NCBI GenBank assembly: GCA_964421125.1
Contig: CAYQVD010000002.1
Span: forward strand, 13,579-77,578
Reading direction: 5' to 3'
Origin: an uncultured Bdellovibrionales bacterium
GTDB taxonomy: Bacteria > Patescibacteriota > Minisyncoccia > Moranbacterales > DUUL01
DNA: 64,000 nt
Part shown: positions 1 through 64,000 of the stretch, in pieces
How positions within the stretch are numbered: position 1 is the first letter of the stretch
Layout of the letters: the number at the start of each line of letters is the position of its first letter
Made by a program: the position numbers and the translations under genes
The notes under the pieces: generated by a model
What the model saw: the letters and a program-made list of their open reading frames with translations, nothing else
What the model was told of the DNA's origin: nothing
Databases searched by the model: none

Positions 1-1
1 A

Positions 2-1051
2 ATTTCTGGACACGCAGAGAAATTTGCAGAGGAACTTTTCCATGTTACCTCAGAACACAAACAGAACTTAGTGATGAAACCAGTTCAATGTCCACATCAA
101 ACCCAGATTTTTGCATCAAGACCACGTTCTTATCGAGATCTTCCAATTCGATACATGGAATCTGAAAAACAATATCGAGCAGAAAAACCAGGCGAAATTA
201 GTGGGCTAAGCCGTGTCATCGCTATTACTGTTGAAGATGGTCACTCTTTTTGTCGAATAGACCAAGTGAAACAAGAGCTAAAAAACATGGTCCAGATCAT
301 TAAAGATTTCTATGAACCACTTGGACTTTGGGGAAATCATTGGGTATCCCTTTCTGTTCGAGACTATGAACATCCTGAAAAATATATTGGGGAACCAAAA
401 GACTGGGATAAATGTGAAAAAATACTTGAAGAAATTTCCAATGAAATGGGCCTCGAAGCAAAAAGATGTGAAGGAGAAGCAGCTCTCTATGGACCGAAGC
501 TAGATTTCATGTTCAAAGATGCCCTTGGAAAAGAAATTCAAATCCCAACTGTTCAACTTGATTTTGCAACTCCAAAAAAATTCGAGCTTGTTTATACTAA
601 TGAAAAAGGAGAGAAAGTTAACCCCGTCATGGTTCATCGAGCAATTCTTGGTTCTTATGAAAGAATGCTCGTTCTTCTGATTGAACATTTCGCCGGTGCT
701 TTCCCTGTTTGGCTATCCCCTGTTCAAGTTTCGATTCTGCCAGTATCTGAAAAATTTAATGACTACGCTCAAAAAGTGTCCGAAAAACTCCAAGAAGCTG
801 ACGTAAGAGTTGAAATTGTTAATTCCGATGACTCTCTTGGAAAAAAGATCGCAGAAACTACCAAGCAAAAAGTTCCATATATTCTTGTAGTTGGTGAAAA
901 AGAAACTGAAAATGAAACAGTTGCAGTTCGTGAACGAGATAGCAAAGAGAGTCCCGCTAACGCTAAAGCTAGAGCTGGTAAGCAAAATGAAATGAAGACT
1001 GATGAATTCCTAGAAAGAATTCTGAAAGAAATTGAGACAAAAAAGTTATAA
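2..1051 (+). CDS. thrS: Threonyl-tRNA synthetase, C-terminal part; the 5' end lies outside the window because the reading frame stays open back to position 2.
   Basis: Class II aaRS core followed by an anticodon-binding domain (RAILGSYERMLVLLIEHFAGAFPVWLSPVQV...PYILVVGEKE). An upstream HAEKF... motif is ThrRS-like. No stop codon upstream. Confidence 0.85.
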   Translation: MSGHAEKFAEELFHVTSEHKQNLVMKPVQCPHQTQIFASRPRSYRDLPIRYMESEKQYRAEKPGEISGLSRVIAITVEDGHSFCRIDQVKQELKNMVQIIKDFYEPLGLWGNHWVSLSVRDYEHPEKYIGEPKDWDKCEKILEEISNEMGLEAKRCEGEAALYGPKLDFMFKDALGKEIQIPTVQLDFATPKKFELVYTNEKGEKVNPVMVHRAILGSYERMLVLLIEHFAGAFPVWLSPVQVSILPVSEKFNDYAQKVSEKLQEADVRVEIVNSDDSLGKKIAETTKQKVPYILVVGEKETENETVAVRERDSKESPANAKARAGKQNEMKTDEFLERILKEIETKKL

Positions 1052-1105
1052 ATAGAAAAGGTATACGTTTGTATACCTTCTTCTAAATAACGATGTATTT
1101 AAAAT

Positions 1106-1498
1106 TTATCTTACCACTTTTAAATTAATTTCCATTTTTATACCAAGGTCTTCAAGGATTTTAATTGCCTTAAACATCTCAGGCAAATTTTCCCCTGTGA
1201 CGATTCCAGATGGCTCTTTTACAATTAATTCAACATTAAATTTACCAAGCTTTGCGAAATAATCATCTTCATATACTTCAATATACTTGTTTTTGAATTT
1301 GATTGCTGGAAATATTTTTAATAAACCTTCCCCGTTCTCAACTCCTAAAACTTTTCTAAGAGGTCCCTCCCAGTTTTCACGTAAAATTGTTTTCCCACTC
1401 CTTACTTCACAAAGATAAGAATTTACACCTTTTATACGGTCCAACTTACCCATAATTTCAGCAACTTCACGTGCAATATCTTTTAATTTCTTTTTCAT
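1106..1498 (-). CDS. Hypothetical 130-aa protein.
   Basis: Clean ORF divergent from the miaB-like gene. No recognisable motif. Confidence 0.5.
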   Translation of the reverse strand: MKKKLKDIAREVAEIMGKLDRIKGVNSYLCEVRSGKTILRENWEGPLRKVLGVENGEGLLKIFPAIKFKNKYIEVYEDDYFAKLGKFNVELIVKEPSGIVTGENLPEMFKAIKILEDLGIKMEINLKVVR

Positions 1499-1569
1499 TT
1501 AAGCCTCCTCTTATCTTAATTTACGATAAATTTTATAATATTATGTACTATAACTATTAAAAAACTTCT

Positions 1570-2754
1570 TTGAAGTATTACATCAAAACCTTCGGTTGTC
1601 AAATGAATGAAAGTGACTCAGAAAGAATCGCTAGTTTTTTTGATTCTCAGGGCTTTCAGGAAACTCAAGAAATTAAAAAAGCTGATTTGGTCATATTTAA
1701 TACTTGCGGAGTTCGACAAACTGCAGAAGACCGGGTCTATGGACAAGTCCATAACATCCGAAAAGCTTCCCCAAATGTGAAAATTATCATTACTGGTTGC
1801 ATCGCACACAGAAAAGATGTACAAAGAAGATTAAAAGATAAAGTAGATTTATTTATTTCTATTAAAGATATCAAAAAAATACCCGTTGAATTGTCGTTCT
1901 TACAAGATCCAGCTTCATTAACTTTCGGCGAGCAAAAATATAATACTCAGAAAAATTCAGATTGCAATGATTACCTAAATATAACTCCCAAATATGCAAA
2001 TAAAGAATCGGCTTTCATTCCAATCATGACTGGTTGTAACAATTTCTGCTCCTATTGCGTCGTTCCCTATGCTCGTGGAAGAGAATATTCAAGACCAGTC
2101 GAAGAAATTTTCAAAGAAATTAAAAATCTTTATAAAAAAGGATACAAAGAAATCACCCTGTTAGGACAAAATATAAACAGCTATTGTTATGAAAATAGTA
2201 ATTCGAAATTAACAACTAGGAAAAATTCAAAAACCCCTAATTACAAATTACACATTACAAATTATAACAAAAAAGTAACCTTCCCTACTCTATTAAACTC
2301 CATTGCAAAATCTTTTCCCAACATAAAATTCCATTTCCTCACCTCTCATCCAAAAGATTTTTCAGAAAAATTAATGAACGTGGTTGCAAAAAATAATAAT
2401 ATTTCAAAAGAAATTCATCTTCCCATTCAATCTGGCAGTGACAAAATCCTCAAAGCCATGAATCGTCCCTATACCCAAAAACATTATTTAAAACTTATAA
2501 AAAAAGCTCAAGAAATAATTCCGAGAGTTACCTTCACCACAGACGTAATAATCGGATTCCCCGGAGAAACTGAAGAAGATTTTCAAGAAACCGTAAAAGT
2601 TTTTGAAAAAGTTAATTATACTAAAGCTTATCTTAATAAATATTCCCCTCGCCCAGAAACTGTTGCTGAAAAACTTGGTGATCCAATTGAGTGGAATGAG
2701 AAAAAAAGACGAGCAAAATTCTTGAGACAATTTGTTAAAAATAAAAAAGAATAA
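1570..2754 (+). CDS. MiaB/RimO-family radical-SAM tRNA methylthiotransferase with a TTG start.
   Basis: N-terminal MTTase domain (TFGCQMNESDSE, NTCGVR). Radical-SAM CNNFCSYCVVP motif. A low-complexity N/K/T-rich insertion is present. Confidence 0.8.
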   Translation: MKYYIKTFGCQMNESDSERIASFFDSQGFQETQEIKKADLVIFNTCGVRQTAEDRVYGQVHNIRKASPNVKIIITGCIAHRKDVQRRLKDKVDLFISIKDIKKIPVELSFLQDPASLTFGEQKYNTQKNSDCNDYLNITPKYANKESAFIPIMTGCNNFCSYCVVPYARGREYSRPVEEIFKEIKNLYKKGYKEITLLGQNINSYCYENSNSKLTTRKNSKTPNYKLHITNYNKKVTFPTLLNSIAKSFPNIKFHFLTSHPKDFSEKLMNVVAKNNNISKEIHLPIQSGSDKILKAMNRPYTQKHYLKLIKKAQEIIPRVTFTTDVIIGFPGETEEDFQETVKVFEKVNYTKAYLNKYSPRPETVAEKLGDPIEWNEKKRRAKFLRQFVKNKKE

Positions 2755-2772
2755 ACTATTTTTTGTATTCTA

Positions 2773-2810
2773 AAAGCCCAAATCATTTTACGGTTTGGGC
2801 TTTTATTTTT
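2773..2810 (+). terminator. Rho-independent terminator after the miaB-like gene.
   Basis: aagcccaaa-(loop)-tttgggctt stem followed by the run ttttattttt. Confidence 0.6.
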
Positions 2811-2991
2811 CATTTTCATTAAATATAACACTAGATGACTCCGACATTACAAAAATCAAAGTATTCTCTATTATGCCAACTTTATTATTTAGCAATTTTC
2901 CATCAGGAGATAGATATTTATCAAGATCTTCTTCAATGGAGTTCCATCTCATCCTTATCTCTTTTTTTTCTTCCTCGGAATACTCTTTCAT
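2803..2991 (-). CDS. Small hypothetical acidic protein of 62 aa.
   Basis: ORF in an otherwise empty spacer. No homology signal. Confidence 0.25.
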   Translation of the reverse strand: MKEYSEEEKKEIRMRWNSIEEDLDKYLSPDGKLLNNKVGIIENTLIFVMSESSSVIFNENEK

Positions 2992-3090
2992 AAATACTCC
3001 CCTTTTTATTTTAAAAGATTACAGTTAATTGACAAAAAACATCCCTGAAGAACAAGGATATCAAAAAAATACCACCAAGTCAATAAATAA

Positions 3091-3795
3091 CTACTTTTCT
3101 ATGCTTCTATTTTCCACAATAATCGCAAATTCACCTTTAACTTTGTCTGAATTTTCTTCGAAATAATCAAGAATTTCACTTACATTTCCCCTTTTCACCT
3201 GCTCAAACATCTTTGTCAATTCTCGTCCAACGACCAAATTTGGCTCAATTCCCTGTTTTTGACTTAATTCCTGCAAAAGATTAAGATTTTTCATCAAACG
3301 ATGCGGAGATTCAAAAAAAACCACTGGAATTTCACTCTCTAGAAGTTTTCCGAAAAACTTGTTACGCCCCTTTTTCTGGGGGGTAAAACCCCAAAATTGG
3401 AACTTTGACATGTTTAATCCCGAAACTGAGATCAAGGATGTCAGAGAAGATGGTCCAGGGATGGAGATAACGTCAATTTCGTCTCCCAAAAGTTCCCAAA
3501 CTCTTGAAATAAGCTCATTTCCAGGGTCTGAAAGGCCTGGAGTGCCTGCATCTGATACAAGTGCCAAGTCATCCCCATTCTTAAGCCTTTCCAGTATCTT
3601 CTCAAACTTTTGAAAGTTACTTTTTCGATGAAATGAATCAGTTGGTTTGTCGATTTCGAAGTGATTTAAGAGATTTCGAGTCACCCTCGTGTCTTCACAC
3701 AAAATCAAATCAACACTTTTCAGCACTTCAACTGCCCGAAAAGTCATATCCCCCAAATTCCCAATTGGTGTCGCTACTATGTATAATTTAGACAT
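3091..3795 (-). CDS. rsmI: 16S rRNA (cytidine1402-2'-O)-methyltransferase RsmI.
   Basis: MSKLYIVATPIGNLGDMTFRAVEVL...LCEDTRVTRNLL, which is the tetrapyrrole-methylase fold signature of RsmI. Confidence 0.9.
   Translation of the reverse strand: MSKLYIVATPIGNLGDMTFRAVEVLKSVDLILCEDTRVTRNLLNHFEIDKPTDSFHRKSNFQKFEKILERLKNGDDLALVSDAGTPGLSDPGNELISRVWELLGDEIDVISIPGPSSLTSLISVSGLNMSKFQFWGFTPQKKGRNKFFGKLLESEIPVVFFESPHRLMKNLNLLQELSQKQGIEPNLVVGRELTKMFEQVKRGNVSEILDYFEENSDKVKGEFAIIVENRSIEK
3734..3792. repeat. Direct repeat copy A: the first 59 bp of rsmI coding sequence.
   Basis: Identical 59-mer at 4910..4968. About 66 bp match with one mismatch. Confidence 0.9.
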
Positions 3796-3816
3796 TTATT
3801 TTTATCAAAAATTATT

Positions 3817-3841
3817 TACAAAAGACTTCCAAGAAAGAAGT
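3817..3841 (-). terminator. Hairpin aaagacttc/gaagtcttt downstream of the cassette's last gene and just upstream of the rsmI start.
   Basis: 9-bp inverted repeat with a 7-nt loop, followed on the minus strand by a T-rich tract. Confidence 0.4.
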
Positions 3842-3877
3842 CTTTAAAAAAACTAATGAAAACTGTGAGAATTTACT

Positions 3878-4069
3878 CTAATTTTTACACTCACTCAAGT
3901 CAACTTTTTCGCCAAATTTTTTTTCGTATCTTCTTATTAGACCCAACTGATCTTCATTAGCCTTTTTGACAGCTTTTCTTAATATTTTTACTTTGTCAGC
4001 CGAAGACATCTCGAAATAATTCCGAGAGACTTTTTTTTCTTTTTTAAATATTTTCTTAAAATCTAACAT
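3878..4069 (-). CDS. Small 63-aa protein translationally coupled to the zeta-toxin-like gene. It is a candidate partner or antitoxin.
   Basis: Its start overlaps the upstream gene's stop by 7 nt. Basic/acidic helical composition. Confidence 0.45.
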   Translation of the reverse strand: MLDFKKIFKKEKKVSRNYFEMSSADKVKILRKAVKKANEDQLGLIRRYEKKFGEKVDLSECKN

Positions 4070-4803
4070 ATTTTTGAAATTAATGATTGCTTAGTGTATT
4101 TCATTTTTAAATGGTTGTCAACACTATCTATGTTTAGATTAATTTTTACTTCAAACCTATTTACATCCTTATCATTATTATACAACCTTTCAATTAAAGT
4201 TAATTCAATCTGAGATCCAAACTCCTTCTTTATTTGATTTACATTGTCTTTTGCTTTAAATAAGGATTCAACAAAAAAATCTTCTGGAATCGATCTACCC
4301 TCTTCATCCGATCTCTTAATGGTAAAATTCCATGCCACAATTGGATCAATATACAGATAAAATATTCCGACACTACGATCTTTGTCTAAAGATCTTTTTA
4401 CATTGTCCCGTGACTTTTTATAATTTGAAAATGTATTATCAAGAATAATGTTTTGTTTTTTATTTAATGAAAAATCAAATATCTTTTCAACTCCCACATT
4501 TGAAGCTGACTTAAAAATATCAGTATTGGTACCGTCATAGCCAATATCACCAAAAAAACTCCGTATCTCATCATCATCAATCCGAACAATTCCTCCGTCA
4601 CACTTAAAGCTAACCAACTTCTCGATAAGCCCACTTTCAATCAACCCCTTAGATGTTTCTGTTTTTCCTGCCCCAGGAGAACCTGCCATGAAAATCGAAA
4701 AAGGCTTTTCCGTTGATGGATATTTATCCAGAGAAGCAAATTGCTCAAGCAATCTTTTTTTATTTTCTTTTAAATATTTTTTTGCCTCCTCTGATTTCTT
4801 CAT
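4063..4803 (-). CDS. Zeta-toxin family P-loop kinase (UDP-GlcNAc kinase-like toxin domain).
   Basis: Walker A MAGSPGAGKTETSKG and the downstream RIDDDEIRSFF motif, resembling the GQPGAGKT and IDxDxxR motifs of zeta/PezT toxins. Length of 246 aa matches the domain. Confidence 0.7.
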   Translation of the reverse strand: MKKSEEAKKYLKENKKRLLEQFASLDKYPSTEKPFSIFMAGSPGAGKTETSKGLIESGLIEKLVSFKCDGGIVRIDDDEIRSFFGDIGYDGTNTDIFKSASNVGVEKIFDFSLNKKQNIILDNTFSNYKKSRDNVKRSLDKDRSVGIFYLYIDPIVAWNFTIKRSDEEGRSIPEDFFVESLFKAKDNVNQIKKEFGSQIELTLIERLYNNDKDVNRFEVKINLNIDSVDNHLKMKYTKQSLISKIC

Positions 4804-4815
4804 GTTTCTTTATAT

Positions 4816-4843
4816 ATTATAACAGAAAATCTAAATTCGACAA
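4816..4843 (-). promoter_or_regulatory. Sigma-70-like promoter for the zeta cassette.
   Basis: On the minus strand: TTGTCG, a 16-nt spacer, TATAAT, then 14 nt to the ATG. Confidence 0.4.
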
Positions 4844-4902
4844 ATTCTATTCATTCTTGCTGAAACAGGATTGTAACTCAGTTCATTGTTTTCTTCAAAC
4901 AT

Positions 4903-4971
4903 TTCAACCGCCCGAAAAGTCATATCCCCCAAATTCCCAATTGGTGTCGCTACTATGTATAATTTAGATAT
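4903..4971 (-). pseudogene. Duplicated, diverged 5' fragment of rsmI. The start codon has become ATA.
   Basis: Translates ISKLYIVATPIGNLGDMTFRAVE, then diverges from RsmI. Confidence 0.8.
4910..4968. repeat. Direct repeat copy B of the rsmI 5' end.
   Basis: Identical to 3734..3792, 1176 bp away. Confidence 0.9.
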
Positions 4972-4985
4972 ATATTAAAATTAAT

Positions 4986-5561
4986 TTACTTTAATTTTGT
5001 TTCAGCAAAATTTTTTATTTCCAACCAACTATCCAAAGCGTCTGGTATGGAAAATTCAATGTGTTGCCCAATCATGGAAGTGTCTACGGTTCTCTGCTTC
5101 CATGACACCGAAATAATATCTTTCTTCAAAAGGTCAGATGGCCACTCACGCAAAATACCCCCTTCTTTATGTGAGCAAATATTTCAAATAATTCTCATAA
5201 ATTGAAACCATTGTTGCGCCTTATAAACTGGAAACTGATTCGTTTCATCACAATATTTCAAAATAATTTCATGTGATTCACGAAGAATAGATCTCATGAG
5301 ACTGGATTCAAATTCGGACAACATTAATTCTCTTCCATTTCTTGTTTTGTTTAACATGATATGGGAAATATCTCTTAAAGGCACTTCCAATAAAGTTTGA
5401 TCTGATCTTTTAAATTTAGCATTTTGTGTTGAAATTTCCATCCATTTCTGTTCAGGTATTATTCTAGTTGCTAAATTTCCAAATAAAAAATTATTTCGAA
5501 TATTTAATAAACTACCTAATAATTCAGCTTTTGTCATGCTTCTAAAATAAAAATATTTCAA
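4986..5561 (-). pseudogene. Hypothetical protein gene interrupted by an in-frame TGA at 5184..5186. Likely start at 5537 (MTKAELL).
   Basis: An N-terminal 117-aa ORF ends with TGA. A further 65 codons follow in the same frame (GGILREWPSDLLKKDIISVSWKQRTVDTSMIGQHIEFSIPDALDSWLEIKNFAETKLK) before a TAA. Confidence 0.45.
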
Positions 5562-5745
5562 CTACTTACCAAAGCAATCTTACAATCCGATCTAAGCTTT
5601 TAAAATACCAACTAAAAAACTATCCTATAGTTTCCCCTTCTTGCTAGAGCGAACTTGTAGTCCTGTTCATTAATTAGGCCTTAAAACAAATCTTTAAAAT
5701 TTCTAATTGAAAATTCACTGGAAATTAAAAAATTAAAAATGAAAA

Positions 5746-8058
5746 TTAATCTCTGATCTCCCCTTCCTCCCCAACCTGATCAAGCTGAACAGAAAGAAGT
5801 TGTGAGATTCCACCATCGTTCATGGAAACTCCATAGAGAACAGTAGCTTCTTTCATGGTTTGACGATTATGAGTGACAAGCACAAACTGGGTCTTATTTG
5901 AAAGTTGTCTTAAAATTTTTCCAAATCTTTTGGAATTTGCTTCGTCAAGTGATGCTTCAACTTCATCAAGAATTGCAAATGGTGGTGGATTATGAGAAAT
6001 AATTGCGAAAAGAAGTGCAATTGAAGTCAAAGCTCTTTCCCCACCAGAAAGCATCCCAAGATTAGAAATTTTCTTTCCTGGAGGACAAGCCTTAATCTCA
6101 ATTCCAATCTGAACATCATCCTCATCAATTTCCTCAACATCCAAATCAATTTCATTACCATGTTCATCTACTTCAACGTCTTTTCCGCTAGTTCTTTTTC
6201 TTATTTCAACCTTAACCAATTCTGCTTTTCCACCATCAAAAATAATTTTAAAATATTCTGCAAACTTTTTGTTAATATTCTCAAAAGTCTCTTCAAAGCT
6301 TCCCTTAATGTTATGATCCATCTCTTTAATGATCTTCCGAAGACTTTTAATTGCTTCTTCCAAATCTCCTGATTCTTTTGAAAGAAAATCATACCGCTCT
6401 TGTGTCTCTTGATATTCCTGCAAAATTGTTTCATCAATTGCTCCAACCTGTTCAAGTTGAAATTTGAGTCGCTCAATGGCATGTTCCCATTTGTTCACAT
6501 CAACATCGATGGTCTTTTTCTCAAGTTTTTCTGGACCAATCTTCATCTCTTTTTCAATTCGAATCTGCAAATCCTCTTCTCGAACCTCCAATTTCGCAAG
6601 CTCCAATTTATAATCGTTAAATTGATCCTTCACTTTTTCAGTCTCGAATTGTTTTCTTCGAAGTTGATCTTCCAACTTAATCATTTCTCGACGTTCATCT
6701 TGATCACTCTTAACAAGCTCATTAATTTTTTCACGAATCTTTTCTCTCTTGCCTTCAATTTCATTTCTTTCTTTTTCCAGTTTTTCAACTCCTGATTGCA
6801 TTACTGAAAGCCTTTTTTGTCCCTCTTCTTGAATTGCTCTCAATTTGTCCACTTGTTTTTTCTTTTCAATCTTTCCCTTAATCACTCCTTGATGAAGCTC
6901 TGAAAGATCAATTGATATTTTCTCTGCGTAATCTTTAAGCTCTTTCAAGTCTCCAATTTTTTTCAAGGCTGAGATTTTTTCAACCAATTGACCTTGTCTT
7001 TTTTGAAGATCTTCAAGTCTTGTCCTGATGAATCCTGCATCAACTGGAATTATTTCAATTACTTTAATTTCTTTCTGTCGCTCTTTTTCAAGCTCCATCT
7101 TTCCTTGTTCGATAATCAGTTTTCTTTCCAAATCATTTGAAAAATGATTCACTTTTCGTTCTTCTTCTTCAAGTTTTTGAATTTCCTCTTGATGATCAGC
7201 TTTATTCCCAGACTCTTTACTCAATTTGTCTTTAATTTCATCAATTTCTCGTTGATTTATCATAATCTGCTTAGAAAAATCATCCCTAATTCCAGAAGAC
7301 TGATTTTTTTCAGTTTGAATCTTATTCCAAAGAAAACCAAAAAATTCATTCTGTTTTCGTTTCAAATTTGCTCGATATTCATCGCCTTTTTCTGCCTTTT
7401 GGCTTTGACGACGAAGCGTGTTGAGATGTGGTTCAATTTCAATTAAAAGTCCCTTCACTCTTTCAATATTAACCTTGGTTAATCTCAGCTTCCTCTCACT
7501 TCGATCTTTTTTAATTTGATGCTCTTTCACTCCAGCGACTTCTTCAATCATCACCCGTCGCTCCACAGGAGTTGCATTCAAAACATGATCAGCCATTCCT
7601 TGATTGATGATACAATAACTTCGTTGGCCAATTCCAGCTTTTGCAAGCATATCAACAATATCTAAAAGTCGAACCTTACTTCCATTGATAAGATATTCAC
7701 TTTCTCCACTTCGATAAATCTTTCTTGAAATCACTAAGTCATCATAATCAATTGGAATTTTTTTGGAAGAGTTGTCCAAATACATTGAAACTTGAGCACT
7801 TCCTAATTGAGATTTCTTTCCTGATCCAGCAAAAATGATATCTTCAGACTTCTTTCCTCGTAAAGTTTTCATTGATTGCTCTCCCATAGACCATTTCAAA
7901 GCATCTGCAATATTTGATTTTCCAGATCCATTTGGTCCAACAATCGCCGTGATTCCAAGGGTTTTCCCATTACTCAAAACACCAGCTTTGGAAAAATCCA
8001 GAACTGTTTTCTTTGCAAATGATTTAAAACCGCTCATTTCAAGTTTTTTTAGAAACAT
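5746..8058 (-). CDS. smc: SMC-family chromosome segregation ATPase, unusually short at 770 aa.
   Basis: N-terminal Walker A GPNGSGKSN, a long coiled coil, then C-terminal LSGGERALTSIALLFAI and the D-loop AILDEVEASLD. Confidence 0.8.
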   Translation of the reverse strand: MFLKKLEMSGFKSFAKKTVLDFSKAGVLSNGKTLGITAIVGPNGSGKSNIADALKWSMGEQSMKTLRGKKSEDIIFAGSGKKSQLGSAQVSMYLDNSSKKIPIDYDDLVISRKIYRSGESEYLINGSKVRLLDIVDMLAKAGIGQRSYCIINQGMADHVLNATPVERRVMIEEVAGVKEHQIKKDRSERKLRLTKVNIERVKGLLIEIEPHLNTLRRQSQKAEKGDEYRANLKRKQNEFFGFLWNKIQTEKNQSSGIRDDFSKQIMINQREIDEIKDKLSKESGNKADHQEEIQKLEEEERKVNHFSNDLERKLIIEQGKMELEKERQKEIKVIEIIPVDAGFIRTRLEDLQKRQGQLVEKISALKKIGDLKELKDYAEKISIDLSELHQGVIKGKIEKKKQVDKLRAIQEEGQKRLSVMQSGVEKLEKERNEIEGKREKIREKINELVKSDQDERREMIKLEDQLRRKQFETEKVKDQFNDYKLELAKLEVREEDLQIRIEKEMKIGPEKLEKKTIDVDVNKWEHAIERLKFQLEQVGAIDETILQEYQETQERYDFLSKESGDLEEAIKSLRKIIKEMDHNIKGSFEETFENINKKFAEYFKIIFDGGKAELVKVEIRKRTSGKDVEVDEHGNEIDLDVEEIDEDDVQIGIEIKACPPGKKISNLGMLSGGERALTSIALLFAIISHNPPPFAILDEVEASLDEANSKRFGKILRQLSNKTQFVLVTHNRQTMKEATVLYGVSMNDGGISQLLSVQLDQVGEEGEIRD

Positions 8059-8102
8059 CTTCTTTTATTATTTTGAGATTTGATTTTTAAATTTTGATTT
8101 TC

Positions 8103-8825
8103 TTACTCCCACCCTCTTGCTTTCAAACCAGCTATAGCTGCATTTCTTTGTGCTTCCTGTTTTGATTCACCCTCTCCTTCAGCAACCTTTTCCTTTCCAA
8201 GAAAAACTGCCACAGAAAATTTCTTATCATGATCTGGTCCCCATTCTTTTACAACTTCATAATGAGGAGTAACCTGATCAATCTCCTGAGCCTTTTCCTG
8301 AAAATAGCTTTTTGGGTCTCGATAACTTTTTGTTTCCAAAACGTTTGAAAGTTTTGAAATTATATATTTATTAATAAATTTATCTGCCTCTCTATATCCC
8401 AAATCAAGATGAATCGCACCAATAATCGCCTCCATTGCATTGGCAAGGATATATTGTCTTGCTTTTCCAGTATCTTTACTTTCTCCTCGTGACATAAGTA
8501 AAAATTCTTCAATTTCAATTTCCTGCCCAATTTTAGCAAGCATTTCACCATTGACAAGGGCTGCTCGCCAATTTGTAAGATCACCTTCTGGATTTTTATA
8601 ATTCGCAAACAAATATTCCGTCACTGAAAGCTCCAAAACTGCATCTCCTAGAAATTCCAACCTTTCGTTGTGTGGAAATTCGTAGTCCCGATTTTCATTA
8701 AGATAAGATCTGTGAGTTAACGCTTCCTGAAGGATTTGATAATCCTCAAATTTAAGGCCAAGTTTTTTAGCCAATCCCTTTGCTTGTTCTTGCATAACTG
8801 TTTTAACAGCCAAGATGGAAATCAT
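8103..8825 (-). CDS. rnc: Ribonuclease III.
   Basis: ERLEFLGDAVLEL signature followed by a C-terminal dsRBD. Confidence 0.9.
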   Translation of the reverse strand: MISILAVKTVMQEQAKGLAKKLGLKFEDYQILQEALTHRSYLNENRDYEFPHNERLEFLGDAVLELSVTEYLFANYKNPEGDLTNWRAALVNGEMLAKIGQEIEIEEFLLMSRGESKDTGKARQYILANAMEAIIGAIHLDLGYREADKFINKYIISKLSNVLETKSYRDPKSYFQEKAQEIDQVTPHYEVVKEWGPDHDKKFSVAVFLGKEKVAEGEGESKQEAQRNAAIAGLKARGWE

Positions 8826-9044
8826 GAAGATTATTCATAACTTTCAACCGAGCGTTTTATTTAGTTAATAGTTAATAATTTTTAGTTAGTAGCTAAATTG
8901 TCATTCCTGTGAGGGCAGGAATCCCTTAGTCTTCATACTAATATAATATTACAAAGCCTAACAATAGAATTCTATCATAAAATCTTCAAAAATCAAACAT
9001 TATTATTTTACCCCCTTATTGCAAAAAGAGACACAGAAAATTTA

Positions 9045-9084
9045 TTATGAAAAAGAAAATCACCAGTAAACACTAGTGATTTTC
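9045..9084 (-). terminator. Intrinsic terminator of nrdD.
   Basis: 13-bp stem (gaaaatcaccagt/actagtgattttc) with a T-run on the minus strand. Confidence 0.55.
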
Positions 9085-9102
9085 ATTCAATATGCATTAA
9101 GC

Positions 9103-11343
9103 CTATTTTTTCTTATTTCCTGTCACAAATTCTTTTCTTTGATTATACTCAGCAACCTTTCCATTATTCCATTGTTTGATTGGTCTAATATAACCAACAA
9201 CTCTTGAATAAACTTCACAATTTTGTTCAATAACACATTTTGGACAGACTTTATGTTCTCCTTCAAGATATCCATGAACCGGACACACACTAAAAGTCGG
9301 AGAAATCGTAAAATATGGAAGTTTGTAACTAGTCGCAATTCTTTTCACTAAAGATTTTGTAGTTTCAATGTCATTTATTCTTTCCCCAAGAAACATATGA
9401 AGAACTGTTCCGCCAGTGTACTTTGTCTGAAGACTATCCTGAAGATCAAGTGCCTCAAACATGTCATCGGTGTAACCAACTGGCAATTGACTTGAATTAG
9501 TATAATAAGGTGCTTCTCCTTCTTCTACGGCTCCGTTATTTGCAAAAATCATCTTTGGGAATCGCTTCTTGTCTTTTAGGGCAAGTCGATATGCAGTTCC
9601 TTCTGCCGGAGTTGCTTCTAGATTATAAAGATGATCTGTTTCCTCCTGAAATTCAAGCATCTTATCTCTCATATGAACCAAAACTTCCTCTGCAAATTTC
9701 AAGCCTTTTTTTGTTGTTATATCATCATTAGAAAAATTCATAATCGCCTCATTCAACCCAACAATTCCGATAGTTGAAAAATGATTTGACCAATATGAAC
9801 CTCTTCTTTTATAGACATCTTTAAGATAAAATTTAGAATATGGATAAAGACCTGATTCAGTAAGACTTTCAACCGTTTTTCTTTTGACCTCAAGACTTTC
9901 CTTTGCCAATTCCATTAAAACATCAAGTCTCTTATAAAAATCTTTCTTATCTTCTGCAAGATGTCCAATTCGAGGAAGATTAATTGTTACTACTCCAATT
10001 GATCCAGTAAGTGGAGCTGCTCCAAAAAGCCCTCCCATTCTCTTATGAAGCTCTCGATTATCAAGTCTCAACCTACAACACATCGATCTTGCATCATCTG
10101 GATCCATATCAGAATTAATAAAATTTGCAAAATATGGAACACCGTATTTTGATGTCATCTCCCAAAGTGAATTAAGATTTTTGTTATCCCAATCAAAATC
10201 TTTGGTAATATTATAAGTTGGAATCGGAAAAGTAAAAATTCGACCATCTGCATCCCCTTCGCTCATTACCTCTGCAAAGGCTCGATTAAGCATATCCATC
10301 TCCTCTTGAAACTCTTTGTACGTTTCTTTTTGTGGTTCGCCTCCAATAATAACCGCTTGATCTCGATAAATCTTGGGACATTCCAAATCCATAGTCAAAT
10401 TTGTAAAAGGAGTCTGAAATCCTACACGAGTTGGAACATTGAGATTAAAAATAAACTCTTGCATTGCTTGTTTCACAGCTTCATAGTCAAGTTTGTCATA
10501 TTTAACAAATGGTGCAAGTAATGTATCAAAATTTGAAAATGCCTGCGCTCCAGCTGCCTCCCCTTGAGTAGTGTAGAAAAAATTTACAAGCTGTCCTAAT
10601 GCTGGTCGAAGATGTTTTGGTGGTTTACAAGAAATCTTCCCAACAACACCAGTAAATCCTTGCGTTAACAAGTCTTGCAAATCCCAACCACAACAATATG
10701 CAGCAACTTTATCAAGATCATGAATATGAAAATCTCCTTCTTCATGAGCTCTTTTGACTGATTTTGCATAAACTCTCTCCATCCAATACTTGCTACTTAC
10801 AATAGATGAAATATAGTTATTTAATCCCTGGAGAGAATATGCCATATTTGAATTCTCCTTAACTTGCCAATCAATCTCCTTAAGATATTGATCAACAAGA
10901 TCTACTGCTTCTTCAAGTGAAGCTTCTGTATCTCTAATTTTTCGCCTTTTTTCTCGATAAAGAATATATGCTTTAGCAGTATCATCAAAATCAAGAATCA
11001 TTAAAACTTTTTCAACAAGGTCTTGAAGCTCCTCAATATGAGGAATATATCCAGGTCGAGAATTCTTATTAAGCATTTGAACAACCTTTCTGGTGACTTC
11101 TTTTGCCTTGGTCATACTCCCTTCTCCAGTTTCTTTAAAAGCTTTATAAATAGCTTCAACAACTTTATCTTGCTGAAAACGAACAATTGAACCATTTCGC
11201 TTTACTATCTTTTTAATTTTATTAACCGCTCTCTTTGATTTTTGACTAGTTTTTCTAACTTTCTTCACAATAGCTTTCTTAATCTTTGCTGTAGTTTTTG
11301 CTTTCTGCACTGTCTTTTTCTTCTTATCTTTTTGTTTTTTCAT
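9103..11343 (-). CDS. nrdD: Anaerobic ribonucleoside-triphosphate reductase (class III) with a lysine-rich N-terminal tail.
   Basis: ATP-cone, C-terminal Zn ribbon CPVHGY...CPKC and glycyl-radical motif SRVVGYIRP. First roughly 50 aa are K-rich. Confidence 0.9.
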   Translation of the reverse strand: MKKQKDKKKKTVQKAKTTAKIKKAIVKKVRKTSQKSKRAVNKIKKIVKRNGSIVRFQQDKVVEAIYKAFKETGEGSMTKAKEVTRKVVQMLNKNSRPGYIPHIEELQDLVEKVLMILDFDDTAKAYILYREKRRKIRDTEASLEEAVDLVDQYLKEIDWQVKENSNMAYSLQGLNNYISSIVSSKYWMERVYAKSVKRAHEEGDFHIHDLDKVAAYCCGWDLQDLLTQGFTGVVGKISCKPPKHLRPALGQLVNFFYTTQGEAAGAQAFSNFDTLLAPFVKYDKLDYEAVKQAMQEFIFNLNVPTRVGFQTPFTNLTMDLECPKIYRDQAVIIGGEPQKETYKEFQEEMDMLNRAFAEVMSEGDADGRIFTFPIPTYNITKDFDWDNKNLNSLWEMTSKYGVPYFANFINSDMDPDDARSMCCRLRLDNRELHKRMGGLFGAAPLTGSIGVVTINLPRIGHLAEDKKDFYKRLDVLMELAKESLEVKRKTVESLTESGLYPYSKFYLKDVYKRRGSYWSNHFSTIGIVGLNEAIMNFSNDDITTKKGLKFAEEVLVHMRDKMLEFQEETDHLYNLEATPAEGTAYRLALKDKKRFPKMIFANNGAVEEGEAPYYTNSSQLPVGYTDDMFEALDLQDSLQTKYTGGTVLHMFLGERINDIETTKSLVKRIATSYKLPYFTISPTFSVCPVHGYLEGEHKVCPKCVIEQNCEVYSRVVGYIRPIKQWNNGKVAEYNQRKEFVTGNKKK

Positions 11344-11396
11344 TTTTCTTACTCCCCCGAGTTTAACTGATTAAAAAATATATATATAAACTTATA

Positions 11397-11541
11397 AATT
11401 TCAAATTAAAAATCATAAATTCAAAATAAGCACCAATATCTAAATTCAAAATAATAAAAAATTACGAAATAAGAATGTTTAAAATTTTGAATTTGTAATT
11501 TTGCATTTATTTGTTATTTGCAATTTTGAATTTGTAATTTA
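11397..11541. promoter_or_regulatory. nrdR-nrdD intergenic repeat array, a candidate NrdR operator region, plus the nrdD promoter.
   Basis: AAATTCAAAAT at about 11421 and 11447. Its reverse complement ATTTTGAATTTGTAATTT at 11481 and 11521. A minus-strand TTGAAA-16-TATATT. A G-rich Shine-Dalgarno-like sequence before the nrdD ATG. Confidence 0.4.
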
Positions 11542-11547
11542 CGCTCA

Positions 11548-11988
11548 CTAGAGCTGTTCCAGTTCCTTAATAAATCTCTTTCCTGAACCAAAAGACTTAA
11601 ACACTGAAGCAAATCTCAAATATGCAACTTCATCTTTTTCTTTCAGCTTACACAAAACGATATTTCCAATTTCTTTTGTTGTTAATTCAGATTTCCCACA
11701 AACATTTATTTGAGACTCAACATCTGAAACTAACTGCTCTAATTCATCCTCATCTAATCGCTTATTTGTTGCTCGCTTTAAACTTTCTTCTAACTTCTCT
11801 TTCTTATACTCCTCTTTCTCACTATTTCTTTTAACTACTAGTAAATTTAAAATTTCAATTTGTTCATAAGTAGAAAATCTCTCTTTACATGCCTCACATT
11901 CTCTTCGACGACGAATAGTCCTCCCTCCGTCTGTTTCTCGGGAGTCAATAACTTTTGTGTCATCATGATTACAATGCGGACATTTCAT
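11548..11988 (-). CDS. nrdR: Transcriptional repressor NrdR.
   Basis: N-terminal Zn ribbon CPHC...CEAC plus an ATP-cone. Confidence 0.9.
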   Translation of the reverse strand: MKCPHCNHDDTKVIDSRETDGGRTIRRRRECEACKERFSTYEQIEILNLLVVKRNSEKEEYKKEKLEESLKRATNKRLDEDELEQLVSDVESQINVCGKSELTTKEIGNIVLCKLKEKDEVAYLRFASVFKSFGSGKRFIKELEQL

Positions 11989-12060
11989 AATTATTGCTAA
12001 TAACGTATATTTTTGTTTAAATTTACTACATGTTGTGGTCTAACTTGACCTTACTACACT

Positions 12061-12089
12061 ATTATAATTTACCCTCAAAATCTTGTCAA
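12061..12089 (-). promoter_or_regulatory. Consensus sigma-70 promoter for nrdR.
   Basis: Minus strand TTGACA, 17 nt, TATAAT. It is preceded by CTACTAACTA repeats. Confidence 0.5.
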
Positions 12090-12294
12090 GTCTCTTACTA
12101 ATTTTTAGTTTACAGTTAGTAGTTAGTAGTGCAAATAAAAGTTTTTTGTAAAAAAAGAACCCATAATGTTATTCTTTTATCTAAAACATACAACTTGCAT
12201 TCTGATCCCAATTACAAATGACTAGTCCTTGTTGAATAAACAAAATAAATAAGCTAAGATAAAGTAGTAATAAACATGACCTCATAATAATATT

Positions 12295-13095
12295 ATGTTA
12301 AATTTTGCTGCCATTGTCCCTCATCCCCCATCAATCATCCCTGGCGTGCCAAAAGCCAATCTTTCTCCTGTTAAAAAAACTATTAAGGCACTACATGAAC
12401 TCGGAGATGAATTGAAAAAATTCCAACCAGAAACCATTATAATAGTCTCTCCTCATGGACCAATGCGCTATGACAAGTTTACTATAAACCTCAAAGATAA
12501 TTACAAGGGAAGTTTTGCAAGATTTGGAATTCAAGACGAAGAAACACGATTCTTTCGAAATGATAAAATTCTTTCCAGTAAGCTTTTCCGAAAAATTAAA
12601 TCTGTCAACCTTCCAATTGATCCTATTATGGAAGAAGATATTGATTATGGTTCACTAATTCCACTTCACTATCTGACAAAATCAATGGTTAAAAAACCAA
12701 AGATAATCATGCTAACGTTCACCTCTCAAGATTGGAAAACTCATTTTGACTTTGGTTGTCACATTAAAAATATTTTAAATGAAACTGAATATAACGTCGC
12801 TTTTATTGCCAGTGCTGATCTTTCTCATCGAATCACCGACAATTCCCCTGCTGGATTTTCTCCTTATGGAATAAAATTTGATCAAACCCTTATAAAACTC
12901 CTTAAAAAAAATGATCTTGAAAAACTACTTGATATCAACCCAGAATTCTCCGAAGAAGCACAGGAATGCGGATTAAGATCAATTATGATGGCCTTAGGCG
13001 TTGTAAATAGTTCAGAAGCTGATTTTGTTCAGCTTTCTTATGAACACCCTTTTGGAGTCGGATACTTAACTGGGAGATGGAAATTGAAAAAATAA
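12295..13095 (+). CDS. LigB/MEMO-type class III extradiol dioxygenase-like protein.
   Basis: AIVPHPPSIIP ... IIIVSPHGP motifs. Confidence 0.5.
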   Translation: MLNFAAIVPHPPSIIPGVPKANLSPVKKTIKALHELGDELKKFQPETIIIVSPHGPMRYDKFTINLKDNYKGSFARFGIQDEETRFFRNDKILSSKLFRKIKSVNLPIDPIMEEDIDYGSLIPLHYLTKSMVKKPKIIMLTFTSQDWKTHFDFGCHIKNILNETEYNVAFIASADLSHRITDNSPAGFSPYGIKFDQTLIKLLKKNDLEKLLDINPEFSEEAQECGLRSIMMALGVVNSSEADFVQLSYEHPFGVGYLTGRWKLKK

Positions 13096-13096
13096 T

Positions 13097-15073
13097 ATGA
13101 ATTACTACGAAATAATCCCACTCACTCGAATTTCACTTAATCACAGTCCTTCTTTTACCTATTCAAGCAAAGAAGTTTTTAAATTTGGCGATTTAGTAGA
13201 AATTGATTTTGCTGGAAAAAAACTTAAAGGAGTTGTTGACTCAAAGACCAAAAGACCCTTCTACAAAACAAAACTAATTCTCAAGCTTTTACAAGAAGAG
13301 GCAATTAATAAAAAACAATTAAAAATAGCAGAAAAAATATCAAAATACTACTTAACGGGACTGGGAATTGTTCTAAAATTTTTCATCGTCAAATCAACAA
13401 AAAAATTAACGCCGCCTTCAGCTCCTGAGAGTGATATTGGGGATAATAAAAAAGAAAAAGTAATATTAACTCCGTCTCAAAAAAAAATAACTAATGAAAT
13501 CAAGCTATCCAAGAAAATTAGAAAGTTTCTTGTAGCTGGCCCTGCTTCATCAGGAAAAACTGAAATTGCCATGAATTGTATTGGATCAGCCTTAAAACAA
13601 AAAAAACAATGCCTCGTCATCATCCCAGAAATTTTTCTATCCTACCAAGAAATAGATCGCTACTTCAAGCGTTTTAAGAATCATAAAGTTGCACTCTTTC
13701 ACTCTGGATTAACTGCCACACAAAAAAACTTTATTAAAAAAGGAGTTCAAGACGGAACACTAAATTTGATTATTTCAACAAAGATTGGTTGCTTATTACC
13801 TTTTAAAAATCTTGGTTTTATTGTCGTTGATGAAGAACAAGACATTTCTCACAAACAATGGGATCAAAGTCCACGCTATCATGTTCGACAAGTTTCATCT
13901 TGGCTTCAGAAGATTCATAATACTAACCTCATTTATCTTTCTGCTACTCCTTCAATGGAAATTCTAGAAGAAGCTCAGGGGAAATCGATGAAACATTTAA
14001 AACTACCAATGCTTAGTCTCAAAAAAATTGAAGTAAATCAACCAAGCTTTGAATTCGTGAATCTTAAACAATACTTTTATAAGAAAAAAGCTAACGTTAT
14101 CATTTCCAATGAATTAAAAATAGGATTAAAAAATTCCTTAGACACAAAAAAAACCGCCTTTATTCTTGTACAAAGAAGAGGGAGAGGAAAAGCTCTTATG
14201 TGCCTTGACTGTAAAACTAAGGTCTCGTGTCCAAAATGTAATCTGCCATTAGTTCAGGTTGGAGAAAAATATCAGTGCCTTCATTGTGATTTCAAAATCT
14301 CAAGTCTTTCTCAATGTCCAAAATGTCGAAGCTTTAGAATCGTCAATTTAGGCTTTGGAACCGAAAGTGCTTACGAAAAAATTAAAACCATTTTTCCAAA
14401 AGCTCGCATCGAAATCATCGATCAGACAGCCTTAACCAAAAAAAATACACGAAGAAAACTCTACGAGAAATTAAAAAATCAAAAAATAGATATTCTCATT
14501 GGAACCCAATCAATTATTAAGGGTTTTGACTTACCAAACGTTTCCCTGACTGCTATTTTAAATACCGAAAGCTGGAGCGGAAAAACTGACTTCAAGTTTG
14601 ATGAAAGATGGCTTGGAAGTCTTTTCCAAATTGCTGGAAGAGTTAATCGCCCAGGAAGTCTTCAGAAAGGAAAATTCCTAGTTCAAACCTTCAATCCCGA
14701 AAATTACCTCTTTGATTATCTTAAAAAATGGAAATGGGAAGACTTCGCAAAAAATGAATTGAAATCTAGAAAAGCAATTAAATACCCCCCATTCTATCGA
14801 TTCATCAAGTTAATATACCGGGATTCTGACAAGATTAAGGTTGATAAAAACATTAAAAAGGTTTACAATCAACTTCAAAAGGTAAGCGCGAAAGAAATCA
14901 TATCAATTCTGCCTCCTTTTTATGGAAACATTGAAAAAGCTAGAGGATCTTATCAAAAATTTATCCTCGTAAAAACTAAGCCAGTTAAAAAATACTCCCC
15001 AATTCTTCAAAAGATTTTCAATAAACTAGGAGAAAATTGGTATTTCGATGTCGATCCAGAAAATGTTTTTTAA
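13097..15073 (+). CDS. priA: Primosomal protein N' (PriA helicase).
   Basis: Walker A AGPASSGKTE, VVDEEQD, and a Cys-rich Zn region CLDCKTKVSCPKCN...CLHCDF...CPKC. Confidence 0.85.
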   Translation: MNYYEIIPLTRISLNHSPSFTYSSKEVFKFGDLVEIDFAGKKLKGVVDSKTKRPFYKTKLILKLLQEEAINKKQLKIAEKISKYYLTGLGIVLKFFIVKSTKKLTPPSAPESDIGDNKKEKVILTPSQKKITNEIKLSKKIRKFLVAGPASSGKTEIAMNCIGSALKQKKQCLVIIPEIFLSYQEIDRYFKRFKNHKVALFHSGLTATQKNFIKKGVQDGTLNLIISTKIGCLLPFKNLGFIVVDEEQDISHKQWDQSPRYHVRQVSSWLQKIHNTNLIYLSATPSMEILEEAQGKSMKHLKLPMLSLKKIEVNQPSFEFVNLKQYFYKKKANVIISNELKIGLKNSLDTKKTAFILVQRRGRGKALMCLDCKTKVSCPKCNLPLVQVGEKYQCLHCDFKISSLSQCPKCRSFRIVNLGFGTESAYEKIKTIFPKARIEIIDQTALTKKNTRRKLYEKLKNQKIDILIGTQSIIKGFDLPNVSLTAILNTESWSGKTDFKFDERWLGSLFQIAGRVNRPGSLQKGKFLVQTFNPENYLFDYLKKWKWEDFAKNELKSRKAIKYPPFYRFIKLIYRDSDKIKVDKNIKKVYNQLQKVSAKEIISILPPFYGNIEKARGSYQKFILVKTKPVKKYSPILQKIFNKLGENWYFDVDPENVF

Positions 15074-15241
15074 ATATATTCTCAATTATCAATAATCATT
15101 AAAAACTATTAGTCTTGTAATTCCGCAAAATCTTAAAATATATTAGCTGTATTCCAAAATACATGTCAGCTTGATAATGTTTTATAAAAATATATTATTT
15201 ACATTTCAAAGCCTGAAATAATCAATTAAATTTTAAAAGCA

Positions 15242-15688
15242 ATGAAAATTATTATATATCCAAATCCTATATTACGAAATAAATCTGAAGAAATTAAAGA
15301 TCCAACTGCTCCAGAAATCAAACAGTTGATTCTCGACATGACAAAAACTCTTCGAGCAAATCAAGGAGTTGGACTAGCTGCTCCTCAGGTTGGCAAAAAT
15401 ATCAGACTCTGTCTCATTGAAATTGATGATGAACTTTTTGTGTTAATCAATCCAAAAATCAAAAGTGAATCGGATGAACGAATCATTGCCGAAGAAGGGT
15501 GTTTGTCTTTCCCTGGAAAATTCATGCTTATTGAACGAAATAAAAGAGTGAAAGTAAAAGCAATTGATGCTAGCGGAAAATCTCAGATAATTAGAGCTCG
15601 AGGACTTTTTGCTAGAGCCTTGCAACACGAAATTGATCACCTCAACGGAGAATTAATTATAGATAAGACCACAACTCAGGAAAAATAA
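15242..15688 (+). CDS. def: Peptide deformylase.
   Basis: GVGLAAPQVG, EGCLSFPG and QHEIDHLNG motifs. Confidence 0.9.
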   Translation: MKIIIYPNPILRNKSEEIKDPTAPEIKQLILDMTKTLRANQGVGLAAPQVGKNIRLCLIEIDDELFVLINPKIKSESDERIIAEEGCLSFPGKFMLIERNKRVKVKAIDASGKSQIIRARGLFARALQHEIDHLNGELIIDKTTTQEK

Positions 15689-15708
15689 AGAAATAATAAG
15701 AAAACAAA

Positions 15709-16680
15709 ATGAAAATAAAAGATCTCAAAATCATATTCATGGGAACCTCCTATTTTGCCTCCAAAATAATAGAAGATTCAATTAAAAAAGAAATTCCCAT
15801 TGCCCTAGTTGTCACTCAACCCGACCGACCAGTAGGAAGAAAAAAAGAAATAACTCTACCAGAAGCCAAAAAAACAGCAGAAAAGAATAATCTTTCAGTT
15901 AAGCAATTTGCAAAAATAGATACCCTAGCAATAAATTTTTTTCAAGCAGAAAACCCAGATCTAATTATTGTTGCTTCTTATGGATTAATCCTTCCGCAAG
16001 AACTCATTGATCTCCCAAGATTTGGCTGTGTTAATGTTCACACCTCAATGCTTCCTGCTCTCAGAGGACCATCTCCAATTCAAGCTGCCCTTCTTGATGG
16101 ACTAGAAAAAACTGGGGTTTCAATCATGAAAATGGATTCAAAAATTGATCATGGACCAATTCTTAAGCAAGAAGAAGTAAAGATATATAAGAAATATGAC
16201 TACAAAATGCTAGAGGAAAAACTAGCAGAAGTTTCAAATAAAATTCTGCTTCCTACCATCCAAGATATGCTCGATAAAAAAATAAAACCTAAAGAACAAA
16301 ATCATCATAAAGCCACTTTCACAAAAATAATTAACAAGAAAGATGGACGAATTATTTGGTCAAGAAGTGCTAATCAAATTGAAGGACTTCACAAAGCATT
16401 TTGTGTTTGGCCAAAAATATTTTGCTATTGGGAAAAAGAAAATCAGCTCGGCAATCATCAGAAAATAATCTTTTGGGAGATAAAATCAGTTAAAGAAACA
16501 TCCAAATCTATAAACAAAAGGTATGGTGAAGTTTTTAATAACGAAAAGGGTAAAACTCTTATTAAAACCGGAGATGGATTAATTGAGATAAAAAAAATTC
16601 AATTGCCCGGGAAAAAAGCAATGGATATCGATGAGTTTTGCAATGGTCAACATCAATTTATCGGAGCTATTCTTAATTAA
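15709..16680 (+). CDS. fmt: Methionyl-tRNA formyltransferase.
   Basis: Formyltransferase core VNVHTSMLPALRGPSPIQAALLDG. Confidence 0.85.
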   Translation: MKIKDLKIIFMGTSYFASKIIEDSIKKEIPIALVVTQPDRPVGRKKEITLPEAKKTAEKNNLSVKQFAKIDTLAINFFQAENPDLIIVASYGLILPQELIDLPRFGCVNVHTSMLPALRGPSPIQAALLDGLEKTGVSIMKMDSKIDHGPILKQEEVKIYKKYDYKMLEEKLAEVSNKILLPTIQDMLDKKIKPKEQNHHKATFTKIINKKDGRIIWSRSANQIEGLHKAFCVWPKIFCYWEKENQLGNHQKIIFWEIKSVKETSKSINKRYGEVFNNEKGKTLIKTGDGLIEIKKIQLPGKKAMDIDEFCNGQHQFIGAILN

Positions 16681-16693
16681 AACAAAATAGTAA

Positions 16694-17563
16694 ATGCAAA
16701 AAAAACAAAGATATTACGAAAAAGAAAAAGCCAATGAAAGTTTATCCCTAAAACCAATCGCCATTGGAGCTCTTTTAATTATAATGGTAATAGGAATTTA
16801 TTTTTCTAAAAACTTTTTATTCACAAAAAACGAAGAAGATGCTGTTAATGAAATCGTCCAAGAAAAATCTGAAAAAATAACCGTTCCAATGATTTTGTCT
16901 GAAGATCTTCAAAAACTAGTATATAAAGATACTCATCAGATAATTGACATCCGTAGTACCGAAGAATTCAAATACAGTCATATTGAAAATTCAAAAAATA
17001 TTCCAATAACAAAACTAAAAGAACAAGCAAGCAAGCTAGACAAAAACATCCCAGTAATAATCATTGATCAAATAGAAACCACACAAGGAAAAGAAGCAAC
17101 TCAATACTTAGAAGAACTTGGATTTTCTTCTAGATATTTAATTGGTGGAATTACTAATTTCTCTAAAGAAGGTTTTTCTATTATTTCTTTCGGCGATCCA
17201 AATTTAACTACAGACATAGTTAAAGTCAATCCAATTTCATCAGAAGAAGCTAATCAAAAAGCAATAAACGAGTCTAGATTAATCAAATTTCTAGATGTTC
17301 GATCAAGAAAAAATTATGAAAAGAATCACATACAAGGATCCACTAATATCCCGCTAGAAGAACTTGAACAAAAGAAAAACGATATCCCTGTGGGTAAAAT
17401 AATTATAGTAGATGAAGAGCCAATCAGAAGTTTTCAATCTGCAGTCAGACTTCACGACATGAATTTTATTGGAGTTTATTACCTAGAATCAAGTCTAAGT
17501 AAATTCAAAAAATATATTGAAGAAAGTACTGAAAATACAAAAAAAATCAAAGAAAGTGAATAA
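16694..17563 (+). CDS. Membrane-anchored tandem rhodanese-like domain protein lacking catalytic Cys.
   Basis: N-terminal TM segment. Two rhodanese-like modules (IIDIRSTEEF..., FLDVRSRKNYE...) with no Cys in the active-site loop. Confidence 0.55.
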   Translation: MQKKQRYYEKEKANESLSLKPIAIGALLIIMVIGIYFSKNFLFTKNEEDAVNEIVQEKSEKITVPMILSEDLQKLVYKDTHQIIDIRSTEEFKYSHIENSKNIPITKLKEQASKLDKNIPVIIIDQIETTQGKEATQYLEELGFSSRYLIGGITNFSKEGFSIISFGDPNLTTDIVKVNPISSEEANQKAINESRLIKFLDVRSRKNYEKNHIQGSTNIPLEELEQKKNDIPVGKIIIVDEEPIRSFQSAVRLHDMNFIGVYYLESSLSKFKKYIEESTENTKKIKESE

Positions 17564-17578
17564 AAAAACTTAAAAATC

Positions 17579-18001
17579 TTATTTTAAATAATCATACAAA
17601 AACCAACCTGAAATAAAAACAAACACCAAATAAATCAAAGATTCCAAAAGACTAGCCTTATACAAAACAAAAATCAATGACACCCCAATTAAAATTAACA
17701 TTCCTACTAAAATAATCCTAAATAACCATAAGTTAATATTTAAATTTTGGTTCCCCCTCCTAATAACCAACGTTAAAATAAGCCAAGTTACTATAACTGT
17801 TAATAAGAGAAAATTAAGATTGAAAACTACCGTTACAAATCCTGACAGAGTCGTTTCCAGGAAAAATAAAAATAAATATTCAATTACCAAAATCAAAAAC
17901 AACCAACCAATGAAATTACTTTTTTGATTTAAGTAATCACTTATTTTCAATAATACTTTTTTCATAATTTTAAAATAGATACTCTCCATATTTACTCGCA
18001 A
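17579..18001 (-). CDS. Small multi-TM membrane protein. An internal start near 17965 is likely.
   Basis: Three hydrophobic helices. Confidence 0.45.
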   Translation of the reverse strand: MRVNMESIYFKIMKKVLLKISDYLNQKSNFIGWLFLILVIEYLFLFFLETTLSGFVTVVFNLNFLLLTVIVTWLILTLVIRRGNQNLNINLWLFRIILVGMLILIGVSLIFVLYKASLLESLIYLVFVFISGWFLYDYLK

Positions 18002-18914
18002 GATCTTTTTTTACATTAGACATTAATATAAAGAAAGATTTTTTCATATCTTTCAATTTAACTGACACTTTTAACTGTGTATGTGCATCAATAATTGACG
18101 CTCCCAGTTCTCTTTGGTTAAATTTAAATATATACGGCTGATTCGGACTAATAGAGCCTGAAACATCAAAATTACAATTTATTTCATTATCTCTTATTAC
18201 ATCTACCACACAAAAATCTAACTCAAAAAGCTCTTTTGCAGGAACTATATAATAACGCTCCCAAACATCCTTAATAATCTCTTCATTTTTTATTTTTACA
18301 AGAGATTCCTCCCAAACTAAATAAAAACCAGTTTCCGTCTTTAAAATAACCCCATCTGGATGAGCACTGCTAAAAACGATTTTCTCCCCTTCTCCTGCTA
18401 ATAAAGAAAAGGCCTCTGTTCCTTTTGGGATAACAACGTTCCAATTAAAACCAAGCTTCTCAAAAATTTCACCAGAAAGAATCGGACGATATTCACCACG
18501 ACTGACAAAAAAGGCAGATTCTCCGTTTGAAAAAATTGTCCCATTCGGAATATCTGACTGATCATTAAAATAAAGATACTTTTCAAAATCTTCAATACTA
18601 TTTATTTCTCCTTTTTTAGGATAAGCCATTGCTTCATAATTTTCGCAAATAGAAATCTTGACTGGTTGTTTTAATCCTGAGACAATGTTTTTATTTATTT
18701 TCACATTCAGATCCACTTCACTAAAAGGATAATTTTTATAATAAGGGTTTAAAAGAAACGTATTATCTCCAAGCTCCTTATTTTTAATCATAATCCCATG
18801 ATTATTCGCTTCATTAAGATAATAATTAAAAACAGGAAAAGCATTCTTCCATAAAACAAAAACTGGTAAAACCAAGGCTATTAATATCAATATTATTATT
18901 TCGCTTATCCTCAT
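17970..18914 (-). CDS. Hypothetical signal-anchored or secreted protein.
   Basis: N-terminal hydrophobic anchor MRISEIIILILIALVLPVFVLW. Confidence 0.5.
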   Translation of the reverse strand: MRISEIIILILIALVLPVFVLWKNAFPVFNYYLNEANNHGIMIKNKELGDNTFLLNPYYKNYPFSEVDLNVKINKNIVSGLKQPVKISICENYEAMAYPKKGEINSIEDFEKYLYFNDQSDIPNGTIFSNGESAFFVSRGEYRPILSGEIFEKLGFNWNVVIPKGTEAFSLLAGEGEKIVFSSAHPDGVILKTETGFYLVWEESLVKIKNEEIIKDVWERYYIVPAKELFELDFCVVDVIRDNEINCNFDVSGSISPNQPYIFKFNQRELGASIIDAHTQLKVSVKLKDMKKSFFILMSNVKKDLASKYGEYLF

Positions 18915-18923
18915 TATTTAAAA

Positions 18924-19628
18924 TTATCTCCTTAAAATAAACAACACGCCAGTACCACCCATTACAATAATTACAACAGGCAACCAATACGATGCTCCAA
19001 TGGCAACAGATGCATTGAAAATTGTATGGATTAAGACTGAAAAAAATAACCCTAATAAAATTAATAATATCTTATCAAGATTCCTCTGACAATACCCCCC
19101 CCTAGCAATAAAGAATCCTAAAATTCCAGAAAATACCATGTGTGCAATACTCGAAAAAATCGTTCTCGCAATAATCAAGTTAAAAACCTCCCCAATACTA
19201 GAAGAATCTATTTGAGTAGCAAAATATATTCCATTTTCTGCAACGGCAAAAGATAACCCAATAATCATTCCGATAATCATTCCGTCTTTCGCCTTCTTAA
19301 CCACTACTTTTTTTATGCCCCACCATATAACAATTCCTTTCAAAGACTCTTCAATTAAAGCTGCGATTACCACATAAAAAAGCAATGAATTTTCCAAAAG
19401 ATGGTTGGTTTCTAAAATATTCGAACTAAATAAATACTTATCCTCAAGTAAGATAAACTCCAATATTCCAGCTATTCCAACCACAGCAATCCCTCCAATA
19501 GCTAAACTAAAAATATTATTATTTTTCCATTCCAAAAAATTAGTACTGTAATTAATAATCGCAAGCCAAAATAAAGCTATTAAAAAGCTTATCGCGACAG
19601 CTGAAATTACAATAGTAAAAGAAATCAT
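18924..19628 (-). CDS. PrsW-family intramembrane protease-like protein.
   Basis: EESLKG, FAVAENGIYF and HMVFSGILG motifs (EExxK / FxxxE / HxxxxxxG) in a polytopic membrane protein. Confidence 0.6.
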   Translation of the reverse strand: MISFTIVISAVAISFLIALFWLAIINYSTNFLEWKNNNIFSLAIGGIAVVGIAGILEFILLEDKYLFSSNILETNHLLENSLLFYVVIAALIEESLKGIVIWWGIKKVVVKKAKDGMIIGMIIGLSFAVAENGIYFATQIDSSSIGEVFNLIIARTIFSSIAHMVFSGILGFFIARGGYCQRNLDKILLILLGLFFSVLIHTIFNASVAIGASYWLPVVIIVMGGTGVLFILRR

Positions 19629-19631
19629 TTT

Positions 19632-20666
19632 TTATTCTTCTTCTTTTATTTTTTTCTTAACTTCTTTGTGAATTGTTTTATAAATTTTTGGATTTTCTTT
19701 TAAGAATTTTTTTGCAGCTTCTCTTCCTTGACCAAGTTTATCTTCATTATACTGATACCAAGATCCTGCTTTTTTAATAACCCCAACTCTTGCACCTAAA
19801 TCAAGCAAATCACCTTCCATTGATATTCCCTGATTATACATAATATCAAACTCAGCTACTTGAAAAGGAGGTGCTACTTTATTTTTAACAACTTTAACCT
19901 TAGTTCGATTTCCAATAATATTATCACCTTGTTTTATTTGAGCAGATCTTCTAATTTCAAGTCTAACAGAAGAATAAAACTTTAAAGCGTTTCCTCCAGT
20001 AGTTGTTTCTGGATTTCCAAAAACCACACCAATTTTCATTCTAATCTGGTTAATGAAAATAACCATTACATTAGTTTTTGCAATAATTGCCGTTAATTTT
20101 CGTAATGCTTGTGACATCAAACGTGCTTGAAGTCCCATATGACTTGCTCCCATCTCTCCCTCAATTTCAGCTCGTGGTGTCAAAGCTGCCACCGAATCAA
20201 TCACAATCACATCTACAGCATTAGATCTAACTAATGCTTCAACAATTTCTAACGCTTGTTCTCCTGCATCTGGCTGAGATATCAAAAGATCATCAATATT
20301 TACACCAATCTTTTTAGCATAAACTGGATCTAATGCGTGTTCAGCATCAATAAAGGCGGCAGTCCCTCCAGCTTTTTGCGCATTAGCCACTACATGCAAA
20401 GTTAAAGTGGTTTTACCTGATGATTCTGGTCCATAAACTTCAACTACTCTTCCTCTTGGAAGCCCTCCTATTCCCAAGGCTAAGTCCAAAGATGGAGCAC
20501 CGGTTGAAATAGCTGCAATATCAACTTTTTTAACCTCTCCTAGTCTCATTATAGCTCCATCCCCAAATTTTTCCTGTATTTCACTAATAACTACATCTGT
20601 TTCCTTTGGAATAACTTTGTCTTCTACTTCCTCTTCTTTTTCATCACTCTTTTTTTCTTTTGACAT
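19632..20666 (-). CDS. recA: Recombinase RecA.
   Basis: [10 protein letters not shown] Walker A and the conserved RecA core. Confidence 0.95.
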
Positions 20667-20688
20667 TTTTTTAAAATTATTTAAATAT

Positions 20689-21675
20689 TTAAATCTGTGT
20701 ATTTTTACTAAATATCACATCTCGAAGCACTCCCGACTCATCGCCAAGCTCTCCAATGTCTTGCTCGTTAAATTTAATAAAGGTTTTATTAGCTCTTCCG
20801 GAAGTAACTGATATCCTATCTTTTGCTTCAAAAATTTGAATTGATCCAGGAAGCATTGTTCCACTTTGAACGTCTGTATCATCAATTTTGACAGAAACCC
20901 AAACAGGAAATTCTTCCACTTTAATCTCAATTTTAACTTTTTCATCCTGTTCTCCCATGATTTTATCCCGATGATCTTCGTCTCCTTCAGCAATTTGAAT
21001 ATCATAATGAGCAGAAACATTAAAAACTTTTTCTATTTCTTTATCAAAACGATTAATTGATTTAATTACAATATTGTTCATTCCATTTTGTAATCCCAAA
21101 TTCTCCTGAAATTCCCCTTTCTCATTCACAAAAACTGGCTGACCATTAATAAAAACTTTATTATCCTTATCAGTTATTCCAATTACGTTTAAAGTCCCTT
21201 TATCAATTAACAAATCTCCAGTTGGTTGCATAACAATTAAACGAGGATCCTGAGAGAAGTTACCAATTTCTTTATAAAAATAAAAAAAACCTCCAAAAAT
21301 AATTAAAACGATAAAAACTGTTGTAAAAAAACGAGGAGTGACTGTAATATTAGGAAAATTAAATTTCTTTTTTAGCCTAGAATTAACTCGAAATTTTTTC
21401 ATATTATCTTTTATTCCACACTCTTTTTTATATTGTTGAAGAACTTCTTTATTATCTACGCCTAAATATCTAGCATAACTCTTTAGAAATCCCTGGACAT
21501 AGACATCTGGTGGAAGATCATCAAAACTTCCTTCTTCAATTTTTTCTAAATAAACTTGTTTAATTTTAGTAGCTTTTGCAATTTCAGCAAGAGAAATTCT
21601 CATATCCTCTCGGATACGTTTCAATTTTTCTCCTAATGTATATGAATTTATTTTTTTCTTAGAAAAGCCTACCAT
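20689..21675 (-). CDS. RodZ-like HTH-XRE membrane protein.
   Basis: N-terminal XRE HTH, a TM helix, and a C-terminal beta-rich domain. Confidence 0.6.
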
Positions 21676-21860
21676 TCTTTATTTTAAAATTACATTTATT
21701 TTTATTCAAAACTGATCTTTTATTTAAAATCAGCCTACCCTACATACAGAATACACTAAAAAAAACCCATTGTAAAATCTTATTCAAATCCTCATTCTCT
21801 TATCTAATGAAAGAAGTTTTCCTATATAATATTCAATCGTTGATAATTAAAAAATATTTT

Positions 21861-21895
21861 AAAAACAGCCCTGAAAAATCAAGGCTGTTTTTGGA
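21861..21895 (-). terminator. Intrinsic terminator after tuf.
   Basis: aaacagcc...ggctgttt stem with a T-run on the minus strand. Confidence 0.55.
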
Positions 21896-21910
21896 ATATA
21901 TTGAAAAGAT

Positions 21911-23104
21911 TTATTTAATAATCTTTGTCACAACTCCTGCACCAACAGTTTTTCCACCTTCTCGAATCGCAAATCGCATTCCATCTTCCATGGCAACTGG
22001 GGCAACCAATTTAACAATTAAGTTAACTGTATCACCAGGCATAACCATTTCAGTTCCTTCTGGCAAAGCAACATCTCCTGTTACATCAGTAGTTCGAATA
22101 TAAAATTGTGGTTTGTAACCTTTGAAGAAAGGAGTATGTCGTCCACCCTCTTCTTTAGTTAAAATATAAACTTCTGTCTCAAATTCAGTGTGAGGAGTAA
22201 TACTTCCTGGTTTAGCCAAAACTTGACCTCGCTCAACGTCTTCCTTTTTAACTCCTCGAATAAGAATTCCAGCATTATCCCCAGCTTGTCCCTTGTCAAG
22301 AGATTTATTAAACATCTCAACACCAGTAACAACTGTTTTTACTGTATCCTTTAAACCAACAATTTCAACTTCTTCATTAATATTAACTTCGCCTCTTTCG
22401 ATTCGTCCTGTAACAACAGTTCCTCGTCCTTCAATTGAGAAAATGTCTTCAATAGGCATAAGAAGGGGTTTGTCAATTTCACGAACTGGATCAGGAATTT
22501 TTTCATCCAAAGCTTTTGCAAGTTCCAAAATTGGAGCTGCTGAATCATCACCAGCATCTTTTGCTTCAAGAGCTTTTAAGGCTGAACCTCGAATAATCGT
22601 AGCATTCTCTCCATCAAATTCATACTTTGTTAGAAGTTCTCGAACTTCTTCTTCAACTAAATCAATCAAATCAGTATCATCAACCATATCAACCTTATTC
22701 AAAAAAACAACAATTTGAGGAACACCAACCTGTCTTGCAAGAAGAATATGCTCTCTTGTTTGTGGCATTGGTCCATCAGTTGCAGAAACAACAAGCACAG
22801 CACCGTCCATTTGAGCAGCACCAGTAATCATGTTCTTAATGTAATCAGCATGACCAGGACAATCAACATGAGCATAATGACGGTTATCTGTTTCATATTC
22901 AACGTGTGCAGTTGCAATTGTAATTCCTCGTTCTTTTTCCTCTGGAGCCTTATCAATTTCATCAATTTTCTTCGCTGTTACTTTTTGACCTGCTAACCCT
23001 AAAACATGCAAAATTGCAGCTGTTAGAGTAGTTTTCCCATGGTCAACGTGTCCGATTGTTCCAACGTTAACATGAGGCTTACTTCTGTCAAATACTTCTG
23101 TCAT
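21911..23104 (-). CDS. tuf: Elongation factor Tu.
   Basis: [21 protein letters not shown] and NKVD motifs. Confidence 0.97.
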
Positions 23105-23267
23105 AGTTCTTTTTTTATTGGGTTAATGGATTAGCCACCATTAAAACAATTAATTAACTTTTTATAAATTATATATTATTAAAAAAATAATAACTTACTT
23201 ACAACATTGAAAACAAAAAATCAGAATCGTTAGAATAGGATTTTTGCCGTCCCCTTTTTAAAGAAGC

Positions 23268-23618
23268 TTAAATTTTTTCATAATTTAATTCTTCTTCTTT
23301 TTGCTTATATAGAAAATCACTTTCTATTACGCTTGTCAATTCATTTTCTTGCTTTCTTTTTTTCAATTCTTCAATATCTGAGTTTATTTTATCTAAGAGT
23401 TCCTCATCTGTCAAATTCTTCTTTTCGATATCTCCGTTTTCAATAAAATCAAATTGACCCAAATCTTCATCCTTCTCAGGATAATCACCCTCACATCCTT
23501 TTTCAAGAAGATAGTCATTAATTTTCATCACAATAAAACTATCTTTAAGATTACCATCACTCAAAATTAATTTCCCACCTGATGCATTAATTAATTGTTT
23601 TATTTCACTTAAATTCAT
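23268..23618 (-). CDS. Small acidic hypothetical protein between fusA and tuf.
   Basis: The ORF extends to 23696 but would overlap fusA. The internal Met MNLSEIKQLINASGG at 23618 gives a non-overlapping 116-aa product. Confidence 0.5.
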   Translation of the reverse strand: MNLSEIKQLINASGGKLILSDGNLKDSFIVMKINDYLLEKGCEGDYPEKDEDLGQFDFIENGDIEKKNLTDEELLDKINSDIEELKKRKQENELTSVIESDFLYKQKEEELNYEKI

Positions 23619-23631
23619 AAATTTAAAATTA

Positions 23632-25722
23632 CTACTGAATCTCTCCACTCTTAATCTTTTCCGCAACATTCGCTGGCACCTCTGAGTAACGTTCAAACTC
23701 CATTGAATAATTTGCCCGTCCTTGAGTCATTGATCTCAATTGAGTTGCATATCCAAACAAAGATGCAAGAGGAACTTTAGCATTAATAACTTTAACAGCC
23801 GCAGAACCTTCTCCTCTATCAGTCATGTCTTCTATTTTACCTCTTTTAGCATTCAGATCTCCAACAACATCACCCATGAAATTTTCTGGAGTAGTTACTT
23901 CGACTTTCATTACTGGCTCTAGAATAATTGGAGTAGCCTTTTTAACTGCTGCCTGAAAAGCCATTGACCCAGCAATCTTAAAAGCTGCTTCAGAAGAGTC
24001 AACATCATGATAAGATCCATCATAAACAGTCGCTTTAACATCAACCATTGGATAACCAGCAATAACTCCTTTGTCGGTTGCCTCTTTAATCCCCTTTCCA
24101 ATAGATGGAATAAACTCACTTGGAATAGATCCACCCTTAATTTCATCAACAAATTCAAATCCATTTCCTTCTCCAAGTGGCTCAATTCTAACCCAACAAT
24201 GTCCATATTGACCACGTCCACCAGATTGTTTAATATATTTTCCTTCAGCCTCAGCTTGAGACTTAATCGTTTCTCGATAAGCAACTTGTGGCTTACCAAC
24301 ATTAGCTTCAACACTGAATTCTCTTTTCATCCGATCAACAATAATATCCAAATGCAATTCTCCCATTCCCGAAATTAGAGTTTGATTTGTATCTTCATCA
24401 GTTCGAACTTGAAAAGTGGGATCCTCTTCAGCAAGCTTTCTTAAAGCAATTGCCATTTTTTCTTGATCAGCCTTTGTTTTTGGTTCAACTGCAATATCAA
24501 TAACTGGGTCTGGAAAATCAATATTCTCTAAAATAACTGGAGCATCTTCATCACAAAGTGTATCACCAGTTTTCGTACTTTTCATTCCAACTAAAGCTCC
24601 AATTCCGCCAGCATAAATCTCATCAATTTCTTCTCTGTGATTTGAATGCATCATAAGAATTCTTCCGATCCGCTCTTTTTTCCCATTTGTAGAATTCAAA
24701 ACATAAGATCCAGCTTTCAATATCCCAGAATAAATTCGGAAAAAAGTTAATTGACCTACATATGGATCTGTTGCAACTTTAAATGCCAAAGCTGCAAATG
24801 GAGCTTCATCGCTTGCTTCACGAACAATTTCTTTCTCTGAATCATTAATATCAACCCCTTTGATTGCTTCAACCTCAACCGGTGAAGGTAAATAATCAAC
24901 AACAGCATCTAAAACTGGTTGAACACCTTTATTTTTAAGAGCGGTTCCTGTTAAAACTGGAATCAACTTCCCGCTAAGAACTCCTATTCTAATTCCTTCT
25001 TTAATTTCATCTTCAGTAAAATCTTCTCCTCCAAGGTATTTCTCAGTTAGTTCATTACTCATTTCAGCAACCTTTTCAATCAACTTATTTCGCCATTCTT
25101 GTGCAATATCTTTCATATCCTCTGGAATATTTTTTTCCACAACAGTTTCCCCAGCTTGCCCTTCATAATTAAGAGCTTTCATTTTCACTAAATCAATAGC
25201 CCCCTGATGATCACTACTTTGACCAATCGGATATTGAATCGCTACAGCATTTGGTGTTAATCGATTCCAAATTGAAGAAAGCGCATCTTCAAAACTCGCT
25301 CCTTCTTTATCAATTTTATTAATAAAACAAATACGAGGCACTTTATACTTATCAGCTTGTCGCCAAACAGTTTCTGATTGTGGCTCAACTCCTTCTTTTC
25401 CATCGAAAATAACAACCCCTCCATCAAGAACACGAAGAGATCTTTCAACTTCCACGGTAAAATCAACATGACCTGGAGTATCAATAATATTAATTTGATG
25501 CTCTTTCCATTGACAAGTTGTTGCAGCAGAAGTAATAGTAATCCCCCTCTCTTGCTCTTGTTCCATCCAATCCATAATCGCTTCTCCTTCATGAACTTCT
25601 CCAATTTTATGAGAAATTCCAGTATAAAAAAGAATTCTCTCGGAAATAGTTGTTTTCCCAGCATCAATATGAGCAATAATACCGATATTTCGATATTTTT
25701 TAATAGGAGTTTGTCGCGCCAT
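23632..25722 (-). CDS. fusA: Elongation factor G.
   Basis: [17 protein letters not shown] and the EF-G domains. Confidence 0.97.
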
Positions 25723-25745
25723 AACCTTTAATTATATTATATATT

Positions 25746-26213
25746 TTAAGCAAAATGAGCAAAAGCTTTATTAGCTTCAGCCATTCTATGCGTATCTTCT
25801 CTCTTTTTCATTGCAACACCCTTCTTTTGAGATGCTTCAATAAGTTCTTCTGCAAGACAATCTGCCGTTCCCTTTCCTTTTCTTGATTTTGCAGCCGCCT
25901 TAATCCAACGCATTGCAAGAGTAACTCTTCGGTCACCCATCACAGGAATAGGGACTTGATAATTTGCTCCTCCGATTCTCTTTCCTTTAAGCTCCATAAG
26001 AGGAGAAACATTTTTAAGAGCTTGCTCAAAAACATTTAAGCCACCTCTTTTTGTTCTCTCATGAATTATTTCAAAAGTTTCGCTAATGACTTTCTGAGCC
26101 TTAGATCTCTTTCCTCTTTCCATAACATAACCAACAAATCTCCCTACTAAAATAGAGTTAAATTGCGGATCTGGTCTCCAGTTTTTTTTATATACTCGTT
26201 TTTTTCTTGGCAT
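25746..26213 (-). CDS. rpsG: 30S ribosomal protein S7.
   Basis: Canonical S7 sequence. Confidence 0.95.
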   Translation of the reverse strand: MPRKKRVYKKNWRPDPQFNSILVGRFVGYVMERGKRSKAQKVISETFEIIHERTKRGGLNVFEQALKNVSPLMELKGKRIGGANYQVPIPVMGDRRVTLAMRWIKAAAKSRKGKGTADCLAEELIEASQKKGVAMKKREDTHRMAEANKAFAHFA

Positions 26214-26234
26214 ACTTTTCTAAATTATTCTAAA

Positions 26235-26654
26235 TTATTTTTCTTCTTTAGGTCTCTTCACTCCATATTTTGATCGTCCTTGTTTTCTATCAGAAACTCC
26301 AGCAGTATCAAGTACTCCTCTAACAACATGATAACGGACACCTGGAAGATCAGGAACTCTTCCTCCTCGAAGCATTACAATTGAATGTTCTTGAAGATTA
26401 TGTCCAATTCCAGGAATATATGCAGTAACCTCCATTCCATTAGTTAACTTTACCCTAGCAATTTTTCGCAACGCAGAGTTCGGTTTCTTTGGAGTAGTTG
26501 TTGCAACTTTAACGCAAACACCCCTCTTGAAAGGTGACGGGTAGTTAACCGGTTTATTTTTAATAGTATTAAAACCATAAGTCATAGCTGGAGACTTTGG
26601 TTTCTTCTTTGTTGATTTTCTTGATCTCTTAATTAACTGATTTATTGTAGGCAC
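26235..26654 (-). CDS. rpsL: 30S ribosomal protein S12.
   Basis: [13 protein letters not shown]... Confidence 0.95.
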
Positions 26655-26831
26655 AGTTTTTTCTATTAAAATTATTACTACTAAAAAAACAAACTAAAAG
26701 CTTGCCTTAAAACTCAAGGCTTTAAATTTCAGACTACTATTTTAAGCTTAAAGAGTTTGTTTTAAAAGTCTCTTTCGTTATGAAACTTGAAAGTTGCAAT
26801 AGAATACGGACTTTAAAAACGAACTCTTGTT

Positions 26832-26861
26832 AATATACAAAAACTAACACAGGATGTCAAC
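26832..26861 (-). promoter_or_regulatory. Candidate str-operon promoter.
   Basis: Minus strand TTGACA, 18 nt, TATATT. A leader of about 170 nt contains a hairpin (gcctt.../aaggc). Confidence 0.4.
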
Positions 26862-26889
26862 CTTTCTCATTTAATCTTCTCTGCAAATA

Positions 26890-28137
26890 TTATTTTCCCA
26901 TTTTTTTCCGAATAAAGGCCGGGATATCTAAATCATCATCTTCGGTGCTTTCCTCAAGTGGGCTCTTATCTTCTTCTAACTTTTTTATATTTTTATTTTC
27001 AGAAATCTTCTCTTCAATAATCATAGAAGGAGATTCATTAGATTTTTCTATTGAGACCTCCTTTTTACTAAATTCATTAATAACTTCTCTGTTTGAGTTT
27101 TCACTTGATACATCTCCAACAGAAACTCCTACTGATCGATTTTGCACTCTATCAAAAGTTGTCCCACCAGTCTGAAAAAGTTCTTCATCAAAACCAGTTG
27201 CAACGACTGTGATTTTAACATCACCCTTCTTAACAGATTCTTCCGTAGAAGCTCCAAAAATAATCCTTGCATTAGGATCAACTGTTTCAGTAATAATATT
27301 AGCAGCCTCATTAACCTCAAGCATTGTTAAGTCATCTCCTCCTGTAATATTAAATAAGACTCCTTTGGCTCCATCAATTGAAATATCCAGAAGTGGAGAA
27401 TTAATAGCTTGTTTGGCAGCATGAGAAGCTCGGCTTTCGCCAGAAGCAACACCAATCCCCATTAAAGCTGAACCGCTTTCTTGCATAACCGATCGAACAT
27501 CAGCAAAATCAACATTAACAATTCCAGGTTTAGTAATTAAATCTGAAATACCTTGAACTCCTTGTCGAAGAACATCATCCACAATTTTAAAGGCATTAAC
27601 GAGAGATGTGTTTCGATCAATGACTTGTAAAAGTTTATCATTTTGAATAGAAATCATAGTATCAACTCGATCCTTCAAGTTTTCAAGTGATTCTTCAGCA
27701 ACAACACTTCGCTGTCTTCCTTCAAAAGAAAATGGTCGAGTAACAACCCCAACAGTCAAAGCTCCTGCTTCCTTTGCTGCTTCAGCAACAATTGGACCAG
27801 CCCCTGAACCAGTACCTCCTCCAGCTCCATAAACCACAAAAACCATATCACAGCTCTTGAGTGATTCTTGAATTTCATCTCGATTCTCCTCAGCAGCTTG
27901 TCGCCCAAGCTCTGGATTCATCCCAGCACCAAGACCTTTAGTAAGATTTTTTCCTATATGAATTTTTTCACTTGCTTTACAGTGATGAAGATCTTGAGCA
28001 TCGGTATTAATCGCAACAAAATCAACGCCCGTTAACTTACATTCAATCATCCTAGTAATCGCATTAGAACCAGAACCACCAATTCCAACAACTTTTATTC
28101 TTGCAAAAGTTTCTACATCAGGTTTTATTTCCGCCAT
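26890..28137 (-). CDS. ftsZ: Cell division GTPase FtsZ.
   Basis: GGGTGSGAGP tubulin signature. Confidence 0.95.
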   Translation of the reverse strand: MAEIKPDVETFARIKVVGIGGSGSNAITRMIECKLTGVDFVAINTDAQDLHHCKASEKIHIGKNLTKGLGAGMNPELGRQAAEENRDEIQESLKSCDMVFVVYGAGGGTGSGAGPIVAEAAKEAGALTVGVVTRPFSFEGRQRSVVAEESLENLKDRVDTMISIQNDKLLQVIDRNTSLVNAFKIVDDVLRQGVQGISDLITKPGIVNVDFADVRSVMQESGSALMGIGVASGESRASHAAKQAINSPLLDISIDGAKGVLFNITGGDDLTMLEVNEAANIITETVDPNARIIFGASTEESVKKGDVKITVVATGFDEELFQTGGTTFDRVQNRSVGVSVGDVSSENSNREVINEFSKKEVSIEKSNESPSMIIEEKISENKNIKKLEEDKSPLEESTEDDDLDIPAFIRKKMGK

Positions 28138-28178
28138 TGTTTTTTATTAATAAAATTACAATTATTTATTCATCTATT

Positions 28179-28217
28179 TTGACTATTAAAGATATCAAAT
28201 TGATATTTAAAAGTCAA
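28179..28217. promoter_or_regulatory. Imperfect 39-bp palindrome in the ftsA-ftsZ spacer, overlapping a TTGACT -35-like element.
   Basis: ttgactattaaag-ATATCAAaTTGATAT-ttaaaagtcaa. Confidence 0.3.
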
Positions 28218-28248
28218 GCAAAATAAAGACTATTTGAATAAAAGATTG

Positions 28249-29520
28249 TTAGAAAAACTTTCCAAACCATTTTTTTATATCATCAATAGTTTCCTTAACT
28301 GGAAAATTATTTAATACATTTTTACCTATACCACCTTTTTTGCTATCACTCTCTCCGATAAAACCAGCCATGTCATCATGTTCAAGTCCCCAGAGAATCA
28401 TTCCAATTGAAACAGAAAAAGACGGATCATCCACTTTATCAATAAGTCCAGATAATTCAATAGGAAAGCCAACTTGAGCAGGTAATTTTAAGGTTTCTTT
28501 GGCAACGTCAACTGCTCCTTGCAATTTCGCTCCTCCTCCAGTCAAAACCACACCAGCTGGCAACAGAGCAGATCTATTTATTTTCTTTAGTTCTTTTTCT
28601 ACCATCATTAAAGTCTCTTCAAATCGAGCCTCAATAATTTCAGCAACATGTTGCCTTGAGACGCTTCCTTCCTCACTAGGATCAATTTCAGAAAGATTAA
28701 CTTGTTCCTGCTTTCCAATTTCAGAAGGCAAAGATGATCCATATTCAACCTTCACTTTCTCTGCAACATCAATAGAAGTTCTTAACCCGATGGCCACATC
28801 ATTAGTAATATGACCAGCTCCAACTGGAATTACTGTTAGATGAATTAATTCTCGCTCCTCATAAACAGCTAGTGAAGTTGTTCCACCACCAATATCAATT
28901 AACGCGACACCAAGCTCTTCTTGTCTTTTGTTTAAAACAGCTCGAGCTGCAGCAAGAGGAGCAACAATAAAACCACTAATTTCTAAATCAGCATTGTATA
29001 TACATTTAGATAAATTCTTAAGATGTGGAGCAAACCCAGTGACTAAGATTCCATGCATTTCCAAGCGAACTCCATTCATACCAACTGGATCCTTAATACC
29101 CTCTTGATTATCAAGAATAAATTTCTGAGGAACAACATGAAGAATTTCCTGATTATGAGACAAACTAACTGCTTGGCTAGCTTCGACCACCCTCTCAACA
29201 TCATCCTCCGTCACTTCTCCATCTGCTCTCCCGACAGCAATTACTCCTTTTGTTTCAGTTGACTCAAGATGACTTCCTCCAACTGATACGTACACATCAT
29301 GAACAGAAACTCCTGCTAATTTTTCAGCCTTTTCGATAGAGTCCTTAATTGATTGAGTAACCTCTTCTAAATCAACAATAACACCTTTTCTCATTCCATT
29401 TGCAACCGAAACACCCATTCCAATAATTCGAGGTTTTCCCTCTGGAACTACTTGAGCAATAACAGTTCTAATGTTTGTTGAACCAATATCAAGCGCGACT
29501 ATATAATCCTGCTTAGCCAT
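28249..29520 (-). CDS. ftsA: Cell division protein FtsA.
   Basis: Actin-like ATPase with the DIGSTNIRTV signature. Confidence 0.9.
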   Translation of the reverse strand: MAKQDYIVALDIGSTNIRTVIAQVVPEGKPRIIGMGVSVANGMRKGVIVDLEEVTQSIKDSIEKAEKLAGVSVHDVYVSVGGSHLESTETKGVIAVGRADGEVTEDDVERVVEASQAVSLSHNQEILHVVPQKFILDNQEGIKDPVGMNGVRLEMHGILVTGFAPHLKNLSKCIYNADLEISGFIVAPLAAARAVLNKRQEELGVALIDIGGGTTSLAVYEERELIHLTVIPVGAGHITNDVAIGLRTSIDVAEKVKVEYGSSLPSEIGKQEQVNLSEIDPSEEGSVSRQHVAEIIEARFEETLMMVEKELKKINRSALLPAGVVLTGGGAKLQGAVDVAKETLKLPAQVGFPIELSGLIDKVDDPSFSVSIGMILWGLEHDDMAGFIGESDSKKGGIGKNVLNNFPVKETIDDIKKWFGKFF

Positions 29521-29587
29521 TTTTGTTTTATAAAATATGATTTATTATCTAATTTTTAAATTGTCTAAAAAATTTTAATGAAAAACT

Positions 29588-29615
29588 ACCGCAAACAGCA
29601 CATAATAACTGCGGT
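29588..29615 (-). terminator. Hairpin terminator after the Trx-CcdA gene.
   Basis: accgca...tgcggt stem with a T-run. Confidence 0.45.
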
Positions 29616-29718
29616 CATTTTTCAAAGACAGAGCCACTGCGTATCCTAAATTATAAATTTATATAATTGAATAGGCTTTTATTATATTATACAACTTATT
29701 TGTTTTTTTTACAAATAT

Positions 29719-30984
29719 TTATAACCAATTCTGCCAAAGCGCAATGGACAATAAGATTAATAAGATTCCAGCAACAAGTCGCATGTACTTCCTAGAAGAT
29801 TTTCTCCAATTTTCTAGCTCATCAGTTTTCTTTTCAAAGAAAACTACAAGAATAACTATAATAAGAAGAGGTAGAATAAAGAAAAGATTATAAAGAACAA
29901 TGTGCCAAAAATATGAGGTGTCACTGTCAGCAAGAACTGAAATATAAGCAAGAGGCAAACCTGAAGTACAAGGCAACTCAACAATACCTGCTAAGATAGC
30001 TAATAATATGGCGCTTGGAACAGTTCCCTTTTTAACAAGCTTCTCGAGAGTCGGTTTTACAATTTCTGGAATCTCAAGGGAAATAAATTTTCCATAAAAG
30101 AAAAAATCTTTTATCATAATAATTCCTATTATTAAAGCCACAATAGAAATAATAATTCTAGCCAGACTAGCAATGCCAAGAAAATCAACTATTTGAATAA
30201 TCCCATACATAAATAAAAAATAAATAAGAAAGGTTGTAACTATAAACGCAATTCCAGCCTTTAAAGCTCTTTTTCGAGAACCAATCACAAGTAAATATGA
30301 AAGGACAAAAAATAACACCGAGAACATACAAGGATTTATCCCATCAGCTAAACCAAGAATTACCCCTAGAATACAAGGGGAAGAAAGATCATCTGTACAA
30401 ATTTCTCTTCCAAAAACTGTCACTACGTCATTCTTACTGTGTTTATGTTCCTGATTACTCTCATCTTTTTTAGCACCTAAGCCCAAAAATTCATCAACCA
30501 ATTCCCCACTAATTAAAACCTGAGAAACTGAAGATAAATCAAGCATATTACTAATTTTCGAATCACAAGCATTCAAAGAACATTTCTTAATAAGATTCTC
30601 GATCTTTTTTCCAATGTTTCCCTCATTATCAAAACCAACAACAACCTCCTCGCCAATAATACTCACAGGAACTCCCCCACTTAAATCATATTCATCAACA
30701 ATTTGAGTAAATATATTTCTCCCATTAAGGTCATTTACATCAAAATATTGAATTTCTAAATTAGAATATTTTTTCTCTAACTTTGGCAAAAACTCTTTTT
30801 CCTCCTTACAATGAGGACAAATTGAAGAACCAAAAAAGAAAAGACGAACTTGATAAGCTTGGTTATTATCATTTATGCTCTTATTATTATCTATTGCCAA
30901 CGCACTACTTACATAAAAAAGGCTCGCAAAAAAAATCAGCGTTACCACACTCATTAAGAATAATATCTTAAATTTATTTTTCAT
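29719..30984 (-). CDS. Thioredoxin-fold domain fused to a CcdA/DsbD-type transmembrane thiol-disulfide transporter.
   Basis: Signal peptide, CPHC thioredoxin motif, then a polytopic domain with GINPCMF and LPCTSGLP. Confidence 0.75.
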   Translation of the reverse strand: MKNKFKILFLMSVVTLIFFASLFYVSSALAIDNNKSINDNNQAYQVRLFFFGSSICPHCKEEKEFLPKLEKKYSNLEIQYFDVNDLNGRNIFTQIVDEYDLSGGVPVSIIGEEVVVGFDNEGNIGKKIENLIKKCSLNACDSKISNMLDLSSVSQVLISGELVDEFLGLGAKKDESNQEHKHSKNDVVTVFGREICTDDLSSPCILGVILGLADGINPCMFSVLFFVLSYLLVIGSRKRALKAGIAFIVTTFLIYFLFMYGIIQIVDFLGIASLARIIISIVALIIGIIMIKDFFFYGKFISLEIPEIVKPTLEKLVKKGTVPSAILLAILAGIVELPCTSGLPLAYISVLADSDTSYFWHIVLYNLFFILPLLIIVILVVFFEKKTDELENWRKSSRKYMRLVAGILLILLSIALWQNWL

Positions 30985-31008
30985 TTATTTTTCAATTAAG
31001 TATCTTTT

Positions 31009-32133
31009 TTAATATAAATCAGTTGAAGAAACTCTTTTACGACGTCTTAATTTCCAAACACTTTGTGTGATTCCAACGGCTATTAATGAAATAATTAAAA
31101 AGCTCCCACCATAACTAACAAAAGGCAAAGACAATCCAGCTACTGGCATAATCCCCAAGTTCATTCCAATATTCACTACCATATGAAAAAAGAACATCAT
31201 TAAAATTCCACCAGCTAAAAGTTGCCCAAAATCATCCCTTGATTGATCAGAAGCTTTCTTAATACGATAAAATAAAACCCCTAAAACAGCCAGCAGAAGA
31301 GAGACTCCGATAAAACCACTTTCTTCGGCAATTGTAGCATAAATAAAATCGGTATGTCGCTCTGGAAGAAAATTCAATTGACTTTGTGATCCATGACCCA
31401 ATCCCTTTCCAGTAACTCCACCCGAACCAACCGCCACCATTGACTGAATAATATTATAACCACTTCCTAGTGGATCATTTTGAGGATTCAATAAAATTTC
31501 AACTCGATCTTTTTGATAATCTTTTAAAAAAAATCCCCAACCAATCAAGAAAAGAATTATTCCAGAAGCAATAAGCATTAAAAAAAACTTCTTATCAATA
31601 CCAGATAAAAACAACATTCCTCCCCAAATAACAATCATCACAACTGCAGAACCGAGATCAGGCTGAAGCATTACTAAAAAAACCGGAATAGCAAGATAAA
31701 CAAGTGAAACTAAAAATTCCTTTTTACCAATCCCCATTGACATCTTCTTGGCAAAAAATTTTGCTAAGAAAATAATCATAAAAATCTTCATAATTTCAAT
31801 AGGCTGAAAATTAAATGGTCCCAAACTAAACCACCCTGAAGTTCCACGAATAGTATCTCCCCAAAGAAGCACTGCCACTAAAAGAAAGTTTCCAATTACA
31901 TACAAAATTCCAGCATGACTTTTCCAAATTCGATAATCCAAAAAACTAAAAATTACAAAAAGTATTAACCCAATAATTAAGAAAATAATCTGTTTTTCAA
32001 AATGATTCAACCCACCACCGCTTTGAGCAATAGAAAGAGAATATATAGCCACCAATCCGGAGACCAAAAGAAAAAGCGTCGCCGAAACCGACACCCAATC
32101 AAAGTTATTATATTTTGATATTTTAGAAAACAT
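31009..32133 (-). CDS. ftsW: SEDS-family peptidoglycan glycosyltransferase FtsW/RodA.
   Basis: Ten-TM SEDS core with C-terminal LSLPFVSYGGSFL. Confidence 0.85.
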   Translation of the reverse strand: MFSKISKYNNFDWVSVSATLFLLVSGLVAIYSLSIAQSGGGLNHFEKQIIFLIIGLILFVIFSFLDYRIWKSHAGILYVIGNFLLVAVLLWGDTIRGTSGWFSLGPFNFQPIEIMKIFMIIFLAKFFAKKMSMGIGKKEFLVSLVYLAIPVFLVMLQPDLGSAVVMIVIWGGMLFLSGIDKKFFLMLIASGIILFLIGWGFFLKDYQKDRVEILLNPQNDPLGSGYNIIQSMVAVGSGGVTGKGLGHGSQSQLNFLPERHTDFIYATIAEESGFIGVSLLLAVLGVLFYRIKKASDQSRDDFGQLLAGGILMMFFFHMVVNIGMNLGIMPVAGLSLPFVSYGGSFLIISLIAVGITQSVWKLRRRKRVSSTDLY

Positions 32134-32189
32134 ATATTTATTATAGCTATTGAAATATTTTTGTCTAAATAGCCTGATTCTAATATTTC

Positions 32190-33602
32190 TTATTCTACAC
32201 TCAACCCCGTTGGATAAGATGGTGGGGTAATGTCAAAAGATTCATATTCAAATGCGCCTATATCAATCATTGATCTCGCATTTCCGCTATAATCAGTTGA
32301 TGGATAATAGCCACTTCCAGCTGTACCATAACCACCGTCAATTGCATCTGTTGACAACACCGTTAGAGCCGCTCCTGCCGTAAGATTATTAATGTCCAAA
32401 AAGTTCGGATCGTATAATGACCCATCCAAATCTTTAAAGTTTCCAGAGTCCGTCCCTGGCGTACTGCCTTCGAGTATCGAGGCTACATCATAAAAAATAT
32501 TATTTCTTATACTAAAATTACTAGCATTCTCAACTAAATCCGCCCCCGTGTTCATGTCATAAAAAATATTATTATGAATGTATATATAATCACTGGAATT
32601 TGCGGACATACGATTTTCTCCAACTCCATCTGATATAATTGTGTTGTTTATAAACCAGATTATAACGTCATAAGGGTAAGCTGTGTACCTGTGAAGGACA
32701 TTCAAAGTGTCTCCGGAAGGGCAATTTTCACAAAGATCAATCACATTATTTCTGATAACGTATAAATTATTTGATCCCGATCCGGTAGACAAACCCCTAA
32801 TCCATATTACTTTCGGACTTGCTGATCGGCTATCACACCCATGAATATAATTATTTTCCCAATAGGACACATAATTACTGCCCGAATTTACATTCTTTAG
32901 TGTAGTTCCAGTTATCCCAATCACTTCATTACCTTGAAAATTTCCGTATGATCCGTATTTCCACTCTATAGTCATGGTATAATAATAACTATTCCAGGCA
33001 ACCCCATACATCGTAATCAGACAATCAACAATGTTAAAAACACTATTTCCCTTTGCCATCATTAACGATTCAGTTACAGAAGAACCGTCATAACCTTTTC
33101 CGCTAACATCGCACCCAGTTATATCTATTGCAGTTGAATTGTCCAAAAAAACAGCCATTGTGTTTAATGCACCACGCATTTCTATATTGCTTACAGAAAT
33201 ATTGGTCGAATCTATAAATTGCAAAACACACCAGTTCGGATCAAGCGTTGATGGTGTAGTATCCACCTGTTCAGTATTGTCTATAAGTGGTTTTGACCCA
33301 GTACCGTAAGAATCAATCGTGATATTGCTTTTTCCATCAAAGTGAAGAGAGGCGTAAGATTCGTTTGCTGTACTTGTCCATGTATCACCTTTATTTAGAT
33401 AGACCGTATCACCACTACTGATAGATGTACGGATTTTATCAAGTGATGCCCATGCCGTTGCATCTGAGGTGCCAGCACTCCCATCATTGCCCCCAGTTTT
33501 AATATAATAGGTGGCCGCCTCCGAACTTCCCACTAACCCAAAAAAACTAAAAAATATTATTAGGGTGAGGATAACTTTAAGTTTTGAGTATTTGTTTTGC
33601 AT
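32190..33602 (-). CDS. Secreted right-handed parallel beta-helix (pectate-lyase-like) repeat protein.
   Basis: Signal peptide followed by repetitive N/G/T/S-rich beta-helix rungs. Local GC is higher than in neighbouring genes. Confidence 0.6.
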   Translation of the reverse strand: MQNKYSKLKVILTLIIFFSFFGLVGSSEAATYYIKTGGNDGSAGTSDATAWASLDKIRTSISSGDTVYLNKGDTWTSTANESYASLHFDGKSNITIDSYGTGSKPLIDNTEQVDTTPSTLDPNWCVLQFIDSTNISVSNIEMRGALNTMAVFLDNSTAIDITGCDVSGKGYDGSSVTESLMMAKGNSVFNIVDCLITMYGVAWNSYYYTMTIEWKYGSYGNFQGNEVIGITGTTLKNVNSGSNYVSYWENNYIHGCDSRSASPKVIWIRGLSTGSGSNNLYVIRNNVIDLCENCPSGDTLNVLHRYTAYPYDVIIWFINNTIISDGVGENRMSANSSDYIYIHNNIFYDMNTGADLVENASNFSIRNNIFYDVASILEGSTPGTDSGNFKDLDGSLYDPNFLDINNLTAGAALTVLSTDAIDGGYGTAGSGYYPSTDYSGNARSMIDIGAFEYESFDITPPSYPTGLSVE

Positions 33603-33771
33603 ATTTTAAATATAATTTTTAATTTCCAATTTTGTAATTTTATAAATAAATCTCAAATCTTAATGTTTAAAAATTCAGATATTAGAAATTATTTAAAAAA
33701 TTATAAAATTATAAAATTTATTCCCTATTCCACACCCAGCCCCGTTAAATATATTATTTTCATCTTTGACC

Positions 33772-34821
33772 CTACAATCCATGAACCACTTTATTACGAT
33801 TATGTTCTTCTAATGTAACAGAATAAACCATTTCTCCTGTTCCTGGATCAGTTAAAAAGAAATAGTAATTATTTTCATCTGGATAAATAGCTGCTCTAAT
33901 TGCATCTAGTCCCGGATTTGCGATTGGCCCTGGTGGTAATCCCGCATTTTTATAAGTATTATATGGTGAAACAAGCTCAGTATCTTCAATTGAATATTGC
34001 TTTTTATCAATTCCAGTTACATAGGCAAGTGTAGCGCAACTCTGAAGAGGATATTCATCATTCATTCTTTTCCAAAAAATTCCAGAAACAATTCGACGTG
34101 CTTCTGCAGTTTTTGCCTCCTTTTCAATGACTGAGGCCATAGTGATAATTTCATGCAGACTCTTTCCCTGACTTTCAATTTCCTTCATCAAATCGCTATC
34201 AATTTGTTTATTGAAATTGTTAAGAAATTTCATAACAAGAATTTCTGCCGTGTCTTCACTATCAATAAAATATGTATCAGGGAAAAGATATCCTTCAATG
34301 TCCACTCCTTCCGGAATTGTTTTCAAGAAATCATATCTTTGCAAGACTTTTCCGCAAGCACACTCCTCAACTTCTTGAAGACATTGGCAACTAGCAATTT
34401 TCTCAAATTGAGACCCAATCTCAGGATCAATTTTTTTTAACCTTTCTGCAATTTTTTTATTTGTAAATCCTTCCGGAACAGTAAGTTTTTTAATTTCTGG
34501 ATTATTCTCTCCTTCAATTAAAATTAAAGTAATTTCAGGTATTGTTAAATTCGAAGTAAGTTCAAAATTTCCAGCCTGAATTTTACTGCCCGAGTCATTC
34601 TTCCAAATATAAAAATAGAAAAAATACTTGTTTAAAATAAGCCCATCATCTTCCAAGTTAGCACCAATCTCCTTAGCACTTTGTCCTTCTTTAATTTCAA
34701 ATTCCACAGGAATATTTGAATCACTAGCAGTTGAGTTCAAAACTGAATTTTCAAAAAATTTAAATCCCACAAAAACCAGGGCAAATAAAATCACCAAGGC
34801 AAATAAAATTTTATTTATCAT
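33772..34821 (-). CDS. mltG: Endolytic murein transglycosylase MltG (YceG family).
   Basis: N-terminal TM and the YceG domain, including the IPEG-like motif. Confidence 0.8.
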   Translation of the reverse strand: MINKILFALVILFALVFVGFKFFENSVLNSTASDSNIPVEFEIKEGQSAKEIGANLEDDGLILNKYFFYFYIWKNDSGSKIQAGNFELTSNLTIPEITLILIEGENNPEIKKLTVPEGFTNKKIAERLKKIDPEIGSQFEKIASCQCLQEVEECACGKVLQRYDFLKTIPEGVDIEGYLFPDTYFIDSEDTAEILVMKFLNNFNKQIDSDLMKEIESQGKSLHEIITMASVIEKEAKTAEARRIVSGIFWKRMNDEYPLQSCATLAYVTGIDKKQYSIEDTELVSPYNTYKNAGLPPGPIANPGLDAIRAAIYPDENNYYFFLTDPGTGEMVYSVTLEEHNRNKVVHGL

Positions 34822-35257
34822 AAAAAAATAATTAATTAAAAAATATTATCACACTTAAAAATATCTGATTGCAATGCAATCCCCTTTTAAGAATAATCTT
34901 CATTCTCTCTGGGAATAAAATTTTCTACAAAAATTTTGTCTGAAAACCCAAATTTTGTCCTAGAGTCTATTTCTAATCTCCATATTCTGCTGCAAATTCC
35001 TAATTTCAGCTACAAAAAACTCATCACTCGTTGAAATAACATTCGTTATTCCTTCCTCATTCTTCACTTTTTTCGCTTGAACTTTGAAATTTTCGTAACG
35101 AAAGAGAAATTAGGAATAGACTCTTGATCGTCCAAGGTGGTATTGAATGTGGGTAAGATTTTCAGTTATAAAATTTAGGGTTTGAGTTTATTTTTTAGAA
35201 AATTTTGTTTCCAAAGAGAAGCTCTTTTCAAATCCACCGCCAACCCAAACACAATTG

Positions 35258-35330
35258 AGATGTGGATAATGTATTTTTGAGAACATGACATTCTAATGGA
35301 ATTTTTCGAAAAAATATATTATCCACATCT
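35258..35330. repeat. Palindromic intergenic element, copy 1.
   Basis: agatgtggataatgtattttt...catgacattctaatgg...aaaaaatatattatccacatct. The arms contain TTATCCACA and TGTGGATAA. Confidence 0.85.
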
Positions 35331-35371
35331 TAGTTACTAACAATTCATAAAAGTAAAAACAAATAATCAGG

Positions 35372-36706
35372 CTAATCAGTTCTTTCAGAAACAATCACCT
35401 TTTCTCCTGCCTTCAATCCGCTCTTAATTTCTATCATTCCACTATCCCCTTCTAGTCCAACTTGAATCTGTCGCTTCTCAATATTTCCAAGCTCATCAAT
35501 AATTTTCACGGATGTTTTCGATTCATCATAATTAACAGCACTCTGTGGAATTGTCAAAACGCTTTCTCTATTATCTATAAGAATATCTACGTCTGCGCTC
35601 ATTCCTTCTTTCAAACGAGAATCAATTTTATTAAGCTTTAATTTAGCTTTATAATAAACAACATCCTGAATAATTGTAGCAGCTGGATTGATCTCAATGA
35701 CTTGTGCTTCAATTGTTTCATCAAAAGATAACGCGTCAAAAGATAGTTCTGCTATTTGATCAATTTGAACCTTTGAAATATCAGATTCTGAAATCATAGC
35801 TTCCAAAATGAAATCCTTGGAAATCATTTTTCCAAAACTTGTTACACCGACCGAAGAAGATCCTAAAACCTCCCCTTCTTCATAATTAATTTCAGCAATC
35901 ATTCCATTGACTGGAGCTTTCAAGGAAGATTTTTCTAAATTAGCAACTGCGATATCATAATCAGCTCGAGCAGCTTCAACAACTGCATCCCGACTTCTTT
36001 CTGCATATTGAGACTTGGCTGTTTTTAATGATTTCTTAGCAGAACTCAGTAAATTCTCAGCAGAAACTTTTGCTAAATCTTTTGCCTTATTAACAGTTTC
36101 GATTGCTTGATCTGCACTATTTTTACTTGTTTCAGCCGATCTCATTGTCAACTTAGCACTTTGCACTGCAACACTGCCCTCACCTGAAGCAGTAACATTC
36201 AAATCATAATACTCAACTGCTTCATTATAATAATCACTAGCATCTTCATAGGCCTGTTGTGCTGCTAAAACTTTTTGATCCTCTAGGTCATCCACCTCAC
36301 TTAGATAATCCTCAGCATTATCAACTGCCTGTTCTAATTCTCGAATTGTATCATCACTAGAGCCAGCATCAGCAACAGCTTTATTAAGAGCAATTTCGGC
36401 TTTCTCGAGCTGTTTAGTTAAAACATCGCTCGAAAGATTTGCTAAGACTTCTCCGTCTCCAATTTCATCTCCAATTTCAACTTTCACTACTCCCACTCGA
36501 CCAGAGTTTTCAAAATTTAAAACAACCTCACTTTCCGACTTCAAATCACCCGTTGCCGAAACAGTTTGAGAAATATTTTCGACCTGAACTTCTTCAATAA
36601 GATATTTTTCATTAACATCTTCATCTGTTTGAAATCTCCAAACAATAAAACTAGCTATAATAATAGCAATAACTAAACCAGTAATTATTTTTTTCTTTTT
36701 TGACAT
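35372..36706 (-). CDS. HlyD/membrane-fusion-protein family periplasmic adaptor.
   Basis: N-terminal TM, a long coiled coil, and a C-terminal beta-barrel/lipoyl-like domain. The ORF's N-terminal extension to 36784 is rejected. Confidence 0.7.
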   Translation of the reverse strand: MSKKKKIITGLVIAIIIASFIVWRFQTDEDVNEKYLIEEVQVENISQTVSATGDLKSESEVVLNFENSGRVGVVKVEIGDEIGDGEVLANLSSDVLTKQLEKAEIALNKAVADAGSSDDTIRELEQAVDNAEDYLSEVDDLEDQKVLAAQQAYEDASDYYNEAVEYYDLNVTASGEGSVAVQSAKLTMRSAETSKNSADQAIETVNKAKDLAKVSAENLLSSAKKSLKTAKSQYAERSRDAVVEAARADYDIAVANLEKSSLKAPVNGMIAEINYEEGEVLGSSSVGVTSFGKMISKDFILEAMISESDISKVQIDQIAELSFDALSFDETIEAQVIEINPAATIIQDVVYYKAKLKLNKIDSRLKEGMSADVDILIDNRESVLTIPQSAVNYDESKTSVKIIDELGNIEKRQIQVGLEGDSGMIEIKSGLKAGEKVIVSERTD

Positions 36707-36752
36707 TTTTTTTATTTTTAACACAACAAAAACTTTTTTATTATCAGTTAAG

Positions 36753-36821
36753 CTGTAGATAATGTATTTTCGAGAGCATGACATTCTGATGGAATTTTTC
36801 GAGAAAATATGTTATCTATAG
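36753..36821. repeat. Palindromic intergenic element, copy 2.
   Basis: ctgtagataatgtattttcgagagcatgacattctgatggaatttttcgagaaaatatgttatctatag. Confidence 0.85.
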
Positions 36822-36829
36822 TTTAATCC

Positions 36830-37711
36830 CTATTTCATATTTCTATTATATAACGTTAATGTATTTTTTAAAAGCATTGCAACTGTCACCGGACCAACCC
36901 CGCCAGGCACTGGTGTTATGAATCTTACTTTTTCTTCCGCTTCTTTAAAATTAACATCTCCTAAAATATCATCTCCCTCTTTTGTAATCCCTATATCAAT
37001 CACTACTGCATTTTCTTTAATCGTATCTCCACCAATGAACTCTGGGCGACCGACCGCCGAAATTAGAAGATCGGCCTTGATTGTTTTATTTTTCAACTCA
37101 GAATCATCTGCTTGGATCAAATCAATTTTTCCACCCCGACACTCAAGAACTTTAGCTAAACTTTTTCCGAAAATATCAGAATTTGAAACTACACAAACTT
37201 TTTTATCTTTCAAATCAAAATCAATATCCTCCAATATTTCAATCACAACCTGCAACACTGGCGGAATCACATCTTCATGGCTACACGTTTCCAACAGCTT
37301 TTTCAAGTTTTCTGGATGAAATCGATCAACATCTTTTTCTGGATCAATAGCTTTAATAATCCTGTCCGTATCAAGACCTTCCGGTAACGGCAACTGAACC
37401 AAAATCGCATCCACATCATCATCTTGATTTAAATATTCTATTGTTTTTATAATGTCCTCTTCCGACGCTTCTTGCGAACTTCGATAAACATTAATATTCA
37501 TCCCCACCTTCCTAGCTTCTTTTTCTTTCAATTTAACATAGAGTTTTGAATCCTCTCTTTCGCCAATCAAAACAATCGCAAGTCCTGGCATTCGTTTTCC
37601 TGCTTCTTGCAATTTAACAATTTCCCTTCTCGCTTCGCTACTAATCCTTTCAGCAATTTTCTTGCCATCAATAATCTTCGCTAATTTTTTTTTCATTTTT
37701 TTCATTAACAA
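36830..37711 (-). CDS. folD: Bifunctional methylene-THF dehydrogenase/cyclohydrolase.
   Basis: Signatures IIDGKKIA...GLAIVLIG... and PVPGGVGPVTVAMLL. Confidence 0.9.
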   Translation of the reverse strand: MLMKKMKKKLAKIIDGKKIAERISSEARREIVKLQEAGKRMPGLAIVLIGEREDSKLYVKLKEKEARKVGMNINVYRSSQEASEEDIIKTIEYLNQDDDVDAILVQLPLPEGLDTDRIIKAIDPEKDVDRFHPENLKKLLETCSHEDVIPPVLQVVIEILEDIDFDLKDKKVCVVSNSDIFGKSLAKVLECRGGKIDLIQADDSELKNKTIKADLLISAVGRPEFIGGDTIKENAVVIDIGITKEGDDILGDVNFKEAEEKVRFITPVPGGVGPVTVAMLLKNTLTLYNRNMK

Positions 37712-37762
37712 CTATAAATATCTCTCAATAAAACCTACTAACTTTTTATATAAAAACCTTCT

Positions 37763-38095
37763 TTATTTTTCTTCAGAAACATTCCCAGACTCAATTAATT
37801 CTTGTATTAATTCTTTTTTTATTTTACCTGCTTCAATTTTTAAATCTTTTTTTAATTCATCAGAAACAGAACCTAGAAATTTTTTATACTTTTCAGCAGA
37901 TTTTAAATAATTGACCTCCTTTTCACTAAATTCATCTAAAACTTCTATGAAACTATTTATTCTTGAATCACTCAACTGATCAAGACTACTAATCACATAT
38001 TCTTGAAAACTTGGCGGGAGACCAGATAAAGATAATTTAAATATTAATTCAGCAATTTTGTTTTTTCGATCTTTCATTAAAATACACTTAATCAA
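37763..38095 (-). CDS. Hypothetical 110-aa acidic protein, third gene of the unknown operon.
   Basis: Its start abuts the upstream stop. Confidence 0.5.
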   Translation of the reverse strand: MIKCILMKDRKNKIAELIFKLSLSGLPPSFQEYVISSLDQLSDSRINSFIEVLDEFSEKEVNYLKSAEKYKKFLGSVSDELKKDLKIEAGKIKKELIQELIESGNVSEEK

Positions 38096-39439
38096 TTAAT
38101 TTCCCTTATAACCCAAGAAATCTGCGAGGTAATTCGCACCTTTCACCACTGAATCACTTTTTTCAACTAACTTTTCTTTCATTATTCCTTCTGTAGAGTC
38201 CAAGGCTCCAGTGGCTTTTTCTTTAACATAGTCCATTGCCCCTTCCTTAAGACGCTCTTTGCCAAGATCCCAAAGACTGTCCCATTCTTCTTGTATCCAT
38301 TGCATAACTGGAGCCATTTTCCCTTCTATATAATCTTCCCCTTCATGTATTTTCTCCGCTATAGGACCCCAAGTTCCCATTTTATCCATTCCAATCTTTG
38401 CCAAAGGCAAAGCTCCAAGCATAGTACAAACAACTGCCTTCATATATTTCCCATAGCCACCAAAGGCATCAACCAATTCCTTTTCTACTTCTTTGATTTT
38501 CTTATTATAAGAATCATTTTCCAATTTACCTTCCATGACTATTTTTAATTTTTGAGAGATAGCTTTAGTTATTTCTTCCTTTCCATTTTCTGAATTTGCC
38601 ATTTTCAACCATTTTCCTTCAACTTCTCCAGCAAAATCACCAAGTTTATTTTTGTAATAATTTTCTATACTTGAAATCATTTCTTCGGCAGTTTGATGAG
38701 ATAAATCTTCTATGAAAACATTATTTTCATCAAAAAGCTCTTTCTTCCCAGCTAAAATATTTTTTAAATTATTGAAATCTAAATTGTCCTTATATTCCAA
38801 CTCGAAGAGAGCAATATCTTCTGAAAGTTCTTTTAACTTTTGTTCATTTTCTTTTGGATTTTCTCTTAAGGCACTCAACTCAGATCTAAGATTGCAATAT
38901 TCCTCCATTTTCTCTTTTATATTTTCATCATTCAGGGAATTAATAAAAGACCTTTGAATCAGGTCATCAGATGTTTGTAAATTCTTGTAATCTTCATTTG
39001 AATCACGAACTGCAATATTTTTCCTAAGAGCATCAACCCAGGTTGGTGCTCCCAATAAAAAAACATTGCTAGAAATCTTTGAAAAGTTCTTACCTAAAAA
39101 AGTTGCAATCTTCGTTCCCTTTTCCACTGCTCCATTAATAATCCCTCCAAGATGAGCCGGCAGAATAAAACCAGTAACAAACTTTGAAGCAGCTGGAATA
39201 AGTTTATTGGCTACATCAGATTTAAAATCTAGATACTTTTCAAAAGCCTCCCATGACTTATCTCCCCCTTCCAATAACATCAAAAAACTATCTTCCTTAA
39301 ATTTGCCATAAATTTCTGACATTTTTTGTTTATCAAAAATATCAGAAATCTTTTCCAGCATTCCCTCTTCTTCTTTTTTTTCGTAAGCAAAATTTTTATT
39401 ATCCAAGGCTATCTCACCTCCAGAAATCTTGTTTCTCAT
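38096..39439 (-). CDS. Hypothetical 447-aa protein with no recognisable catalytic motif.
   Basis: Long clean ORF, K/E-rich. Sits 8 nt after the upstream gene. Confidence 0.55.
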   Translation of the reverse strand: MRNKISGGEIALDNKNFAYEKKEEEGMLEKISDIFDKQKMSEIYGKFKEDSFLMLLEGGDKSWEAFEKYLDFKSDVANKLIPAASKFVTGFILPAHLGGIINGAVEKGTKIATFLGKNFSKISSNVFLLGAPTWVDALRKNIAVRDSNEDYKNLQTSDDLIQRSFINSLNDENIKEKMEEYCNLRSELSALRENPKENEQKLKELSEDIALFELEYKDNLDFNNLKNILAGKKELFDENNVFIEDLSHQTAEEMISSIENYYKNKLGDFAGEVEGKWLKMANSENGKEEITKAISQKLKIVMEGKLENDSYNKKIKEVEKELVDAFGGYGKYMKAVVCTMLGALPLAKIGMDKMGTWGPIAEKIHEGEDYIEGKMAPVMQWIQEEWDSLWDLGKERLKEGAMDYVKEKATGALDSTEGIMKEKLVEKSDSVVKGANYLADFLGYKGN

Positions 39440-39447
39440 AGCACAAC

Positions 39448-39873
39448 TTAATTAATTTGTCCCTTCTTTTTTGCGTCCTTCAATTCTCTTTCTAAAGAAT
39501 CTTTTTTGATTTTATCCCAATCTATATTCTCCATAATCCTTTTCTCCACAGCATCAAAATCAATTTCAGGCCCCTTTTTTCTACTATCCAAAGCTGAAGA
39601 AGTTAATCCGATCCAATAATTATTAGGAATTCTATTTTTTATATCATCTGATGAAGCACTTCCTCCTTTCTCTTTAAAAACATCTTCTTCAACCTTCATA
39701 TACTCATCATAAGCGCTTTGAATTTTATCCTTTTCTTCTTGTGAATTAGCTACTTCTAAAACAGCCTCTAGAATTACTTCCTGAGTTTCAATAAAAGCCT
39801 TTCTTGCTTCATTAGATCCATCAAGATTCTCTTGATAGTTTAACATATTTTTTACAAATTTGTCTTCTGACAT
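39448..39873 (-). CDS. Hypothetical 141-aa acidic protein, first gene of the unknown operon.
   Basis: Clean ORF. Confidence 0.5.
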   Translation of the reverse strand: MSEDKFVKNMLNYQENLDGSNEARKAFIETQEVILEAVLEVANSQEEKDKIQSAYDEYMKVEEDVFKEKGGSASSDDIKNRIPNNYWIGLTSSALDSRKKGPEIDFDAVEKRIMENIDWDKIKKDSLERELKDAKKKGQIN

Positions 39874-39981
39874 TTTTTTATATTAATAATTTAATCCTCA
39901 ATCTTATATCTTTTCCCACTAATAATTACTTCTCCACCACGATGCATGTTTTCTAACTTATTTACATTATCATCCTTATTT

Positions 39982-40608
39982 TTAATTTCTTTCCAAACTA
40001 AATTCAATTAATCTTTTTTTGACCACTTCGTCGTCTATTTCAAATCCAGATAGATATTCGACTTCTTCGTCATAATTTACGTCTTCAAAATAAATTAAAG
40101 CCTCACGAAATATCCTTTCATTGAATTCACCTTCAAATATTTTTTTCGCTCGCTCAACAATTTTTTTTATAGAATGATATTTATTTATTATAAAATACAA
40201 ATCGACATAATCTTTCCATTTTGCCCTACGCCTAAGTGCAAAAGCTTTCATCGCACCTAAAGTCAAAAGATCTGGCATTCTTAGAAAATCTTCTAAATTT
40301 TTAGAAAAATCTAAAGCATATGGATAATTAAAAAAAGTGAATTGAACATTATCAATAAAAAAAGTATACTGATCATCTTCATCTTTATACACTTTACCGA
40401 TTTTTCAGCCTTCTTTTTTTATCACTCGTCTAATTTTAGTGCTTTCAAATTCTTTCAATGAAAATAAATCAAAATCAATTGAACGTCGATGTCCAATTTG
40501 CAAGGCAATGGCTGTTCCACCCACCAATCCAAAATTCTTAATAAATTTCTTTACTAACAATAATAATTCTATTTGCTTCTTGGTCAAAATTTCTTTATGC
40601 ATGGGCAT
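39982..40608 (-). pseudogene. AbiEii/DUF1814-type nucleotidyltransferase split by a frameshift in an A7/T7 tract at about 40414-40420.
   Basis: N-terminal piece (40405..40608) carries GGTAIALQIGHRRSIDFDLF. The C-terminal piece (39982..40392) continues the DUF1814 fold. The two frames differ by 1 nt at a homopolymer. Confidence 0.6.
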
Positions 40609-40858
40609 TGAAATATAGTGTAAAATAATGTTTCGTTCTTTTATGATAATTTTGTCTTCCCATTTTTGATGGCTGAGATTTTTCACGAAAAATCCTGGCC
40701 ACTTCTTTAATGCCCAAAATTTTAATGAGTGTTTGCACATCATCCCAATCGCCATAATTCAAAGTGGCCTCCACAATTGATTCTGGTCCGAGTTTGTCAT
40801 AATCCTTTACCCACCAAATCAAATGCTTTCTTTTTTTTATAAAATCATGAATATCCAC
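40595..40858 (-). CDS. Small 87-aa protein directly upstream of the AbiEii-like gene. It is a candidate cognate antitoxin or partner.
   Basis: Position and 12-nt spacing from the nucleotidyltransferase start. Confidence 0.45.
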   Translation of the reverse strand: MDIHDFIKKRKHLIWWVKDYDKLGPESIVEATLNYGDWDDVQTLIKILGIKEVARIFREKSQPSKMGRQNYHKRTKHYFTLYFNAHA

Positions 40859-40921
40859 ACAGCTATTTTAGCATAATTAAAGCCCTAAATCAAAAAATTA
40901 ATCCTGAAATTATGACCGATT

Positions 40922-42169
40922 CTAAACACTCGGAATTGGAAATTCTGTGCAAAGTTTTTTTATTGCTTCTTTAACAGATTTCAACTCCTCTTCATTCTCA
41001 CGATTCATAATCGCCTTGTCAATTAACTCTGTAACTTTTTTTATTTCTTCCTCTTTCATGCCACGAGAAGTTGCAGCTGCTGTTCCGAAACGAACCCCAG
41101 AAGGATTCATTGGTGGATTTGGATCATTGGGAATTGTTGATCGACTCACAGAGATTCCAACTTTTTCAAGAACTTGTTCAGCTTCTTTTCCGCTCACTCC
41201 TTTGCTAGTCATGTCAGCCACAAAAAGATGATTGTCAGTTCCTCCAGAAATCACTCGATAACCTCTATCGATAAAATCTTCTGCCATTGTTTGTGCATTT
41301 AAAATAACTTGTTTTGCATAAACTTTAAAATCATCTTTCAAAACTTCGCCAAAAGCCACGGCCTTGGCAGCTGTAATGTGATCATGCGGTCCACCCTGCA
41401 TTCCAGGAAAAACTGCTCGATCAACTTGTTTAGCAAATTTCTCTTTACACATAATCATCGCTCCTCTTGGTCCTCGAAGAGTTTTGTGAGTGGTCGTTGA
41501 AACAACATCAAAAATCGGCACTGGATTCGCCATCTCTCCTGTCGCAATTAAACCAGCAGTATGAGCAATGTCAGCAAAAGTGAACGCTCCAATCTCATCA
41601 GCAATTTCTTGAAATTTTTCCCATTCAATTTCTCTTGAATAAGCACTATACCCAGCCACAATCATTTTTGGTTTTTCTTTCAGTGCAATTTCTCGAACTT
41701 TTGCCATATCAATTTTTCCAGTCTCTGAATCAACTTCGTATTGAACAAAATTATAAAGCATTCCAGAAAAATTCACTGGATGACCATGAGAAAGATGCCC
41801 ACCATGATCAAGTTTCAATCCCATCACTTTGTCTCCTGGCTTCAAAAATGCAAAATAAACCGCCGCATTGGCCGGAGAACCAGAAAGTGGCTGAACATTG
41901 ACATGCTCGGCATTAAAAAGCTTTTTTGCTCGATCAATTGCAATATTTTCTACTATATCAATCACTTGATTTCCTCCATAATATCGATGTCCTGGATACC
42001 CCTCACTGTATTTGTTTGTCAAAACTGTTCCCATTGCCTCCAAAACTGCCTTCGAAACATAATTCTCCGAAGCAATTAATTCCAGCTCATTAATTTGACG
42101 CTCCTCTTCCAGTTCCACCGCGTCCATTATCTCCTTATCCTCCTGCTCTAAATTTTGATAACTTGGCAT
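40922..42169 (-). CDS. glyA: Serine hydroxymethyltransferase.
   Basis: SHMT core including YSEGYPGHRYYGG, with PLP-binding lysine context. Confidence 0.9.
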   Translation of the reverse strand: MPSYQNLEQEDKEIMDAVELEEERQINELELIASENYVSKAVLEAMGTVLTNKYSEGYPGHRYYGGNQVIDIVENIAIDRAKKLFNAEHVNVQPLSGSPANAAVYFAFLKPGDKVMGLKLDHGGHLSHGHPVNFSGMLYNFVQYEVDSETGKIDMAKVREIALKEKPKMIVAGYSAYSREIEWEKFQEIADEIGAFTFADIAHTAGLIATGEMANPVPIFDVVSTTTHKTLRGPRGAMIMCKEKFAKQVDRAVFPGMQGGPHDHITAAKAVAFGEVLKDDFKVYAKQVILNAQTMAEDFIDRGYRVISGGTDNHLFVADMTSKGVSGKEAEQVLEKVGISVSRSTIPNDPNPPMNPSGVRFGTAAATSRGMKEEEIKKVTELIDKAIMNRENEEELKSVKEAIKKLCTEFPIPSV

Positions 42170-42193
42170 AATATTAAAATTAATTTTAAAAAA

Positions 42194-42556
42194 TTACTTT
42201 GCATCTATTATTCTGTCTAATATTTCCTCTGCAATAGCCTTAAAAAACTCTGGCTTCCTCGTCCAATTAGATTCTTCTGATTTTTCTATCCATCTAATTA
42301 AGTCTTCAAGAGAATATTCTGCTACTACTTCCTTATTCTTTCCAAGACCTGAAAAAGAAATATTTTCTGTAAGTATAGTCTTTTGTATCTTCCCTATTTT
42401 ATCATAACCTCCACTATCATGAAGCCTTTTTTCGATATCATCCCTACTGGCACTCTCTTTTATATTATCACTTCCAAATTCTTCCCTTTGAGAGTTTTTT
42501 TCACCACTATTGAGATTAAGCTTTCCACCACTTTTAAAATCAAAAATTTCTGCCAT
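42194..42556 (-). CDS. Hypothetical 120-aa protein upstream of glyA.
   Basis: Clean ORF. Confidence 0.45.
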   Translation of the reverse strand: MAEIFDFKSGGKLNLNSGEKNSQREEFGSDNIKESASRDDIEKRLHDSGGYDKIGKIQKTILTENISFSGLGKNKEVVAEYSLEDLIRWIEKSEESNWTRKPEFFKAIAEEILDRIIDAK

Positions 42557-42606
42557 TTATTTTCAGTTATTTAAGTTATTTTCTTAAAAACTATATTCAA
42601 TCAATT

Positions 42607-42678
42607 TAGATGTAGATAATGTATTTTCGAGGATCTCGCCATTCTGATGGCGTTGCGAGAAAAAATGTTATCTACATC
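42607..42678. repeat. Palindromic intergenic element, copy 3. Its internal loop is replaced by a compensatory cgccat/atggcg hairpin.
   Basis: agatgtagataatgtattttcgag...cgccattctgatggcg...gagaaaaaatgttatctacatct. Confidence 0.85.
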
Positions 42679-42716
42679 TAAATTTAAAACTACTACAACT
42701 CTCTTAAAGAATAAAC

Positions 42717-43160
42717 CTAATCCCGAAACTGCGTTGTCTTATCAATTCCGAAAAAATAATACCACCAATAATAATAGTTAGGACGATTAACGGTGATTTC
42801 AGTTTCATTATCAACCTGAACTGGTTCAACTGCAATATCTTTTTCTTTTATCAAAACCAATTTTTCACCTTCTTTAACTAAATTTAATTTATCCTTCGTT
42901 TCTTTTTCCTTGAATTCATCTGTTTGAAAATAATCAATCAATCCTTGAAGATTTTTGTTGTCCTGATTTAATTTATCAATTTCTGCTTGAAGTTCTGCAA
43001 CTTCACGATTAACTTGCTTTTGCTTATAAGCCTCTTCTGAGTATTTAAAACCAATAAAAAATAACAAAGCAACACCAAAAAGTATCGCGATTCGAAATCC
43101 CAAATTCTTTAATAAAACACTACCTTTACGATCACGATTTTTTCGAGAACTCTTATTCAA
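42717..43160 (-). CDS. FtsB/DivIC-like septum formation initiator.
   Basis: Single TM, a coiled coil (VAELQAEIDKLNQDNKNLQ), and a C-terminal aromatic tail. Confidence 0.55.
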   Translation of the reverse strand: MNKSSRKNRDRKGSVLLKNLGFRIAILFGVALLFFIGFKYSEEAYKQKQVNREVAELQAEIDKLNQDNKNLQGLIDYFQTDEFKEKETKDKLNLVKEGEKLVLIKEKDIAVEPVQVDNETEITVNRPNYYYWWYYFFGIDKTTQFRD

Positions 43161-43463
43161 CTTTTAATGTTTTTATAAATTATTTTTGAAAATAAACTTG
43201 TTTTAGAATCTCTCTACATTGACTGAAAAAGTGGAACTAAAGTGAAACCAACCATTCCAAGAATTCCAAGAAGGGAAATAATAATCCAAATTATTCTCAT
43301 TTTTTTTCTTGTTCTATTTACCATAATATAAAAATATTAACACACTTATTAAAAAGAATCTAGAATATTGAATTTTATTTTTAAACTCTCGCCCTTATTA
43401 TTTCACTATTTTTAATTCCCATTCTAAATTCAAAATTCTTAATTCAAGATTCCAATTAAGTTA

Positions 43464-43492
43464 TTGACTATCCCTGATTATCCTGTTAAAAT
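43464..43492 (+). promoter_or_regulatory. Sigma-70-like promoter for rpmH-rnpA-yidC-jag.
   Basis: TTGACT, 17 nt, TAAAAT, lying 40 nt upstream of rpmH. Confidence 0.5.
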
Positions 43493-43531
43493 CCGTATTA
43501 GTCAAATTTATTAAGTGATAATGTTATTCAT

Positions 43532-43669
43532 ATGCCAAAAAGAACATACCAACCAAAGAAAAAGAGGCGAATGCGACGACACGGATTCCTGAAAAGATCC
43601 AGTACTAATGATGGTCAAAAGGTCCTACAAAGAAGAAGACGAAAAGGACGAAAAAAGTTAACAGTTTAA
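43532..43669 (+). CDS. rpmH: 50S ribosomal protein L34. This ORF is missing from the ORF track because it is under 60 aa.
   Basis: Translates to [22 protein letters not shown]... Confidence 0.9.
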
Positions 43670-43701
43670 ACTAAGCCTCTAAAGCTTGGTAATTTTTCTT
43701 T

Positions 43702-44061
43702 ATGTTATCAGAAAAATATAGACTAAAGAGCAAGAAAGAAATTGATCAATTATTCAAGAACGGCAAAGCTGTAAGAAACAGTTTTTTGTTTTTGAAGTAT
43801 AAAGAAAATAATATTGAAAATTCCCACTTTGCCTTTTCTATTGGATTAAAATACTCCAAAAAAGCCGTTGAAAGGAATAAGATGAAAAGAATCCTAAGAG
43901 AAGCAATTCGGCCATTTATTCAGGATATTAAACCTGGATTTGATGGAACATTTTTTCTTTCAAGTGGATTAAATCCTGACAAAAAAAAGATTACTTTAAA
44001 GGAAGCTCAAATCGCAATTGAAGGAGCTCTTGAAAAAGCAAATTTAATAATAACAAAATAA
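43702..44061 (+). CDS. rnpA: RNase P protein component.
   Basis: Basic 119-aa protein in the conserved position after rpmH. Confidence 0.85.
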   Translation: MLSEKYRLKSKKEIDQLFKNGKAVRNSFLFLKYKENNIENSHFAFSIGLKYSKKAVERNKMKRILREAIRPFIQDIKPGFDGTFFLSSGLNPDKKKITLKEAQIAIEGALEKANLIITK

Positions 44062-44070
44062 AAAAACTAA

Positions 44071-44838
44071 ATGTTTGAATTGATCAGCAACATGTTTACT
44101 ACAGCTCTTTATCAACCATTATTCAATGCACTTATAATGATTTACAATATTATTCCTGACATGGGAGTAAGTATTATTATCATAACCGTAATAATTAGAA
44201 TCATTCTTCTTCCTCTTTCTAAAAAAGCGATAGAATCTCAGAAGAAAATGCAAGAAATTCAGCCTGAATTAAAAGAGATTCAAGAAAAATACAAAGACAA
44301 CAAACAAAAAAAGAGTGAAGAGATGATGAAGTTCTACAAAGAAAAGAAAGTAAATCCAGCCGCTGGTTGTCTTCCTCTTATTGTTCAATTAGTTATTCTT
44401 ATTGCGCTATATCGAGTTTTTCTTAACGCTAGTGTAGAATTCGATAGTCACTTGCTATATAGTTTCGTTACCGATCCAGAATCAATTAACAAAATTGCCT
44501 TTGGATTCATTGACATCACTGTAAGAAGTATTCCACTTGCAATTATCGCAGCTGGATTACAATTCTGGCAGACTAAGATGATGATGGCTAAACAAAAAAA
44601 GATTCAGAAGCCAAAAAAAGATTCAGGAAGTCCAGATTTTGGATCAATTATGCAACAACAAATGCTTTTTATTGCTCCAATCATGACTTTTGTTATTGGA
44701 CTTACCTTCCCTGCGGCTCTTCCAATTTACTGGATAGTAACAACTATATTCATGATCGGACAACAATATCACATTATGCATAAAGAAAATAAAGAAAAAG
44801 ACAGTTCCGAAAAACCAAAATTAGATCCTGTAAAATAA
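44071..44838 (+). CDS. yidC: YidC/Oxa1 membrane protein insertase, short form.
   Basis: Five-TM core and conserved gene order. Confidence 0.85.
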   Translation: MFELISNMFTTALYQPLFNALIMIYNIIPDMGVSIIIITVIIRIILLPLSKKAIESQKKMQEIQPELKEIQEKYKDNKQKKSEEMMKFYKEKKVNPAAGCLPLIVQLVILIALYRVFLNASVEFDSHLLYSFVTDPESINKIAFGFIDITVRSIPLAIIAAGLQFWQTKMMMAKQKKIQKPKKDSGSPDFGSIMQQQMLFIAPIMTFVIGLTFPAALPIYWIVTTIFMIGQQYHIMHKENKEKDSSEKPKLDPVK

Positions 44839-44865
44839 CTTATAAAAAGTTTTAATATTACTATT

Positions 44866-45333
44866 ATGGAAAATGAAGAAAAAAAGAAATCTCTTGAAAG
44901 CATCACAAAAGAACTATTAGAAAAAATGGACATTCAAGGAACTGTCTATATTGCCGAAAATGCAGTTTCAGAAGATGGTGCAATTTCAATCGAAATACAA
45001 ACTAGTGATTCAAGCTATCTAATCGGTAGAGGAGGAATAAATCTTTCAGCCCTGCAACACATTATTCGAATTCTTGCTCGAAAAAAAATCGGCGAACAAA
45101 TGCAATTCACTGTTGATGTTAATGGATACCGAGATGATCAAAAACAAATCCTCATTGATAAAACTCAAGAAGTAATTAAAGAAATACGAAATAGAAAAAA
45201 ACCAATAGAACTGTCTCCGATGAATTCTTACGAAAGAAGAATTGTTCATATGGAAATTTCAAAAAATTCAGACGTTGAATCCGATAGCATTGGAGAAGAT
45301 GAGGAACGAAGAGTAGTAGTTAAACTAGCTTAA
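44866..45333 (+). CDS. jag: Jag/KhpB-like KH plus R3H RNA-binding protein.
   Basis: R3H motif (YERRIVHMEIS) and conserved position after yidC. Confidence 0.8.
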   Translation: MENEEKKKSLESITKELLEKMDIQGTVYIAENAVSEDGAISIEIQTSDSSYLIGRGGINLSALQHIIRILARKKIGEQMQFTVDVNGYRDDQKQILIDKTQEVIKEIRNRKKPIELSPMNSYERRIVHMEISKNSDVESDSIGEDEERRVVVKLA

Positions 45334-45374
45334 TTCTTTTCTCGTTCACAAAACATTTCAAAAAAACAAATACA

Positions 45375-45494
45375 GGAATCACACGTTTGAGTGCAGTTCG
45401 AGGCAAAAACGAGCATTTAAGCAAAGCTGTATCATTTATACAGCGAGCGAGAAGCGCAGTTTTTAACAAAGAAATGTGCCAAACGTGTAATTCC
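45375..45494 (+). other. GC-enriched structured element, possibly a ncRNA or leader, upstream of the flippase gene.
   Basis: 15-bp closing stem ggaatcacacgtttg/caaacgtgtaattcc with one mismatch. It encloses about 90 nt containing the sub-hairpin gctgtat-cattt-atacagc. Confidence 0.35.
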
Positions 45495-45523
45495 TAAAAT
45501 ATAAATTTTAAATAAACTACATA

Positions 45524-46945
45524 ATGTCAGTTCCAAGAAAAATTGCTTATAATGTAATTTTTTCATCATCGGCAAAGATTTTGAGCACTATTGTCGCGTT
45601 GATTGGAATTGGTCTTATTACAAGATATCTTGGACAAGAAGGTTTTGGTCGTTATGCGACCGCTCTTGCCTTTCTATCTCTTTTCGGTGCACTAGGAGAT
45701 TGGGGAATCTATCAAGTTGCTACTCTCCGAATTTCCCGTGATAAAGCTGATGAAAGAAAAGTACTTTCTAACGCCATGGGACTTCGAATTACAGTTTCTC
45801 TAGCTGTTATTATCATTGCTCCATTAATAATCTATATTCTTCCTTACGGAAAAGAACTAAAAATCGCTCTGATTTTTATTGCATTTTCTTACGCATTTTC
45901 TTCTTTCTATCAAGTAATTGTTGGACTTTTTCAAAAAAAGCTCCGAATGGACCTCGTGACTGGTTCAGAATTAATAGGAAAAATTATCCAAGTATCATTA
46001 ATCGTTATTGGAGTAATGAACGATTGGGGATTCTATTTTATTATCATCACACTGTTGATTAACATGATTATTAATTTTACCTTTGTCTTCCTGATATCAC
46101 GGAAATTCATCAAATTCAAACCAGCTTTTGACTTCACTTACTGGAAAAACTTCTTGAAACAATCTATTCCAATCGGACTTGCCGCTCTAGTAACTTTTAT
46201 CTATTTTAAAGCCGACACAATCCTTCTTTCATTAATGAAACCAGCAGAAGATGTTGGAACTTATGGAGCTGCTTATAAGGTCATTGAAAACATCAGTTTC
46301 TTCCCTGCTATGATTGTCGGTCTAACCCTTCCATTACTTTCTTATAATATCTTTAAAAATCGAGAAAAATTTAAAAATATTGTTAATAAAAATTTCAAAG
46401 TTTTTCTAATCTTAGTTATTCCACTAATTATCGGGACATTCTTTCTCGCCGATGGAATTATTGCTATTATTGCTGGACCAGAATTCGCAGAATCTGCCAT
46501 TGTCCTTAAAATAATAATTTTCGCATCTGCTTTTATTTTCTTTGGACACCTCTTCACAAACATTCTTCTTTCTGCCAATCTCCAAAAAAAACTTTTTATT
46601 GTTTTGTTTTTTTGCGCAATTTTTAATATTACATTAAATTTAATTCTGATCCCTAAGTTCTCCTATCTCGCCACTGCTAGCATTTCCGTTGCAACAGAAT
46701 TTCTAGTTATTATGCTAACAGGATTCTTAATCTATCGAAATCTCAAATTTATTCCAAGCTCCAACAAAATTATTCAAATCATTATCTCAGGAGTTTTAAT
46801 GACACTTTTTTTATGGTTCACTCAAGACATTAACTTCTTCCTTCGTCTTCTTGTCAGCCCTATGATTTATTTTGGAAGTTTAATCATTTTAAATGTCATC
46901 TCTAAAAATGAAATTCTTTCATTTGTCAAAAAAGACGCGTCCTAA
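45524..46945 (+). CDS. Wzx-like oligosaccharide/polysaccharide flippase (MOP superfamily).
   Basis: About 14 TM helices and characteristic length. Confidence 0.7.
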   Translation: MSVPRKIAYNVIFSSSAKILSTIVALIGIGLITRYLGQEGFGRYATALAFLSLFGALGDWGIYQVATLRISRDKADERKVLSNAMGLRITVSLAVIIIAPLIIYILPYGKELKIALIFIAFSYAFSSFYQVIVGLFQKKLRMDLVTGSELIGKIIQVSLIVIGVMNDWGFYFIIITLLINMIINFTFVFLISRKFIKFKPAFDFTYWKNFLKQSIPIGLAALVTFIYFKADTILLSLMKPAEDVGTYGAAYKVIENISFFPAMIVGLTLPLLSYNIFKNREKFKNIVNKNFKVFLILVIPLIIGTFFLADGIIAIIAGPEFAESAIVLKIIIFASAFIFFGHLFTNILLSANLQKKLFIVLFFCAIFNITLNLILIPKFSYLATASISVATEFLVIMLTGFLIYRNLKFIPSSNKIIQIIISGVLMTLFLWFTQDINFFLRLLVSPMIYFGSLIILNVISKNEILSFVKKDAS

Positions 46946-47007
46946 ATTAAAAATTAAAACAAAAAAGCAATTTTTAAAAATCCTGCTAAATTAAGATATT
47001 TCGTCTC

Positions 47008-47919
47008 ATGAAAAAATTCTCTATTGCAATTATTATAGTTGGTTTCAATAACGAAAAGACTATTCGGGAGTGTCTCTATTCCCTATTTAAAAATTTTTTA
47101 GGTAAAACCCCCATAAAAGGCAGGATAATTTTCATTGATAATAATTCTTCTGATAAAACCATAAAAGCTGTATTAAAATTAAAAGAATTTTACCCTCATC
47201 TTGATATCATTAAAAATAAAACAAATTTTGGATTTGCAAAAGCTGTGAATCAAGGAATTAAAATTGCTCAGAAAAAATATAATCCTAATTTTTTTATGCT
47301 TCTGAATCCAGATGCAAAGATTGAAACAGAAGGACTAATCAATAAAGCCGTTGAAAGAATTAAAAATTTCTCAAAACCAATTATCGTTTCTCCAAAAATA
47401 ACAAAGGCTTATACTGAAGACCCAATCGATTCATTGAAAAATAAAAAGGAAGTTTGGTTTGAAGGAGGAAGAATAGATTGGCTTAAACAAAAAGTTATTC
47501 ACGAGCCTTCCAATATCTCTGATATTAGAAGCGGAAAATGTTTTCAATCAGATTTCATCTCCGGCTGTGCTATGATTTTCAATAAAAAAACAATAGAAAA
47601 AATTGGACTATTTGATGAAAAATTTTTCCTCTTTTATGAAGACGCCGATTTTTGCCTCCGAACAAAAAAAGTTGGAGGAAAATTAGTGGTTTTTCCTGAC
47701 CTAAAAATATGTCATATCGAATCGGCCTCTTTCTCAAAAAAAGACATCAAGACATACCACCTTGTTAAAAGTGGATTGCTTTTCTTTCATAAACATTCCT
47801 CTAAAAAACTTCTTCTTTTTTTCTGGATAAAATTCTATGCAAGACTCTTTTATCATAAATTTTTTTCCAAGAAAAAAATTGTCTTCAAGGCAATGAAAAA
47901 CTTCAAAGAGGAAATTTAA
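47008..47919 (+). CDS. Family 2 glycosyltransferase.
   Basis: N-terminal GT-A fold with a DxD-like FYEDADF motif. Confidence 0.75.
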   Translation: MKKFSIAIIIVGFNNEKTIRECLYSLFKNFLGKTPIKGRIIFIDNNSSDKTIKAVLKLKEFYPHLDIIKNKTNFGFAKAVNQGIKIAQKKYNPNFFMLLNPDAKIETEGLINKAVERIKNFSKPIIVSPKITKAYTEDPIDSLKNKKEVWFEGGRIDWLKQKVIHEPSNISDIRSGKCFQSDFISGCAMIFNKKTIEKIGLFDEKFFLFYEDADFCLRTKKVGGKLVVFPDLKICHIESASFSKKDIKTYHLVKSGLLFFHKHSSKKLLLFFWIKFYARLFYHKFFSKKKIVFKAMKNFKEEI

Positions 47920-47966
47920 AAAAGTGTGCTATAATAAATCCACCTTCATAACAAGACTAGCTGAAT

Positions 47967-48034
47967 TGTAGATAATGTATTTTCGAGAGCATGACATTCT
48001 AATGAAATTTTTCGAGAAAATATGTTATCTACAT
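47967..48034. repeat. Palindromic intergenic element, copy 4.
   Basis: tgtagataatgtattttcgagagcatgacattctaatgaaatttttcgagaaaatatgttatctacat. Confidence 0.85.
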
Positions 48035-48095
48035 TTCAATCGCTAATCTCATTCGATATTTTAAATAATAGTTTACTAATCTAAATATAAAAAAC

Positions 48096-49337
48096 ATGAA
48101 GAATAAAAAAATAATGTATTGGGGTATTTTTTTTATTATAATTATCGTTTTAATTATGTTCTTTTTTATTTTTAAAAAAAATAAATCCAAACCAGTTATT
48201 ACTCAGCAAACACAAGAAATCACTAAAGAAACAGACTTAATCCCCTATAATTTACCAGAAAATGCTTCAAAAATTACCGGACTTTCATGTGAAAATAATG
48301 ATAAACGTCCTTTTGCTATTATGTATTCAGGAGATCGAAGTGCCAGAAAATATTTCTCTAGTCTTTCATTAGCAGATTTCGTTCTTGAAATGCCACATCG
48401 ACCGATGCATGGACAGCCAAGACTTATGGGAGTTTTTCAATGTAATACTCCCGAGATTGTTGGTCCAATGCGTTCTGGAAGAACTGATCATATTTCTGTT
48501 GCTGGCTCTCTTGATGCTATTTATGTTCCATGGGGAGGATCAAGTGTTGGAAAAGCATTATTAACAAAAGGAGTTATTGACCATATTGATTGCAATGGTG
48601 AAGTAGCCCCAGCTGGAGGATCAGCTTGTTTTAGAAGATCAGGCCCAATGAGCACACTTGAAAGTGCTTCATCAAGCATTCCTAAATTAATTAAAAGAGC
48701 TGAGGAAGTTGGATACCGAAAAGAAACTCAAGTAATTGGATTTAATCACCAAGGAGACCTACCTCTGGAAGAACGACCGGAATATGCAAGAGTGCGAGTT
48801 AAATTTGAAAAACCCTCTGACGTTGAATATCTTTATGATAAAGAAACAAATTCATATCTAAGATTCTTTGACGACGCATCCGACATCGACTATGCAACCA
48901 AGAAACAATATGCTCCAAAAAATCTAATTACTATCATCACAAAAAAAGATGCATGGTTGACAGACACTGACTACGTTGCGCAAGGATTAAAAGATCCATG
49001 GGACGGAACAGATACAGCACATCGAGAAAGAGAAGATGGACAATATCCAAACATGCAACTTGGAGATCCTTGGTTTGATACAAAATACGAAGGAGAAGCA
49101 GAATTCTTTTTCAATGGTCAACACATCAAAGGAATTTGGAAAAGAGAAAAAGGGATTGATGAGCCGTTTCAATTTTTCGATGAAGAAGGCAAAGATATTC
49201 ACTTCGCTCCAGGTCAAGTCTGGATGCATGTCCTTGGTCATTCCAGAACAGTTAGCTATGAAGATGAGACTGAATACCAAGAACGTCTTGAAGATGAAAC
49301 CAAAAAAACATCCTTCACGGATTCACAGGAATTATAG
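48096..49337 (+). CDS. Membrane-anchored hypothetical protein. DUF3048/YerB-like is a tentative assignment.
   Basis: N-terminal TM, then a large soluble domain. Confidence 0.45.
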   Translation: MKNKKIMYWGIFFIIIIVLIMFFFIFKKNKSKPVITQQTQEITKETDLIPYNLPENASKITGLSCENNDKRPFAIMYSGDRSARKYFSSLSLADFVLEMPHRPMHGQPRLMGVFQCNTPEIVGPMRSGRTDHISVAGSLDAIYVPWGGSSVGKALLTKGVIDHIDCNGEVAPAGGSACFRRSGPMSTLESASSSIPKLIKRAEEVGYRKETQVIGFNHQGDLPLEERPEYARVRVKFEKPSDVEYLYDKETNSYLRFFDDASDIDYATKKQYAPKNLITIITKKDAWLTDTDYVAQGLKDPWDGTDTAHREREDGQYPNMQLGDPWFDTKYEGEAEFFFNGQHIKGIWKREKGIDEPFQFFDEEGKDIHFAPGQVWMHVLGHSRTVSYEDETEYQERLEDETKKTSFTDSQEL

Positions 49338-49363
49338 AACTACAAAGACTGCAATATTTAAAA

Positions 49364-49392
49364 AGCATTCTCAATACAGAGAATGCTTTTTT
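49364..49392. terminator. Bidirectional intrinsic terminator between convergent genes.
   Basis: aagcattctc-aataca-gagaatgctt stem flanked by an A-run and a T-run. Confidence 0.6.
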
Positions 49393-49527
49393 GTCATTAA
49401 TATTGATTTTTAGTTTATCATTATTATCTCGAAATATTTTTTAAAGACCTTTTATAGTAGGGAGAATCTGTGCTTTTATTAGATTTATATCACCATCAAG
49501 AAAATCTTCAAATTGATTAGAAAATTA

Positions 49528-50571
49528 TTATATAATCCCAAATAATAAGCAAACTCCCATTCCCAACATAATAATACCGGCTATCAAGTGCAAAATTTTT
49601 AGATTATTACTTCTTTTTTCTTCTGCTTTTTTTATATTCATTCCAAAATATGCACCTAGTGTAATTCCTACCATAGGTAAAACAAAAATTAAATTATATA
49701 AAACTAATAACCAAATTGCTTTAAAATAACTTGTTTTATGTCCTAACATACCAATAATTATAATATAAGGACCACTAGTACAAGGCAATAAAAACAAACT
49801 CACTACAAATCCAGTTAAAAACGCTCCAATAGGATTAGTAATTGAATGAATTAATCCTTTTAATTTTGGACGCCAACTCATTGGTACCTCCATGAGAAAT
49901 CCTTTATTATACCAAAAAAAATCTTTAAGATTAAAGATTCCCAATAGAATAGCAATGATCCCAATAATTTTCATAAAAATTTGAGATGTTTTGACGCCGG
50001 CAATAATTGAATAAAAACCTAATCCCATTAAAAAATAGGAAATAAAAATAGACAAAGTAAAGGCTAATCCAGAAAAAAGTGCTCTTTTTCTTTGTCCAGA
50101 AGCTAATACTGTAGTCATTAAAATAAATAATACTGCAAAAGCACATGGATTAATAGCGTCCACTAAAGATGCACCAATTAAAACAGGTATCGTTAAATCT
50201 CGCGAAAAACTTTCTTTAGTTTCTTTTGTTGTTTCAGTTTTTTTATCTTTATTTTCTAGATAACCAACAATTTGTTTATCGCCAATGAAACATTCATTTC
50301 CAGCATATAAAAAAGGTACTCCTCTATCCATAAGTCCAATACCCTCTTGTTCACAAAGCAAATTAAACTCCTCCGCATTTTTTGAATTTTGATAAATTTC
50401 TTTTTGTATAATTTTTCCTTCTAAATTATTTTCTTTAATAAATTTTTCTACTTGCCCACAATGTGGACAACCCTGTCCATAATATAAAATAGGCTCTTTC
50501 CCCTCATTAGCAAAGGTAATTTGAAAAAAAGTAAAAAAAACAAAAAACAAAATAATAATTTTTTTAGTCAT
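49528..50571 (-). CDS. Second thioredoxin-fold plus CcdA/DsbD-like fusion protein.
   Basis: Signal peptide, CPHC motif, and a membrane domain with INPCAF and LPCTSGPY. Confidence 0.75.
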   Translation of the reverse strand: MTKKIIILFFVFFTFFQITFANEGKEPILYYGQGCPHCGQVEKFIKENNLEGKIIQKEIYQNSKNAEEFNLLCEQEGIGLMDRGVPFLYAGNECFIGDKQIVGYLENKDKKTETTKETKESFSRDLTIPVLIGASLVDAINPCAFAVLFILMTTVLASGQRKRALFSGLAFTLSIFISYFLMGLGFYSIIAGVKTSQIFMKIIGIIAILLGIFNLKDFFWYNKGFLMEVPMSWRPKLKGLIHSITNPIGAFLTGFVVSLFLLPCTSGPYIIIIGMLGHKTSYFKAIWLLVLYNLIFVLPMVGITLGAYFGMNIKKAEEKRSNNLKILHLIAGIIMLGMGVCLLFGII

Positions 50572-50895
50572 AATAAATATTTTCTAAATTAATAAATCTA
50601 CTTACTTAATTTATATTACCATATATTCTAATCTTTTATTTTATTATATGGAATTGCTTTTTAAAATTATTTTTATACTGTTTTGTGTAATATTTTTTTA
50701 GTCATATTGTATTATATTTTTTATAATTTAAATCTTATCTAAAACCGAGCGAAGTAAGGTCTTAGAAAACGTTCGCGTGTCATCTGAAGTTTTTATCCCC
50801 TTTTAGCAAGATAAATTTAAATCATCAAACACACGTTCTTTATTAAACTCCGCCCAAACTCTCATCAAAACAAAAGGATGAAAATTTGGACAGAA

Positions 50896-50935
50896 GAAAA
50901 TTGACAATCCTTTAAAATATTAACTGTCAATTTTC
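50896..50935. promoter_or_regulatory. Perfect 11-bp inverted repeat GAAAATTGACA-N18-TGTCAATTTTC. It looks like an operator for a dimeric regulator.
   Basis: Seen directly in the sequence, about 325 bp upstream of the Trx-CcdA-2 start. Confidence 0.35.
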
Positions 50936-51008
50936 TGTAGCCAAATATAAACTATTTTTTATGCGAACTTTTTATTTTTGAATAACAATACTTTATATGT
51001 TATGCGAA

Positions 51009-51908
51009 CTACTCACTCTTCCCAAATTTCTCAAAAGCTCTCAGGACTTCAAGTGGAAGTGCAAAAACAACTGTATTGGATTGATCGGAAGAAAGATCAT
51101 TAAGCGTGTGTAACGTTCGAAGGTGAAGTGACCCTACTTGTTGAGAAAGAACTCCGGCTGCCTTAGAAATATTCCCAGAAGCCACAACTTCTCCTTCGGA
51201 TTTAATGATTACCGCTCTTTTTTCTCTTTCTGCTTCAGCTTGCTTTCCAATCACTCTTTTCATTTCTTCTGGCAAAGTAACATCTTTTAGTTCAACTGAA
51301 TTGACACTAACTCCCCAAGCGTCAGTTGCTTTGTCTACAATAAGTCTAATTTTTTCAGCAATTGTGTTTCGATTTGAAAGAAGTTCATCTAAGTCAACCT
51401 CTCCAGCTACATTTCGCATAGTTGTTTGAGCCAGTTGTGAAACTGCATAAAAGAAATCTTCTACTTCAATAATTGCCTTCTCGGCATCAACAATCTTATA
51501 ATAAATAACAGCATTGACTGTCACAGAAATATTGTCTTTAGTAATTGCCTCTTGATCCGGCACGTCCACTGCCTTTATTCGCATATCAACTTTTTGGTAT
51601 GATTGGAAGACTGGAATGACAATTTTCCATCCTGGCTCCATAATTCCAGCAAATTTTCCCATTGTGAACTTCACTCCTTTTTCATATTGGTTGATTTGCT
51701 TGATAGAAATCAGCAAAACAACAATCGCGATGACAATGATTGTTAAAAATCCCATGTTTTTATTATTAATAATTAAATCTAAATTTAAAAATCCACCAAA
51801 CGAATCAAAAATAAATCCCAGAAAAATCAGCCAAAAAATCCATTTGCCTTTGCCAAGTTGATCTCCTAATTTTTTAAAATCTATTTCTTGATTATTATTC
51901 TTCCTCAT
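51009..51908 (-). CDS. SPFH/band-7 (stomatin-like) membrane protein.
   Basis: N-terminal TM and an SPFH core. Confidence 0.8.
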   Translation of the reverse strand: MRKNNNQEIDFKKLGDQLGKGKWIFWLIFLGFIFDSFGGFLNLDLIINNKNMGFLTIIVIAIVVLLISIKQINQYEKGVKFTMGKFAGIMEPGWKIVIPVFQSYQKVDMRIKAVDVPDQEAITKDNISVTVNAVIYYKIVDAEKAIIEVEDFFYAVSQLAQTTMRNVAGEVDLDELLSNRNTIAEKIRLIVDKATDAWGVSVNSVELKDVTLPEEMKRVIGKQAEAEREKRAVIIKSEGEVVASGNISKAAGVLSQQVGSLHLRTLHTLNDLSSDQSNTVVFALPLEVLRAFEKFGKSE

Positions 51909-51943
51909 ATCTATATTTTAACCTAAAACTATAATAAAGCAAA

Positions 51944-51986
51944 ACATCTCACCTTCTTACCGGCAGGCAGGCTAAAATGAGATGCT
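51944..51986 (-). terminator. Hairpin terminator after atpC.
   Basis: gcatctca...tgagatg stem and a T-rich tail on the minus strand. Confidence 0.45.
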
Positions 51987-52012
51987 TTTTATAAAAAATT
52001 CCGAATTAAAAT

Positions 52013-52474
52013 CTATTTTTCTAAGTTAATCTTCTGACCACCTTTTTGATGCCTTCTAACTGCTCGAATTCTTGCAAGCTGCACCTCAATTCCAGAAAAA
52101 ACTTCAGCATATTGTTTTTCGTCTTTCACTTCTCCTTGCATTTTCTTCATCTCTTTTTCTGCCCACTCCTTTGCTTTTTCAGCTCTCTCAAGATCAATCT
52201 CTTCTGATCTTTCAGCCGTATCAGCAAGAACAATAACTTTATTCAACAATACTTCCAGAAATCCTCCAGAAACTGCTATTGTTTTCTTCTTTCCATCATT
52301 ATCGACAATTTCAAGCACACCAGGAATCAAAGTTGAAACCAAAGGCATATGCTTTGGTAGAATAGTTATTTCACCTTCTTTAGTTGGAACAGTAACTTGA
52401 ATAATATAATCCTTCAGAACAATTTTTTCTGGAGTCACAAGCTCAAACTTTATTACCTTATTATCATCAAACAT
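52013..52474 (-). CDS. atpC: F1 ATP synthase epsilon subunit.
   Basis: Position and fold-consistent sequence. Confidence 0.8.
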   Translation of the reverse strand: MFDDNKVIKFELVTPEKIVLKDYIIQVTVPTKEGEITILPKHMPLVSTLIPGVLEIVDNDGKKKTIAVSGGFLEVLLNKVIVLADTAERSEEIDLERAEKAKEWAEKEMKKMQGEVKDEKQYAEVFSGIEVQLARIRAVRRHQKGGQKINLEK

Positions 52475-52489
52475 GATTGAAAATTAAGA

Positions 52490-53929
<1,440 letters not shown>

Positions 53930-54001
53930 TTAGTTGTTAGTTATTAGTTTATAATCATCAGTTAATCTATATTTAAATATATATTAAAATATATACATCA
54001 A

Positions 54002-54985
54002 TTACATATTTTCAAGAGCATCTGCTCCAGCACTAATTTCTGCAATTTCAGATGTGATATTCGCCTGTCGCGCTTTATTATATGAAAGCGTCAATTCATC
54101 CACTAAAGTTCCCGCTGCTTCATTAGCTTGATGCATTGCCGTCATTCTCGCGCTGTGCTCAGAGGCGTTTGATTCCAACATTGCTTGAAAAAGCTGAATT
54201 TCAATCAGTCTTGGAACCATATCTTCAAGAACTTCTTCTGCATTTGGTTCATACGTAAACACATAAACATTCTTCTTATCTTCATCTTTCAAATATTTAT
54301 CTTCCTTTTTTTGAATATACTCCTTACTAACTCCAATTTTTTCATCTCCACCAACAATACCAAGATGATCATCCTCCGCTTGAATATCAACCGGTAAAAG
54401 TTGCTTCACTCGAGCGATTTGTTTAGCTACGCTAATATAATCAGTATAAGCAACCATAATTTTGTCATATTTTCCTTCCAGGAATCCATTAATTACAAGA
54501 CTTGCGATTGGTTGAACCTCTCGGACCTCAAAGCAAGCATCTTTTTTCAAAAAATCAGCTGCAATCTTATGTCCATAACGAGAATAGATTGAAACACCTT
54601 TTTTCCCAACAGTAATGATTTCATGTTCAATCTTCTCCCCATCTTCATTCTTTTCGTGAAGATTAATTGACTCATTCACTTTATTAATAATTGCAGAATT
54701 AAAACCTCCACAAAGACCTTTACTTGAACTAATCAAGATAATTCCAACTTTTTTCACTCCAGATTTTTTATCCAACAAGGGATGCTTATTATTTCCTTGG
54801 GTATTAATTGCATTTGCAATATTCAAAACAGTTGTCCAACTCAAGTTAGCATATGTTCTGGTTTTCAAAACCGCTTCGGTTGCTTTTCGCATTTTTGAAG
54901 CAGCTACCATTTCCATCGCTTTCGTGATTTTAATGGTATTGTTAACCGATTTTATTCTTCGTTGTATCTCTTTAGTATTATCCAT
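54002..54985 (-). CDS. atpG: F1 ATP synthase gamma subunit.
   Basis: Conserved N- and C-terminal helices. Confidence 0.9.
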   Translation of the reverse strand: MDNTKEIQRRIKSVNNTIKITKAMEMVAASKMRKATEAVLKTRTYANLSWTTVLNIANAINTQGNNKHPLLDKKSGVKKVGIILISSSKGLCGGFNSAIINKVNESINLHEKNEDGEKIEHEIITVGKKGVSIYSRYGHKIAADFLKKDACFEVREVQPIASLVINGFLEGKYDKIMVAYTDYISVAKQIARVKQLLPVDIQAEDDHLGIVGGDEKIGVSKEYIQKKEDKYLKDEDKKNVYVFTYEPNAEEVLEDMVPRLIEIQLFQAMLESNASEHSARMTAMHQANEAAGTLVDELTLSYNKARQANITSEIAEISAGADALENM

Positions 54986-55037
54986 TCCTTAAAAATATCT
55001 TATATAAATACTATTTATTCTACCTATCCTAATCTGC

Positions 55038-56591
55038 TTAAGCAGAGACAGATTCTTTTTTCTCTTCCTTGATTAAATAATCCAGAGTTGCTTTATAGTC
55101 ATTAATAATTGTTTTCAATTCACCTTCTCCTTCTTCAGAAAAATCACCTGTATCATTAACTTCGGCGACATATTTCTTTGATCGACTCTCAATTTGCTCA
55201 AGAACTCCTTGCTCAAATTCTGTTATCTTCTCAACCGGCACATTATCTAAAAATCCATTAATAGCAGCATAAAAAATCGCAGCTTGAAGCTCAACTGCCA
55301 AAGGAGCATACTGACCTTGCTTAAACACTTCGGTAATTCGTTTTCCTCTTTCAAGTTTTAATTGAGTTTCTTTATCAAGATCAGATCCAAACTGAGCAAA
55401 AGCTGCTAATTCTCGGTATTGAGCAGCTTCTAGTCTCATCTTTCCAGCTACTTTTTTCATCGCCTTAATTTGAGCAGCACTTCCTACTCGAGAAACTGAA
55501 AGACCCGCATTCACTGCTGGCCGATTTCCCTGATAAAAAAGATCTGGTTCCAAATAAATCTGTCCATCAGTAATTGAAATTACATTAGTCGGGATATATG
55601 CAGAAACGTCACCAGCTTGAGTTTCAATGATTGGTAAAGCAGTAATTGATCCTCCGCCAAAATCCTTATTCAACTTACAAGATCTTTCAAGTAATCTTGA
55701 ATGAAGATAAAAAACATCCCCAGGATAAGCTTCTCGTCCCGGTGGACGTCGAAGCAACAAAGAAATCTCTCGATAAGCAACTGCGTGCTTACTAAGATCA
55801 TCATAAACAATCAAAGAATCTTCCCCTTTTTCTAGAAAATATTCTGCCATAGCAGTTCCGGTATAAGGAGCAATGTATGTCATTGAAGCAGGATCACTTG
55901 CTCCAGCCAAAATAATTGTTGTATATTCCATTGCACCAGCCTCTTGAAGTTTTGCTACAATATTGGCAATCTTTGACTCTTTTTGACCAATCGCAACATA
56001 GACACATTTGACACTCTTCCCTTTCTGATTAATTATTGTGTCAATTGCAAGCGCAGTTTTTCCAATTTGTCGATCTCCAATAATCAATTCTCGTTGTCCT
56101 TTCCCAATTGGAATCATTGAATCAACCGCTTTGATTCCAGTTTGAATTGGTTCAGAAACTGATTCTCGAGTAATAACTCCAGGAGCAATTTTTTCAATTG
56201 GATTAAACTTTCCAGATTTAATTTCCTCTTTTCCATCAACTGGTTGTCCCAGTGGATTCAAGACTCTTCCAACAACCTCTTCTCCAACTGGAACTTCCAG
56301 AATTCTTTCCAAGCAAATCACTTCATCCCCTTCTTTAATAGTCTCACAGCTTCCAAGAATAATGACTCCAACACTGTCTTCTTCAAGATTTAAAGCAACT
56401 CCAAAAACAGAACCTTTTGAAGTTTTAAATTCAAGCATTTCCGACATCATAGCAGTAGAAAGACCAGACACTCGAGCAATTCCATCACCTACTTGAATAA
56501 CTTTTCCAAAAGTCTGCTTCTTTATTTCTATCTTATGATCAGAAATTTTCTGTTTAAGTTCTTCAACAATAAAATCTTTTGTCGTAGACAT
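55038..56591 (-). CDS. atpA: F1 ATP synthase alpha subunit.
   Basis: GDRQIGKT Walker A. Confidence 0.97.
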
Positions 56592-56623
56592 AATATTAGT
56601 AATTAGTTAGTAGTTAATAGTTT

Positions 56624-57025
56624 TTAATTATTTAGTGCTTGTTTTAAGCTAGCAATTCTATTCTTTAGGCTTGAATCAAAAATCTCATCTCCCAGCCTGA
56701 CAACAAATCCGCCCTTCAATTGCTTATCAACAATTACTTTAATATCGATCTCTTTACCGCCAGCTCTTTCTATTGCAAATTTTTTAATACTAATTAAATC
56801 ATCCGCATTCAATTCTCTTGCAGTAATAATCTCGGCTTCCAAGATATTATTTTCTTTATTCCAAATATTACTAAAATAGCTCAAAATCTTCTCGAGTTGA
56901 GAAACTTGATTGTTTTCCACTAAAACTTTTGAAAAATTATCTAAAATCTTTGACGCTTCTTCCTTTGAAACATTTCTCACCGATTCAAATAATGTTTGGG
57001 CATATTGCTTTGGTGTTGCTTTCAT
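56624..57025 (-). CDS. atpH: ATP synthase delta subunit (short, OSCP-like).
   Basis: Position between atpF and atpA. Confidence 0.75.
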   Translation of the reverse strand: MKATPKQYAQTLFESVRNVSKEEASKILDNFSKVLVENNQVSQLEKILSYFSNIWNKENNILEAEIITARELNADDLISIKKFAIERAGGKEIDIKVIVDKQLKGGFVVRLGDEIFDSSLKNRIASLKQALNN

Positions 57026-57034
57026 ATAAAAAAT

Positions 57035-57532
57035 TTATTCTAGTGATTTAGTCACCTTCTCAATTAACTCCTTATCATTTTTGTCATCAATCTTTTCATC
57101 CAAAACTTTCTCAAGTGCCAATATAACAATTCCGGATACTTCCGTCTTGATTTCCTTTAAAGTTTCCGTTTTTTCTGCTTTAATCTTTTCTTTTTCTATT
57201 TGAATAATTTGACCAACTTCTTCTTTAGCTTTTTCAATAATACTCTCTTTCTTTTCATTTCCCTCTTCTCGAGATTTTTCAACAATCTTTAAAGCTTCTT
57301 TTTTTGCCTCATTAATAATTTCTTCTTCTTTTCTTGATGCAATTTCTAATTTTACACCTGCTTCTTCAGCATCTTTTACACCTTTTTCAATTCCCTCTTT
57401 TCGTTCTTTGAGAAATTTAAAAATTGGCTTATAAGCTACATAATAAAGGGCTACTAATAAAATCGCAAAATTTATTAATTGTGCAAAAAGAATCTTTAAA
57501 TCTAATCCTAAAGCTTCAAATAACTTACTCAT
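57035..57532 (-). CDS. atpF: ATP synthase Fo subunit b.
   Basis: Single TM plus a long charged helix. Confidence 0.8.
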   Translation of the reverse strand: MSKLFEALGLDLKILFAQLINFAILLVALYYVAYKPIFKFLKERKEGIEKGVKDAEEAGVKLEIASRKEEEIINEAKKEALKIVEKSREEGNEKKESIIEKAKEEVGQIIQIEKEKIKAEKTETLKEIKTEVSGIVILALEKVLDEKIDDKNDKELIEKVTKSLE

Positions 57533-57559
57533 AAATCATTATTTTAAAAATCAAAAAGA

Positions 57560-57587
57560 TTTCGTCATTACGTGCGTAATGACGAAA
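57560..57587 (-). terminator. Perfect 12-bp stem-loop between atpE and atpF; candidate intra-operon attenuator or processing site.
   Basis: tttcgtcattac-gtgc-gtaatgacgaaa flanked by an A-run and a T-run. Confidence 0.45.
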
Positions 57588-57600
57588 CAATTTTTAGTTT

Positions 57601-57849
<249 letters not shown>

Positions 57850-57901
57850 TTATAATTATTTATAAATTTAATTACGTAATTAATTACTTACATAATTATT
57901 T

Positions 57902-58729
57902 TTAAACATCACATGACTGTACTGAAATATTCTCCTCTGATTTTCCTCCTTCTTCTGAGGCCATTGTAATATAAATCAAAGTTAATACAGCAAACACAAA
58001 TGCCTGAACTATTGCAGACAAAAGTCCCAAAAGCATAAACGGCAACGGCACTAAAAATGGAGCCAAAAACAACATCACAGCAGTCAAAACTTCTCCAGCA
58101 AAAATATTTCCAAATAAACGAAATGATAAAGAAATTACTTTAGCAATTTCACTAACCAAATCCATTATTCCCATAAAAACATCGAATAATCCTTGGGCCA
58201 ATCCACCAAAATCAACCTTTCCCTTGGTTAATCCCTTAAAAAAATCAATCAACCCCTTGAAATTCAAAAATTTTCCAACATATCCAAATGGTCCAACCGT
58301 ATAAATCGCAATAATCTGAGTAACGATAACTGAAACCATTGTCATTGCAAAAACCATTCCATAATCAGCAATCACCGCTCTAAAAACTGGGACCATGTCA
58401 TCTCCCCTAGCGACTGTTATTGCAGATTGCCCTGGAATATATACTAGTAAATTTGCAATAATGATAAAAAGAAACAACGTAAAAACAAGAGGGAAAACTT
58501 TTTCTGTTTTCTCATCACTTCCGGTTACAGTTCGAATAAAATCATATCCTCCCTCGAAAATCATCTCTACAAAATTTTGAACTGGTCCAGGAATCTTTTT
58601 CATCTTTTTTCCTACTACGCCCAAAAAAACAATTAGCGTTATAATCAAAATTAATCCCCAAAGAAATGAATTTGTCACTGGAAATGACCATAATTCAAAT
58701 AAAATATCTGGTGCTAATGAAATATTCAT
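57902..58729 (-). CDS. atpB: ATP synthase Fo subunit a.
   Basis: Polytopic protein with conserved Arg in the penultimate helix (SFRLFGNIFAGE). Confidence 0.9.
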   Translation of the reverse strand: MNISLAPDILFELWSFPVTNSFLWGLILIITLIVFLGVVGKKMKKIPGPVQNFVEMIFEGGYDFIRTVTGSDEKTEKVFPLVFTLFLFIIIANLLVYIPGQSAITVARGDDMVPVFRAVIADYGMVFAMTMVSVIVTQIIAIYTVGPFGYVGKFLNFKGLIDFFKGLTKGKVDFGGLAQGLFDVFMGIMDLVSEIAKVISLSFRLFGNIFAGEVLTAVMLFLAPFLVPLPFMLLGLLSAIVQAFVFAVLTLIYITMASEEGGKSEENISVQSCDV

Positions 58730-58731
58730 AA

Positions 58732-59031
58732 TTATTTTTCAATTTCTTGTTTTTCTCCACTCTTCTTTGCTTTCTTCTTATTGTAATATTCGTCAAACTT
58801 CACAGTTAATCTCTTGGTTTTCTTATAAATCAAGATATTAGTCGAAATAAATGCTAGTAAAATTCCTAAAAGCAAAAACAGAGGATTTTTCCCTGTCCAT
58901 TTATCTAAAAAATATCCAAGAATCCCAAAGACTAATAGTGGTCCTAAAATAGAAGAACTGGTATACGTAGCCACTCCTAATATTAAACCTGAAACACTTT
59001 TTGATTTCTCAAATAATTCTTCTTCTTTCAT
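58732..59031 (-). CDS. AtpI/AtpZ-like small two-TM protein at the head of the atp operon.
   Basis: Position and topology. Confidence 0.55.
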   Translation of the reverse strand: MKEEELFEKSKSVSGLILGVATYTSSSILGPLLVFGILGYFLDKWTGKNPLFLLLGILLAFISTNILIYKKTKRLTVKFDEYYNKKKAKKSGEKQEIEK

Positions 59032-59145
59032 GATTAATATTTACTTAATTTGAAACAACAAAAAAATGCATCACGAGCATTAATGTAATGCTACTACAGA
59101 TGCCTTATTCAGAGTCTTTTTGAAAAGTCTCTCATTTATATATTA

Positions 59146-59174
59146 AATATATATACGAATTTTGTAAAAGTCAA
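59146..59174 (-). promoter_or_regulatory. Candidate atp operon promoter.
   Basis: Minus strand TTGACT, 17 nt, TATATT. Confidence 0.35.
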
Positions 59175-59200
59175 GTGAAACATTTTTAGAAAAATTTCCT

Positions 59201-61108
59201 CTACTTCTTCATCACTTCTAAAAATGCTTTTTGTGGAATTTCAGCTTTTCCGGATTGAGTCATTCGCTTCTTTCCTTTCTTTTGTTTTTCGAGAAGTTTT
59301 CTCTTTCTTGTTATATCACCTCCATAAAGATGTCCTGTAACATCCTTTCGATAAGCCTTAATATTTTCTCGAGCAATCATTTTTCCACCAATCGCTGCTT
59401 GTATTTTAATTAAAAAGTTTTGTCGAGGAATAACCTCTTTCAATTTTCCAACAACTCTTCTTCCCTCGCTAACAGCATTTTCTCGTGGAACAATTTGAGA
59501 GAAAGCATCCACTTTGTCTTCTGCAACATAAATATCCATTCGCACTAAATCATAAGCTTGATATCCAGAAACTTCGTAATTCATTGAAGCAAAACCACTC
59601 GTAGCTGATTTCAAAAAATCATGAAAATTAATAATCACTTCTGAAAGTGGTGCATCGAAATGCAAAACAATTCTTTCCTTATCTAAATATTCCGTAGAAA
59701 GATAGATTGCCCTGGTTGTGTCATTAACAAGTCTCATAATCGCTCCTAAATATTCAGCAGGAGAAATAATATCAAGTTTCACCATCGGCTCAAGAATCTC
59801 TTTAATCATATTACTATCTGGCACCTCCGAAGCAGAATAAATATTCTTCTCACTTCCATCTGTTTTCACAATCTTGTAAACAACACTAGGAGAAGTAATC
59901 ACTGGATTGAAATCAAATTCTCGTTTCAATCGCTCTTGAACAATTTCTAAATGAAGCAAACCTAAAAATCCAATTCGAAAACCTCTGCCTAAAGATTGAG
60001 AACTTTCTCCTTCAAAAGCCAATGCGGCATCATTCAATTTTAATTTGTCTAGCGCATCTCGCATTTGATTATAATCCTCCCCTTCAACTGGATAAAAGCT
60101 TGCGTAAACCATTGGTCTCACAACTTTATATCCCGGCAAAGGCTCTATCTTATTTTGCTTTTTCGTATTACTGATATTTGATCTTAAATCGTCTTTTTTA
60201 AATTCAGCTTTTTGAATTGATTTGGAAACTGGAAATTGGAAATTGGAAATTTGCGCCAGAGTTATTGTGTCCCCCACTCGACATTCTTCAACACTCTTCA
60301 ACCCTGTTGCAATGTATCCAACTTCTCCAGCTTTTAGGTCTGACGTAGAATCAAGCTGAGGTCGAAACTTCCCTACTTCAATTGAATCCGCCTTGGAATT
60401 GGTAGCAATAAATTTAATTTCATCTCCCTTCGTAATTCCTCCATCAACAATTCTAACAAAAGCCAAAACTCCTTTATATGAATCATATTTAGAATCAAAA
60501 ATAAGCGCTCTCAAAGGCGCCTCCGAATTTCCACTTGGCGCTGGAACTTTTTCCACAATTCTTTCTAAAATCAAATCCATTCCTTCTCCAGTTTTTCCAC
60601 TAGCTAAAAGCACTTCATTTTCATCACATCCTAAAATTGAAACGATTTCTGCTTTTGTTTTCTCAACTTCTGCGTTAGACAAATCAATCTTGTTTAAAAC
60701 TGGAATAATTTCCAAGTCTTGTTCAATCGCTTGATAAAGATTCGCAAGTGTTTGAGCTTGAACTCCCTTCGTTGCATCCACTAATAAAACTGCTCCTTCA
60801 ACCGCAGCCAATGATCTAGAAACCTCATAACCAAAATCAACATGACCAGGTGTGTCAATTAGATTTAACATATATTCCTTATATTGCATCGTAGCTGGTT
60901 GCAATTTAATTGTAATTCCCCTTTCTCTTTCCAAATCCATCTGATCCAAAAACTGTTCTTTCATTTCTCTCTTCTCAATTGTTCCAGTCATTTCTAAAAA
61001 CCGATCAGCGAGAGTTGATTTCCCATGATCAATATGAGCAATTATACAAAAATTTCTAATATTTTCTTGATTCATCAATTTGTCATTCCCATAAAAATGG
61101 AAATCCAT
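59201..61108 (-). CDS. lepA: Elongation factor 4 (LepA). The start is probably at 61072 (MNQENIRNF...).
   Basis: AHIDHGKST and DTPGHVDF motifs plus the LepA-specific C-terminal domain. Contains a ggaaatt x3 micro-repeat at about 60228-60250. Confidence 0.95.
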   Translation of the reverse strand: MDFHFYGNDKLMNQENIRNFCIIAHIDHGKSTLADRFLEMTGTIEKREMKEQFLDQMDLERERGITIKLQPATMQYKEYMLNLIDTPGHVDFGYEVSRSLAAVEGAVLLVDATKGVQAQTLANLYQAIEQDLEIIPVLNKIDLSNAEVEKTKAEIVSILGCDENEVLLASGKTGEGMDLILERIVEKVPAPSGNSEAPLRALIFDSKYDSYKGVLAFVRIVDGGITKGDEIKFIATNSKADSIEVGKFRPQLDSTSDLKAGEVGYIATGLKSVEECRVGDTITLAQISNFQFPVSKSIQKAEFKKDDLRSNISNTKKQNKIEPLPGYKVVRPMVYASFYPVEGEDYNQMRDALDKLKLNDAALAFEGESSQSLGRGFRIGFLGLLHLEIVQERLKREFDFNPVITSPSVVYKIVKTDGSEKNIYSASEVPDSNMIKEILEPMVKLDIISPAEYLGAIMRLVNDTTRAIYLSTEYLDKERIVLHFDAPLSEVIINFHDFLKSATSGFASMNYEVSGYQAYDLVRMDIYVAEDKVDAFSQIVPRENAVSEGRRVVGKLKEVIPRQNFLIKIQAAIGGKMIARENIKAYRKDVTGHLYGGDITRKRKLLEKQKKGKKRMTQSGKAEIPQKAFLEVMKK

Positions 61109-61115
61109 TTATTTA

Positions 61116-61931
61116 TTAAAGTGGACTTTTAATATTCTTTAGTTTCGGATTTGTTACTTTAGTATAAATTTGTGTTGTTCTAATATTAGCATGACCAAGT
61201 AATTCTTGAACATATCTCACATCAGTTCCATTTTCAAGTAAATGCGTCGCAAAACTGTGTCGAAGTGAATGAAACGTCGCAGATTTTTTTATCCTTGATC
61301 TAATAAGTGCTACATGAAAAACTTTCTGCAATGAAGTAGTTGTTAATTTCCCTCCACGATTACTTTCGAATAAAAAATCGCCCCCATTCTTTCCTAAAAT
61401 CAAAGATTGAATTTCTTCCTTTATTTTTTCAGGAAAAACCGTAATTCGATCTTTTTTCCCTTTGGCATTTTTAATATGAATTATCAATTCTGCTAAGTCA
61501 ACATCTTTCACTTTTAAACTAACAACTTCACTCACCCTAAGACCAGCAGCATATCCCAATGAAACCATTAATTTATGCTTCAAATTTTTGATTTCGTTTA
61601 TAATTTTTTCAATCTCCCCTCTTGATAAAACAACTGGCAATTTTTGACTTCTCTTGGCACATTTAAAGTCAATCTTTTCTTTCAGTTTCAGAACTTCATA
61701 ATATAAAAATTTAACAGAATTCAATGCTAGATTAATTGTTTGAGAAGAATTTCCTTGTTTTTGTCTTTCTAATAAAAAATTTTCAATGGCCTTATTTCTA
61801 TCTTTGATATTTTCTTGCTTAGAAAAATTCAAATATTCTTTTATGTAGAATAAGTAAGCCTTTATTGTCTTTTGACTATAATTTCTTAATTTAAGTAAAT
61901 TTTCTGTTTTTTCTAGAATTGAAGATTGCAT
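61116..61931 (-). CDS. Tyrosine-type site-specific recombinase/integrase (XerC/XerD-like, short).
   Basis: C-terminal catalytic motif HSLRHSFATHLLENG...LLGH...TQIYT. Confidence 0.8.
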   Translation of the reverse strand: MQSSILEKTENLLKLRNYSQKTIKAYLFYIKEYLNFSKQENIKDRNKAIENFLLERQKQGNSSQTINLALNSVKFLYYEVLKLKEKIDFKCAKRSQKLPVVLSRGEIEKIINEIKNLKHKLMVSLGYAAGLRVSEVVSLKVKDVDLAELIIHIKNAKGKKDRITVFPEKIKEEIQSLILGKNGGDFLFESNRGGKLTTTSLQKVFHVALIRSRIKKSATFHSLRHSFATHLLENGTDVRYVQELLGHANIRTTQIYTKVTNPKLKNIKSPL

Positions 61932-61978
61932 ATTTATTTAAAAATAGTATAATCTAATTATATTTAAAATATAACATA

Positions 61979-61992
61979 AGTTCGCATAACAT
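61979..61992 (-). promoter_or_regulatory. Candidate recombinase target (att/dif-like arm) 45 bp upstream of the recombinase start.
   Basis: AGTTCGCATAACAT. Its reverse complement occurs at 50997..51010, and a 10/10 core occurs at 50960..50969. The arm resembles the E. coli dif XerC arm GGTGCGCATAA. Confidence 0.35.
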
Positions 61993-62081
61993 ACAAATTA
62001 TTGCTATTAAAAAATTAAAAGTTTAGATAAAAACCAGTTGTACGAAATTATTTTATTTTTGTTCTTAAAAATCTAAATATT

Positions 62082-62396
62082 AAAAAATCAGGAATGGGCT
62101 ACTATTTAAAACATTTAACGAGGAGGACAATATGGCTAAAATTAAAATAGGCAATTTGGTAATTCCAAAGGGGTATCGAGAAAATTGGCAAATAGGCAAA
62201 GTCATCGGCATGAAGCGCTTGGATTTAAACATCGGACCGATTCTGGTCATCATGGATTTTATTACAAGAAAATGGGTTGAAGAGTTGCCGATGCATGTCG
62301 ATAAGTTAGTCCGCGCGACATAACGCACATTCCAAACTATCGAGTTTTAATTAGGCGTATTCGTTAATCAACGTTTACGCCCATTCCTGATTTTTT
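62082..62396 (+). other. Small-ORF module bounded by perfect 18-bp inverted repeats, at 62082..62099 and 62379..62396.
   Basis: AAAAAATCAGGAATGGGC and GCCCATTCCTGATTTTTT flank the 62132..62323 ORF. Confidence 0.6.
62132..62323 (+). CDS. Hypothetical 63-aa protein with a strong Shine-Dalgarno (GAGGAGG) and a short hydrophobic core.
   Basis: AACGAGGAGGACAAT then ATG. GC is higher than in the surrounding DNA. Confidence 0.5.
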   Translation: MAKIKIGNLVIPKGYRENWQIGKVIGMKRLDLNIGPILVIMDFITRKWVEELPMHVDKLVRAT

Positions 62397-62634
62397 AATG
62401 ACAATAATGAAACAAAAATAAAATAACATCGCACAACACCGCGATAAGCGGCTACAGAAAATTTCCTTAATTACATATAATAATGAGTGAATTTTTCTTC
62501 CGACCCAAATTTCGATTCCCAATTAAATTAATAAGGAAGAATCAAAACTTCGCTTCATCGGGAAACGTTAAATGAAATAAAATTCAGACCTCTAACTCAA
62601 AAGTATTATAAATAACAATTTCTTTTTAAATGAT

Positions 62635-63327
62635 ATGCGTACAGGATTTGATATAAATTTGATTCAAGGGGATGGATACCTAGTTATTCCATTGTCTATG
62701 GTTAGATTAGGTAATAGTCAATCTCCAGAAGATACATATAAAATCTTTCATTATTTCTCTAAAAAATTAGCAACATATACGAATGATGTAATCTTGCTTT
62801 ATACAAGTGGTTTATATTTTAATGATGAAAATATAACTTATGAAAAGCGAGTTAAAATTAACGAACAAATGATAAATCATTCTTTGGCTCTTCGTAAATT
62901 AATTCAAAAGAAGAAAGAATTTATGCCGGGTGCTTTTCATTTTCTTCCAATAGATTACATCATTCTAAATTGTAAAGATTTTAGAGTATTTTTTAACAAG
63001 CTCAAAAGATTAGTTAAAACTGATGAGAAATTCAAAGAATGTGTGAAAAAAGATATGGGCAAAAGAGAATATAATGAAGCAAATGAAAATTTTATTCTTG
63101 AAGAAGTTGCAGTTGCCCATATCATAAAAGAGAGACTTGTTGAATTTCCAAGAACGCTTGTTAAAAATGATATCTGGAGATTGATTGCATATCCAGGAAC
63201 ATACATGGAAAGTGATAAGTATCAATGGAATAACAAGATTTTACCACAAAATGATATTATCAATCCTTTCCGCGGTACGCAATACGATTTTGAAAAAAAG
63301 AAATTGTTTGTCTATTCTGATATGTAG
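62635..63327 (+). CDS. Hypothetical 230-aa protein.
   Basis: Clean ORF with no motif. Confidence 0.45.
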   Translation: MRTGFDINLIQGDGYLVIPLSMVRLGNSQSPEDTYKIFHYFSKKLATYTNDVILLYTSGLYFNDENITYEKRVKINEQMINHSLALRKLIQKKKEFMPGAFHFLPIDYIILNCKDFRVFFNKLKRLVKTDEKFKECVKKDMGKREYNEANENFILEEVAVAHIIKERLVEFPRTLVKNDIWRLIAYPGTYMESDKYQWNNKILPQNDIINPFRGTQYDFEKKKLFVYSDM

Positions 63328-63685
63328 GGTCGGTCTGAATTTTACTTGCTTCACTTCGTTTCGCACCACGCTGCGCTCTCCTCCTTTCAGTCGTCGGGTC
63401 ATTTAACAGGGGATAAAAGGAAAATTGCTCGGCTCGCAATTTTCCCAAATTTTCTCCGCTACGCTACGAAAACTTCTTTTATCCCCGATGTTAGGCGATA
63501 TATTTTTGAAAAATTTGTTTTTAAAATGTTCTTGGTGGGCTTTTAAGAAATAGGGAATTAAATTTTTTTAATTTTTAAAGAGAGGGGTAAAGAGTGATTT
63601 CTTCGCTATCACTTCAAAAACGATTTATTTAAAATAACAAAACTTACATAATGATTACAATTTTAATTTATAAATAGCAATTAAT
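63328..63685. other. ORF-free GC-enriched structured segment.
   Basis: Nested inverted repeats: aggggataaaag...cttttatcccc enclosing gaaaattgc-tcggctc-gcaattttc. Confidence 0.3.
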
Positions 63686-64000
63686 ATGGATTACAAAATC
63701 ATCAAAAAATATTTAGACAAGCAAAAGATCAAAGTAATCTTATTATTAATTATGGTATTCTTTATTGCCGGTTGCAGTCAAAAAAGCGAACTGGGCAATA
63801 ATCCTTCCGATTCAGCCAAAGAGACAATTAATGAAGAAAATAAAGAAGAAACAGTGGCTTCTATTCCAGATAATCTTATTTCTTGCGATCCAGCCTACTT
63901 CAAACGCGGCACTGATGGCATAGCGCCTGACTGTGACACGTTTGAGGAAGGTAAGGTTTGTTCCTATCACACCAAAGAAAAAAATGGTGAGACTAAAATT
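63686..64000 (+). CDS. Putative lipoprotein; the 3' end lies outside the window.
   Basis: MDYKIIKKYLDKQKIKVILLLIMVFFIAGCSQ lipobox. Reading frame is open to the window end. Confidence 0.55.
   Translation, partial: MDYKIIKKYLDKQKIKVILLLIMVFFIAGCSQKSELGNNPSDSAKETINEENKEETVASIPDNLISCDPAYFKRGTDGIAPDCDTFEEGKVCSYHTKEKNGETKI

Follow-up and report, generated by a model that had tools for sequence, protein, structure and literature searches.

The epsilon/zeta and PezA/PezT systems are compact two-gene operons, the toxins of which carry a Zeta_toxin domain. A catalytic Asp (zeta Asp67, PezT Asp66) deprotonates the substrate, and the GTXR motif (PezT Gly116-Thr120) binds UDP-N-acetylglucosamine (UNAG) and defines the UNAG kinase zeta toxins (PMC6362051). 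An operon order with the toxin gene first has been documented for the AvrRxo1:Arc1 family, AvrRxo1 being a zeta-like NAD kinase, including candidates in Parcubacteria (PMC4938570).

Three further groups of systems are relevant to insertions at the 5′ ends of conserved genes. SXT/R391 elements (at prfC) and dusA-specific elements are 20–100 kb long, encode their own tyrosine integrase and excisionase, and occupy the same site in many genomes. Elements of this type have short cores of about 17–21 bp. They insert into the 5′ coding end of a housekeeping gene and leave direct repeats at both junctions (PMC8409611). CIMEs have arisen from ICEs or IMEs by decay and are moved by a related element arriving at the same site; they are bounded by att-like direct repeats and lack integration genes (PMC5704250). 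Campbell-type integration and template-switch insertion, in contrast, are outcomes of general recombination and do not represent a named family of mobile elements.

We have analysed a cassette at the 5′ end of rsmI in a window of 64,000 nt, i.e. the whole stretch of DNA under study (contig CAYQVD010000002.1 of an uncultured member of the Patescibacteria, forward strand, positions 13,579 to 77,578). With moderate confidence, we propose that a toxin-antitoxin (TA)-like module entered the rsmI 5′ end in a single, integrase-independent duplicative insertion after the split from the nearest sampled relative.

Results

The 5′ end of rsmI is present twice

The rsmI gene (3795..3091, minus strand) is intact and encodes a protein of 234 aa that matches TIGR00096, the family of the 16S rRNA C1402 2′-O-methyltransferase RsmI, with 218 bits (cut-off 167.9). 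When the window was compared with itself, positions 3734–3792 and 4910–4968 were found to be identical over 59 nt, and toleration of one mismatch enlarged the match to 66 nt (3727–3792), so that the alignment of the copies bears out both repeat lengths given in the initial annotation. The ungapped similarity extends over 77 nt (3724–3800 versus 4900–4976; 95% identity, blastn E 1.4e-27). Beyond these borders the identity drops to ~0.28, i.e. to chance level. The four mismatches (3726/4902, 3733/4909, 3793/4969, and 3796/4972) crowd at the edges of the 77 nt, with a probability of ~0.011 if they were placed at random. Such clustering is also expected from recombination of partly diverged att-like sites or from central gene conversion.

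The duplicated segment comprises the first 72–77 nt (24 codons) of rsmI. The proximal copy (3724..3800, minus strand) contains the start of the live gene, with its ATG at 3795..3793, codons 1–24, and ~5 nt upstream; its perfect core is 3734–3792. The distal copy (4900..4976, minus strand; perfect core 4910–4968) is what remains of the original rsmI 5′ end, a dead stub, as had been claimed: where the live copy has its ATG, it reads ATA (4971..4969), and an in-frame stop lies two codons upstream of the ATA. Codon 24 is ATG (4902..4900) in the stub versus GTG in the live gene.

The 59-nt core has no dyad or inverted arms of the type recognised by recombinases, the only inverted pair being a trivial one of 7 nt that reaches outside the core, and it was not found in IMG/VR. 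Another repeat family of the window, at 35–48 kb, is a palindromic element and is unrelated to the rsmI repeats.

The cassette encodes a zeta-fold kinase and an overlapping small protein

The 1.1 kb between the repeat copies contain, on the minus strand, a promoter-like site, a kinase gene, an overlapping gene for a 63-aa protein, and a hairpin. The promoter-like site (4843..4816) consists of TTGTCG, a 16-nt spacer, and a TG-extended TATAAT (10/12 positions, a consensus match only), and it is located 12 nt ahead of the kinase start codon. The kinase gene (4803..4063) encodes 246 aa. The start of the partner gene (4069..3878, 63 aa) overlaps the kinase stop by 7 nt (ATGTTAG), and the pairing is conserved, in agreement with the coupling that had been suggested. 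The hairpin at the 3′ end (3845..3821) has a 10-bp stem, a 5-nt loop, and a U-interrupted tail (dG −16.9 kcal/mol, z −2.3). Both the promoter and the hairpin had been predicted and are present, but the T-tail of the hairpin is too weak for a terminator scan to accept it, and it would probably terminate transcription weakly or moderately. Similar hairpins are found 3′ of the partner gene in two other loci (L172 and L232).

The cassette contains these two genes only, and thus no integrase, as initially noted. Its ends have no terminal inverted repeats, and there is no transposase. Target-site duplications of transposons are short and of fixed length, 2–15 bp. A transposon with a target-site duplication was rejected on these grounds, the duplication being 72–77 nt long. 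A foreign composition of the cassette was also rejected, because its GC content of 29.4%, compared with a window mean of 32.9%, is at the 12th percentile and thus not anomalous.

Assignment of the 246-aa protein to the zeta-toxin family is supported by three types of evidence. First, residues 27–205 match Pfam Zeta_toxin (PF06414) with an E-value of 1.9e-29 and 103 bits (gathering cut-off 22.3). Second, a profile of the kinase family matches Neisseria zeta1, PezT, and zeta; AvrRxo1 is absent from the best 60 of the 107 PDB sequence matches to this profile (E <= 1). Third, for the AlphaFold2 model (pLDDT 94.3) the top 13 fold matches in the PDB are all zeta, PezT, or Neisseria zeta1 (E 6e-10 to 2e-6, TM 0.5–0.62), followed at rank 14 by AvrRxo1 (4z8q, E 2e-6), with polynucleotide kinases and PFK-2 among the lower-ranked matches. 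The Walker A motif (G41-SPGAGKT-48) and the catalytic Asp (D78), which aligns with PezT Asp66 within an IDGD segment, are invariant in 36 homologues.

The label “UNAG kinase”, which the initial annotation had attached to the family, is not justified, because the Arg of the GTXR motif is absent. The PezT segment E-G-T-L-R-T is aligned with D122-N-T124-F-S-N of the kinase, so that the kinase has the Thr but no Arg. The family consensus in this region is D-G-T-F-A, i.e. the Arg is missing across the family. Judging from these residues, the substrate is probably not UNAG. Many proteins with a Zeta_toxin domain are not known to be toxins.

The partner protein has no matches in Pfam, NCBIfam, PADLOC, or PHROGs, and no similarity to known antitoxins was detected. 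A word-index search for homologues returned only the protein itself. A single-sequence structure model predicts three helices, and no PDB fold matched this model.

The two-gene module recurs in other genomic contexts

The arrangement of kinase gene, overlapping partner gene (57–68 aa), and hairpin recurs at five other genomic positions, and the order of kinase and then partner was seen in six Patescibacteria contexts and on a Shewanella plasmid. The pair is thus present in Patescibacteria, on contigs of proteobacterial-type prophages, and on the Shewanella plasmid, where the distant relative adjoins integrase genes. Genes for RNA modification or translation are frequent neighbours (rsmI, miaB, thrS, and mraZ-rsmH). 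In two loci, L172 and L175, module relatives are situated in the same thrS-miaB-rsmI neighbourhood, at other intergenic positions and not at rsmI, which suggests local relocation of the module. This genome yielded no donor copy of the module. A vector of phage or plasmid origin was considered and rejected, as no close copy of the module was found in IMG/VR, INPHARED, or PLSDB.

Flanking repeats comparable to those at rsmI are missing at 59 of the 60 other module loci and at the five other positions mentioned above. The one loose exception is an unrelated prophage (L199) with 63-nt repeats that are 78% identical; it was not accepted as a parallel, as only the downstream copy is conserved in related prophages.

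The pair would act as a putative addiction module of the TA type, with the toxin gene first. The kinase would phosphorylate a substrate other than, or in addition to, UNAG, and the small helical partner would neutralise it as a putative antitoxin. Alternatively, the two genes might encode an ordinary small-molecule or nucleic-acid kinase and its regulatory or adaptor subunit, moved beside rsmI by chance. We regard this as possible, albeit somewhat doubtful. It would be in line with the family-wide loss of the Arg needed for UNAG binding (PMC6362051), with the absence of antitoxin families or folds related to the partner, with the polynucleotide kinases and PFK-2 among the fold matches, and with the frequent RNA-modification and translation genes in the vicinity; in addition, the pair has no match in PADLOC and nothing above any curated NCBIfam cut-off. 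However, proven toxins (zeta, PezT, Neisseria zeta1, and AvrRxo1) account for all of the best matches by sequence and by fold, and the compact, self-promoted layout with overlapping genes is typical of addiction modules. Furthermore, the module moves from one genomic setting to another, and prophages and plasmid DNA are among the places where it is found.

Relatives with empty sites reveal the polarity of the duplication

The initial annotation had proposed a search for empty sites in related genomes. Four relatives, L178, L007, L233, and L234, with RsmI proteins 92, 85, 83, and 81% identical to that of the window, have a single rsmI 5′ end with an ATG start and no cassette, and none of them has a match to the kinase or partner profiles. 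In L172, the gene order is SMC, 134 bp of intergenic DNA, and rsmI.

The distal flank of the window (4972..4984, minus strand; TTAATTTTAATAT) is identical at 13 of 13 nt to the sequence directly before the rsmI ATG of L178, and these 13 nt differ from the proximal flank. Therefore, the distal copy is the old rsmI start, which now reads ATA. The evidence for this polarity comes mainly from one contig of 1.4 kb (L178). The shared flank is limited to ~13 nt, because the ORF upstream in L178 and the ORF in the distal flank of the window have no detectable homology.

Every relative starts rsmI with ATG and carries GCG at codon 21. Measured against this ancestral state, each of the three differences in coding sequence is a G-to-A change; two of them are in the stub, and the third, which is synonymous, is in the live gene. 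The divergence between the window and L178 at four-fold sites is 0.20; from this value, the stub should have accumulated ~7 neutral changes after the two lineages separated, but it shows two (Poisson P ~0.02).

To find an empty site in the same species, exact-protein look-ups were made with the upstream ORF as well as with the kinase, the partner, and RsmI; every contig recovered either contained the cassette or was a fragment broken near the repeats. A look-up of the RsmI product with a start at Met17, as expected after loop-out of the cassette, found nothing. A scan of metagenome contigs with RsmI revealed no relative above 58% identity and is thus uninformative about the empty site.

In principle, the cassette and both repeats could be ancestral, and the empty sites of the relatives could be clean deletions between the repeats, with no recent insertion in this genome. 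The site of L178, with one copy and the distal flank, is exactly what recombination between the 59-nt repeats would leave behind, and the module relatives in the thrS-miaB-rsmI region of L172 and L175 suggest a long residence there. Nevertheless, we consider an ancestral cassette highly improbable. It requires several independent losses, because four relatives at graded distances lack the cassette, three of them with unrelated upstream content. The deficit of changes in the stub also argues against it, as does the fact that the modules of L172 and L175 are not at rsmI.

The junctions are real, and one contig is permuted

L004, a contig from another sample, is 100% identical to the window over positions 5085..3616, and the distal copy is spanned by L003; the arrangement is therefore not an assembly chimera. 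L003 stops exactly at 3734. A further contig, L005 (1179 bp), is a circular permutation that consists of the cassette end, a hybrid repeat, and the cassette start, and a 3-nt overlap of its ends implies a unit of 1176 bp. This suggests a circle of 1176 bp or a tandem copy, and it could also be an assembly artefact. If the circular or tandem form is real, it would be in line with an element that is still active. A de Bruijn graph that meets a 59-nt repeat at low coverage could, however, also give rise to L005 and to the end of contig L003. The two contigs were therefore judged suggestive of mobility but explicable by assembly. Two others, L006 and L168, are unitigs (k=31) that end inside the repeat and are uninformative in this respect.

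A proposed insertion without a dedicated integrase

In the insertion that we propose, a single duplicative recombination would have placed the module inside the rsmI 5′ end and copied codons 1–24, and it would have needed no dedicated integrase. Two routes could have led to this result. The first would be homologous integration by a single crossover (Campbell type), in which a small circle contributed the module and an rsmI 5′ segment. The second would be a template switch during replication, by which the module would be copied from a nearby site and replication would re-enter upstream of the point of exit. Since then, the stub would have gained its two G-to-A changes and the live copy its synonymous one.

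The initial annotation had instead described the locus as a site-specific integration that restores the target gene's end. The insertion with a rebuilt rsmI 5′ end is supported by the four empty relatives and the L178 flank, whereas the site-specific part is not supported, as no recombinase is associated with the cassette and neither recurrence nor a dyad was seen. In its full form, this alternative invokes a tyrosine or serine recombinase encoded elsewhere and a cassette that is a minimal, integrase-less CIME-like or satellite element, the attP of which mimics rsmI codons 1–24. The 59-nt identity would be the att core and L005 the excised circle, on the models of SXT at prfC and the dusA-specific elements. 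Compatible with this view are the direct repeats, which lie at the 5′ end of rsmI, a conserved gene that is rebuilt with a new upstream region; the same outcome is documented for these models (PMC8409611). Elements that keep attL and attR after loss of the integrase are a recognised class (PMC5704250). The confinement of mismatches to the repeat edges, the attP-like hybrid junction of L005 with its 3-nt end overlap and 1176-bp unit, and the integrase genes beside the distant relative on the Shewanella plasmid also point in this direction, as does the tyrosine recombinase in the window to which the initial annotation had pointed (61116..61931), which reaches the NCBIfam XerA-type model at its cut-off.

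However, this gene is 56 kb away from the cassette and is of the XerA type, which suggests a housekeeping role in chromosome resolution, and no recombinase domain was found in the ORFs that flank the two-gene cassette. The other module positions lack comparable flanking repeats, with the one loose exception of L199, and the core has no inverted arms. No convincing second rsmI 5′ fragment was present in 161 loci and none in the four close relatives, so rsmI is not a recurrent target (0 of 165 other loci), and the idea of an insertion hotspot was dropped. The copies differ from each other by simple G-to-A decay of the sequence ancestral at this site, which looks like the ageing of one duplicated sequence and not like a diverged attP. 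Together with the possible assembly-based explanation of L005 and L003, these points make integration by a site-specific recombinase unlikely.

Consequences for rsmI

Following the insertion, the start-codon context and the immediate upstream DNA of rsmI are derived from the cassette side. A second promoter-like site (3903..3875, minus strand; TTGACT, 17-nt spacer, TAGAGT; 9/12, a consensus match only) in the 3′ end of the 63-aa gene could drive rsmI. Transcription of rsmI would now depend on read-through from the module promoter or on this site at the module 3′ end. Recombination between the 59-nt repeats would loop out the cassette and leave rsmI with an ATA start. Because loop-out restores the ATA start, loss of the module would now cost the cell rsmI.

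An extended version of these considerations is that the 1176-bp unit is a free-standing, integrase-less mobile TA cassette that carries the first 24 codons of its host gene, cycles between circle and chromosome by homologous recombination of the host, and locks itself in, the module relatives being earlier hops. We consider this quite improbable. If it were true, decay of the start to ATA would make loop-out cost the cell both the antitoxin and a ribosome-modification enzyme, and the relatives elsewhere in the thrS-miaB-rsmI neighbourhood would be the results of earlier hops of the same kind.

Discussion

The locus is a clear insertion footprint, and the event is not of an unusual kind. It is a well-preserved record of how a small module of the addiction type, which has no recombinase itself, enters the streamlined chromosome of a member of the Patescibacteria, and of how the start of a conserved housekeeping gene can be taken over by such an insertion. 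In addition, the analysis defines a widespread pair of a zeta-fold kinase without the UNAG-binding Arg and an unannotated helical partner of about 55–68 aa. Its value is that of a worked example and of a candidate TA subfamily; current understanding is not overturned.

The cassette resembles epsilon/zeta and PezA/PezT in its Zeta_toxin domain, the Walker A motif GSPGAGKT, the equivalence of D78 and PezT Asp66, and the compact two-gene operon, and the best fold matches are to structures of these systems (3q8x, 1gvn, and 2p5t). In contrast, the kinase is only 17–20% identical to these toxins, its GTXR region reads N-T-F-S, and the 63-aa partner is encoded downstream and is unlike epsilon or PezA, with no antitoxin or repressor gene upstream. 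The gene order is that of AvrRxo1:Arc1, i.e. the toxin gene is first and a short partner ORF follows directly. Unlike AvrRxo1, the kinase has 246 aa versus ~420 aa and no secretion context, and no similarity of its partner to Arc1 was detected.

With the SXT/R391 and dusA elements, the cassette shares the insertion into a 5′ coding end, the direct repeats at both junctions, and the supply of a new start context, and probably a promoter, for the interrupted gene. In contrast to these elements, it is only 1.1 kb long, has no integrase, is flanked by a duplication of 72–77 nt, and is unique among 166 rsmI loci. Like CIMEs, it is bounded by att-like direct repeats and lacks integration genes; unlike CIMEs, its boundaries hug a single two-gene module, and no parental element, remnant, or cognate integrase was seen here. 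For Campbell-type integration or template-switch insertion, neither a circular donor nor a source copy was found here. These processes generate flanking copies that are identical when formed and then decay independently, which fits the exclusive G-to-A differences between the two rsmI 5′ ends.

Organization of the rsmI locus

All relevant genes lie on the minus strand, and their order from 5′ to 3′ starts at the SMC gene (8058..5746) and ends at rsmI (3795..3091). Between them follow two lineage-specific ORFs of 125 aa (5561..5184) and 55 aa (5153..4986), the distal copy of a 77-nt repeat (4976..4900), a promoter-like site (4843..4816), a 246-aa kinase ORF (4803..4063), a 63-aa partner ORF (4069..3878) with another promoter-like site inside its end (3903..3875), a hairpin, and the proximal repeat copy (3800..3724), which opens rsmI. 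The full-length product of rsmI (234 aa) is RsmI, the 16S rRNA C1402 2′-O-methyltransferase (TIGR00096, 218 bits vs. a cut-off of 167.9). The closest species representative is UBA2193 (Patescibacteria bacterium), with an RsmI that is 85% identical.

The two repeat copies are 95% identical across 77 nt (blastn E 1.4e-27), and chance-level identity is reached just beyond. The initial annotation had reported an identical stretch of 59 nt (3734-3792 and 4910-4968), its extension to 66 nt with one mismatch, and the change of ATG to ATA in the distal copy, all of which are correct. Misassembly does not account for the arrangement of cassette and repeats. The window belongs to a 93-kb ENA contig, the same region was recovered at 100% identity in contigs of other samples, and one contig from another sample (L004) covers the cassette together with both repeats.

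Other repeats were also observed in the window. A ~75-nt imperfect palindrome, GATGTAGATAATGTATTTTCGAGA...TCGAGAAAATATGTTATCTACATC, is present in four copies of the same orientation, which are 81-91% identical and are located at or near intergenic gaps (35252-35328, 36743-36838, 42600-42677, and 47967-48052); copies 1 and 2 flank a 470-aa ORF (35372..36784). No Rfam match was found in the window. The palindrome resembles a hairpin element of the REP or MITE type, or else a shared terminator, and has no relation to the repeat at rsmI. Self-comparison also revealed a weak inverted pair (50956-51010 vs. 62033-61979, 85%, 55 nt) and a weak direct pair (25648-25699 vs. 61013-61065, 83%, 53 nt).

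Empty sites and age of the duplication

As suggested in the initial annotation, related genomes were compared for empty sites, and five loci have a single rsmI 5′ end without a cassette. Four belong to close relatives, with RsmI identities of 92% (L178), 85% (L007), 83% (L233), and 81% (L234); in the more distant L172, rsmI follows SMC after 134 bp. The kinase and partner profiles had zero matches in the four close relatives. The 13 nt preceding the ATG in L178, TTAATTTTAATAT, are the same as the flank of the distal copy in the window, whereas TTGATAAAAATAA stands before the proximal copy and continues the 3′ end of the cassette without a break. This identifies the distal copy as the original start of the gene, and the cassette, together with a fresh copy of codons 1-24, sits between this start and the body of rsmI. 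Both the empty sites and the flank in L178 support the earlier proposal that the insertion regenerated the end of rsmI.

In all four close relatives, the gene starts with ATG and codon 21 is GCG. Each of the three coding differences between the copies is therefore a single G-to-A change from the ancestral state, i.e. ATG to ATA at the start and GTG to ATG at codon 24 in the distal stub, and the synonymous GCG to GCA in the live gene. The divergence between the window and L178 at four-fold sites is 0.20. Under neutral drift since the split from L178, about seven changes would be expected in the stub, compared with the two observed (Poisson P ~0.02). Thus, the duplication probably postdates this split and was gained in this lineage, unless the copies were kept alike by gene conversion.

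The stretch from SMC to rsmI is hypervariable within the clade (window 4986-5561, minus strand; L007 3213-5976; L234 315-2416; L233 1-986; L172 1103-1236). A multi-gene set is common to L007 and L234, part of it is found in L233, and L172 has only the 134 bp. The two ORFs of the window have no match to these four intervals or to any protein family, and they might be one frameshifted gene.

The kinase and its partner

The 246-aa protein matches Pfam Zeta_toxin (E 1.9e-29). A family profile built from 36 homologues was run against PDB and matched Neisseria zeta1 (E 1.7e-8), PezT (9e-8), and zeta (1.5e-3). The best fold matches of the AlphaFold2 model (pLDDT 94.3) were epsilon/zeta, PezT, and Neisseria zeta1, followed by AvrRxo1. 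Two features do not vary within the family: the Walker A motif, GSPGAGKT, and D78, the counterpart of PezT Asp66 in the alignment. The agreement of Pfam, profile matches, and predicted fold bears out the assignment to the zeta family, and the prediction that the protein is a kinase is well supported. The designation as a UNAG kinase is not: UDP-N-acetylglucosamine is bound by a GTXR motif in zeta and PezT (PMC6362051), the corresponding position reads N-T-F-S, and the Arg is absent across the family.

The start of the partner gene overlaps the kinase stop by 7 nt (ATGTTAG). In all Patescibacteria contexts examined (L172, L173, L175, L176, L177, and L232), the kinase gene ends in an overlap with a homologous gene of 57-68 aa (profile E values of 1e-26 to 1e-37), and a Shewanella plasmid and a prophage contig still show the core motif of the partner after the kinase. 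The 63-aa protein is predicted to form three short helices, and searches of Pfam, NCBIfam, PADLOC, PHROGs, and PDB gave no match. Family resemblance and gene layout suggest that the pair is a toxin-antitoxin-like module of the zeta superfamily with a new partner family. It is a testable candidate for a toxin-antitoxin subfamily.

Occurrence of the module at other sites

The unit of promoter-like site, kinase, partner, and hairpin recurs at different genomic positions. It is divergent from miaB in L172 (3928-4862; toxin 69% identical), adjoins thrS in L175 (786-1726; 52%), lies between a kinase gene and mraZ-rsmH, directly upstream of the latter, in L176 (5001-5869, neighbours to 7731), and adjoins a PBECR3 nuclease gene in L232. 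The modules of L172 and L175 fall in the thrS-miaB-rsmI-smc neighbourhood of the window, at other intergenic positions, which points to repeated moves within the region and not to independent acquisitions. RsmH methylates C1402 of 16S rRNA, the same base as RsmI; the location of one module next to rsmH and of another at rsmI may be a coincidence.

More distant relatives were found on 53 IMG/VR contigs (30-45% identity) and eight plasmids (27-38%). No close copy of the cassette or of the 59-nt core is present on phage, viral, or plasmid records, and the GC content of the cassette is unremarkable.

The Shewanella putrefaciens plasmid pSA70-4 (CP078041.1, 15184-18843) carries a zeta-family gene that is 36% identical, and the gene after it encodes a “hypothetical protein” of 54 aa with a match to the partner profile (E 2.6e-5). 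The neighbours of this pair are a DUF3596 protein, possibly integrase-related, and a tyrosine recombinase gene that is truncated; the combination of kinase and partner thus spans phyla and can adjoin recombinases. On a GC-rich prophage contig (IMGVR_UViG_3300004233_000047), a 253-aa zeta relative and a 56-aa partner have a repressor-like gene on one side and a DNA methylase gene on the other. They lie between 63-nt direct repeats (3880-3942 and 4977-5039) that are 78% identical and 1097 nt apart, and related prophages retain the downstream copy alone.

Arrival of the cassette and probable consequences for rsmI

Formally, the structure is attL, insert, attR, and site-specific integration had been proposed initially. 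The clustering of mismatches at the repeat edges (P ~0.011) is partly in favour of this explanation, as are two contigs. L005 (1179 bp), whose two ends share 3 nt, leads from the 3′ end of the cassette through a hybrid repeat to the 5′ end of the cassette, and L003 breaks off precisely at 3734. Both would be explained by a genuine circle of 1176 bp or by a tandem copy, but by our reasoning also by graph collapse at the 59-nt repeat in low-coverage assemblies. However, no integrase was found in or beside the cassette, its absence inside being confirmed by the ORF content, and the one recombinase checked is of the XerA type and located 56 kb away. A convincing second rsmI 5′ fragment was found in none of 161 other rsmI loci and in 0 of 4 close relatives, which speaks against rsmI as a recurrent target. 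The 59-nt core lacks an inverted-arm structure, and comparable flanking repeats are absent in 59 of 60 other module contexts. With most of its defining features missing, site-specific integration is not supported. Because, in addition, the differences between the copies look like the decay of one duplicated local sequence, a one-off duplicative recombination is favoured. It could have occurred by single-crossover homologous integration of a small circle in which the module was joined to a 5′ segment of rsmI, or by a replication template switch with a target duplication of 72-77 nt.

The tyrosine recombinase (61116-61931, minus strand, 271 aa) scored 225 bits with the NCBIfam XerA-type model (cut-off 220) and 216 bits with the integron-integrase subfamily model, below the cut-off of 265. 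It is probably a housekeeping chromosome-resolution enzyme.

With a 10-bp stem, a dG of −16.9 kcal/mol, and a z of −2.3, the hairpin is stable, but the consensus T-tail is missing, and a terminator scan gave no call. Since it is not a called terminator, rsmI is probably transcribed by read-through from the predicted cassette promoter (4843..4816) or from the promoter-like site at 3903..3875. Because the start codon is located upstream of the 59-nt identity, a crossover between the repeats would fuse the ATA stub with the rest of the gene; loss of the cassette by this route would leave rsmI without a start codon.

Comparison with known systems

In classic zeta systems, the antitoxin gene is located upstream of the toxin gene. 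The module has the toxin-first order in common with AvrRxo1:Arc1 (PMC4938570), where this order is documented, but sequence comparison did not place it in that family: AvrRxo1 is not among the best 60 of 107 PDB matches of the kinase profile. The new element is the partner family; the zeta-superfamily module is of a known kind, here in toxin-first order. Entry at the 5′ end and rebuilding of the gene are likewise found for SXT at prfC and for dusA-specific islands (PMC8409611), and the cassette resembles CIMEs, which are also integrase-less (PMC5704250). The locus is a useful example that would not greatly surprise a specialist, i.e. an integrase-free insertion of a known kind with an unusually long target duplication.

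Follow-up and report, generated by a model that had tools for sequence, protein, structure and literature searches.

The genomes of Patescibacteria (CPR) are small and tightly packed, and their repeats are little described; a literature search turned up no account of interspersed palindromic repeats for the group. The closest described systems include: (i) the bacterial MITEs, exemplified by Correia/NEMIS (Neisseria), ERIC/IRU (enterobacteria), RUP/BOX (pneumococcus) and Nezha (cyanobacteria), which are non-coding, intergenic elements of 70-150 bp that have TIRs and subfamilies and form long hairpins if transcribed, and of which Correia has TA as its target-site duplication, (ii) the palindrome-associated elements of the IS200/IS605 type, (iii) the attC sites of integrons, and (iv) REPINs. 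REPINs are REP doublets that form hairpins and are mobilised by RAYT Y1 transposases (Bertels & Rainey; PMC3337134, PMC3116915); they are defined by two inverted conserved units and a less conserved spacer that keeps the hairpin potential (PMC3337134). The repeats described here are best read as resembling MITEs and REPINs while being strict members of neither; most likely they belong to a hitherto undescribed family of small, mobile "junk" repeats.

The window, which is the whole 64,000-nucleotide stretch of DNA analysed and comes from an uncultured Patescibacteria genome, has four imperfect palindromes of ~77 nt each in its intergenic DNA, all on the + strand. Copies c1 (35256-35332; covariance-model match of 102.7 bits), c2 (36749-36825; 100 bits) and c4 (47962-48038; 101.1 bits) are of type A, and c3 (42606-42681; 84.4 bits) is of type A with a GC-richer centre. 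These boundaries agree within 2-5 nt with the places where an earlier note, made from the letters of the DNA, had put four copies of a palindromic element. The 20-nt left arm, with ≤3 mismatches, also matches the window four times, all on the + strand, vs 0.02 matches expected from shuffles. All four copies are intergenic, as had been claimed: a listed ORF (35372-36784) overlaps c2 through an upstream extension only, since the MFP gene calls of 444-450 aa for the same sequence and relatives, in which the gene ends downstream of c2, exclude the element.

The copies occupy a 12.8-kb part of the 80 kb examined (P ~0.014), around rpmH-rnpA-yidC-jag. Copy c1 is 42 nt past the stop codon of MFP (- strand) and is followed, up to the MltG start, by ~435 nt of non-coding DNA (34822-35257, no strand) that is absent in syntenic relatives. 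Copy c2 is 9 nt past the stop of FolD (- strand) and upstream of both the promoter-like TGTGTTAAAAAT of MFP and the MFP ATG at 36706. Copy c3 is 39 nt past the stop of DivIC (- strand) and 50 nt upstream of a 120-aa ORF (42194-42556, - strand) that has no family match and is unrelated to the DNA beside c1. Copy c4 is the one copy in the window whose orientation is sense relative to the genes on either side; it is 48 nt past a glycosyltransferase stop and ~58 nt ahead of a DUF3048 gene.

The claim of a real family of palindromic intergenic repeats is upheld by these matches and by further copies on other contigs of the same samples, where a search for more members had been proposed. The family model R1, by which the window copies score 84-103 bits, detects at least six more full copies on Ga0307992_1000060 and Ga0307992_1000143, contigs that co-occur with the window population; these copies sit in unrelated contexts (RNase J-PGI, rpsO-UvrD and NIF3-RmlD). 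The count thus stands at 10 full copies and remnants in ~112 kb attributable to the population, which is a lower bound for the genome. No further full copy was found in the window or the adjoining 16 kb of contig by a search with filters off, and the GTDB representative genomes, which do not include the genome itself, gave chance matches only. The elements are 77-85 nt with inverted arms of 23-31 nt and no ORF inside, and fall into two subtypes, A and B, with one common core.

Decayed copies are present as well. The PriA-def intergenic region of the window includes a solo right arm of subtype B (AAAATATATTAGCTGTATTCCAAAAT; 15135-15160, + strand), detected by blastn at 81-97% identity (L098/L110/L122 vs window), and nearby, by visual comparison with the alignment, a type A copy that has collapsed, with both arms kept and the centre deleted (GATAATGTTTTATAAAAATATATTATTTACATTTCA; 15173-15208, + strand). 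In L098 and L110, remnants adjoin intact copies, and the loop of one copy is interrupted by an inserted GC-rich palindrome of 53 nt. Such decay and nesting are as expected for selfish repeats.

The elements share an architecture of four nested parts: (i) an outer stem, which varies among copies and is always complementary, (ii) a core stem (GATAATGTATTTTC / GAAAATAYRTTATC), which is strongly conserved and includes one invariant G·T, (iii) an invariant tandem G·A, in which CGAG is opposite CGAG or GGAG, and (iv) a variable centre, capped by a small CCAT-TCNN-ATGG hairpin. Identity is 0.91-0.95 in the core stem and 0.64-0.75 in the outer stem and centre, and the stems are 26-36% GC. Among nine copies, 93.7% of the cells are paired, vs 35-53% when the partners are slid, and 12 pairs are changed on both sides; the observed values were reached by 0 of 500 shuffles. 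These figures bear out the earlier suggestion that the structure is kept by compensatory changes. Within the window, two pair changes, each fully compensated (GTGGAT/ATCCAC and TTTTTGAG/CGAAAAAA), set c1 apart from the consensus, and the outer stem of c2 has three private G·T pairs. The cgccat/atggcg centre of c3, by contrast, had been taken as a unique compensatory event and is instead a sub-lineage centre: its apical hairpin (CGCCAT-TCTG-ATGGCG; 42637-42652, + strand) is part of a centre that is identical in L122_A and L098_A (L122 4542-4617 and L098 3478-3553), c3 as a whole is 96% identical to L122 4539-4619, and the other three window copies have a weaker form of the hairpin (CAT-TCTR-ATG). 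Compensatory patterns can also arise in palindromes without selection, by template switching between the arms.

The pairing is asymmetric between the strands. The main helix has 183 Watson-Crick cells, 22 G·T, 0 A·C and 2 other, with G·T in nine columns and A·C in none. The mismatches are only of the G·T type and are accompanied by the tandem G·A; therefore, one strand always folds better. As RNA, the + strand outfolds the - strand in all four window copies, and as DNA this holds for 8 of 8 family members; the RNA folds of the window copies reach -22 to -31 kcal/mol (z = -5.4 to -7.9 against shuffles). With G-U/G-T pairs confined to one strand, the earlier claim that the + strand folds better through G-U pairs stands.

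Strong folding of this kind (z of -5 to -8) could reflect a host RNA hairpin that, once transcribed, works in cis between neighbouring genes, where it would terminate transcription, insulate, stabilise mRNA 3' ends or serve as an RNase III site, although this explanation is considered unlikely. Selection on RNA structure would account for the G-U pairs and the covariation, and G-U together with tandem G-A are classical RNA-compatible pairs. The placement of all four copies 9-48 nt past a stop codon and ahead of the next gene is also consistent with such a role, as are the exact fit of c2 into the gap from the FolD stop to the promoter-like sequence of MFP and the presence of an RNase III gene in the window (8103-8825). 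However, for c1-c3 the strand with the G-U pairs runs antisense to the genes on either side, and the ten copies of the family are divided into six sense and four antisense; thus, a + strand RNA role fits poorly. The c2 strand that lies within the mRNA folds at -9.9 kcal/mol only. The copies have no T/U tract, though the genome includes GC-stem hairpins with T-tracts (e.g., 21851-21902), and, as described below, the same intergenic sites are without the element in all relatives, while decayed copies exist. Rfam 15 gave no gathering-level match in the window, and at E-values of up to 10 the sub-threshold matches were miRNA-precursor look-alikes only, i.e., generic long hairpins. The intrinsic terminator was rejected, as the stems are AT-rich and no T-run follows any copy on either strand; a terminator scan of 34700-37000 likewise detected nothing at c1 or c2. 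Effects on neighbouring genes, such as termination or the insulation of FolD from MFP, would be secondary.

Orientation of the repeats is independent of transcription and tracks replication-related strand composition. With gene direction allowed for, the C-rich strand folds better in 9 of 10 copies (two-sided binomial of ~0.02), and the better-folding strand appears to lie on the leading-strand template. Such a placement would be the opposite of the IS608 paradigm, which uses the lagging-strand template. The family shares with the IS200/IS605 palindrome-associated elements a strand-specific hairpin, conserved imperfections, the lack of a target duplication and a replication-strand bias, but differs from IS608 in having one long hairpin instead of separate sub-terminal left-end and right-end hairpins and in that no conserved tetranucleotide target was found.

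A comparison of presence and absence, as had been proposed, gave a positive result: none of the syntenic relatives found (GlyA 81-95% identical, MFP 73-76%) has an element at the site of c1, c2 or c3. The closest relatives, L123 and L124 (GlyA 93-95%), have a DivIC-61 bp-GlyA arrangement without c3, and L125-L128 (GlyA 81-82%) are also without the element. L135-L137 share the FolD-MFP-YceG-FtsW order and have no element at the c1 or c2 sites; in L135 and L136 the c1 site is an empty MFP to YceG gap of 69-93 bp, and the c2 site is without an element in L125, L126-L128 and L135-L137. Copy c3 and the 120-aa ORF form one ~490-bp stretch that is absent in the closest relatives. The c3 and c1 sites differ from the relatives by ~490-500 bp, which is more than the element alone, and c2 and c4 have no added DNA alongside. 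The intergenic DNA of the relatives is too diverged for a base-for-base pair of empty and filled sites, and the within-population contigs L002 and L003 revealed no insertion polymorphism.

Absence at orthologous sites (L123, L124, L125-L128 and L135-L137 empty at c1, c2 and c3) is shared with cut-and-paste MITEs, as are terminal inverted repeats, small size and the lack of coding capacity. Orientation in either direction relative to genes, presence and absence between relatives, subfamilies and a long hairpin are further features held in common with the bacterial MITEs listed above. Unlike these, the family has outermost 4-8 bp that vary yet stay complementary, and conservation is best in the mid-stem and not at the termini. 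No direct target-site duplication was seen either; the flanking 4-5 nt are instead complementary (TTTA/TAAA, TGAA(T)/(T)TTCA), with the self-complementary TTAA on both sides in only two of seven copies, and no conserved target was seen at the insertion sites. Across ~112 kb of window, contig flanks and related loci, no parent IS and no transposase or autonomous element that shares the ends of the repeats was found.

The DNA that accompanies c1 and c3 also brings to mind integron-like attC sites (CALIN), i.e., folded single-stranded recombination sites that bound inserted cassettes. The likeness includes an imperfect palindrome of a similar size range (~77 nt) with conserved imperfections and a variable centre, one functional folded strand and a local array in which the four window copies have one orientation, as well as the co-insertion of c3 with an orphan 120-aa ORF and of c1 with ~435 bp of novel DNA. 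In chromosomal integrons, the recombinogenic strand is likewise on the leading-strand template. This reading is nonetheless highly improbable and, as both the core boxes and IntI are missing, already largely refuted. Inspection of the alignment revealed no R''/R' boxes (RYYYAAC/GTTRRRY), and conservation is mid-stem, not at the ends. The family has no R/L core boxes, integron integrase or cassette array: housekeeping genes, on either strand, make up the DNA between copies, the DNA beside c1 is unrelated to that beside c3, c2 and c4 have none added, and the sole tyrosine recombinase fails as an integron integrase (216 vs 265) and passes as XerA (225 vs 220).

That XerA-like recombinase (61116-61931) is a point in favour of another explanation, in which the inverted core (GATAATGTATTTTC ... 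GAAAATAYRTTATC) is a bipartite double-stranded DNA site clustered in one neighbourhood and bound by a dimeric host protein, such as a nucleoid, partition, replication or recombination factor (e.g., Xer). The core is far more conserved than the rest of the element, and the four copies are grouped as described above. The arm sequences TTATCCACA/TTATCTACA presumably resemble DnaA boxes, and ATAATGTAT is presumably also found in the E. coli dif. Such sites are, however, rather improbable, as they provide no reason for complementarity through the variable outer stem and centre with compensatory changes or for mismatches of the G·T type only. Arm spacing varies, one copy tolerates the 53-nt insertion, and the copies on other contigs are in unrelated contexts. 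The DnaA-box-like outer part is the very part that varies in subtype B (TTATCTGTA, TTAGCTGTA), the 11-6-11 architecture of dif is missing, and GC skew across the window has no origin-like switch.

The REPINs provide the other half of the comparison. Like REPINs, the family has inverted conserved core arms (0.91-0.95), a less conserved centre (0.67-0.74) and a hairpin that is kept in all copies. Its arms differ in that they are not imperfect palindromes: folded alone they give 0, -1.1 and -3.1 kcal/mol, and the GC-rich repeat beside a RAYT gene folds at -11.7 kcal/mol. This bona fide RAYT (NCBIfam REP_Tyr_transpos, 86 bits vs a cut-off of 80) is on a contig with family copies (L110 1566-2075) and has a different GC-rich hairpin repeat, GGGTTCAGGGCAGGAGCCACTGAACCCAC, on both sides (upstream at 1383-1545; downstream at 2082-2112 and 2705-2735), with the nearest copy of the AT-rich family 2.7 kb away. 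The RAYT gene of Ga0307992_1000060 is found in the same samples as the window population, and no RAYT was found in the window. REPINs number tens to hundreds per genome; for the present family, the ~112 kb attributable to the population has the 10 full copies and remnants noted above. Membership in REP was thus rejected on the basis of the non-palindromic arms and the different GC-rich REP that flanks the co-occurring RAYT. The earlier label of MITE/REP-like therefore holds for the terminal inverted repeats, size and presence/absence, and does not hold for REP arms or a direct target-site duplication.

The repeats are best explained, with a probability of roughly 0.55, as a lineage-specific, non-autonomous mobile palindromic repeat that inserted in intergenic spacers and is probably spread or retained as a folded single strand. 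Mobility itself and a single-stranded DNA intermediate are inferences. The element would act as a single strand folded into a long hairpin, for spread or retention, with the conserved core as the part that may be recognised by a protein; an HUH/Y1-type transposase is one candidate for the acting enzyme. More tentatively, the elements may be substrates of a hitherto undescribed strand-specific system of Patescibacteria, in which a single-stranded hairpin (DNA or RNA) is recognised via the mid-stem core with its G·T and tandem G·A and its orientation is tied to the replication strands. If so, they would represent either a hairpin transposition of a new kind, unrelated to REP/RAYT, or a domesticated element that the host maintains in whichever orientation curbs the extrusion of hairpins at the fork.

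At least two unrelated hairpin-repeat families, the AT-rich family and the GC-rich REP that flanks RAYT, are found in the same samples and probably in the same population. In a core region that is otherwise syntenic, the AT-rich elements sit at points of difference specific to the lineage (c3 with its orphan ORF and c1 with its 435 bp). Such repeats can break or mis-join CPR metagenome assemblies and could be strain markers, and the asymmetry (22 G·T, 0 A·C) and orientation bias make the family a workable case for testing the spread of hairpin repeats, or their tolerance, at replication forks.

The four palindromes described in the earlier note are real and lie almost exactly where it had placed them. 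The 20-nt left arm finds four matches at ≤3 mismatches, every one on the plus strand, compared to 0.02 expected from shuffles. A covariance model made from the four copies (R1) sets their boundaries at 35256-35332 (c1), 36749-36825 (c2), 42606-42681 (c3) and 47962-48038 (c4), all on the plus strand, with scores of 84-103 bits. No fifth full copy is detected by R1, with filters off, in the window or in the 16 kb beyond it on the same contig. The window does hold, at 15135-15208, a decayed pair composed of a solo right arm of type B and a collapsed copy of type A (the two subtypes of the family). The proposed search for the arm consensus uncovered further copies on other contigs, while the GTDB representative genomes gave chance matches only (two by a 20-mer arm scan, both lacking the right arm). 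Metagenome contigs scanned with a two-arm pattern list at least 117 loci, mostly chance; among those listed, L098, L110, L122 and L022 are real by covariance model and L074 is weaker. Six more full copies are identified by R1 on Ga0307992_1000060 (the contig of L110) and Ga0307992_1000143. A phage origin is rejected, as the two-arm pattern has 0 matches in IMG/VR viral contigs.

Each window copy forms one long hairpin; folded as plus-strand RNA, the copies reach -22 to -31 kcal/mol (z = -5.4 to -7.9 relative to shuffled sequences). The architecture and covariation are based on an alignment of nine copies (A4). The outermost stem varies among copies with complementarity retained (identity 0.64-0.75), the core stem GATAATGTATTTTC / GAAAATAYRTTATC is the most uniform layer (0.91-0.95), and inside the core CGAG lies opposite CGAG (GGAG in type B), which results in tandem G·A. 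The centre is variable (0.67-0.74) and is capped by a small CCAT-TCNN-ATGG hairpin. Standard pairs occupy 93.7% of cells, compared to 35-53% when the partners are slid by 1-3 columns, and the observed pairing values are reached by 0 of 500 shuffles. The compensatory pattern first seen in the window extends to 12 pairs altered on both sides among the nine copies. Such a pattern would arise by element-level selection if only foldable masters propagate, an explanation that the REPIN literature also offers for variable spacers that retain hairpins (PMC3337134).

The earlier claim that the plus-strand RNA folds better than the minus-strand RNA is true of all window copies, and at the DNA level all 8 copies tested have a more stable fold on the sense strand than on its complement. 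Helix columns 7-29 include 183 Watson-Crick, 22 G·T, 0 A·C and 2 other cells; G·T turns up in nine different columns, A·C in none. Every copy has the G·T at column 22/69 and the tandem G·A. Thus, one particular strand is kept foldable. On that strand, ordinary skew-type mutation pressure would be expected to leave mismatches of the opposite kind. A site bound by protein as a duplex, for which the conserved core would be the candidate, is improbable beside this upkeep of a single strand.

The plus strand of the window is C-rich throughout, with a GC skew of -0.25 to -0.29 in blocks of minus-strand genes and -0.03 to -0.08 in blocks of plus-strand genes. In L132, G predominates on the plus strand whichever way the genes run (skew of +0.22 to +0.27, and +0.02), and L122 has a strand composition like that of the window. 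The better-folding strand is the C-rich strand in nine of ten copies (4/4 in the window, 4/4 in L132 and 1/2 in L122; two-sided binomial ~0.02). Thus, orientation tracks strand composition and not transcription. Both window remnants share the C-rich-strand orientation. Strand composition stands in for replication direction in this comparison, and the leading and lagging strands are inferred from the skew.

All four window copies are intergenic, as had been reported, and lie 9-48 nt past a stop codon. This location and the stable RNA fold would suit an RNA cis-element; relative to transcription, the ten full copies are 6 sense and 4 antisense, with c1-c3 antisense to the flanking minus-strand genes and c4 sense. 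An RNA function is, therefore, unlikely to account for the family. The elements match no known RNA family. A canonical terminator is likewise rejected, as no T tract occurs 3' of any copy and the stems are 26-36% GC; ordinary GC-stem/T-tract hairpins exist elsewhere in this genome. A promoter inside the element is rejected: a scan of 34700-37000 picks up nothing at the elements, and on inspection no -35 is suitably spaced from the GATAAT of the left arm.

The comparison with relatives that had been suggested reveals that the c1, c2 and c3 sites are without the element in syntenic relatives. In L123 and L124 (GlyA 93-95% identical) the DivIC-GlyA gap is 61 bp, where that of the window holds c3 and an orphan 120-aa ORF, together ~490 bp. 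L125-L128 (GlyA 81-82% identical) lack the element within ±10 kb, with filters off. L135-L137 (MFP 73-76% identical) share FolD-MFP-YceG-FtsW with the window; their c1 and c2 sites are empty, and their MFP-YceG gap is 69-93 bp vs. 550 bp in the window. The most economical reading of these gene-order comparisons is a gain of the elements in the lineage of the window. A mobile cassette of element plus payload is rejected: the DNA adjacent to c1 and that adjacent to c3 share no similarity, and added DNA is absent at c2 and c4. In L125 (an assembled contig of >0.7 Mb), the FolD-MFP spacer equivalent to the c2 site (12190-12540) is 545 bp with other GC-rich palindromes (GTAGAGACGCATTGCGATGCGTCTCTA, GACGCCCCACCGGGGCGTC and AAGGTTTCACCACTGGTACCGGTGGTGAAACCTT), and a Y1_Tnp gene resides 5 kb away. 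The same spacers seem to be colonised by different hairpin families in different lineages. More distant relatives lack, between GlyA and FolD, the hypothetical-gene block at 37763-40858. Within it (39982-40755, minus strand), adjoining ORFs of 136 and 116 aa each match a different part of AbiEii (Pfam PF08843), a nucleotidyltransferase toxin; the two probably derive from one type IV toxin gene that has split or decayed. A long inverted repeat at 11395-11541, AT-rich and imperfect (64-nt arms, 72% complementary) and unrelated to the family, lies in the spacer that adjoins the start of the gene for anaerobic ribonucleotide reductase (9103-11343, minus strand).

Type A includes the four window copies, L122 4542-4617, L098 3478-3553 and L110 4758-4886, while type B, marked by the outer stem TTTTGGAATACAG, is represented by L110 4953-5030, L098 3168-3243 and L122 4693-4768. 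Copies outside the window form neighbouring A-B pairs with gaps of 66-234 nt and varied relative order and orientation. The type A copy of L110 carries a 53-nt GC-rich palindrome (4790-4842) exactly in its apical loop, and is a case of one hairpin repeat nested within another. The four window copies are clustered (P ~0.014), which, like the A+B pairing, may reflect local hopping or a preference for landing sites near existing hairpins. In L022 (Ga0172379_10000269), from a distant genome (LepA 52% identical to that of the window), two adjoining palindromes (7757-7862 and 7901-7985) have GATAAT...TTATC-type arms, the first ascertained via the search pattern itself; their outer stems and GC-rich centres differ from those of the family. 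The GATAAT...TTATC arm motif may be common to a wider superfamily.

The window sequence is contained in the 93-kb ENA contig ERZ27316756:k141_86050, and its contig encodes rpmH-rnpA-yidC-jag, GlyA, FolD, MltG, FtsW/A/Z and ATP synthase genes; the names of the closest GlyA homologs point to Patescibacteria, near Falkowbacteria. Identical elements occur in ERZ27316679 and JGI 3300031657, from the same population, and no insertion polymorphism within the population is found in L002 or L003. Ga0307992_1000060 probably belongs to the window genome or a very close one, because the exact protein of its REP-associated tyrosine transposase (RAYT) is also present in both samples that hold the window population. 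Ga0307992_1000143 is tied to the window only by same-sample origin and by one type A copy that matches c3 at 96% identity.

The RAYT (L110 1566-2075) scores 86 bits to NCBIfam REP_Tyr_transpos (cut-off 80). Around its gene is a second, unrelated family, a GC-rich 29-nt hairpin GGGTTCAGGGCAGGAGCCACTGAACCCAC (1383-1545, 2082-2112 and 2705-2735), with three tandem copies and one inverted copy upstream and additional ones downstream. The layout is that of a textbook REP-RAYT system, here in a Patescibacterium, and the GC-rich repeat is absent from the window. A RAYT-mobilised REPIN is rejected for the studied family, as the RAYT has its own GC-rich REPs on both sides; unlike those of a strict REPIN, the studied arms do not fold alone. 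Beside the RAYT, an ORF (L110 2198-2701) shares a 53-nt stretch, ~85% identical, with the gene of a 470-aa orphan secreted-looking protein of the window (32190-33602, minus strand), where it spans the C-terminal coding end (motif PPSYPTGLSVE) and the stop codon. The orphan resides between MltG and FtsW, which are adjacent in relatives.

Origin-proximal sites (DnaA boxes/parS), suggested by arms resembling TTATCCACA and by rpmH-rnpA-yidC-jag close by, are rejected: the window is C-rich on the plus strand without a switch, other copies are in unrelated contexts, and it is the DnaA-box-like portion that varies. Dif/Xer-like sites, suggested by ATAATGTAT and an XerA-like gene, are rejected as the main reading, as the 28-bp architecture is missing and the copies are multiple. 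That gene (61116-61931, minus strand, adjoining lepA; recomb_XerA_Arch, NCBIfam, 225 bits vs. cut-off 220) encodes the sole tyrosine recombinase. An attC-like site, which would also act as a folded strand, is very improbable, since the core boxes are missing and this recombinase is XerA-like. The elements do not qualify as a classical MITE, as no direct target duplication is seen.

A mobile or selfish palindromic repeat family is, at a probability of roughly 0.55, the favored reading. The element would be a non-autonomous mobile repeat in which the conserved mid-stem core may form a protein recognition site. Spread or retention as a strand-specific single-stranded hairpin is a more tentative proposal for how such a repeat would act. 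The family is real, well structured and previously undescribed; it falls within the broad, well-known class of bacterial interspersed palindromic repeats, although by strict tests it is not a REPIN, a TSD-type MITE, a terminator or an attC site. The features worth pursuing are its strand-specific G·T/G·A signature and replication-linked orientation.

Follow-up and report, generated by a model that had tools for sequence, protein, structure and literature searches.

The window analysed here, a stretch of 64,000 nucleotides from a contig assigned to Patescibacteriota, carries on its minus strand a two-gene locus between positions 39982 and 40858, the second gene of which contains an in-frame stop codon. 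The open reading frames (ORFs) and the motif GGTAIALQIGHRRSIDFDLF reported for these coordinates in the initial annotation are all present. The features of the locus are as follows.

40595..40858, minus strand: partner gene of 87 aa, a putative antitoxin or regulator, with a GTG start at 40858 and a TAA stop at 40597..40595
39982..40608, minus strand: nucleotidyltransferase (NTase) reading frame of the MenT/AbiEii family, 208 codons and a TAA stop, with one interruption at codon 68
40595..40608, minus strand: overlap of the partner stop with the NTase start (ATGCCCATGCATAA)
40405..40407, minus strand: in-frame TGA at codon 68, the sole lesion; TGG (Trp) in the closest homologs
40414..40420, minus strand: A7 tract, read ATA AAA AAA GAA (I-K-K-E), outside the lesion
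40462..40521, minus strand: Pol-beta-type NTase motifs I/II, GGTAIALQIGHRRSIDFDLF, residues 30–49, upstream of the stop
40201..40248, minus strand: family motifs III/IV, K121 ... K130 W K D Y V D136, downstream of the stop
39982..40392, minus strand: downstream ORF of 136 aa in the NTase frame, with a GTG start 12 nt past the TGA
40865..40893, minus strand: sigma-70-like hexamer pair TTGATT-17-TAAAAT with a TG element, from a consensus scan only

Organization of the locus and nature of the lesion

Translation of the minus strand from 40608 to 39982 yields a single 208-codon frame with one in-frame TGA, which reads ...RRVIKKEG*KIGKVYKDEDD... across the stop. The N-terminal ORF ends at 40405, with the TGA at 40407..40405, as originally described; the C-terminal half, which had been assigned to another frame, lies in the same one, since the distance between positions 40755 and 40392 is 363 nt, or 121 × 3. 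The restored protein comprises 206–208 aa, rather than the 250 aa first proposed, with translation starting at ATG 40608 or at ATG 40602, the start used by most homologs. The 87-aa ORF at 40858..40595 exists, but it does not end 12 nt short of the NTase as first described; the two genes overlap by 14 nt from ATG 40608 or by 8 nt from ATG 40602. An overlap of 4–10 nt is found in most related loci (8 nt according to the gene calls of locus L006), and this arrangement suggests translational coupling of the two genes. The partner lies directly upstream of the NTase in 79 of 80 genome loci and in 76 of 80 metagenome loci, with all exceptions located at contig edges. A sigma-70-like hexamer pair in the 63-nt spacer between glyA and the partner gene is a possible promoter of the operon; such sites show no significant excess in the consensus scan (10, against 6.0 ± 2.5 in shuffled sequences). 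The downstream genes of 141, 447 and 110 aa were rejected as members of the module, as they have no homologs in the related loci. The locus is best explained as a two-gene module, in which the 87-aa helical partner is followed by an overlapping NTase of approximately 206 aa.

The interruption is confined to codon 68. In a codon-by-codon comparison, the equivalent codon is TGG in the homologs P0001, P0002, P0003 and P0009 and AGG in P0004, and arginine occupies this position in the close relatives P0004, P0005, P0006 and P0008. Since the closest homologs carry TGG, the lesion amounts to one G-to-A change. In the AlphaFold model of P0001, the site falls in a loop between the helix of residues 55–64 and the strand of residues 72–76, and its alignment column is variable and prone to indels. 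Any residue inserted at codon 68 should therefore be tolerated, as judged from this modelled loop. Selenocysteine was considered for the TGA and rejected, because homologs carry Trp, Arg, Tyr, Phe or His, and never Cys, at the site, which lies in an indel-prone loop.

The gene had initially been regarded as broken by a frameshift in the T7/A7 run at 40414–40420, which was taken for a slippery site or an error hotspot, and a phase-variable or programmed-frameshift toxin had been envisaged. The run exists, and the gene is indeed broken, but by a nonsense substitution within one frame. A seven-base homopolymer situated 7 nt upstream of the stop makes frameshifting an obvious thought; nevertheless, both NTase halves are read in one frame, and the sequence, length and phase of the tract are the same in the intact homologs P0001, P0002 and P0003, from which the present gene differs in this vicinity solely by the TGG-to-TGA change two codons later. 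Furthermore, the NTase can be aligned over its whole length to the profile of intact homologs with zero indels, and shifting at the tract would disrupt the reading frame rather than repair it. Because the A7 run encodes a conserved Lys-Lys pair and its length is unchanged, slippage, phase variation and programmed frameshifting have no basis here, and we give this explanation practically no credence. The question of whether sequencing reads support an A6 or A8 tract is likewise moot, as the frame is restored without any indel.

A sequencing or assembly artefact, with a true TGG codon and an intact gene, would account for a difference of one base from the homologs, and all five datasets carrying the TGA allele are short-read metagenome assemblies. 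However, the same TGA is present in ERZ27316756, ERZ27316679, ERZ27317826, SRR8862237 and JGI 3300031657, and the locus is 100% identical across these five read sets, which were processed by at least three pipelines (ENA k141 assemblies, Logan and JGI). The altered base also lies outside the homopolymer. Given the identical sequence in five independent datasets, the TGA is not an assembly error, and an artefact is extremely improbable. The TGA allele is fixed in the sampled population. Scans of metagenomes and genomes for sister alleles by which the mutation could be dated found none between 86% and 100% identity; P0248 and P0256, considered as a second strain, proved to be merely a translation of the same allele with GTG read as Val.

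The downstream part of the gene is annotated by gene callers as a separate 136-aa product in every source assembly, which raises a further reading: translation would stop at the TGA and re-initiate at GTG 40392, and the resulting 67-aa and 136-aa chains would reassemble into an active or regulated enzyme. The in-frame start codon 12 nt past the stop is compatible with this idea, as is the position of the break, which the model places in a surface loop between secondary-structure elements. Against it, no other family member is split at this point among approximately 165 loci, no recognisable ribosome-binding site precedes the GTG, and the GTG is merely the codon of a conserved Val in ...GKVYKDE.... 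Since fragment complementation of a Pol-beta core is also speculative, a functional split toxin is very improbable.

The nucleotidyltransferase and its helical partner

The assignment of the interrupted gene to the AbiEii/DUF1814 nucleotidyltransferases, made initially from its motif, is upheld by Pfam, PADLOC and fold comparisons alike. The Pfam AbiEii profile PF08843, the DUF1814 match that had been sought, covers residues 24–175, spanning the stop, with E = 3.3e-10 and a score of 40.8 bits (cut-off 22.5), and six PADLOC AbiEii models match with E-values from 2.6e-5 to 0.03. The NTase has 7,875 homologs, the best of which is 86% identical over the full length, and these homologs already carry a precomputed PF08843 assignment. 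The protein thus belongs to the AbiEii/DUF1814/MenT nucleotidyltransferase toxin family. A search of the PDB with the family sequence profile returned zero matches. The AlphaFold model of P0001, the 86% identical homolog (pLDDT 89.2, pTM 0.85), exhibits the bi-lobed MenT fold, and its top PDB matches in Foldseek are MenT1 (8an5), JHP933 (4ok0/4o8s), MenT4 (6y56) and MenT3 (6y5u), all with a probability of 1.00 and TM scores of 0.5–0.6.

Both halves of the catalytic signature are encoded, one on each side of the stop. Motifs I/II comprise G30 and G31 followed by H40 R41 x S43 x D45 x D47, and the residues of motifs I/II and III/IV are invariant in alignments A1 and A3 (25 and 30 sequences, respectively). 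In characterized family members, the hG[GS] ... [ST]xDxD motifs bind metal and nucleotide (PMC7450476), T39/D41 of MenT1 and S78/D80 of MenT3 are needed for toxicity (PMC7450476, PMC10435456), and the K189A and D211A mutations abolish the toxicity of MenT3 (PMC7450476). By motif, rather than by superposition, S43 and D45 would correspond to T39/D41 of MenT1 and S78/D80 of MenT3. The spacing of 15 residues between K121 and D136 equals that between K137 and D152 of MenT1; together with their conservation, this suggests that the two pairs are equivalent. The TGA at codon 68 interrupts the full-length coding sequence, and the 67-aa product that ends there contains no motifs III/IV. As the stop separates motifs I/II from motifs III/IV, this product should be inactive. 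The NTase accordingly belongs to the family by descent, although it is probably non-functional.

The partner has 679 homologs with 70–92% identity, all of which are named hypothetical and have zero Pfam domains on record. Its AlphaFold model (pLDDT 92.6) is a single, all-helical domain of six helices, for which Foldseek detected no PDB fold match at E below 2, although the database includes the MenA1-bearing structure 8an5. The initial annotation had placed a small protein in the position of an antitoxin while noting that it is no canonical AbiEi, and this description holds: searches of Pfam and PADLOC up to E = 1 gave no AbiEi match. The sole Pfam match of the protein is a weak one to DUF6922 (PF21956), at 16.7 bits where the gathering cut-off is 27, and sub-threshold DUF6922 matches were obtained for all 32 sampled members of the partner family (best E = 2e-5), falling on the C-terminal part of the 52-residue model. 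Based on these matches, the partner is probably a distant relative of DUF6922. We found no literature on DUF6922, so that this link adds no functional information. The strict synteny, the overlap with the NTase and the stronger conservation of the partner, which is 92% identical to its nearest relative compared with 86% for the toxin, lead us to infer that it may neutralise the toxin. The partner is a conserved, uncharacterised helical protein that is neither AbiEi nor MenA1-like.

Among known systems, MenAT1 of M. tuberculosis (Rv0078B-Rv0078A) is the closest in structure: MenT1 is the best Foldseek match (8an5/8an4, E = 2e-6, probability 1.00), is similar in size (approximately 190–206 aa), and shares the Ser/Thr-x-Asp motif and the Lys...Asp pair at 15-residue spacing. 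MenAT1 likewise has a short protein directly upstream, MenA1, with 68 aa against 87 aa here (PMC10435456). A short, co-conserved upstream protein is therefore common to the two systems, whereas likeness to MenA1 itself is absent, since MenA1 is a V-shaped two-helix peptide and the present partner is a compact six-helix protein without a MenA1 fold match. MenT1 and the NTase are only about 16% identical, with no match to the PDB at the sequence level, and the present gene differs further in its premature TGA. The AbiE systems of S. agalactiae and Lactococcus share the PF08843/PADLOC AbiEii match and a bicistronic order with the toxin second. In contrast, their first gene encodes AbiEi (COG5340), a winged-HTH protein that has no counterpart here, as the partner is too short and all-helical, and AbiEii is about 90 residues longer than the present toxin. 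JHP933 of Helicobacter pylori, a stand-alone DUF1814 protein, matches in fold (4ok0/4o8s, TM about 0.57, probability 1.00) at 16–19% identity. To our knowledge, no conserved small upstream partner has been described for JHP933.

Probable recent loss of the toxin and the reading of its stop codon

We favour, with moderate confidence, the view that the toxin recently lost its function or was strongly knocked down while its partner was kept, corresponding to an early stage of toxin-antitoxin decay. By analogy with MenT1, MenT3 and MenT4, the intact NTase would block translation by adding nucleotides to the 3' ends of tRNAs, and would be kept in check by its co-translated partner. A single G-to-A transition would have converted the TGG (Trp) of codon 68 into TGA; termination there would leave a 67-aa fragment that retains motifs I/II and lacks the remaining beta-sheet core together with the Lys and Asp of motifs III/IV, and such a fragment should be inactive. 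The partner gene is fully intact. The decaying abortive-infection or toxin-antitoxin locus proposed at the outset comes close to this explanation with respect to toxin-antitoxin decay.

The pattern of substitutions places the lesion in a gene that is otherwise well preserved. The NTase family evolves under strong purifying selection (dN/dS 0.03–0.11), and the gene is intact in 84 of 84 other loci and in 76 of 80 loci of a further set. Besides the TGA, the present toxin has no stop and no indel. For the part downstream of the TGA, dN/dS relative to the nearest relative is 0.10, and the toxin deviates at 2 of 76 conserved columns, which is no excess over the spread among 120 intact homologs. Because the toxin shows no decay apart from the TGA, either the inactivation is recent or the gene is still expressed. 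The private changes number six replacements (including P17L, G127R and P188S) and two synonymous changes in the toxin, compared with no amino-acid change and four synonymous changes in the partner, a contrast of 6:2 versus 0:4 for which we estimate a one-sided Fisher probability of approximately 0.03. These radical private replacements hint at relaxed constraint on the toxin; the broader comparison with the 120 intact homologs, as stated, gave no excess. Sporadic nonsense alleles also occur elsewhere in the family, namely a TAA at an invariant Gln in locus L169 and a TAG in locus L079, which indicates that an occasional nonsense knock-out is a normal fate for its members.

The still-expressed alternative takes its most plausible form as a leaky stop, in which a near-cognate tRNA would occasionally read the TGA and produce a little active toxin, so that the codon would act as an attenuator of expression rather than as a knock-out. 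The ancestral residue is Trp, and readthrough by tRNA-Trp would restore the native protein. An A follows the stop in the context GGC UGA AAA, which is weak by the standard of E. coli termination contexts, and UGA-A is the classical site of readthrough by tRNA-Trp. The TGA sits in a tolerant loop of a toxin gene that is otherwise pristine, and the avoidance of TGA terminators on this contig, described below, would be expected if termination at UGA were inefficient. Nevertheless, a recent mutation predicts a pristine sequence equally well, and the TAA and TAG alleles demonstrate that plain knock-outs occur in the family. In addition, a second gene in the window carries an in-frame TGA at a conserved Arg, encoded by CGA in a homolog, which is part of a putative catalytic motif, and Trp inserted at this position would not restore function. 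We regard a leaky stop as unlikely, yet as deserving some weight.

The usage of TGA along the contig bears on all of these readings. In 80.4 kb of the contig, 80 intact ORFs with a minimum length of 60 aa terminate in TAA (60) or TAG (20) and never in TGA, a trinucleotide that is frequent out of frame. In related low-GC Patescibacteria loci, TGA accounts for about 8–17% of stops; at the 8–10% usage of low-GC relatives, the probability of 0 in 80 is about 1e-4 to 1e-3, a significance overstated by the pooled baseline because stop usage differs between species. The region contains only two in-frame stops, and both are TGA, which has a probability of about 0.07–0.09 under random nonsense mutation. 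As no ORF ends in TGA and both in-frame stops are TGA, UGA is perhaps no ordinary terminator here.

This observation could mean that RF2 has been lost in a patescibacterium outside the Gracilibacteria, that UGA is unassigned or in an early stage of capture as Trp or conceivably Arg, and that both interrupted genes are translated in full. Arg alone would fit both sites, as it occurs at position 68 in relatives of the NTase and is invariant at the second site. Several findings argue against such a change. The approximately 23,700 codons examined include 2 in-frame TGAs, compared with 175 TGG, 885 Arg and 1,556 Gly codons, whereas far more than two would be expected from a settled reassignment at a genomic GC content of 33%. 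Both TGAs lie in dispensable toxin-like genes, and the housekeeping genes of the 64-kb window, where 138 in-frame TGG codons and 1,238 Gly codons were counted, have no internal TGA. The nearest homologs imply different residues at the two sites, Trp at one and Arg at the other, and no tRNA or release-factor gene was found in the 80 kb of contig. According to a 2026 review, UGA recoding in the phylum has been reported only for Gracilibacteria/JAEDAM01, where UGA encodes Gly (PMC13293708). Our literature search on Patescibacteria, RF2 and UGA beyond code 25 found nothing further. On balance, a non-terminating UGA is rather improbable, clearly behind a leaky stop.

An established code 4 or 25 was rejected, since no further in-frame TGA occurs at Trp or Gly codons and none in housekeeping genes. 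The UGA-recoded Gracilibacteria/Absconditabacteria (code 25) belong to the same phylum and have low GC, and the accessible region of the present contig is free of TGA terminators. In code-25 genomes, TGA occurs in frame at numerous conserved Gly positions; in the present contig, in contrast, the two in-frame TGAs in about 23,700 codons are at Trp- or Arg-type positions. The TGA of the second gene agrees with the knock-out that we prefer, as GC-to-AT transitions could inactivate dispensable toxic genes in this manner.

As a single locus, the module is ordinary, being another toxin gene that a point mutation has knocked out. The locus nevertheless draws attention to a very large MenT/AbiEii-like subfamily, with thousands of sequences in at least 568 species-level genomes, almost all from Patescibacteria, and with an obligatory 87-aa helical partner that is unrelated to AbiEi, MenA1 and the MenA3 kinase. 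This partner may represent a further way to control MenT/AbiEii toxins in organisms for which very few defence systems are known. If the absence of TGA terminators is genome-wide, it would bear on how stop-codon reassignment begins. Were UGA not to terminate, the broken toxin genes would be translated in full, perhaps slowly, with UGA serving as a built-in throttle, and were it recoded, the phylum would have a second, independent case of UGA recoding, observed at an early stage.

The product of the second TGA-containing gene has no match in a search of the PDB. A HEPN identity for this toxin-like protein is suggested by weak matches to Abi_2 (E = 0.017), RNase 2-5A (E = 0.09) and the PADLOC AbiD model (E = 0.0027).

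Structure and fixation of the lesion

The toxin gene, encoding an AbiEii/DUF1814/MenT nucleotidyltransferase (NTase), runs in one frame of 208 codons, which the single-frame translation shows to be interrupted by a sole internal stop (...IRRVIKKEG*KIGKVYKDEDDQ...).

Features of the toxin locus
40608..39982 (−): toxin gene
40407..40405 (−): internal stop of the toxin gene, TGA
Upstream of the TGA: toxin motifs I/II (G30 G31, S43, D45, D47), invariant in alignments
Downstream of the TGA: toxin motifs III/IV (K121, D136), invariant in alignments
40858..40595 (−): partner ORF of 87 aa, GTG start at 40856..40858

The initial annotation had the coordinates and motif of this locus right, but wrongly attributed the interruption to a frameshift at a homopolymer. 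The two toxin pieces in the ORF list (40405..40755 and 39982..40392) are offset by 363 nt (40755 − 40392), a multiple of three, and thus lie in a common frame. At 40414–40420 a T7/A7 run is indeed present, coding for Lys-Lys. It is not the lesion, as ATA AAA AAA GAA recurs unchanged and in phase in P0001, P0002, and P0003, all of them intact homologs, and the sole difference from them at this point is the next-but-one codon, TGG in the homologs and TGA in the window. The common frame and the unchanged tract therefore rule out a frameshift at the A7 homopolymer. The fused protein forms an end-to-end profile alignment with its intact relatives, with no indel.

Contigs from five datasets (ERZ27316756, ERZ27316679, ERZ27317826, Logan SRR8862237, and JGI 3300031657) are 100% identical across the locus, TGA included. 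This makes an assembly error very unlikely, and an artefact or a frameshift receives only the probability left over by the other readings. The TGA allele is fixed in that population, which implies nothing about its age, and the samples may stem from related sites. Sister alleles between 86% and 100% identity, sought to date the mutation, were not found.

Toxin family and probable inactivation

Residues 24–175 of the fused protein, a stretch that includes the stop, match the Pfam AbiEii profile (PF08843; E 3.3e-10; 40.8 bits, cut-off 22.5 bits), and several PADLOC AbiEii models also match. The database holds 7,875 NTase homologs, the closest 86% identical and nearly all uninterrupted at 204–208 aa; those named belong to Parcubacteria, Falkowbacteria, Kuenenbacteria, Azambacteria, and other Patescibacteria, in which the subfamily is very widespread. 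No relative is detectable by sequence in the PDB. The closest homolog, 86% identical and modeled with AlphaFold (pLDDT 89, pTM 0.85), has as its top structural matches MenT1 (8an5/8an4), JHP933 (4ok0/4o8s), MenT4 (6y56), and MenT3 (6y5u), each with a probability of 1.00. The family-defining residues are all present and invariant in the alignments, and the 15-residue spacing between K121 and D136 equals that of K137 and D152 in MenT1. The roles of these motifs have been described in MenT toxins, where the MenT3 mutants D80A, K189A, and D211A lost toxicity (PMC7450476, PMC10435456). The intact enzyme is predicted to be a MenT-like tRNA 3′-end nucleotidyltransferase toxin. By descent it belongs to a known family, and its interruption by a nonsense codon is unremarkable.

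In a product stopping at codon 67, most of the β-sheet core and both C-terminal catalytic residues are missing. By cutting the toxin short before motifs III/IV, the TGA would abolish or strongly reduce its activity and leave an orphaned partner. We moderately favor recent inactivation of the toxin by a nonsense mutation. Codon 68 in the nearest homologs is one transition away from TGA. Among the roughly 165 other family loci, all but two are intact; one (L169, 1263..1871) carries a TAA at the invariant Gln of V-Q-FTFF (CAA to TAA) and the other (L079, 2995..3597) a TAG near residue 157. Sporadic nonsense knock-outs, involving all three stop codons, are thus a normal fate of this toxin.

Further decay of the toxin is not seen: it deviates at 2 of 76 conserved columns, no more than do the 120 intact homologs, 30 of which are as bad. 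Against the nearest relative, dN/dS of the toxin is 0.11 for the whole gene and 0.10 for the part after the stop. The lack of further decay and of a sister allele counts against plain inactivation, or is at least unexplained by it. Plain inactivation is in turn favored by the private changes: those of the partner comprise no amino-acid change and four synonymous ones, those of the toxin six replacements, P17L, G127R, and P188S among them. That the two pieces function as a split enzyme made by re-initiation is highly improbable.

Stop-codon usage and readings of UGA

TGA also interrupts a second gene.

Features of the second interrupted locus
5561..4986 (−): second interrupted gene, TGA at 5186..5184; 125-aa ORF, frame open for 66 codons further
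4803..4063 (−): Zeta-toxin gene (Pfam E 1.9e-29), directly downstream

Homologs of 183 aa extend across the position of the second TGA, where they have an invariant Arg within RI[IM]-R-N-T-x-S-H-K; the codon for this Arg is CGA in a homolog. The motif is of the Rx4H type (RIIRNTxSHK), and the only family matches are weak, HEPN-type, and located there: Abi_2 (E 0.017), RNase 2-5A (0.09), and PADLOC AbiD (0.0027).

We scanned 80.4 kb, comprising the window and 16 kb of flanking sequence (L092 1–8431 and L094 1–7931; ERZ27316756 k141_86050). The 82 ORFs of at least 60 aa end in TAA (60), TAG (20), or TGA (2). Both TGA-ending ORFs are the interrupted genes, leaving 0 of 80 intact ORFs with this stop; out of frame, the trinucleotide is common. 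TGA accounts for about 8–17% of stops in related low-GC Patescibacteria loci, and for 4 of 17 in one close relative. Under the pooled rate, 0 of 80 has a probability of about 1e-4 to 1e-3, a value that is optimistic given between-species variation; the probability that two random nonsense mutations are both TGA is about 0.07–0.09. The accessible contig sequence (80.4 kb) contains no tRNA gene and no release-factor gene, RF2 included. In-frame TGG and Gly codons in the window number 138 and 1,238, respectively, and its housekeeping genes contain no in-frame TGA, which also favors plain inactivation.

The stop-codon pattern keeps two minority hypotheses alive. In one, UGA terminates inefficiently, with near-cognate readthrough; in the other, it no longer serves as a terminator. 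Leaky readthrough acting as attenuation agrees with the absence of TGA from intact ORF ends, and we regard it as unlikely. A UGA that is non-terminating in the source organism agrees with the deficit of TGA stops relative to related loci, and is a distinctly improbable reading. In-frame TGA is extremely rare and occurs in only two genes, both dispensable and toxin-like, the implied residues differ (Trp versus Arg), and UGA recoding within the phylum is limited to Gracilibacteria/JAEDAM01 according to a 2026 review (PMC13293708); these points oppose a settled reassignment. The stop-codon pattern, which would be cheap to examine across the whole genome, adds slightly to the interest of the locus.

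The partner and the two-gene unit

Initially described as ending 12 nt short of the NTase, the partner in fact runs into the beginning of that gene (ATGCCCATGCATAA). The two share 14 nt if the NTase starts at the ATG at 40608, or 8 nt if it starts at the ATG at 40602, as in most homologs. The overlap in related loci is usually 4–10 nt, which suggests coupled translation. The start codon of the partner is GTG in the window versus ATG in the relatives examined (P0003, P0004, and P0009). Its 679 relatives in the database are all labeled "hypothetical" and lack a Pfam domain. They are 70–92% identical, and the partner is thus better conserved than the toxin. Its model (pLDDT 92.6, pTM 0.83) is a compact six-helix domain with no significant neighbor in a PDB structure search (best E 2.3). 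AbiEi models from Pfam and PADLOC do not match the partner. DUF6922, on which no literature was found, matches weakly in 32 of 32 sampled family members (best E 2e-5), the window partner scoring 16.7 bits, below the cut-off of 27.

Of 80 species-representative genomes, 79 carry the partner immediately upstream of the NTase, as do 76 of 80 metagenome loci, the exceptions all being contig edges; this synteny is essentially absolute. Neighboring genes vary, glyA being found in the window and thioredoxin reductase in the nearest relatives. None of the three hypothetical genes that follow the pair in the window recurs in related loci, so that the pair itself is the conserved, mobile unit. This architecture points to the partner as a putative antitoxin that would neutralize the toxin. 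A short non-AbiEi antitoxin, MenA1, is known in this toxin family (PMC10435456). The partner's fold is unrelated to that of MenA1, and the partner is of a type undescribed for the family.

The pair and the three hypothetical genes (141, 447, and 110 aa, without Pfam matches) form a block of about 3.1 kb (37763..40858, −) between glyA (40922..42169) and folD (36830..37711). Its GC content of 0.30–0.32 is below the 0.36–0.39 of the flanking genes, and it looks like an inserted islet. A 38-aa TTG-start ORF overlapping the NTase 3′ end (39891..40007, −), with no family match and uncalled in every source assembly, is probably spurious. One strain of a close relative (L097/L006, about 5333..8080) carries a reverse transcriptase (RVT_1), a bAvd-like gene, and a Y1-transposase-like gene just upstream of the pair; this cassette resembles a diversity-generating retroelement and is missing from the otherwise syntenic contig L098. 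A 715-aa hypothetical gene of L098 (2241..4388) is called as two pieces (83 and 482 aa) in the syntenic L099 (2724..4375), possibly a further case of gene disruption in a relative. The tyrosine recombinase at 61116..61931 (−), with Phage_integrase and SAM-like N-terminal domains, adjoins lepA and the ATP synthase operon and is probably a XerC/D-type housekeeping enzyme rather than a prophage marker.

What the first reader, a model, noticed from the sequence alone, without database searches (positions are those of the whole stretch)
50960..61992. Inverted 14-mer copies of a XerC-arm-like site flank an 11-kb block ending at the tyrosine recombinase gene
ATGTTATGCGAACT occurs at 50997-51010, right after the SPFH gene stop. 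Its exact reverse complement occurs at 61979-61992, 45 bp upstream of the recombinase start. A third 10/10 core copy lies at 50960-50969. The chance expectation for a 14-mer in this window is below 0.001. TTCGCATAA matches 9/11 of the E. coli dif XerC arm (GGTGCGCATAA), but no convincing XerD arm follows. The inverted orientation suggests past or ongoing site-specific inversion, or binding sites for this recombinase.
Basis: partly seen in the sequence, partly recalled or inferred. Interest (0 to 1): 0.6.

Follow-up and report, generated by a model that had tools for sequence, protein, structure and literature searches.

The report
Recombinase docking sites with gene cassettes
The two inverted 14-mers are pieces of two copies of a roughly 130-bp docking site for a tyrosine recombinase that is conserved across ultra-small (CPR/Patescibacteria) bacteria, and beside this site single genes are inserted and swapped as cassettes, much as in an integron, in a form I could not find described.

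Summary
The 14-mers sit inside a 61-nt inverted repeat (51/61 identical). If a 401-bp insert is removed from the right copy, the repeat grows to about 132 nt.

The right copy (61979-62036, continuing at 62438-62513) is a 'platform' found just upstream of this recombinase in most related CPR loci.

On its outer side lie arrays of single-ORF cassettes, all reading away from the recombinase. Their ends are GTT...AAC inverted arms, and hairpin-forming junctions separate them. Identity between genomes and assembly contigs both break exactly at AAC| or |GTT. The window carries at least 3 cassettes.

The left copy (50876-51010) is an orphan platform with no recombinase and an empty first slot. It lies in a ~1.6-kb segment, with a DsbD-like gene, that a 91%-identical relative lacks.

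Programmed inversion of the 11-kb lepA/ATP-synthase block is not supported. The sites do look like binding and recombination sites for this enzyme. The system resembles integrons and Xer-exploiting elements, but the recombinase lacks the integron-integrase domain.

The parts
61116..61931 (-). Tyrosine recombinase, 271 aa (Xer/IntI-like; the 'Cand' group of simple tyrosine recombinases)
   Evidence: Pfam Phage_integrase plus SAM-like N-terminal domains. NCBIfam XerA_Arch equivalog scores 225 bits against a cutoff of 220; the integron-integrase model scores 216 against 265. The closest solved structures by sequence are VchIntIA 2A3V (161 bits) and XerA (144 bits). The IntI-specific insertion is absent. 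It is 60-81% identical to orthologues across many Patescibacteria lineages.
61979..61992 (-). It is a lone direct repeat of the core site's proximal arm and lies just upstream of a conserved TGnTAT (a putative extended -10 at 61968-61976).
   Evidence: The consensus TTGTaTgTTATgCaAAC is the most conserved block of the element. Its spacing to the other arm is a constant 41-42 bp. The promoter reading is my inference; the consensus scan did not flag it.
62020..62036 (-). Proximal arm R_A (AGTTTAGATAA on the + strand, 62020-62030) and central region (62031-36) of the core site A next to the recombinase
   Evidence: The alignment of 63 elements gives the consensus ATTTcg.atAAC|T.GTTtTTAT.c.AAcT, which reads as an 11-7-11 dyad. 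R_A matches the E. coli dif XerD arm at 8/11 positions (direct comparison).
62037..62437 (+). Cassette 1, 401 bp. Its ends are GTTGTACGAAAT... and ...ACATCGCACAAC. It carries one 63-aa ORF (62132-62323) and nested inverted repeats.
   Evidence: Inverted repeats 62037-62063/62411-62437 (89%) and 62079-62099/62379-62399 (100%). Removing this segment restores collinearity with the empty left copy. The P-site HMM hits 62423-62459 with E=6e-5.
62438..62566 (-). Junction J12. It holds the outer arm R_P (62444-62455, flanked by AATTTTCTGTAGCC), the ATTTGGG box (62503-62513), a linker, and the inner arm of the next slot (AAC|GTTTCCCGATGAAGCGAAGTT).
   Evidence: The fold as single-stranded DNA is weak (z=-1.3 and -1.4).
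62567..63408 (+). Cassette 2. Its ends are GTTAAATGAAAT... and ...GGGTCATTTAAC. It carries one 230-aa ORF (62635-63327; no family match).
   Evidence: (inverted repeat 62575-62590/63332-63347).
63409..63490 (.). Junction J23, an imperfect palindrome that folds like an integron attC site: an AAC/GTT outer stem, a 2-nt bulge, a GGGGATAAAAG/CTTTTATCCCC stem, and variable inner hairpins that include the ATTTGGG box.
   Evidence: Single-stranded DNA fold of 63397-63502: z=-3.75 (+ strand) and -4.60 (- strand), with 0 of 200 shuffles folding as well. Sequence.
63491..64000 (+). Start of cassette 3 (GTTAGGCGAT...). Its ORF starts at 63687 and is the 150-aa product called on contig L001. The cassette runs off the window.
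50876..51010 (+). Left, orphan, empty platform. There is no recombinase gene. Its end overlaps the SPFH stop codon.
   Evidence: The 14/14 identity of AATTTTCTGTAGCC with the outer flank of the right site was read directly and confirmed in the alignment.
50768..50791 (+). Inner half of an internal array junction (AAC|GTTCGCG TGTCATCTGAAGTT). It marks the proximal end of a cassette-like unit that carries the DsbD_TM gene.
   Evidence: Region 50767-50945 aligns with internal junctions of arrays in L010 and L087 (scores 176 and 146).
49528..50571 (-). DsbD_TM-family gene (347 aa). It reads away from the left platform, as cassettes do. It lies in the ~1.6-kb segment (about 49410-51008) that the close relative L095 lacks. 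Its distal end is degenerate.
   Evidence: Pfam. L095 has atpC-SPFH-terminator followed by a convergent DUF3048 gene, with no platform and no DsbD gene.
51009..61108 (-). The flanked block: SPFH/slipin, atpC-D-G-A-H-F-E-B-I and lepA. These are housekeeping genes and not part of the element.
   Evidence: Pfam. Synteny downstream of the recombinase is not conserved among relatives.

Best explanation
The two 14-mers belong to two copies of the attachment platform of a site-specific gene-cassette system run by the adjacent Xer/IntI-like tyrosine recombinase.

A platform has four parts, listed from the outside towards the gene. First comes an outer arm, R_P (consensus GAACCGCATAT, like a XerC arm). 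Then comes a short central region, followed by an inner arm, R_A (TTATGCAAACT, like a XerD arm). Last, 41 bp closer to the gene, comes a further direct half-site, B, placed just before the recombinase's -10 box.

Small units are inserted between R_P and R_A. Each unit carries one ORF, or only a GC-rich loop, between inverted terminal arms GTT-R-NNN-GA... and ...TC-NNN-Y-AAC. Each insertion creates two hybrid sites: P (R_P-central|GTT...) and A (...AAC|central-R_A). Further slots follow in tandem. They are separated by junctions of 80-180 nt that are imperfect palindromes.

In this window the right platform is occupied by at least three cassettes (62037 to the window end), and it drives or regulates the recombinase gene. 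The left platform is a copy that lost, or never had, its recombinase. Its first slot is empty, and a DsbD-like gene sits in the next position. It lies in DNA that a very close relative lacks.

Shown: the anatomy, its conservation, the covariation, the exact recombination junctions, and the orphan status of the left copy. Inferred: that this recombinase is the catalyst; that B acts as an accessory or autoregulatory site; and whether the sites recombine as duplex DNA or as folded single strands.
For: Conservation:
- One element sits immediately upstream of the recombinase in 61 of 80 genome loci.
- It also does so in 29 of 42 platform-bearing metagenome loci.

Partner site P:
- 37 of 44 loci with enough flanking sequence have a site P 25-4000 nt further out.
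- Its variable nucleotides match the distal arm of that same genome.
- Complementarity is 4.10 of 5 variable positions, against 2.76 +/- 0.16 in permutations. The maximum over 2000 permutations was 3.45.

Cassettes:
- In 22 of 22 intervals longer than 290 nt, the longest ORF fills most of the interval and reads away from the recombinase.
- The products are unrelated to each other: racemase, MazG, isochorismatase, methyltransferases, HNH, Ham1 and unknowns.

Arrays:
- Up to 5 P sites occur per locus.
- P-HMM hits were 58 upstream in one orientation and 0 elsewhere, over 272 kb upstream and 655 kb downstream.
- An independent metagenome set gave 25 against 0. Only 1 hit fell in 586 kb of unrelated loci.

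Junction stems:
- The stems covary. The mean longest stem is 8.96 nt, against 4.64 +/- 0.25 when permuted.
- J23 in the window folds with z=-3.75 and -4.60.

Exact junctions:
- L035 and L037 are about 99.9% identical from the recombinase up to |GTT and unrelated beyond it.
- L163/L183 against L182, and L043 against L128, break at AAC|.
- 22 of 50 contigs end within 400 nt of the junction. Five start 3-5 nt from it, and k141 contigs start exactly 140 nt from it.

Window-specific evidence:
- The left copy matches the right copy minus its 401-bp insert.
- The left segment is absent from L095.
- Platforms without a recombinase recur elsewhere: L110, L112, L149, L188 and L215.
Against: - No read-level or experimental evidence shows recombination in this organism. 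All of its assemblies are identical in arrangement.
- The central regions of the P and A sites differ. Classical two-step exchange by a tyrosine recombinase is therefore not expected, and the mechanism is unresolved.
- Long-range arm complementarity holds for only about 60% of cassettes (18 of 31 perfect).
- J12 in the window folds poorly.
- The distal end of the DsbD unit has no recognisable site.
- The empty left site has about 10 nt between its arms, not 6-7.
- The loci were chosen because they encode the recombinase. Arrays far from any recombinase would therefore have been missed.
- The promoter assignment is not supported by the consensus scan.
Confidence: 0.7

Rival explanations
1. Xer/dif module with hitch-hiking elements. 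The recombinase is the cell's only chromosome-dimer resolvase. The platform is the chromosomal dif, placed beside its gene as with XerS/difSL and XerH/difH. The cassettes are miniature elements that exploit Xer and pile up at dif, as IMEX elements do. The left copy is a pseudo-dif.
For: The arms resemble dif arms: R_P matches the XerC arm at 7/11 positions and R_A matches the XerD arm at 8/11. The NCBIfam XerA equivalog score is above its cutoff. In single-recombinase Xer systems the site lies next to the gene (PMC5357621). The 'Cand' recombinases were provisionally grouped with dimer-resolution enzymes (10.1101/542381). Inserts flanked by hybrid sites are what IMEX integration produces.
Against: GC skew keeps the same sign on both sides of the locus in 15 of 19 contigs that span it, some with strong skew (L042 +0.21/+0.17; L016 -0.15/-0.22). 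The platform is therefore usually not at a replication terminus. This genome has two platform copies. The hairpin-forming junctions with covarying stems and the uniform ORF orientation are not features of known IMEX arrays.
Confidence: 0.2
2. The inverted copies are the ends of an invertible 11-kb segment that the recombinase flips.
For: Two similar recombinase sites in inverted orientation flank the segment, and one of them is next to the recombinase gene.
Against: The content is housekeeping genes. About 11 assemblies show a single orientation. The arms are only 84% identical and their central regions differ. The left copy is absent from a 91%-identical relative. No relative has such a partner within 10 kb. 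The block's GC skew matches that of the neighbouring minus-strand regions.
Confidence: 0.04
3. Operator only. The motifs are binding sites through which the recombinase represses its own promoter, and the left copy is a chance or decaying duplicate with no recombination role.
For: Half-site B sits between a TTGTAT box and a conserved TGnTAT box upstream of the gene in nearly all relatives.
Against: This does not explain the partner sites, the cassette arrays, the covariation, or the sequence-identity and contig breakpoints that fall exactly at AAC| and |GTT. It can be true of site B in addition to the main explanation.
Confidence: 0.06

Closest known systems
Integrons (IntI integrase, attI, attC-bounded gene cassettes)
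   Same: - A tyrosine recombinase gene sits next to its primary site.
- Extra direct-repeat binding sites lie between the gene and the core site.
- Arrays of mostly single-ORF cassettes all read away from the recombinase.
- Imperfect-palindrome junctions have an AAC/GTT outer stem and a covarying inner stem.
- The crossover falls at N|GTT, compared with G|TT in integrons.
- Cassette genes are diverse accessory functions.
- By sequence, the closest solved structure is the Vibrio integron integrase.
   Different: - The recombinase lacks the IntI-specific additional domain and scores below the integron-integrase cutoff.
- Both ends of a cassette core act as breakpoints.
- Cassette cores carry their own 12-30-nt inverted terminal arms.
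- An 'empty slot' retains the junction.
- The arms look like dif arms.
Single-recombinase Xer systems (XerS/difSL, XerH/difH, archaeal XerA/dif)
   Same: - The recombinase is Xer-like, and the best NCBIfam model is XerA.
- The site has two roughly 11-bp inverted arms.
- The site lies immediately beside the recombinase gene, as with XerS and XerH (PMC5357621).
   Different: - The site is not at a GC-skew switch in most contigs that span it.
- It has an extra half-site.
- It is occupied by cassette arrays.
- Extra orphan copies exist.
IMEX elements (CTX-phi, TLC, the gonococcal island) and the pdif/dif modules of Acinetobacter plasmids
   Same: - Short DNA modules without a recombinase of their own are bounded by hybrid Xer-type sites.
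- Tandem accumulation occurs at one site.
- Partner central regions are not identical, which for CTX-phi means a single strand exchange.
   Different: - The units here are far smaller (13 nt to about 1.6 kb, one gene each) and uniformly oriented.
- They are separated by conserved structured junctions.
- They occur beside the recombinase gene in a whole bacterial radiation.
- pdif modules are bounded by inverted XerC/D-XerD/C sites on plasmids.

Membership tests
Integron | An integrase with the IntI-specific additional domain around patch III (Messier & Roy 2001, as cited in PMC9668308) | tested here: not met
   The alignment to VchIntIA skips IntI4 residues ~211-241. The TIGR02249 score is 216, below its cutoff of 265, and the hit is split. 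The protein is only 271 aa.
Integron | A cassette array adjacent to the integrase gene, with cassettes co-oriented and reading away from it | tested here: met
   22 of 22 first cassettes are divergent from the recombinase. P sites: 58 upstream in one orientation and 0 elsewhere, and 25 against 0 in an independent set. The window holds at least 3 cassettes.
Integron | attC sites: imperfect palindromes conserved in structure rather than sequence (R''/R' with AAC/GTT, and L''/L') | tested here: inconclusive
   The junction stems covary. J23 folds with z=-3.75 and -4.60 and has an AAC/GTT stem plus a bulge, but J12 folds weakly. No attC covariance model was available to run.
Integron | Crossover at G|TT of the core site, using the folded bottom strand | tested here: inconclusive
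   Identity and contig breakpoints fall at N|GTT / AAC|N, but at both ends of a cassette core. Strand usage cannot be tested in silico.
Xer/dif chromosome dimer resolution | A Xer-family tyrosine recombinase with the catalytic RKHRHY residues | tested here: met
   The NCBIfam XerA_Arch score is 225, above its cutoff of 220. R132, H221, R224, H247 and Y256 are invariant in 18 orthologues.
Xer/dif chromosome dimer resolution | A site at the replication terminus (GC-skew switch), one per chromosome | tested here: not met
   The skew has the same sign on both sides in 15 of 19 contigs that span the site. The window holds two platform copies.
Xer/dif chromosome dimer resolution | A 28-31-bp site with two ~11-bp partly symmetric arms around a 6-11-bp centre | tested here: met
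   ATTTCGNATAA|CTSGTTW|TTATNCNAACT, with 8-9 of 11 dyad positions in the consensus.
Invertible DNA switch (Fim-type or shufflon-type tyrosine invertase) | Both orientations of the segment between the inverted repeats exist in populations | tested here: not met
   Only one arrangement appears in about 11 contigs from several samples. Assemblies report only majority states, so minor forms are not excluded.
IMEX (integrative element exploiting Xer) | An element without its own recombinase, integrated at a Xer site and flanked by hybrid sites | tested here: met
   Comparison of the empty copy with the occupied copy in the window. The anatomy of the P and A hybrid sites.

The most novel reading that the evidence does not exclude
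Patescibacteria (CPR) widely carry an integron-like gene-capture system. Its recombinase sits between Xer and integron integrases and lacks the IntI-specific domain. Its sites combine dif-type arms with attC-like folded junctions. If so, this would be a living intermediate between Xer/dif systems and integrons, and a major undescribed route of gene exchange in ultra-small bacteria.
Probability: 0.45. Interest if true: 0.9.

Novelty: new variant of a known kind. Interest (0 to 1): 0.75.

Why it matters
Integrons are thought to have arisen from Xer-type recombinases, but no intermediate system is known. Integron searches require the IntI-specific domain, so they would not detect a system like this one.

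CPR bacteria have tiny genomes, and few mobile-element mechanisms have been described for them. A cassette platform that is conserved across many CPR lineages would explain local hypervariability. It would also explain a recurrent assembly break next to this recombinase gene.

The system offers defined DNA substrates of about 30-130 bp for biochemistry on an uncultured group. The question of which came first, folded-site or duplex-site recombination, would become directly testable.

For this window, the practical conclusion is smaller. The 11-kb housekeeping block is not a switch. It simply lies between an active platform and a decayed one.

Tried and rejected
- Chance was rejected.
- Terminus dif was tested through GC skew around 19 spanning loci. 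There was no consistent switch. The window's own apparent switch at 62 kb is only a local patch of about 4.5 kb of plus-strand genes.
- A known RNA was sought in Rfam at gathering thresholds on 9 array-bearing loci. Only rRNA, tRNA and a SAM riboswitch were found, none of them at P/A sites or junctions.
- The sigma-70 scan did not flag the proposed recombinase promoter.
- A second inverted copy in relatives was sought and not found within 10 kb.
- Conservation of the left copy was checked. It is absent after the SPFH gene in relatives with 95% and 85% protein identity.
- A simple P x A inversion of each cassette was rejected, because the ORFs always have one orientation and contigs break at AAC| rather than at the outer edge of the arms.
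- A strict integron model, with crossover at only one end of each cassette, is contradicted by L035/L037.
- All 18 viral-contig hits to the 17-mer were unrelated sequences.
- Literature searches for CPR together with integron, cassette or tyrosine recombinase returned nothing relevant.

Full report
**1. The observation**

The 14-mer ATGTTATGCGAACT is at 50997-51010, and its exact reverse complement is at 61979-61992. A third TTATGCGAACT is at 50959-50969. Allowing two mismatches gives four matches, against 0.36 expected.

All genes between the copies are on the minus strand:
- a 271-aa tyrosine recombinase (61931-61116)
- lepA
- atpI-B-E-F-H-A-G-D-C
- an SPFH/slipin gene (51908-51009)

The right 14-mer lies 48 nt upstream of the recombinase start. 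The left one overlaps the SPFH stop codon.

The repeat is much longer than reported. The arms 50950-51010 and 61979-62039 are 51/61 identical. Each arm holds two direct copies of a TTAT..AACT motif, 41 bp apart.

**2. The right copy is a conserved element of a conserved recombinase**

The recombinase passes the NCBIfam XerA equivalog cutoff (225 against 220). It falls below the integron-integrase cutoff (216 against 265). Orthologues at 60-81% identity occur in many Patescibacteria lineages.

In 61 of 80 genome loci fetched with the protein, an nhmmer model of the window's upstream 77 nt finds exactly one copy. That copy is always directly upstream of the recombinase.

The alignment consensus is ATTTcg.atAACT.GTTtTTAT.c.AAcT, then about 21 weakly conserved nt, then TTGTaTgTTATgCaAAC. 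I read this as three parts:
- a core site 'A' with 11-bp arms around a 7-bp centre: ATTTCGNATAA | CTSGTTW | TTATNCNAACT
- a conserved TGnTAT, a likely extended -10, immediately after B

The promoter reading is my inference. The consensus scan does not flag it.

The half-site motif is enriched 30-50 fold only within 150 nt upstream of the gene. Gene order downstream of the recombinase is not conserved.

**3. A partner site and single-gene cassettes**

In 37 of 44 loci with enough flanking sequence there is a second site, 'P', 25 nt to several kb further out. Its consensus is GAACCgcATAYnCnnT|GTT-R-NNN-GA. The variable nucleotides of P are the reverse complement of the variable nucleotides in that genome's distal A arm (TC-NNN-Y-AAC|).

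Over 31 automatically paired cassette ends:
- 4.10 of 5 variable positions are complementary, and 18 pairs are perfect
- permuted pairings give 2.76 +/- 0.16
- the maximum over 2000 permutations was 3.45

In every one of the 22 P-A intervals longer than 290 nt, the longest ORF fills most of the interval, and it always lies on the strand divergent from the recombinase. The products are unrelated to each other. They include an Asp/Glu racemase, MazG, an isochorismatase, SAM methyltransferases, an HNH nuclease, Ham1, a CPT/zeta-like kinase and unknowns. Shorter intervals hold only GC-rich loops.

**4. Arrays and junctions**

Many loci carry several P sites: five in L076 and L010, and four in L067 and L087.

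| Set searched with the P-site HMM | Upstream, one orientation | Elsewhere |
|---|---|---|
| Genome loci (272 kb upstream, 655 kb downstream) | 58 | 0 |
| 42 platform-bearing loci from an independent metagenome scan | 25 | 0 |
| 586 kb of unrelated loci | not applicable | 1 |

Between neighbouring cassettes lies a junction with this layout...Y-AAC|GTTnnGG-TATATnCGAAGTT, then a 40-100-nt linker (often ATTTGGGT plus a hairpin), then GAACCGnATATAccnnT|GTT.... The two inner arms of a junction covary. Examples are GGCATATCCG/CGGATATGCC, GGGATATACG/CGTATATCCC and AGGTGTATCTG/CAGATACACCT. Across 53 junctions the mean longest perfect stem is 8.96 nt. Permuted pairings give 4.64 +/- 0.25.

**5. Where recombination happens**

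Three kinds of evidence point to AAC| and |GTT.

(a) Identity between genomes stops there.
- Two MAGs (L035, L037) are about 99.9% identical from the recombinase through cassette 1, up to exactly |GTTATGTGA. Beyond that point they are unrelated.
- L163/L183 and L182 share the platform and recombinase (96%) but diverge at TAAC|.
- L043 and L128 share a cassette end, ATTTCAGCTAAC|. In one it is followed by an internal junction, and in the other by the platform.

(b) Assemblies break there.
- 31 of 80 contigs end within about 400 nt upstream of the gene.
- Of 50 contigs with a located junction, 22 have it within 400 nt of the contig start. Five start 3-5 nt from it.
- Three MEGAHIT k141 contigs have the junction at position 140. 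Others have it at 55, 127 and 152.
- In one Logan population (P0066), some contigs span the site. Others start at AACT, or have a first 31-mer that ends at AACT.
- This is the signature of a de Bruijn graph branch exactly at the junction.

(c) The window itself gives direct evidence, described in the next section.

**6. The window: an occupied platform and an empty one**

With 62037-62437 removed, the right site aligns with the left copy over about 132 nt. The aligned stretch includes the ATTTGG box and the 14-nt flank AATTTTCTGTAGCC of the outer arm. The right platform therefore equals the left platform plus a 401-bp insert. That insert is bounded by GTTGTACGAAAT... and ...ACATCGCACAAC and carries a 63-aa ORF.

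The right array continues beyond cassette 1:

| Feature | Coordinates | Notes |
|---|---|---|
| Junction J12 | 62438-62566 | folds weakly as single-stranded DNA (z about -1.4) |
| Cassette 2 | 62567-63408 | 230-aa ORF; ends GTTAAATGA... and ...TCATTTAAC |
| Junction J23 | 63409-63490 | folds well (see below) |
| Cassette 3 | 63491 onward | runs off the window |

As single-stranded DNA, the J23 region (63397-63502) folds far better than shuffled sequence. The z-scores are -3.75 and -4.60, with 0 of 200 shuffles as good. The fold has an AAC/GTT outer stem, a 2-nt bulge and an 11-bp stem.

**7. The left copy is an orphan**

It has no recombinase gene, and its end abuts the 3' end of the convergent SPFH gene.

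Region 50767-50945 aligns with internal array junctions of L010 and L087 (scores 176 and 146). The DsbD_TM gene (50571-49528) therefore sits like a cassette in the second position of an array whose first slot is empty.

A relative with 95% SPFH protein identity and 91% DNA identity (L095) has atpC, then SPFH, then a terminator, then a convergent DUF3048 gene. It has neither the platform nor the DsbD gene. About 1.6 kb (roughly 49410-51008) is therefore specific to the window's lineage. Relatives at 85% identity also lack a platform after SPFH.

Platforms without a recombinase recur elsewhere:
- L110, L112, L149, L188 and L215 have none. Four of these are followed by the 3' end of a convergent ORF. 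In L110 the platform is followed instead by another array junction.
- L188 keeps the -10 box and the ATG, and L166 keeps 22 codons.
- The loss therefore has different breakpoints in different lineages.

**8.

The motifs are very probably binding and recombination sites of this enzyme. Inversion of the 11-kb block is not supported, for these reasons:
- the block holds housekeeping genes
- about 11 assemblies show a single orientation
- the arms are diverged and their central regions differ (TATTTT against TGGTTT)
- the left copy is lineage-specific
- no such partner exists in relatives

**9. Relation to known systems**

By sequence, the closest solved structures are:
- the Vibrio integron integrase 2A3V: 161 bits
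- XerA: 144 bits
- XerD: 98 bits

The roughly 30-residue IntI-specific insertion is missing. That domain defines integron integrases (PMC9668308), so this is not an integron in the formal sense.

Much of the logic is nevertheless integron-like:
- the recombinase gene lies beside a primary site that has extra direct repeats
- single-ORF cassettes are co-oriented
- the junctions are palindromic, with AAC/GTT boxes and covarying stems
- the crossover falls at N|GTT

It also resembles single-recombinase Xer modules, where the site lies beside the gene (PMC5357621). The hybrid flanking sites are like those of IMEX elements. However, GC skew does not switch at the locus in 15 of 19 spanning contigs. 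That argues against the platform being the terminus dif.

The protein family was noted before as 'Cand'. It was described as close to Xer and restricted to candidate phyla, without a described site or function (10.1101/542381). I found no paper that links CPR recombinases to cassettes. The searchable library is incomplete.

**10. Limits**

- Everything rests on assemblies. No reads were available and no experiment was done.
- The mechanism is unresolved: duplex or folded strand, one or two strand exchanges, and which unit moves.
- About 40% of cassettes lack perfect arm complementarity.
- Some junctions are degenerate.
- The origin of the left copy (duplication or acquisition) is not settled.

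Noticed in passing
window 63575-63625; also upstream regions of L034, L084, L068, L076, L045, L030 and L001 8300-8350: A conserved leader of about 50 nt lies between the cassette end and the ORF start. On the coding strand it reads AAAGAGAGGGGTAAAGAGTGATTTCTTCGCTATCACTTCAAAAACGATT. It combines an SD-like GAGGGG with a hairpin and recurs in cassettes of distant lineages. It may be a shared translation or regulatory signal carried by cassettes.
   Followed up: partly
window 62079-62099 / 62379-62399: A perfect 21-nt inverted repeat is nested inside the terminal arms of cassette 1 and brackets the 63-aa ORF. In other cassettes (for example L035) the terminal inverted repeats also extend to about 30 nt, well beyond the 12-nt arms.
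   Followed up: partly
L016, L028, L029, L031, L054, L061, L064, L066 and L085, immediately upstream of site A: These are ORF-less 'mini-cassettes'. The two inverted arms are separated only by a 13-60-nt GC-rich loop containing GAGCGAAGCGGA-like sequence, which is striking in genomes that are otherwise AT-rich. Similar GC-rich tracts follow many P sites.
   Followed up: partly
table; L013, L018, L026, L033, L041, L044, L081, L086: MAG contigs very often end within a few nucleotides of the AAC| junction upstream of this recombinase. This is a systematic assembly and binning break-point in CPR genomes, and it probably removes the cassette arrays from many MAGs.
   Followed up: yes
L220-L227, L232, L233, L237 (IMG/VR) and L106, L154, L174, L200: The 17-mer TTGTATGTTATGCGAAC also occurs in a family of viral contigs. 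There it sits in a different conserved context (G-run ...TTTGTATGTTATGCGAACTGATTAGACATACAGGGATGAATGCTCCACCC). There is no platform and no recombinase, so it is apparently an unrelated conserved element.
   Followed up: no
L126 (recombinase-like hit at 13413-14261, 32% identity); L050 1046-1870 and L066 1100-1915 (31-33%): Some loci encode a second, divergent tyrosine recombinase paralogue near the platform or array.
   Followed up: no
window 29884-30633 (-): A second DsbD_TM-like gene, 35% identical to the one beside the left platform, lies elsewhere in the window. The platform-associated copy may therefore be an accessory paralogue.
   Followed up: no
L095 1265-1285: In the close relative that lacks the left platform, the SPFH stop codon is followed by ATATTTCGTCTAAT. 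This resembles a distal-arm sequence (ATTTCGTCTAAC in L060) and may be a secondary attachment site where the extra segment entered.
   Followed up: no
L096-L099, downstream of the SPFH gene: In an 85% relative, the SPFH gene is followed by six small co-oriented genes (DUF2177, TspO, DUF4405, cupin, YgaP-like and one other). The row looks like an array, but no platform or P site was detected there.
   Followed up: partly
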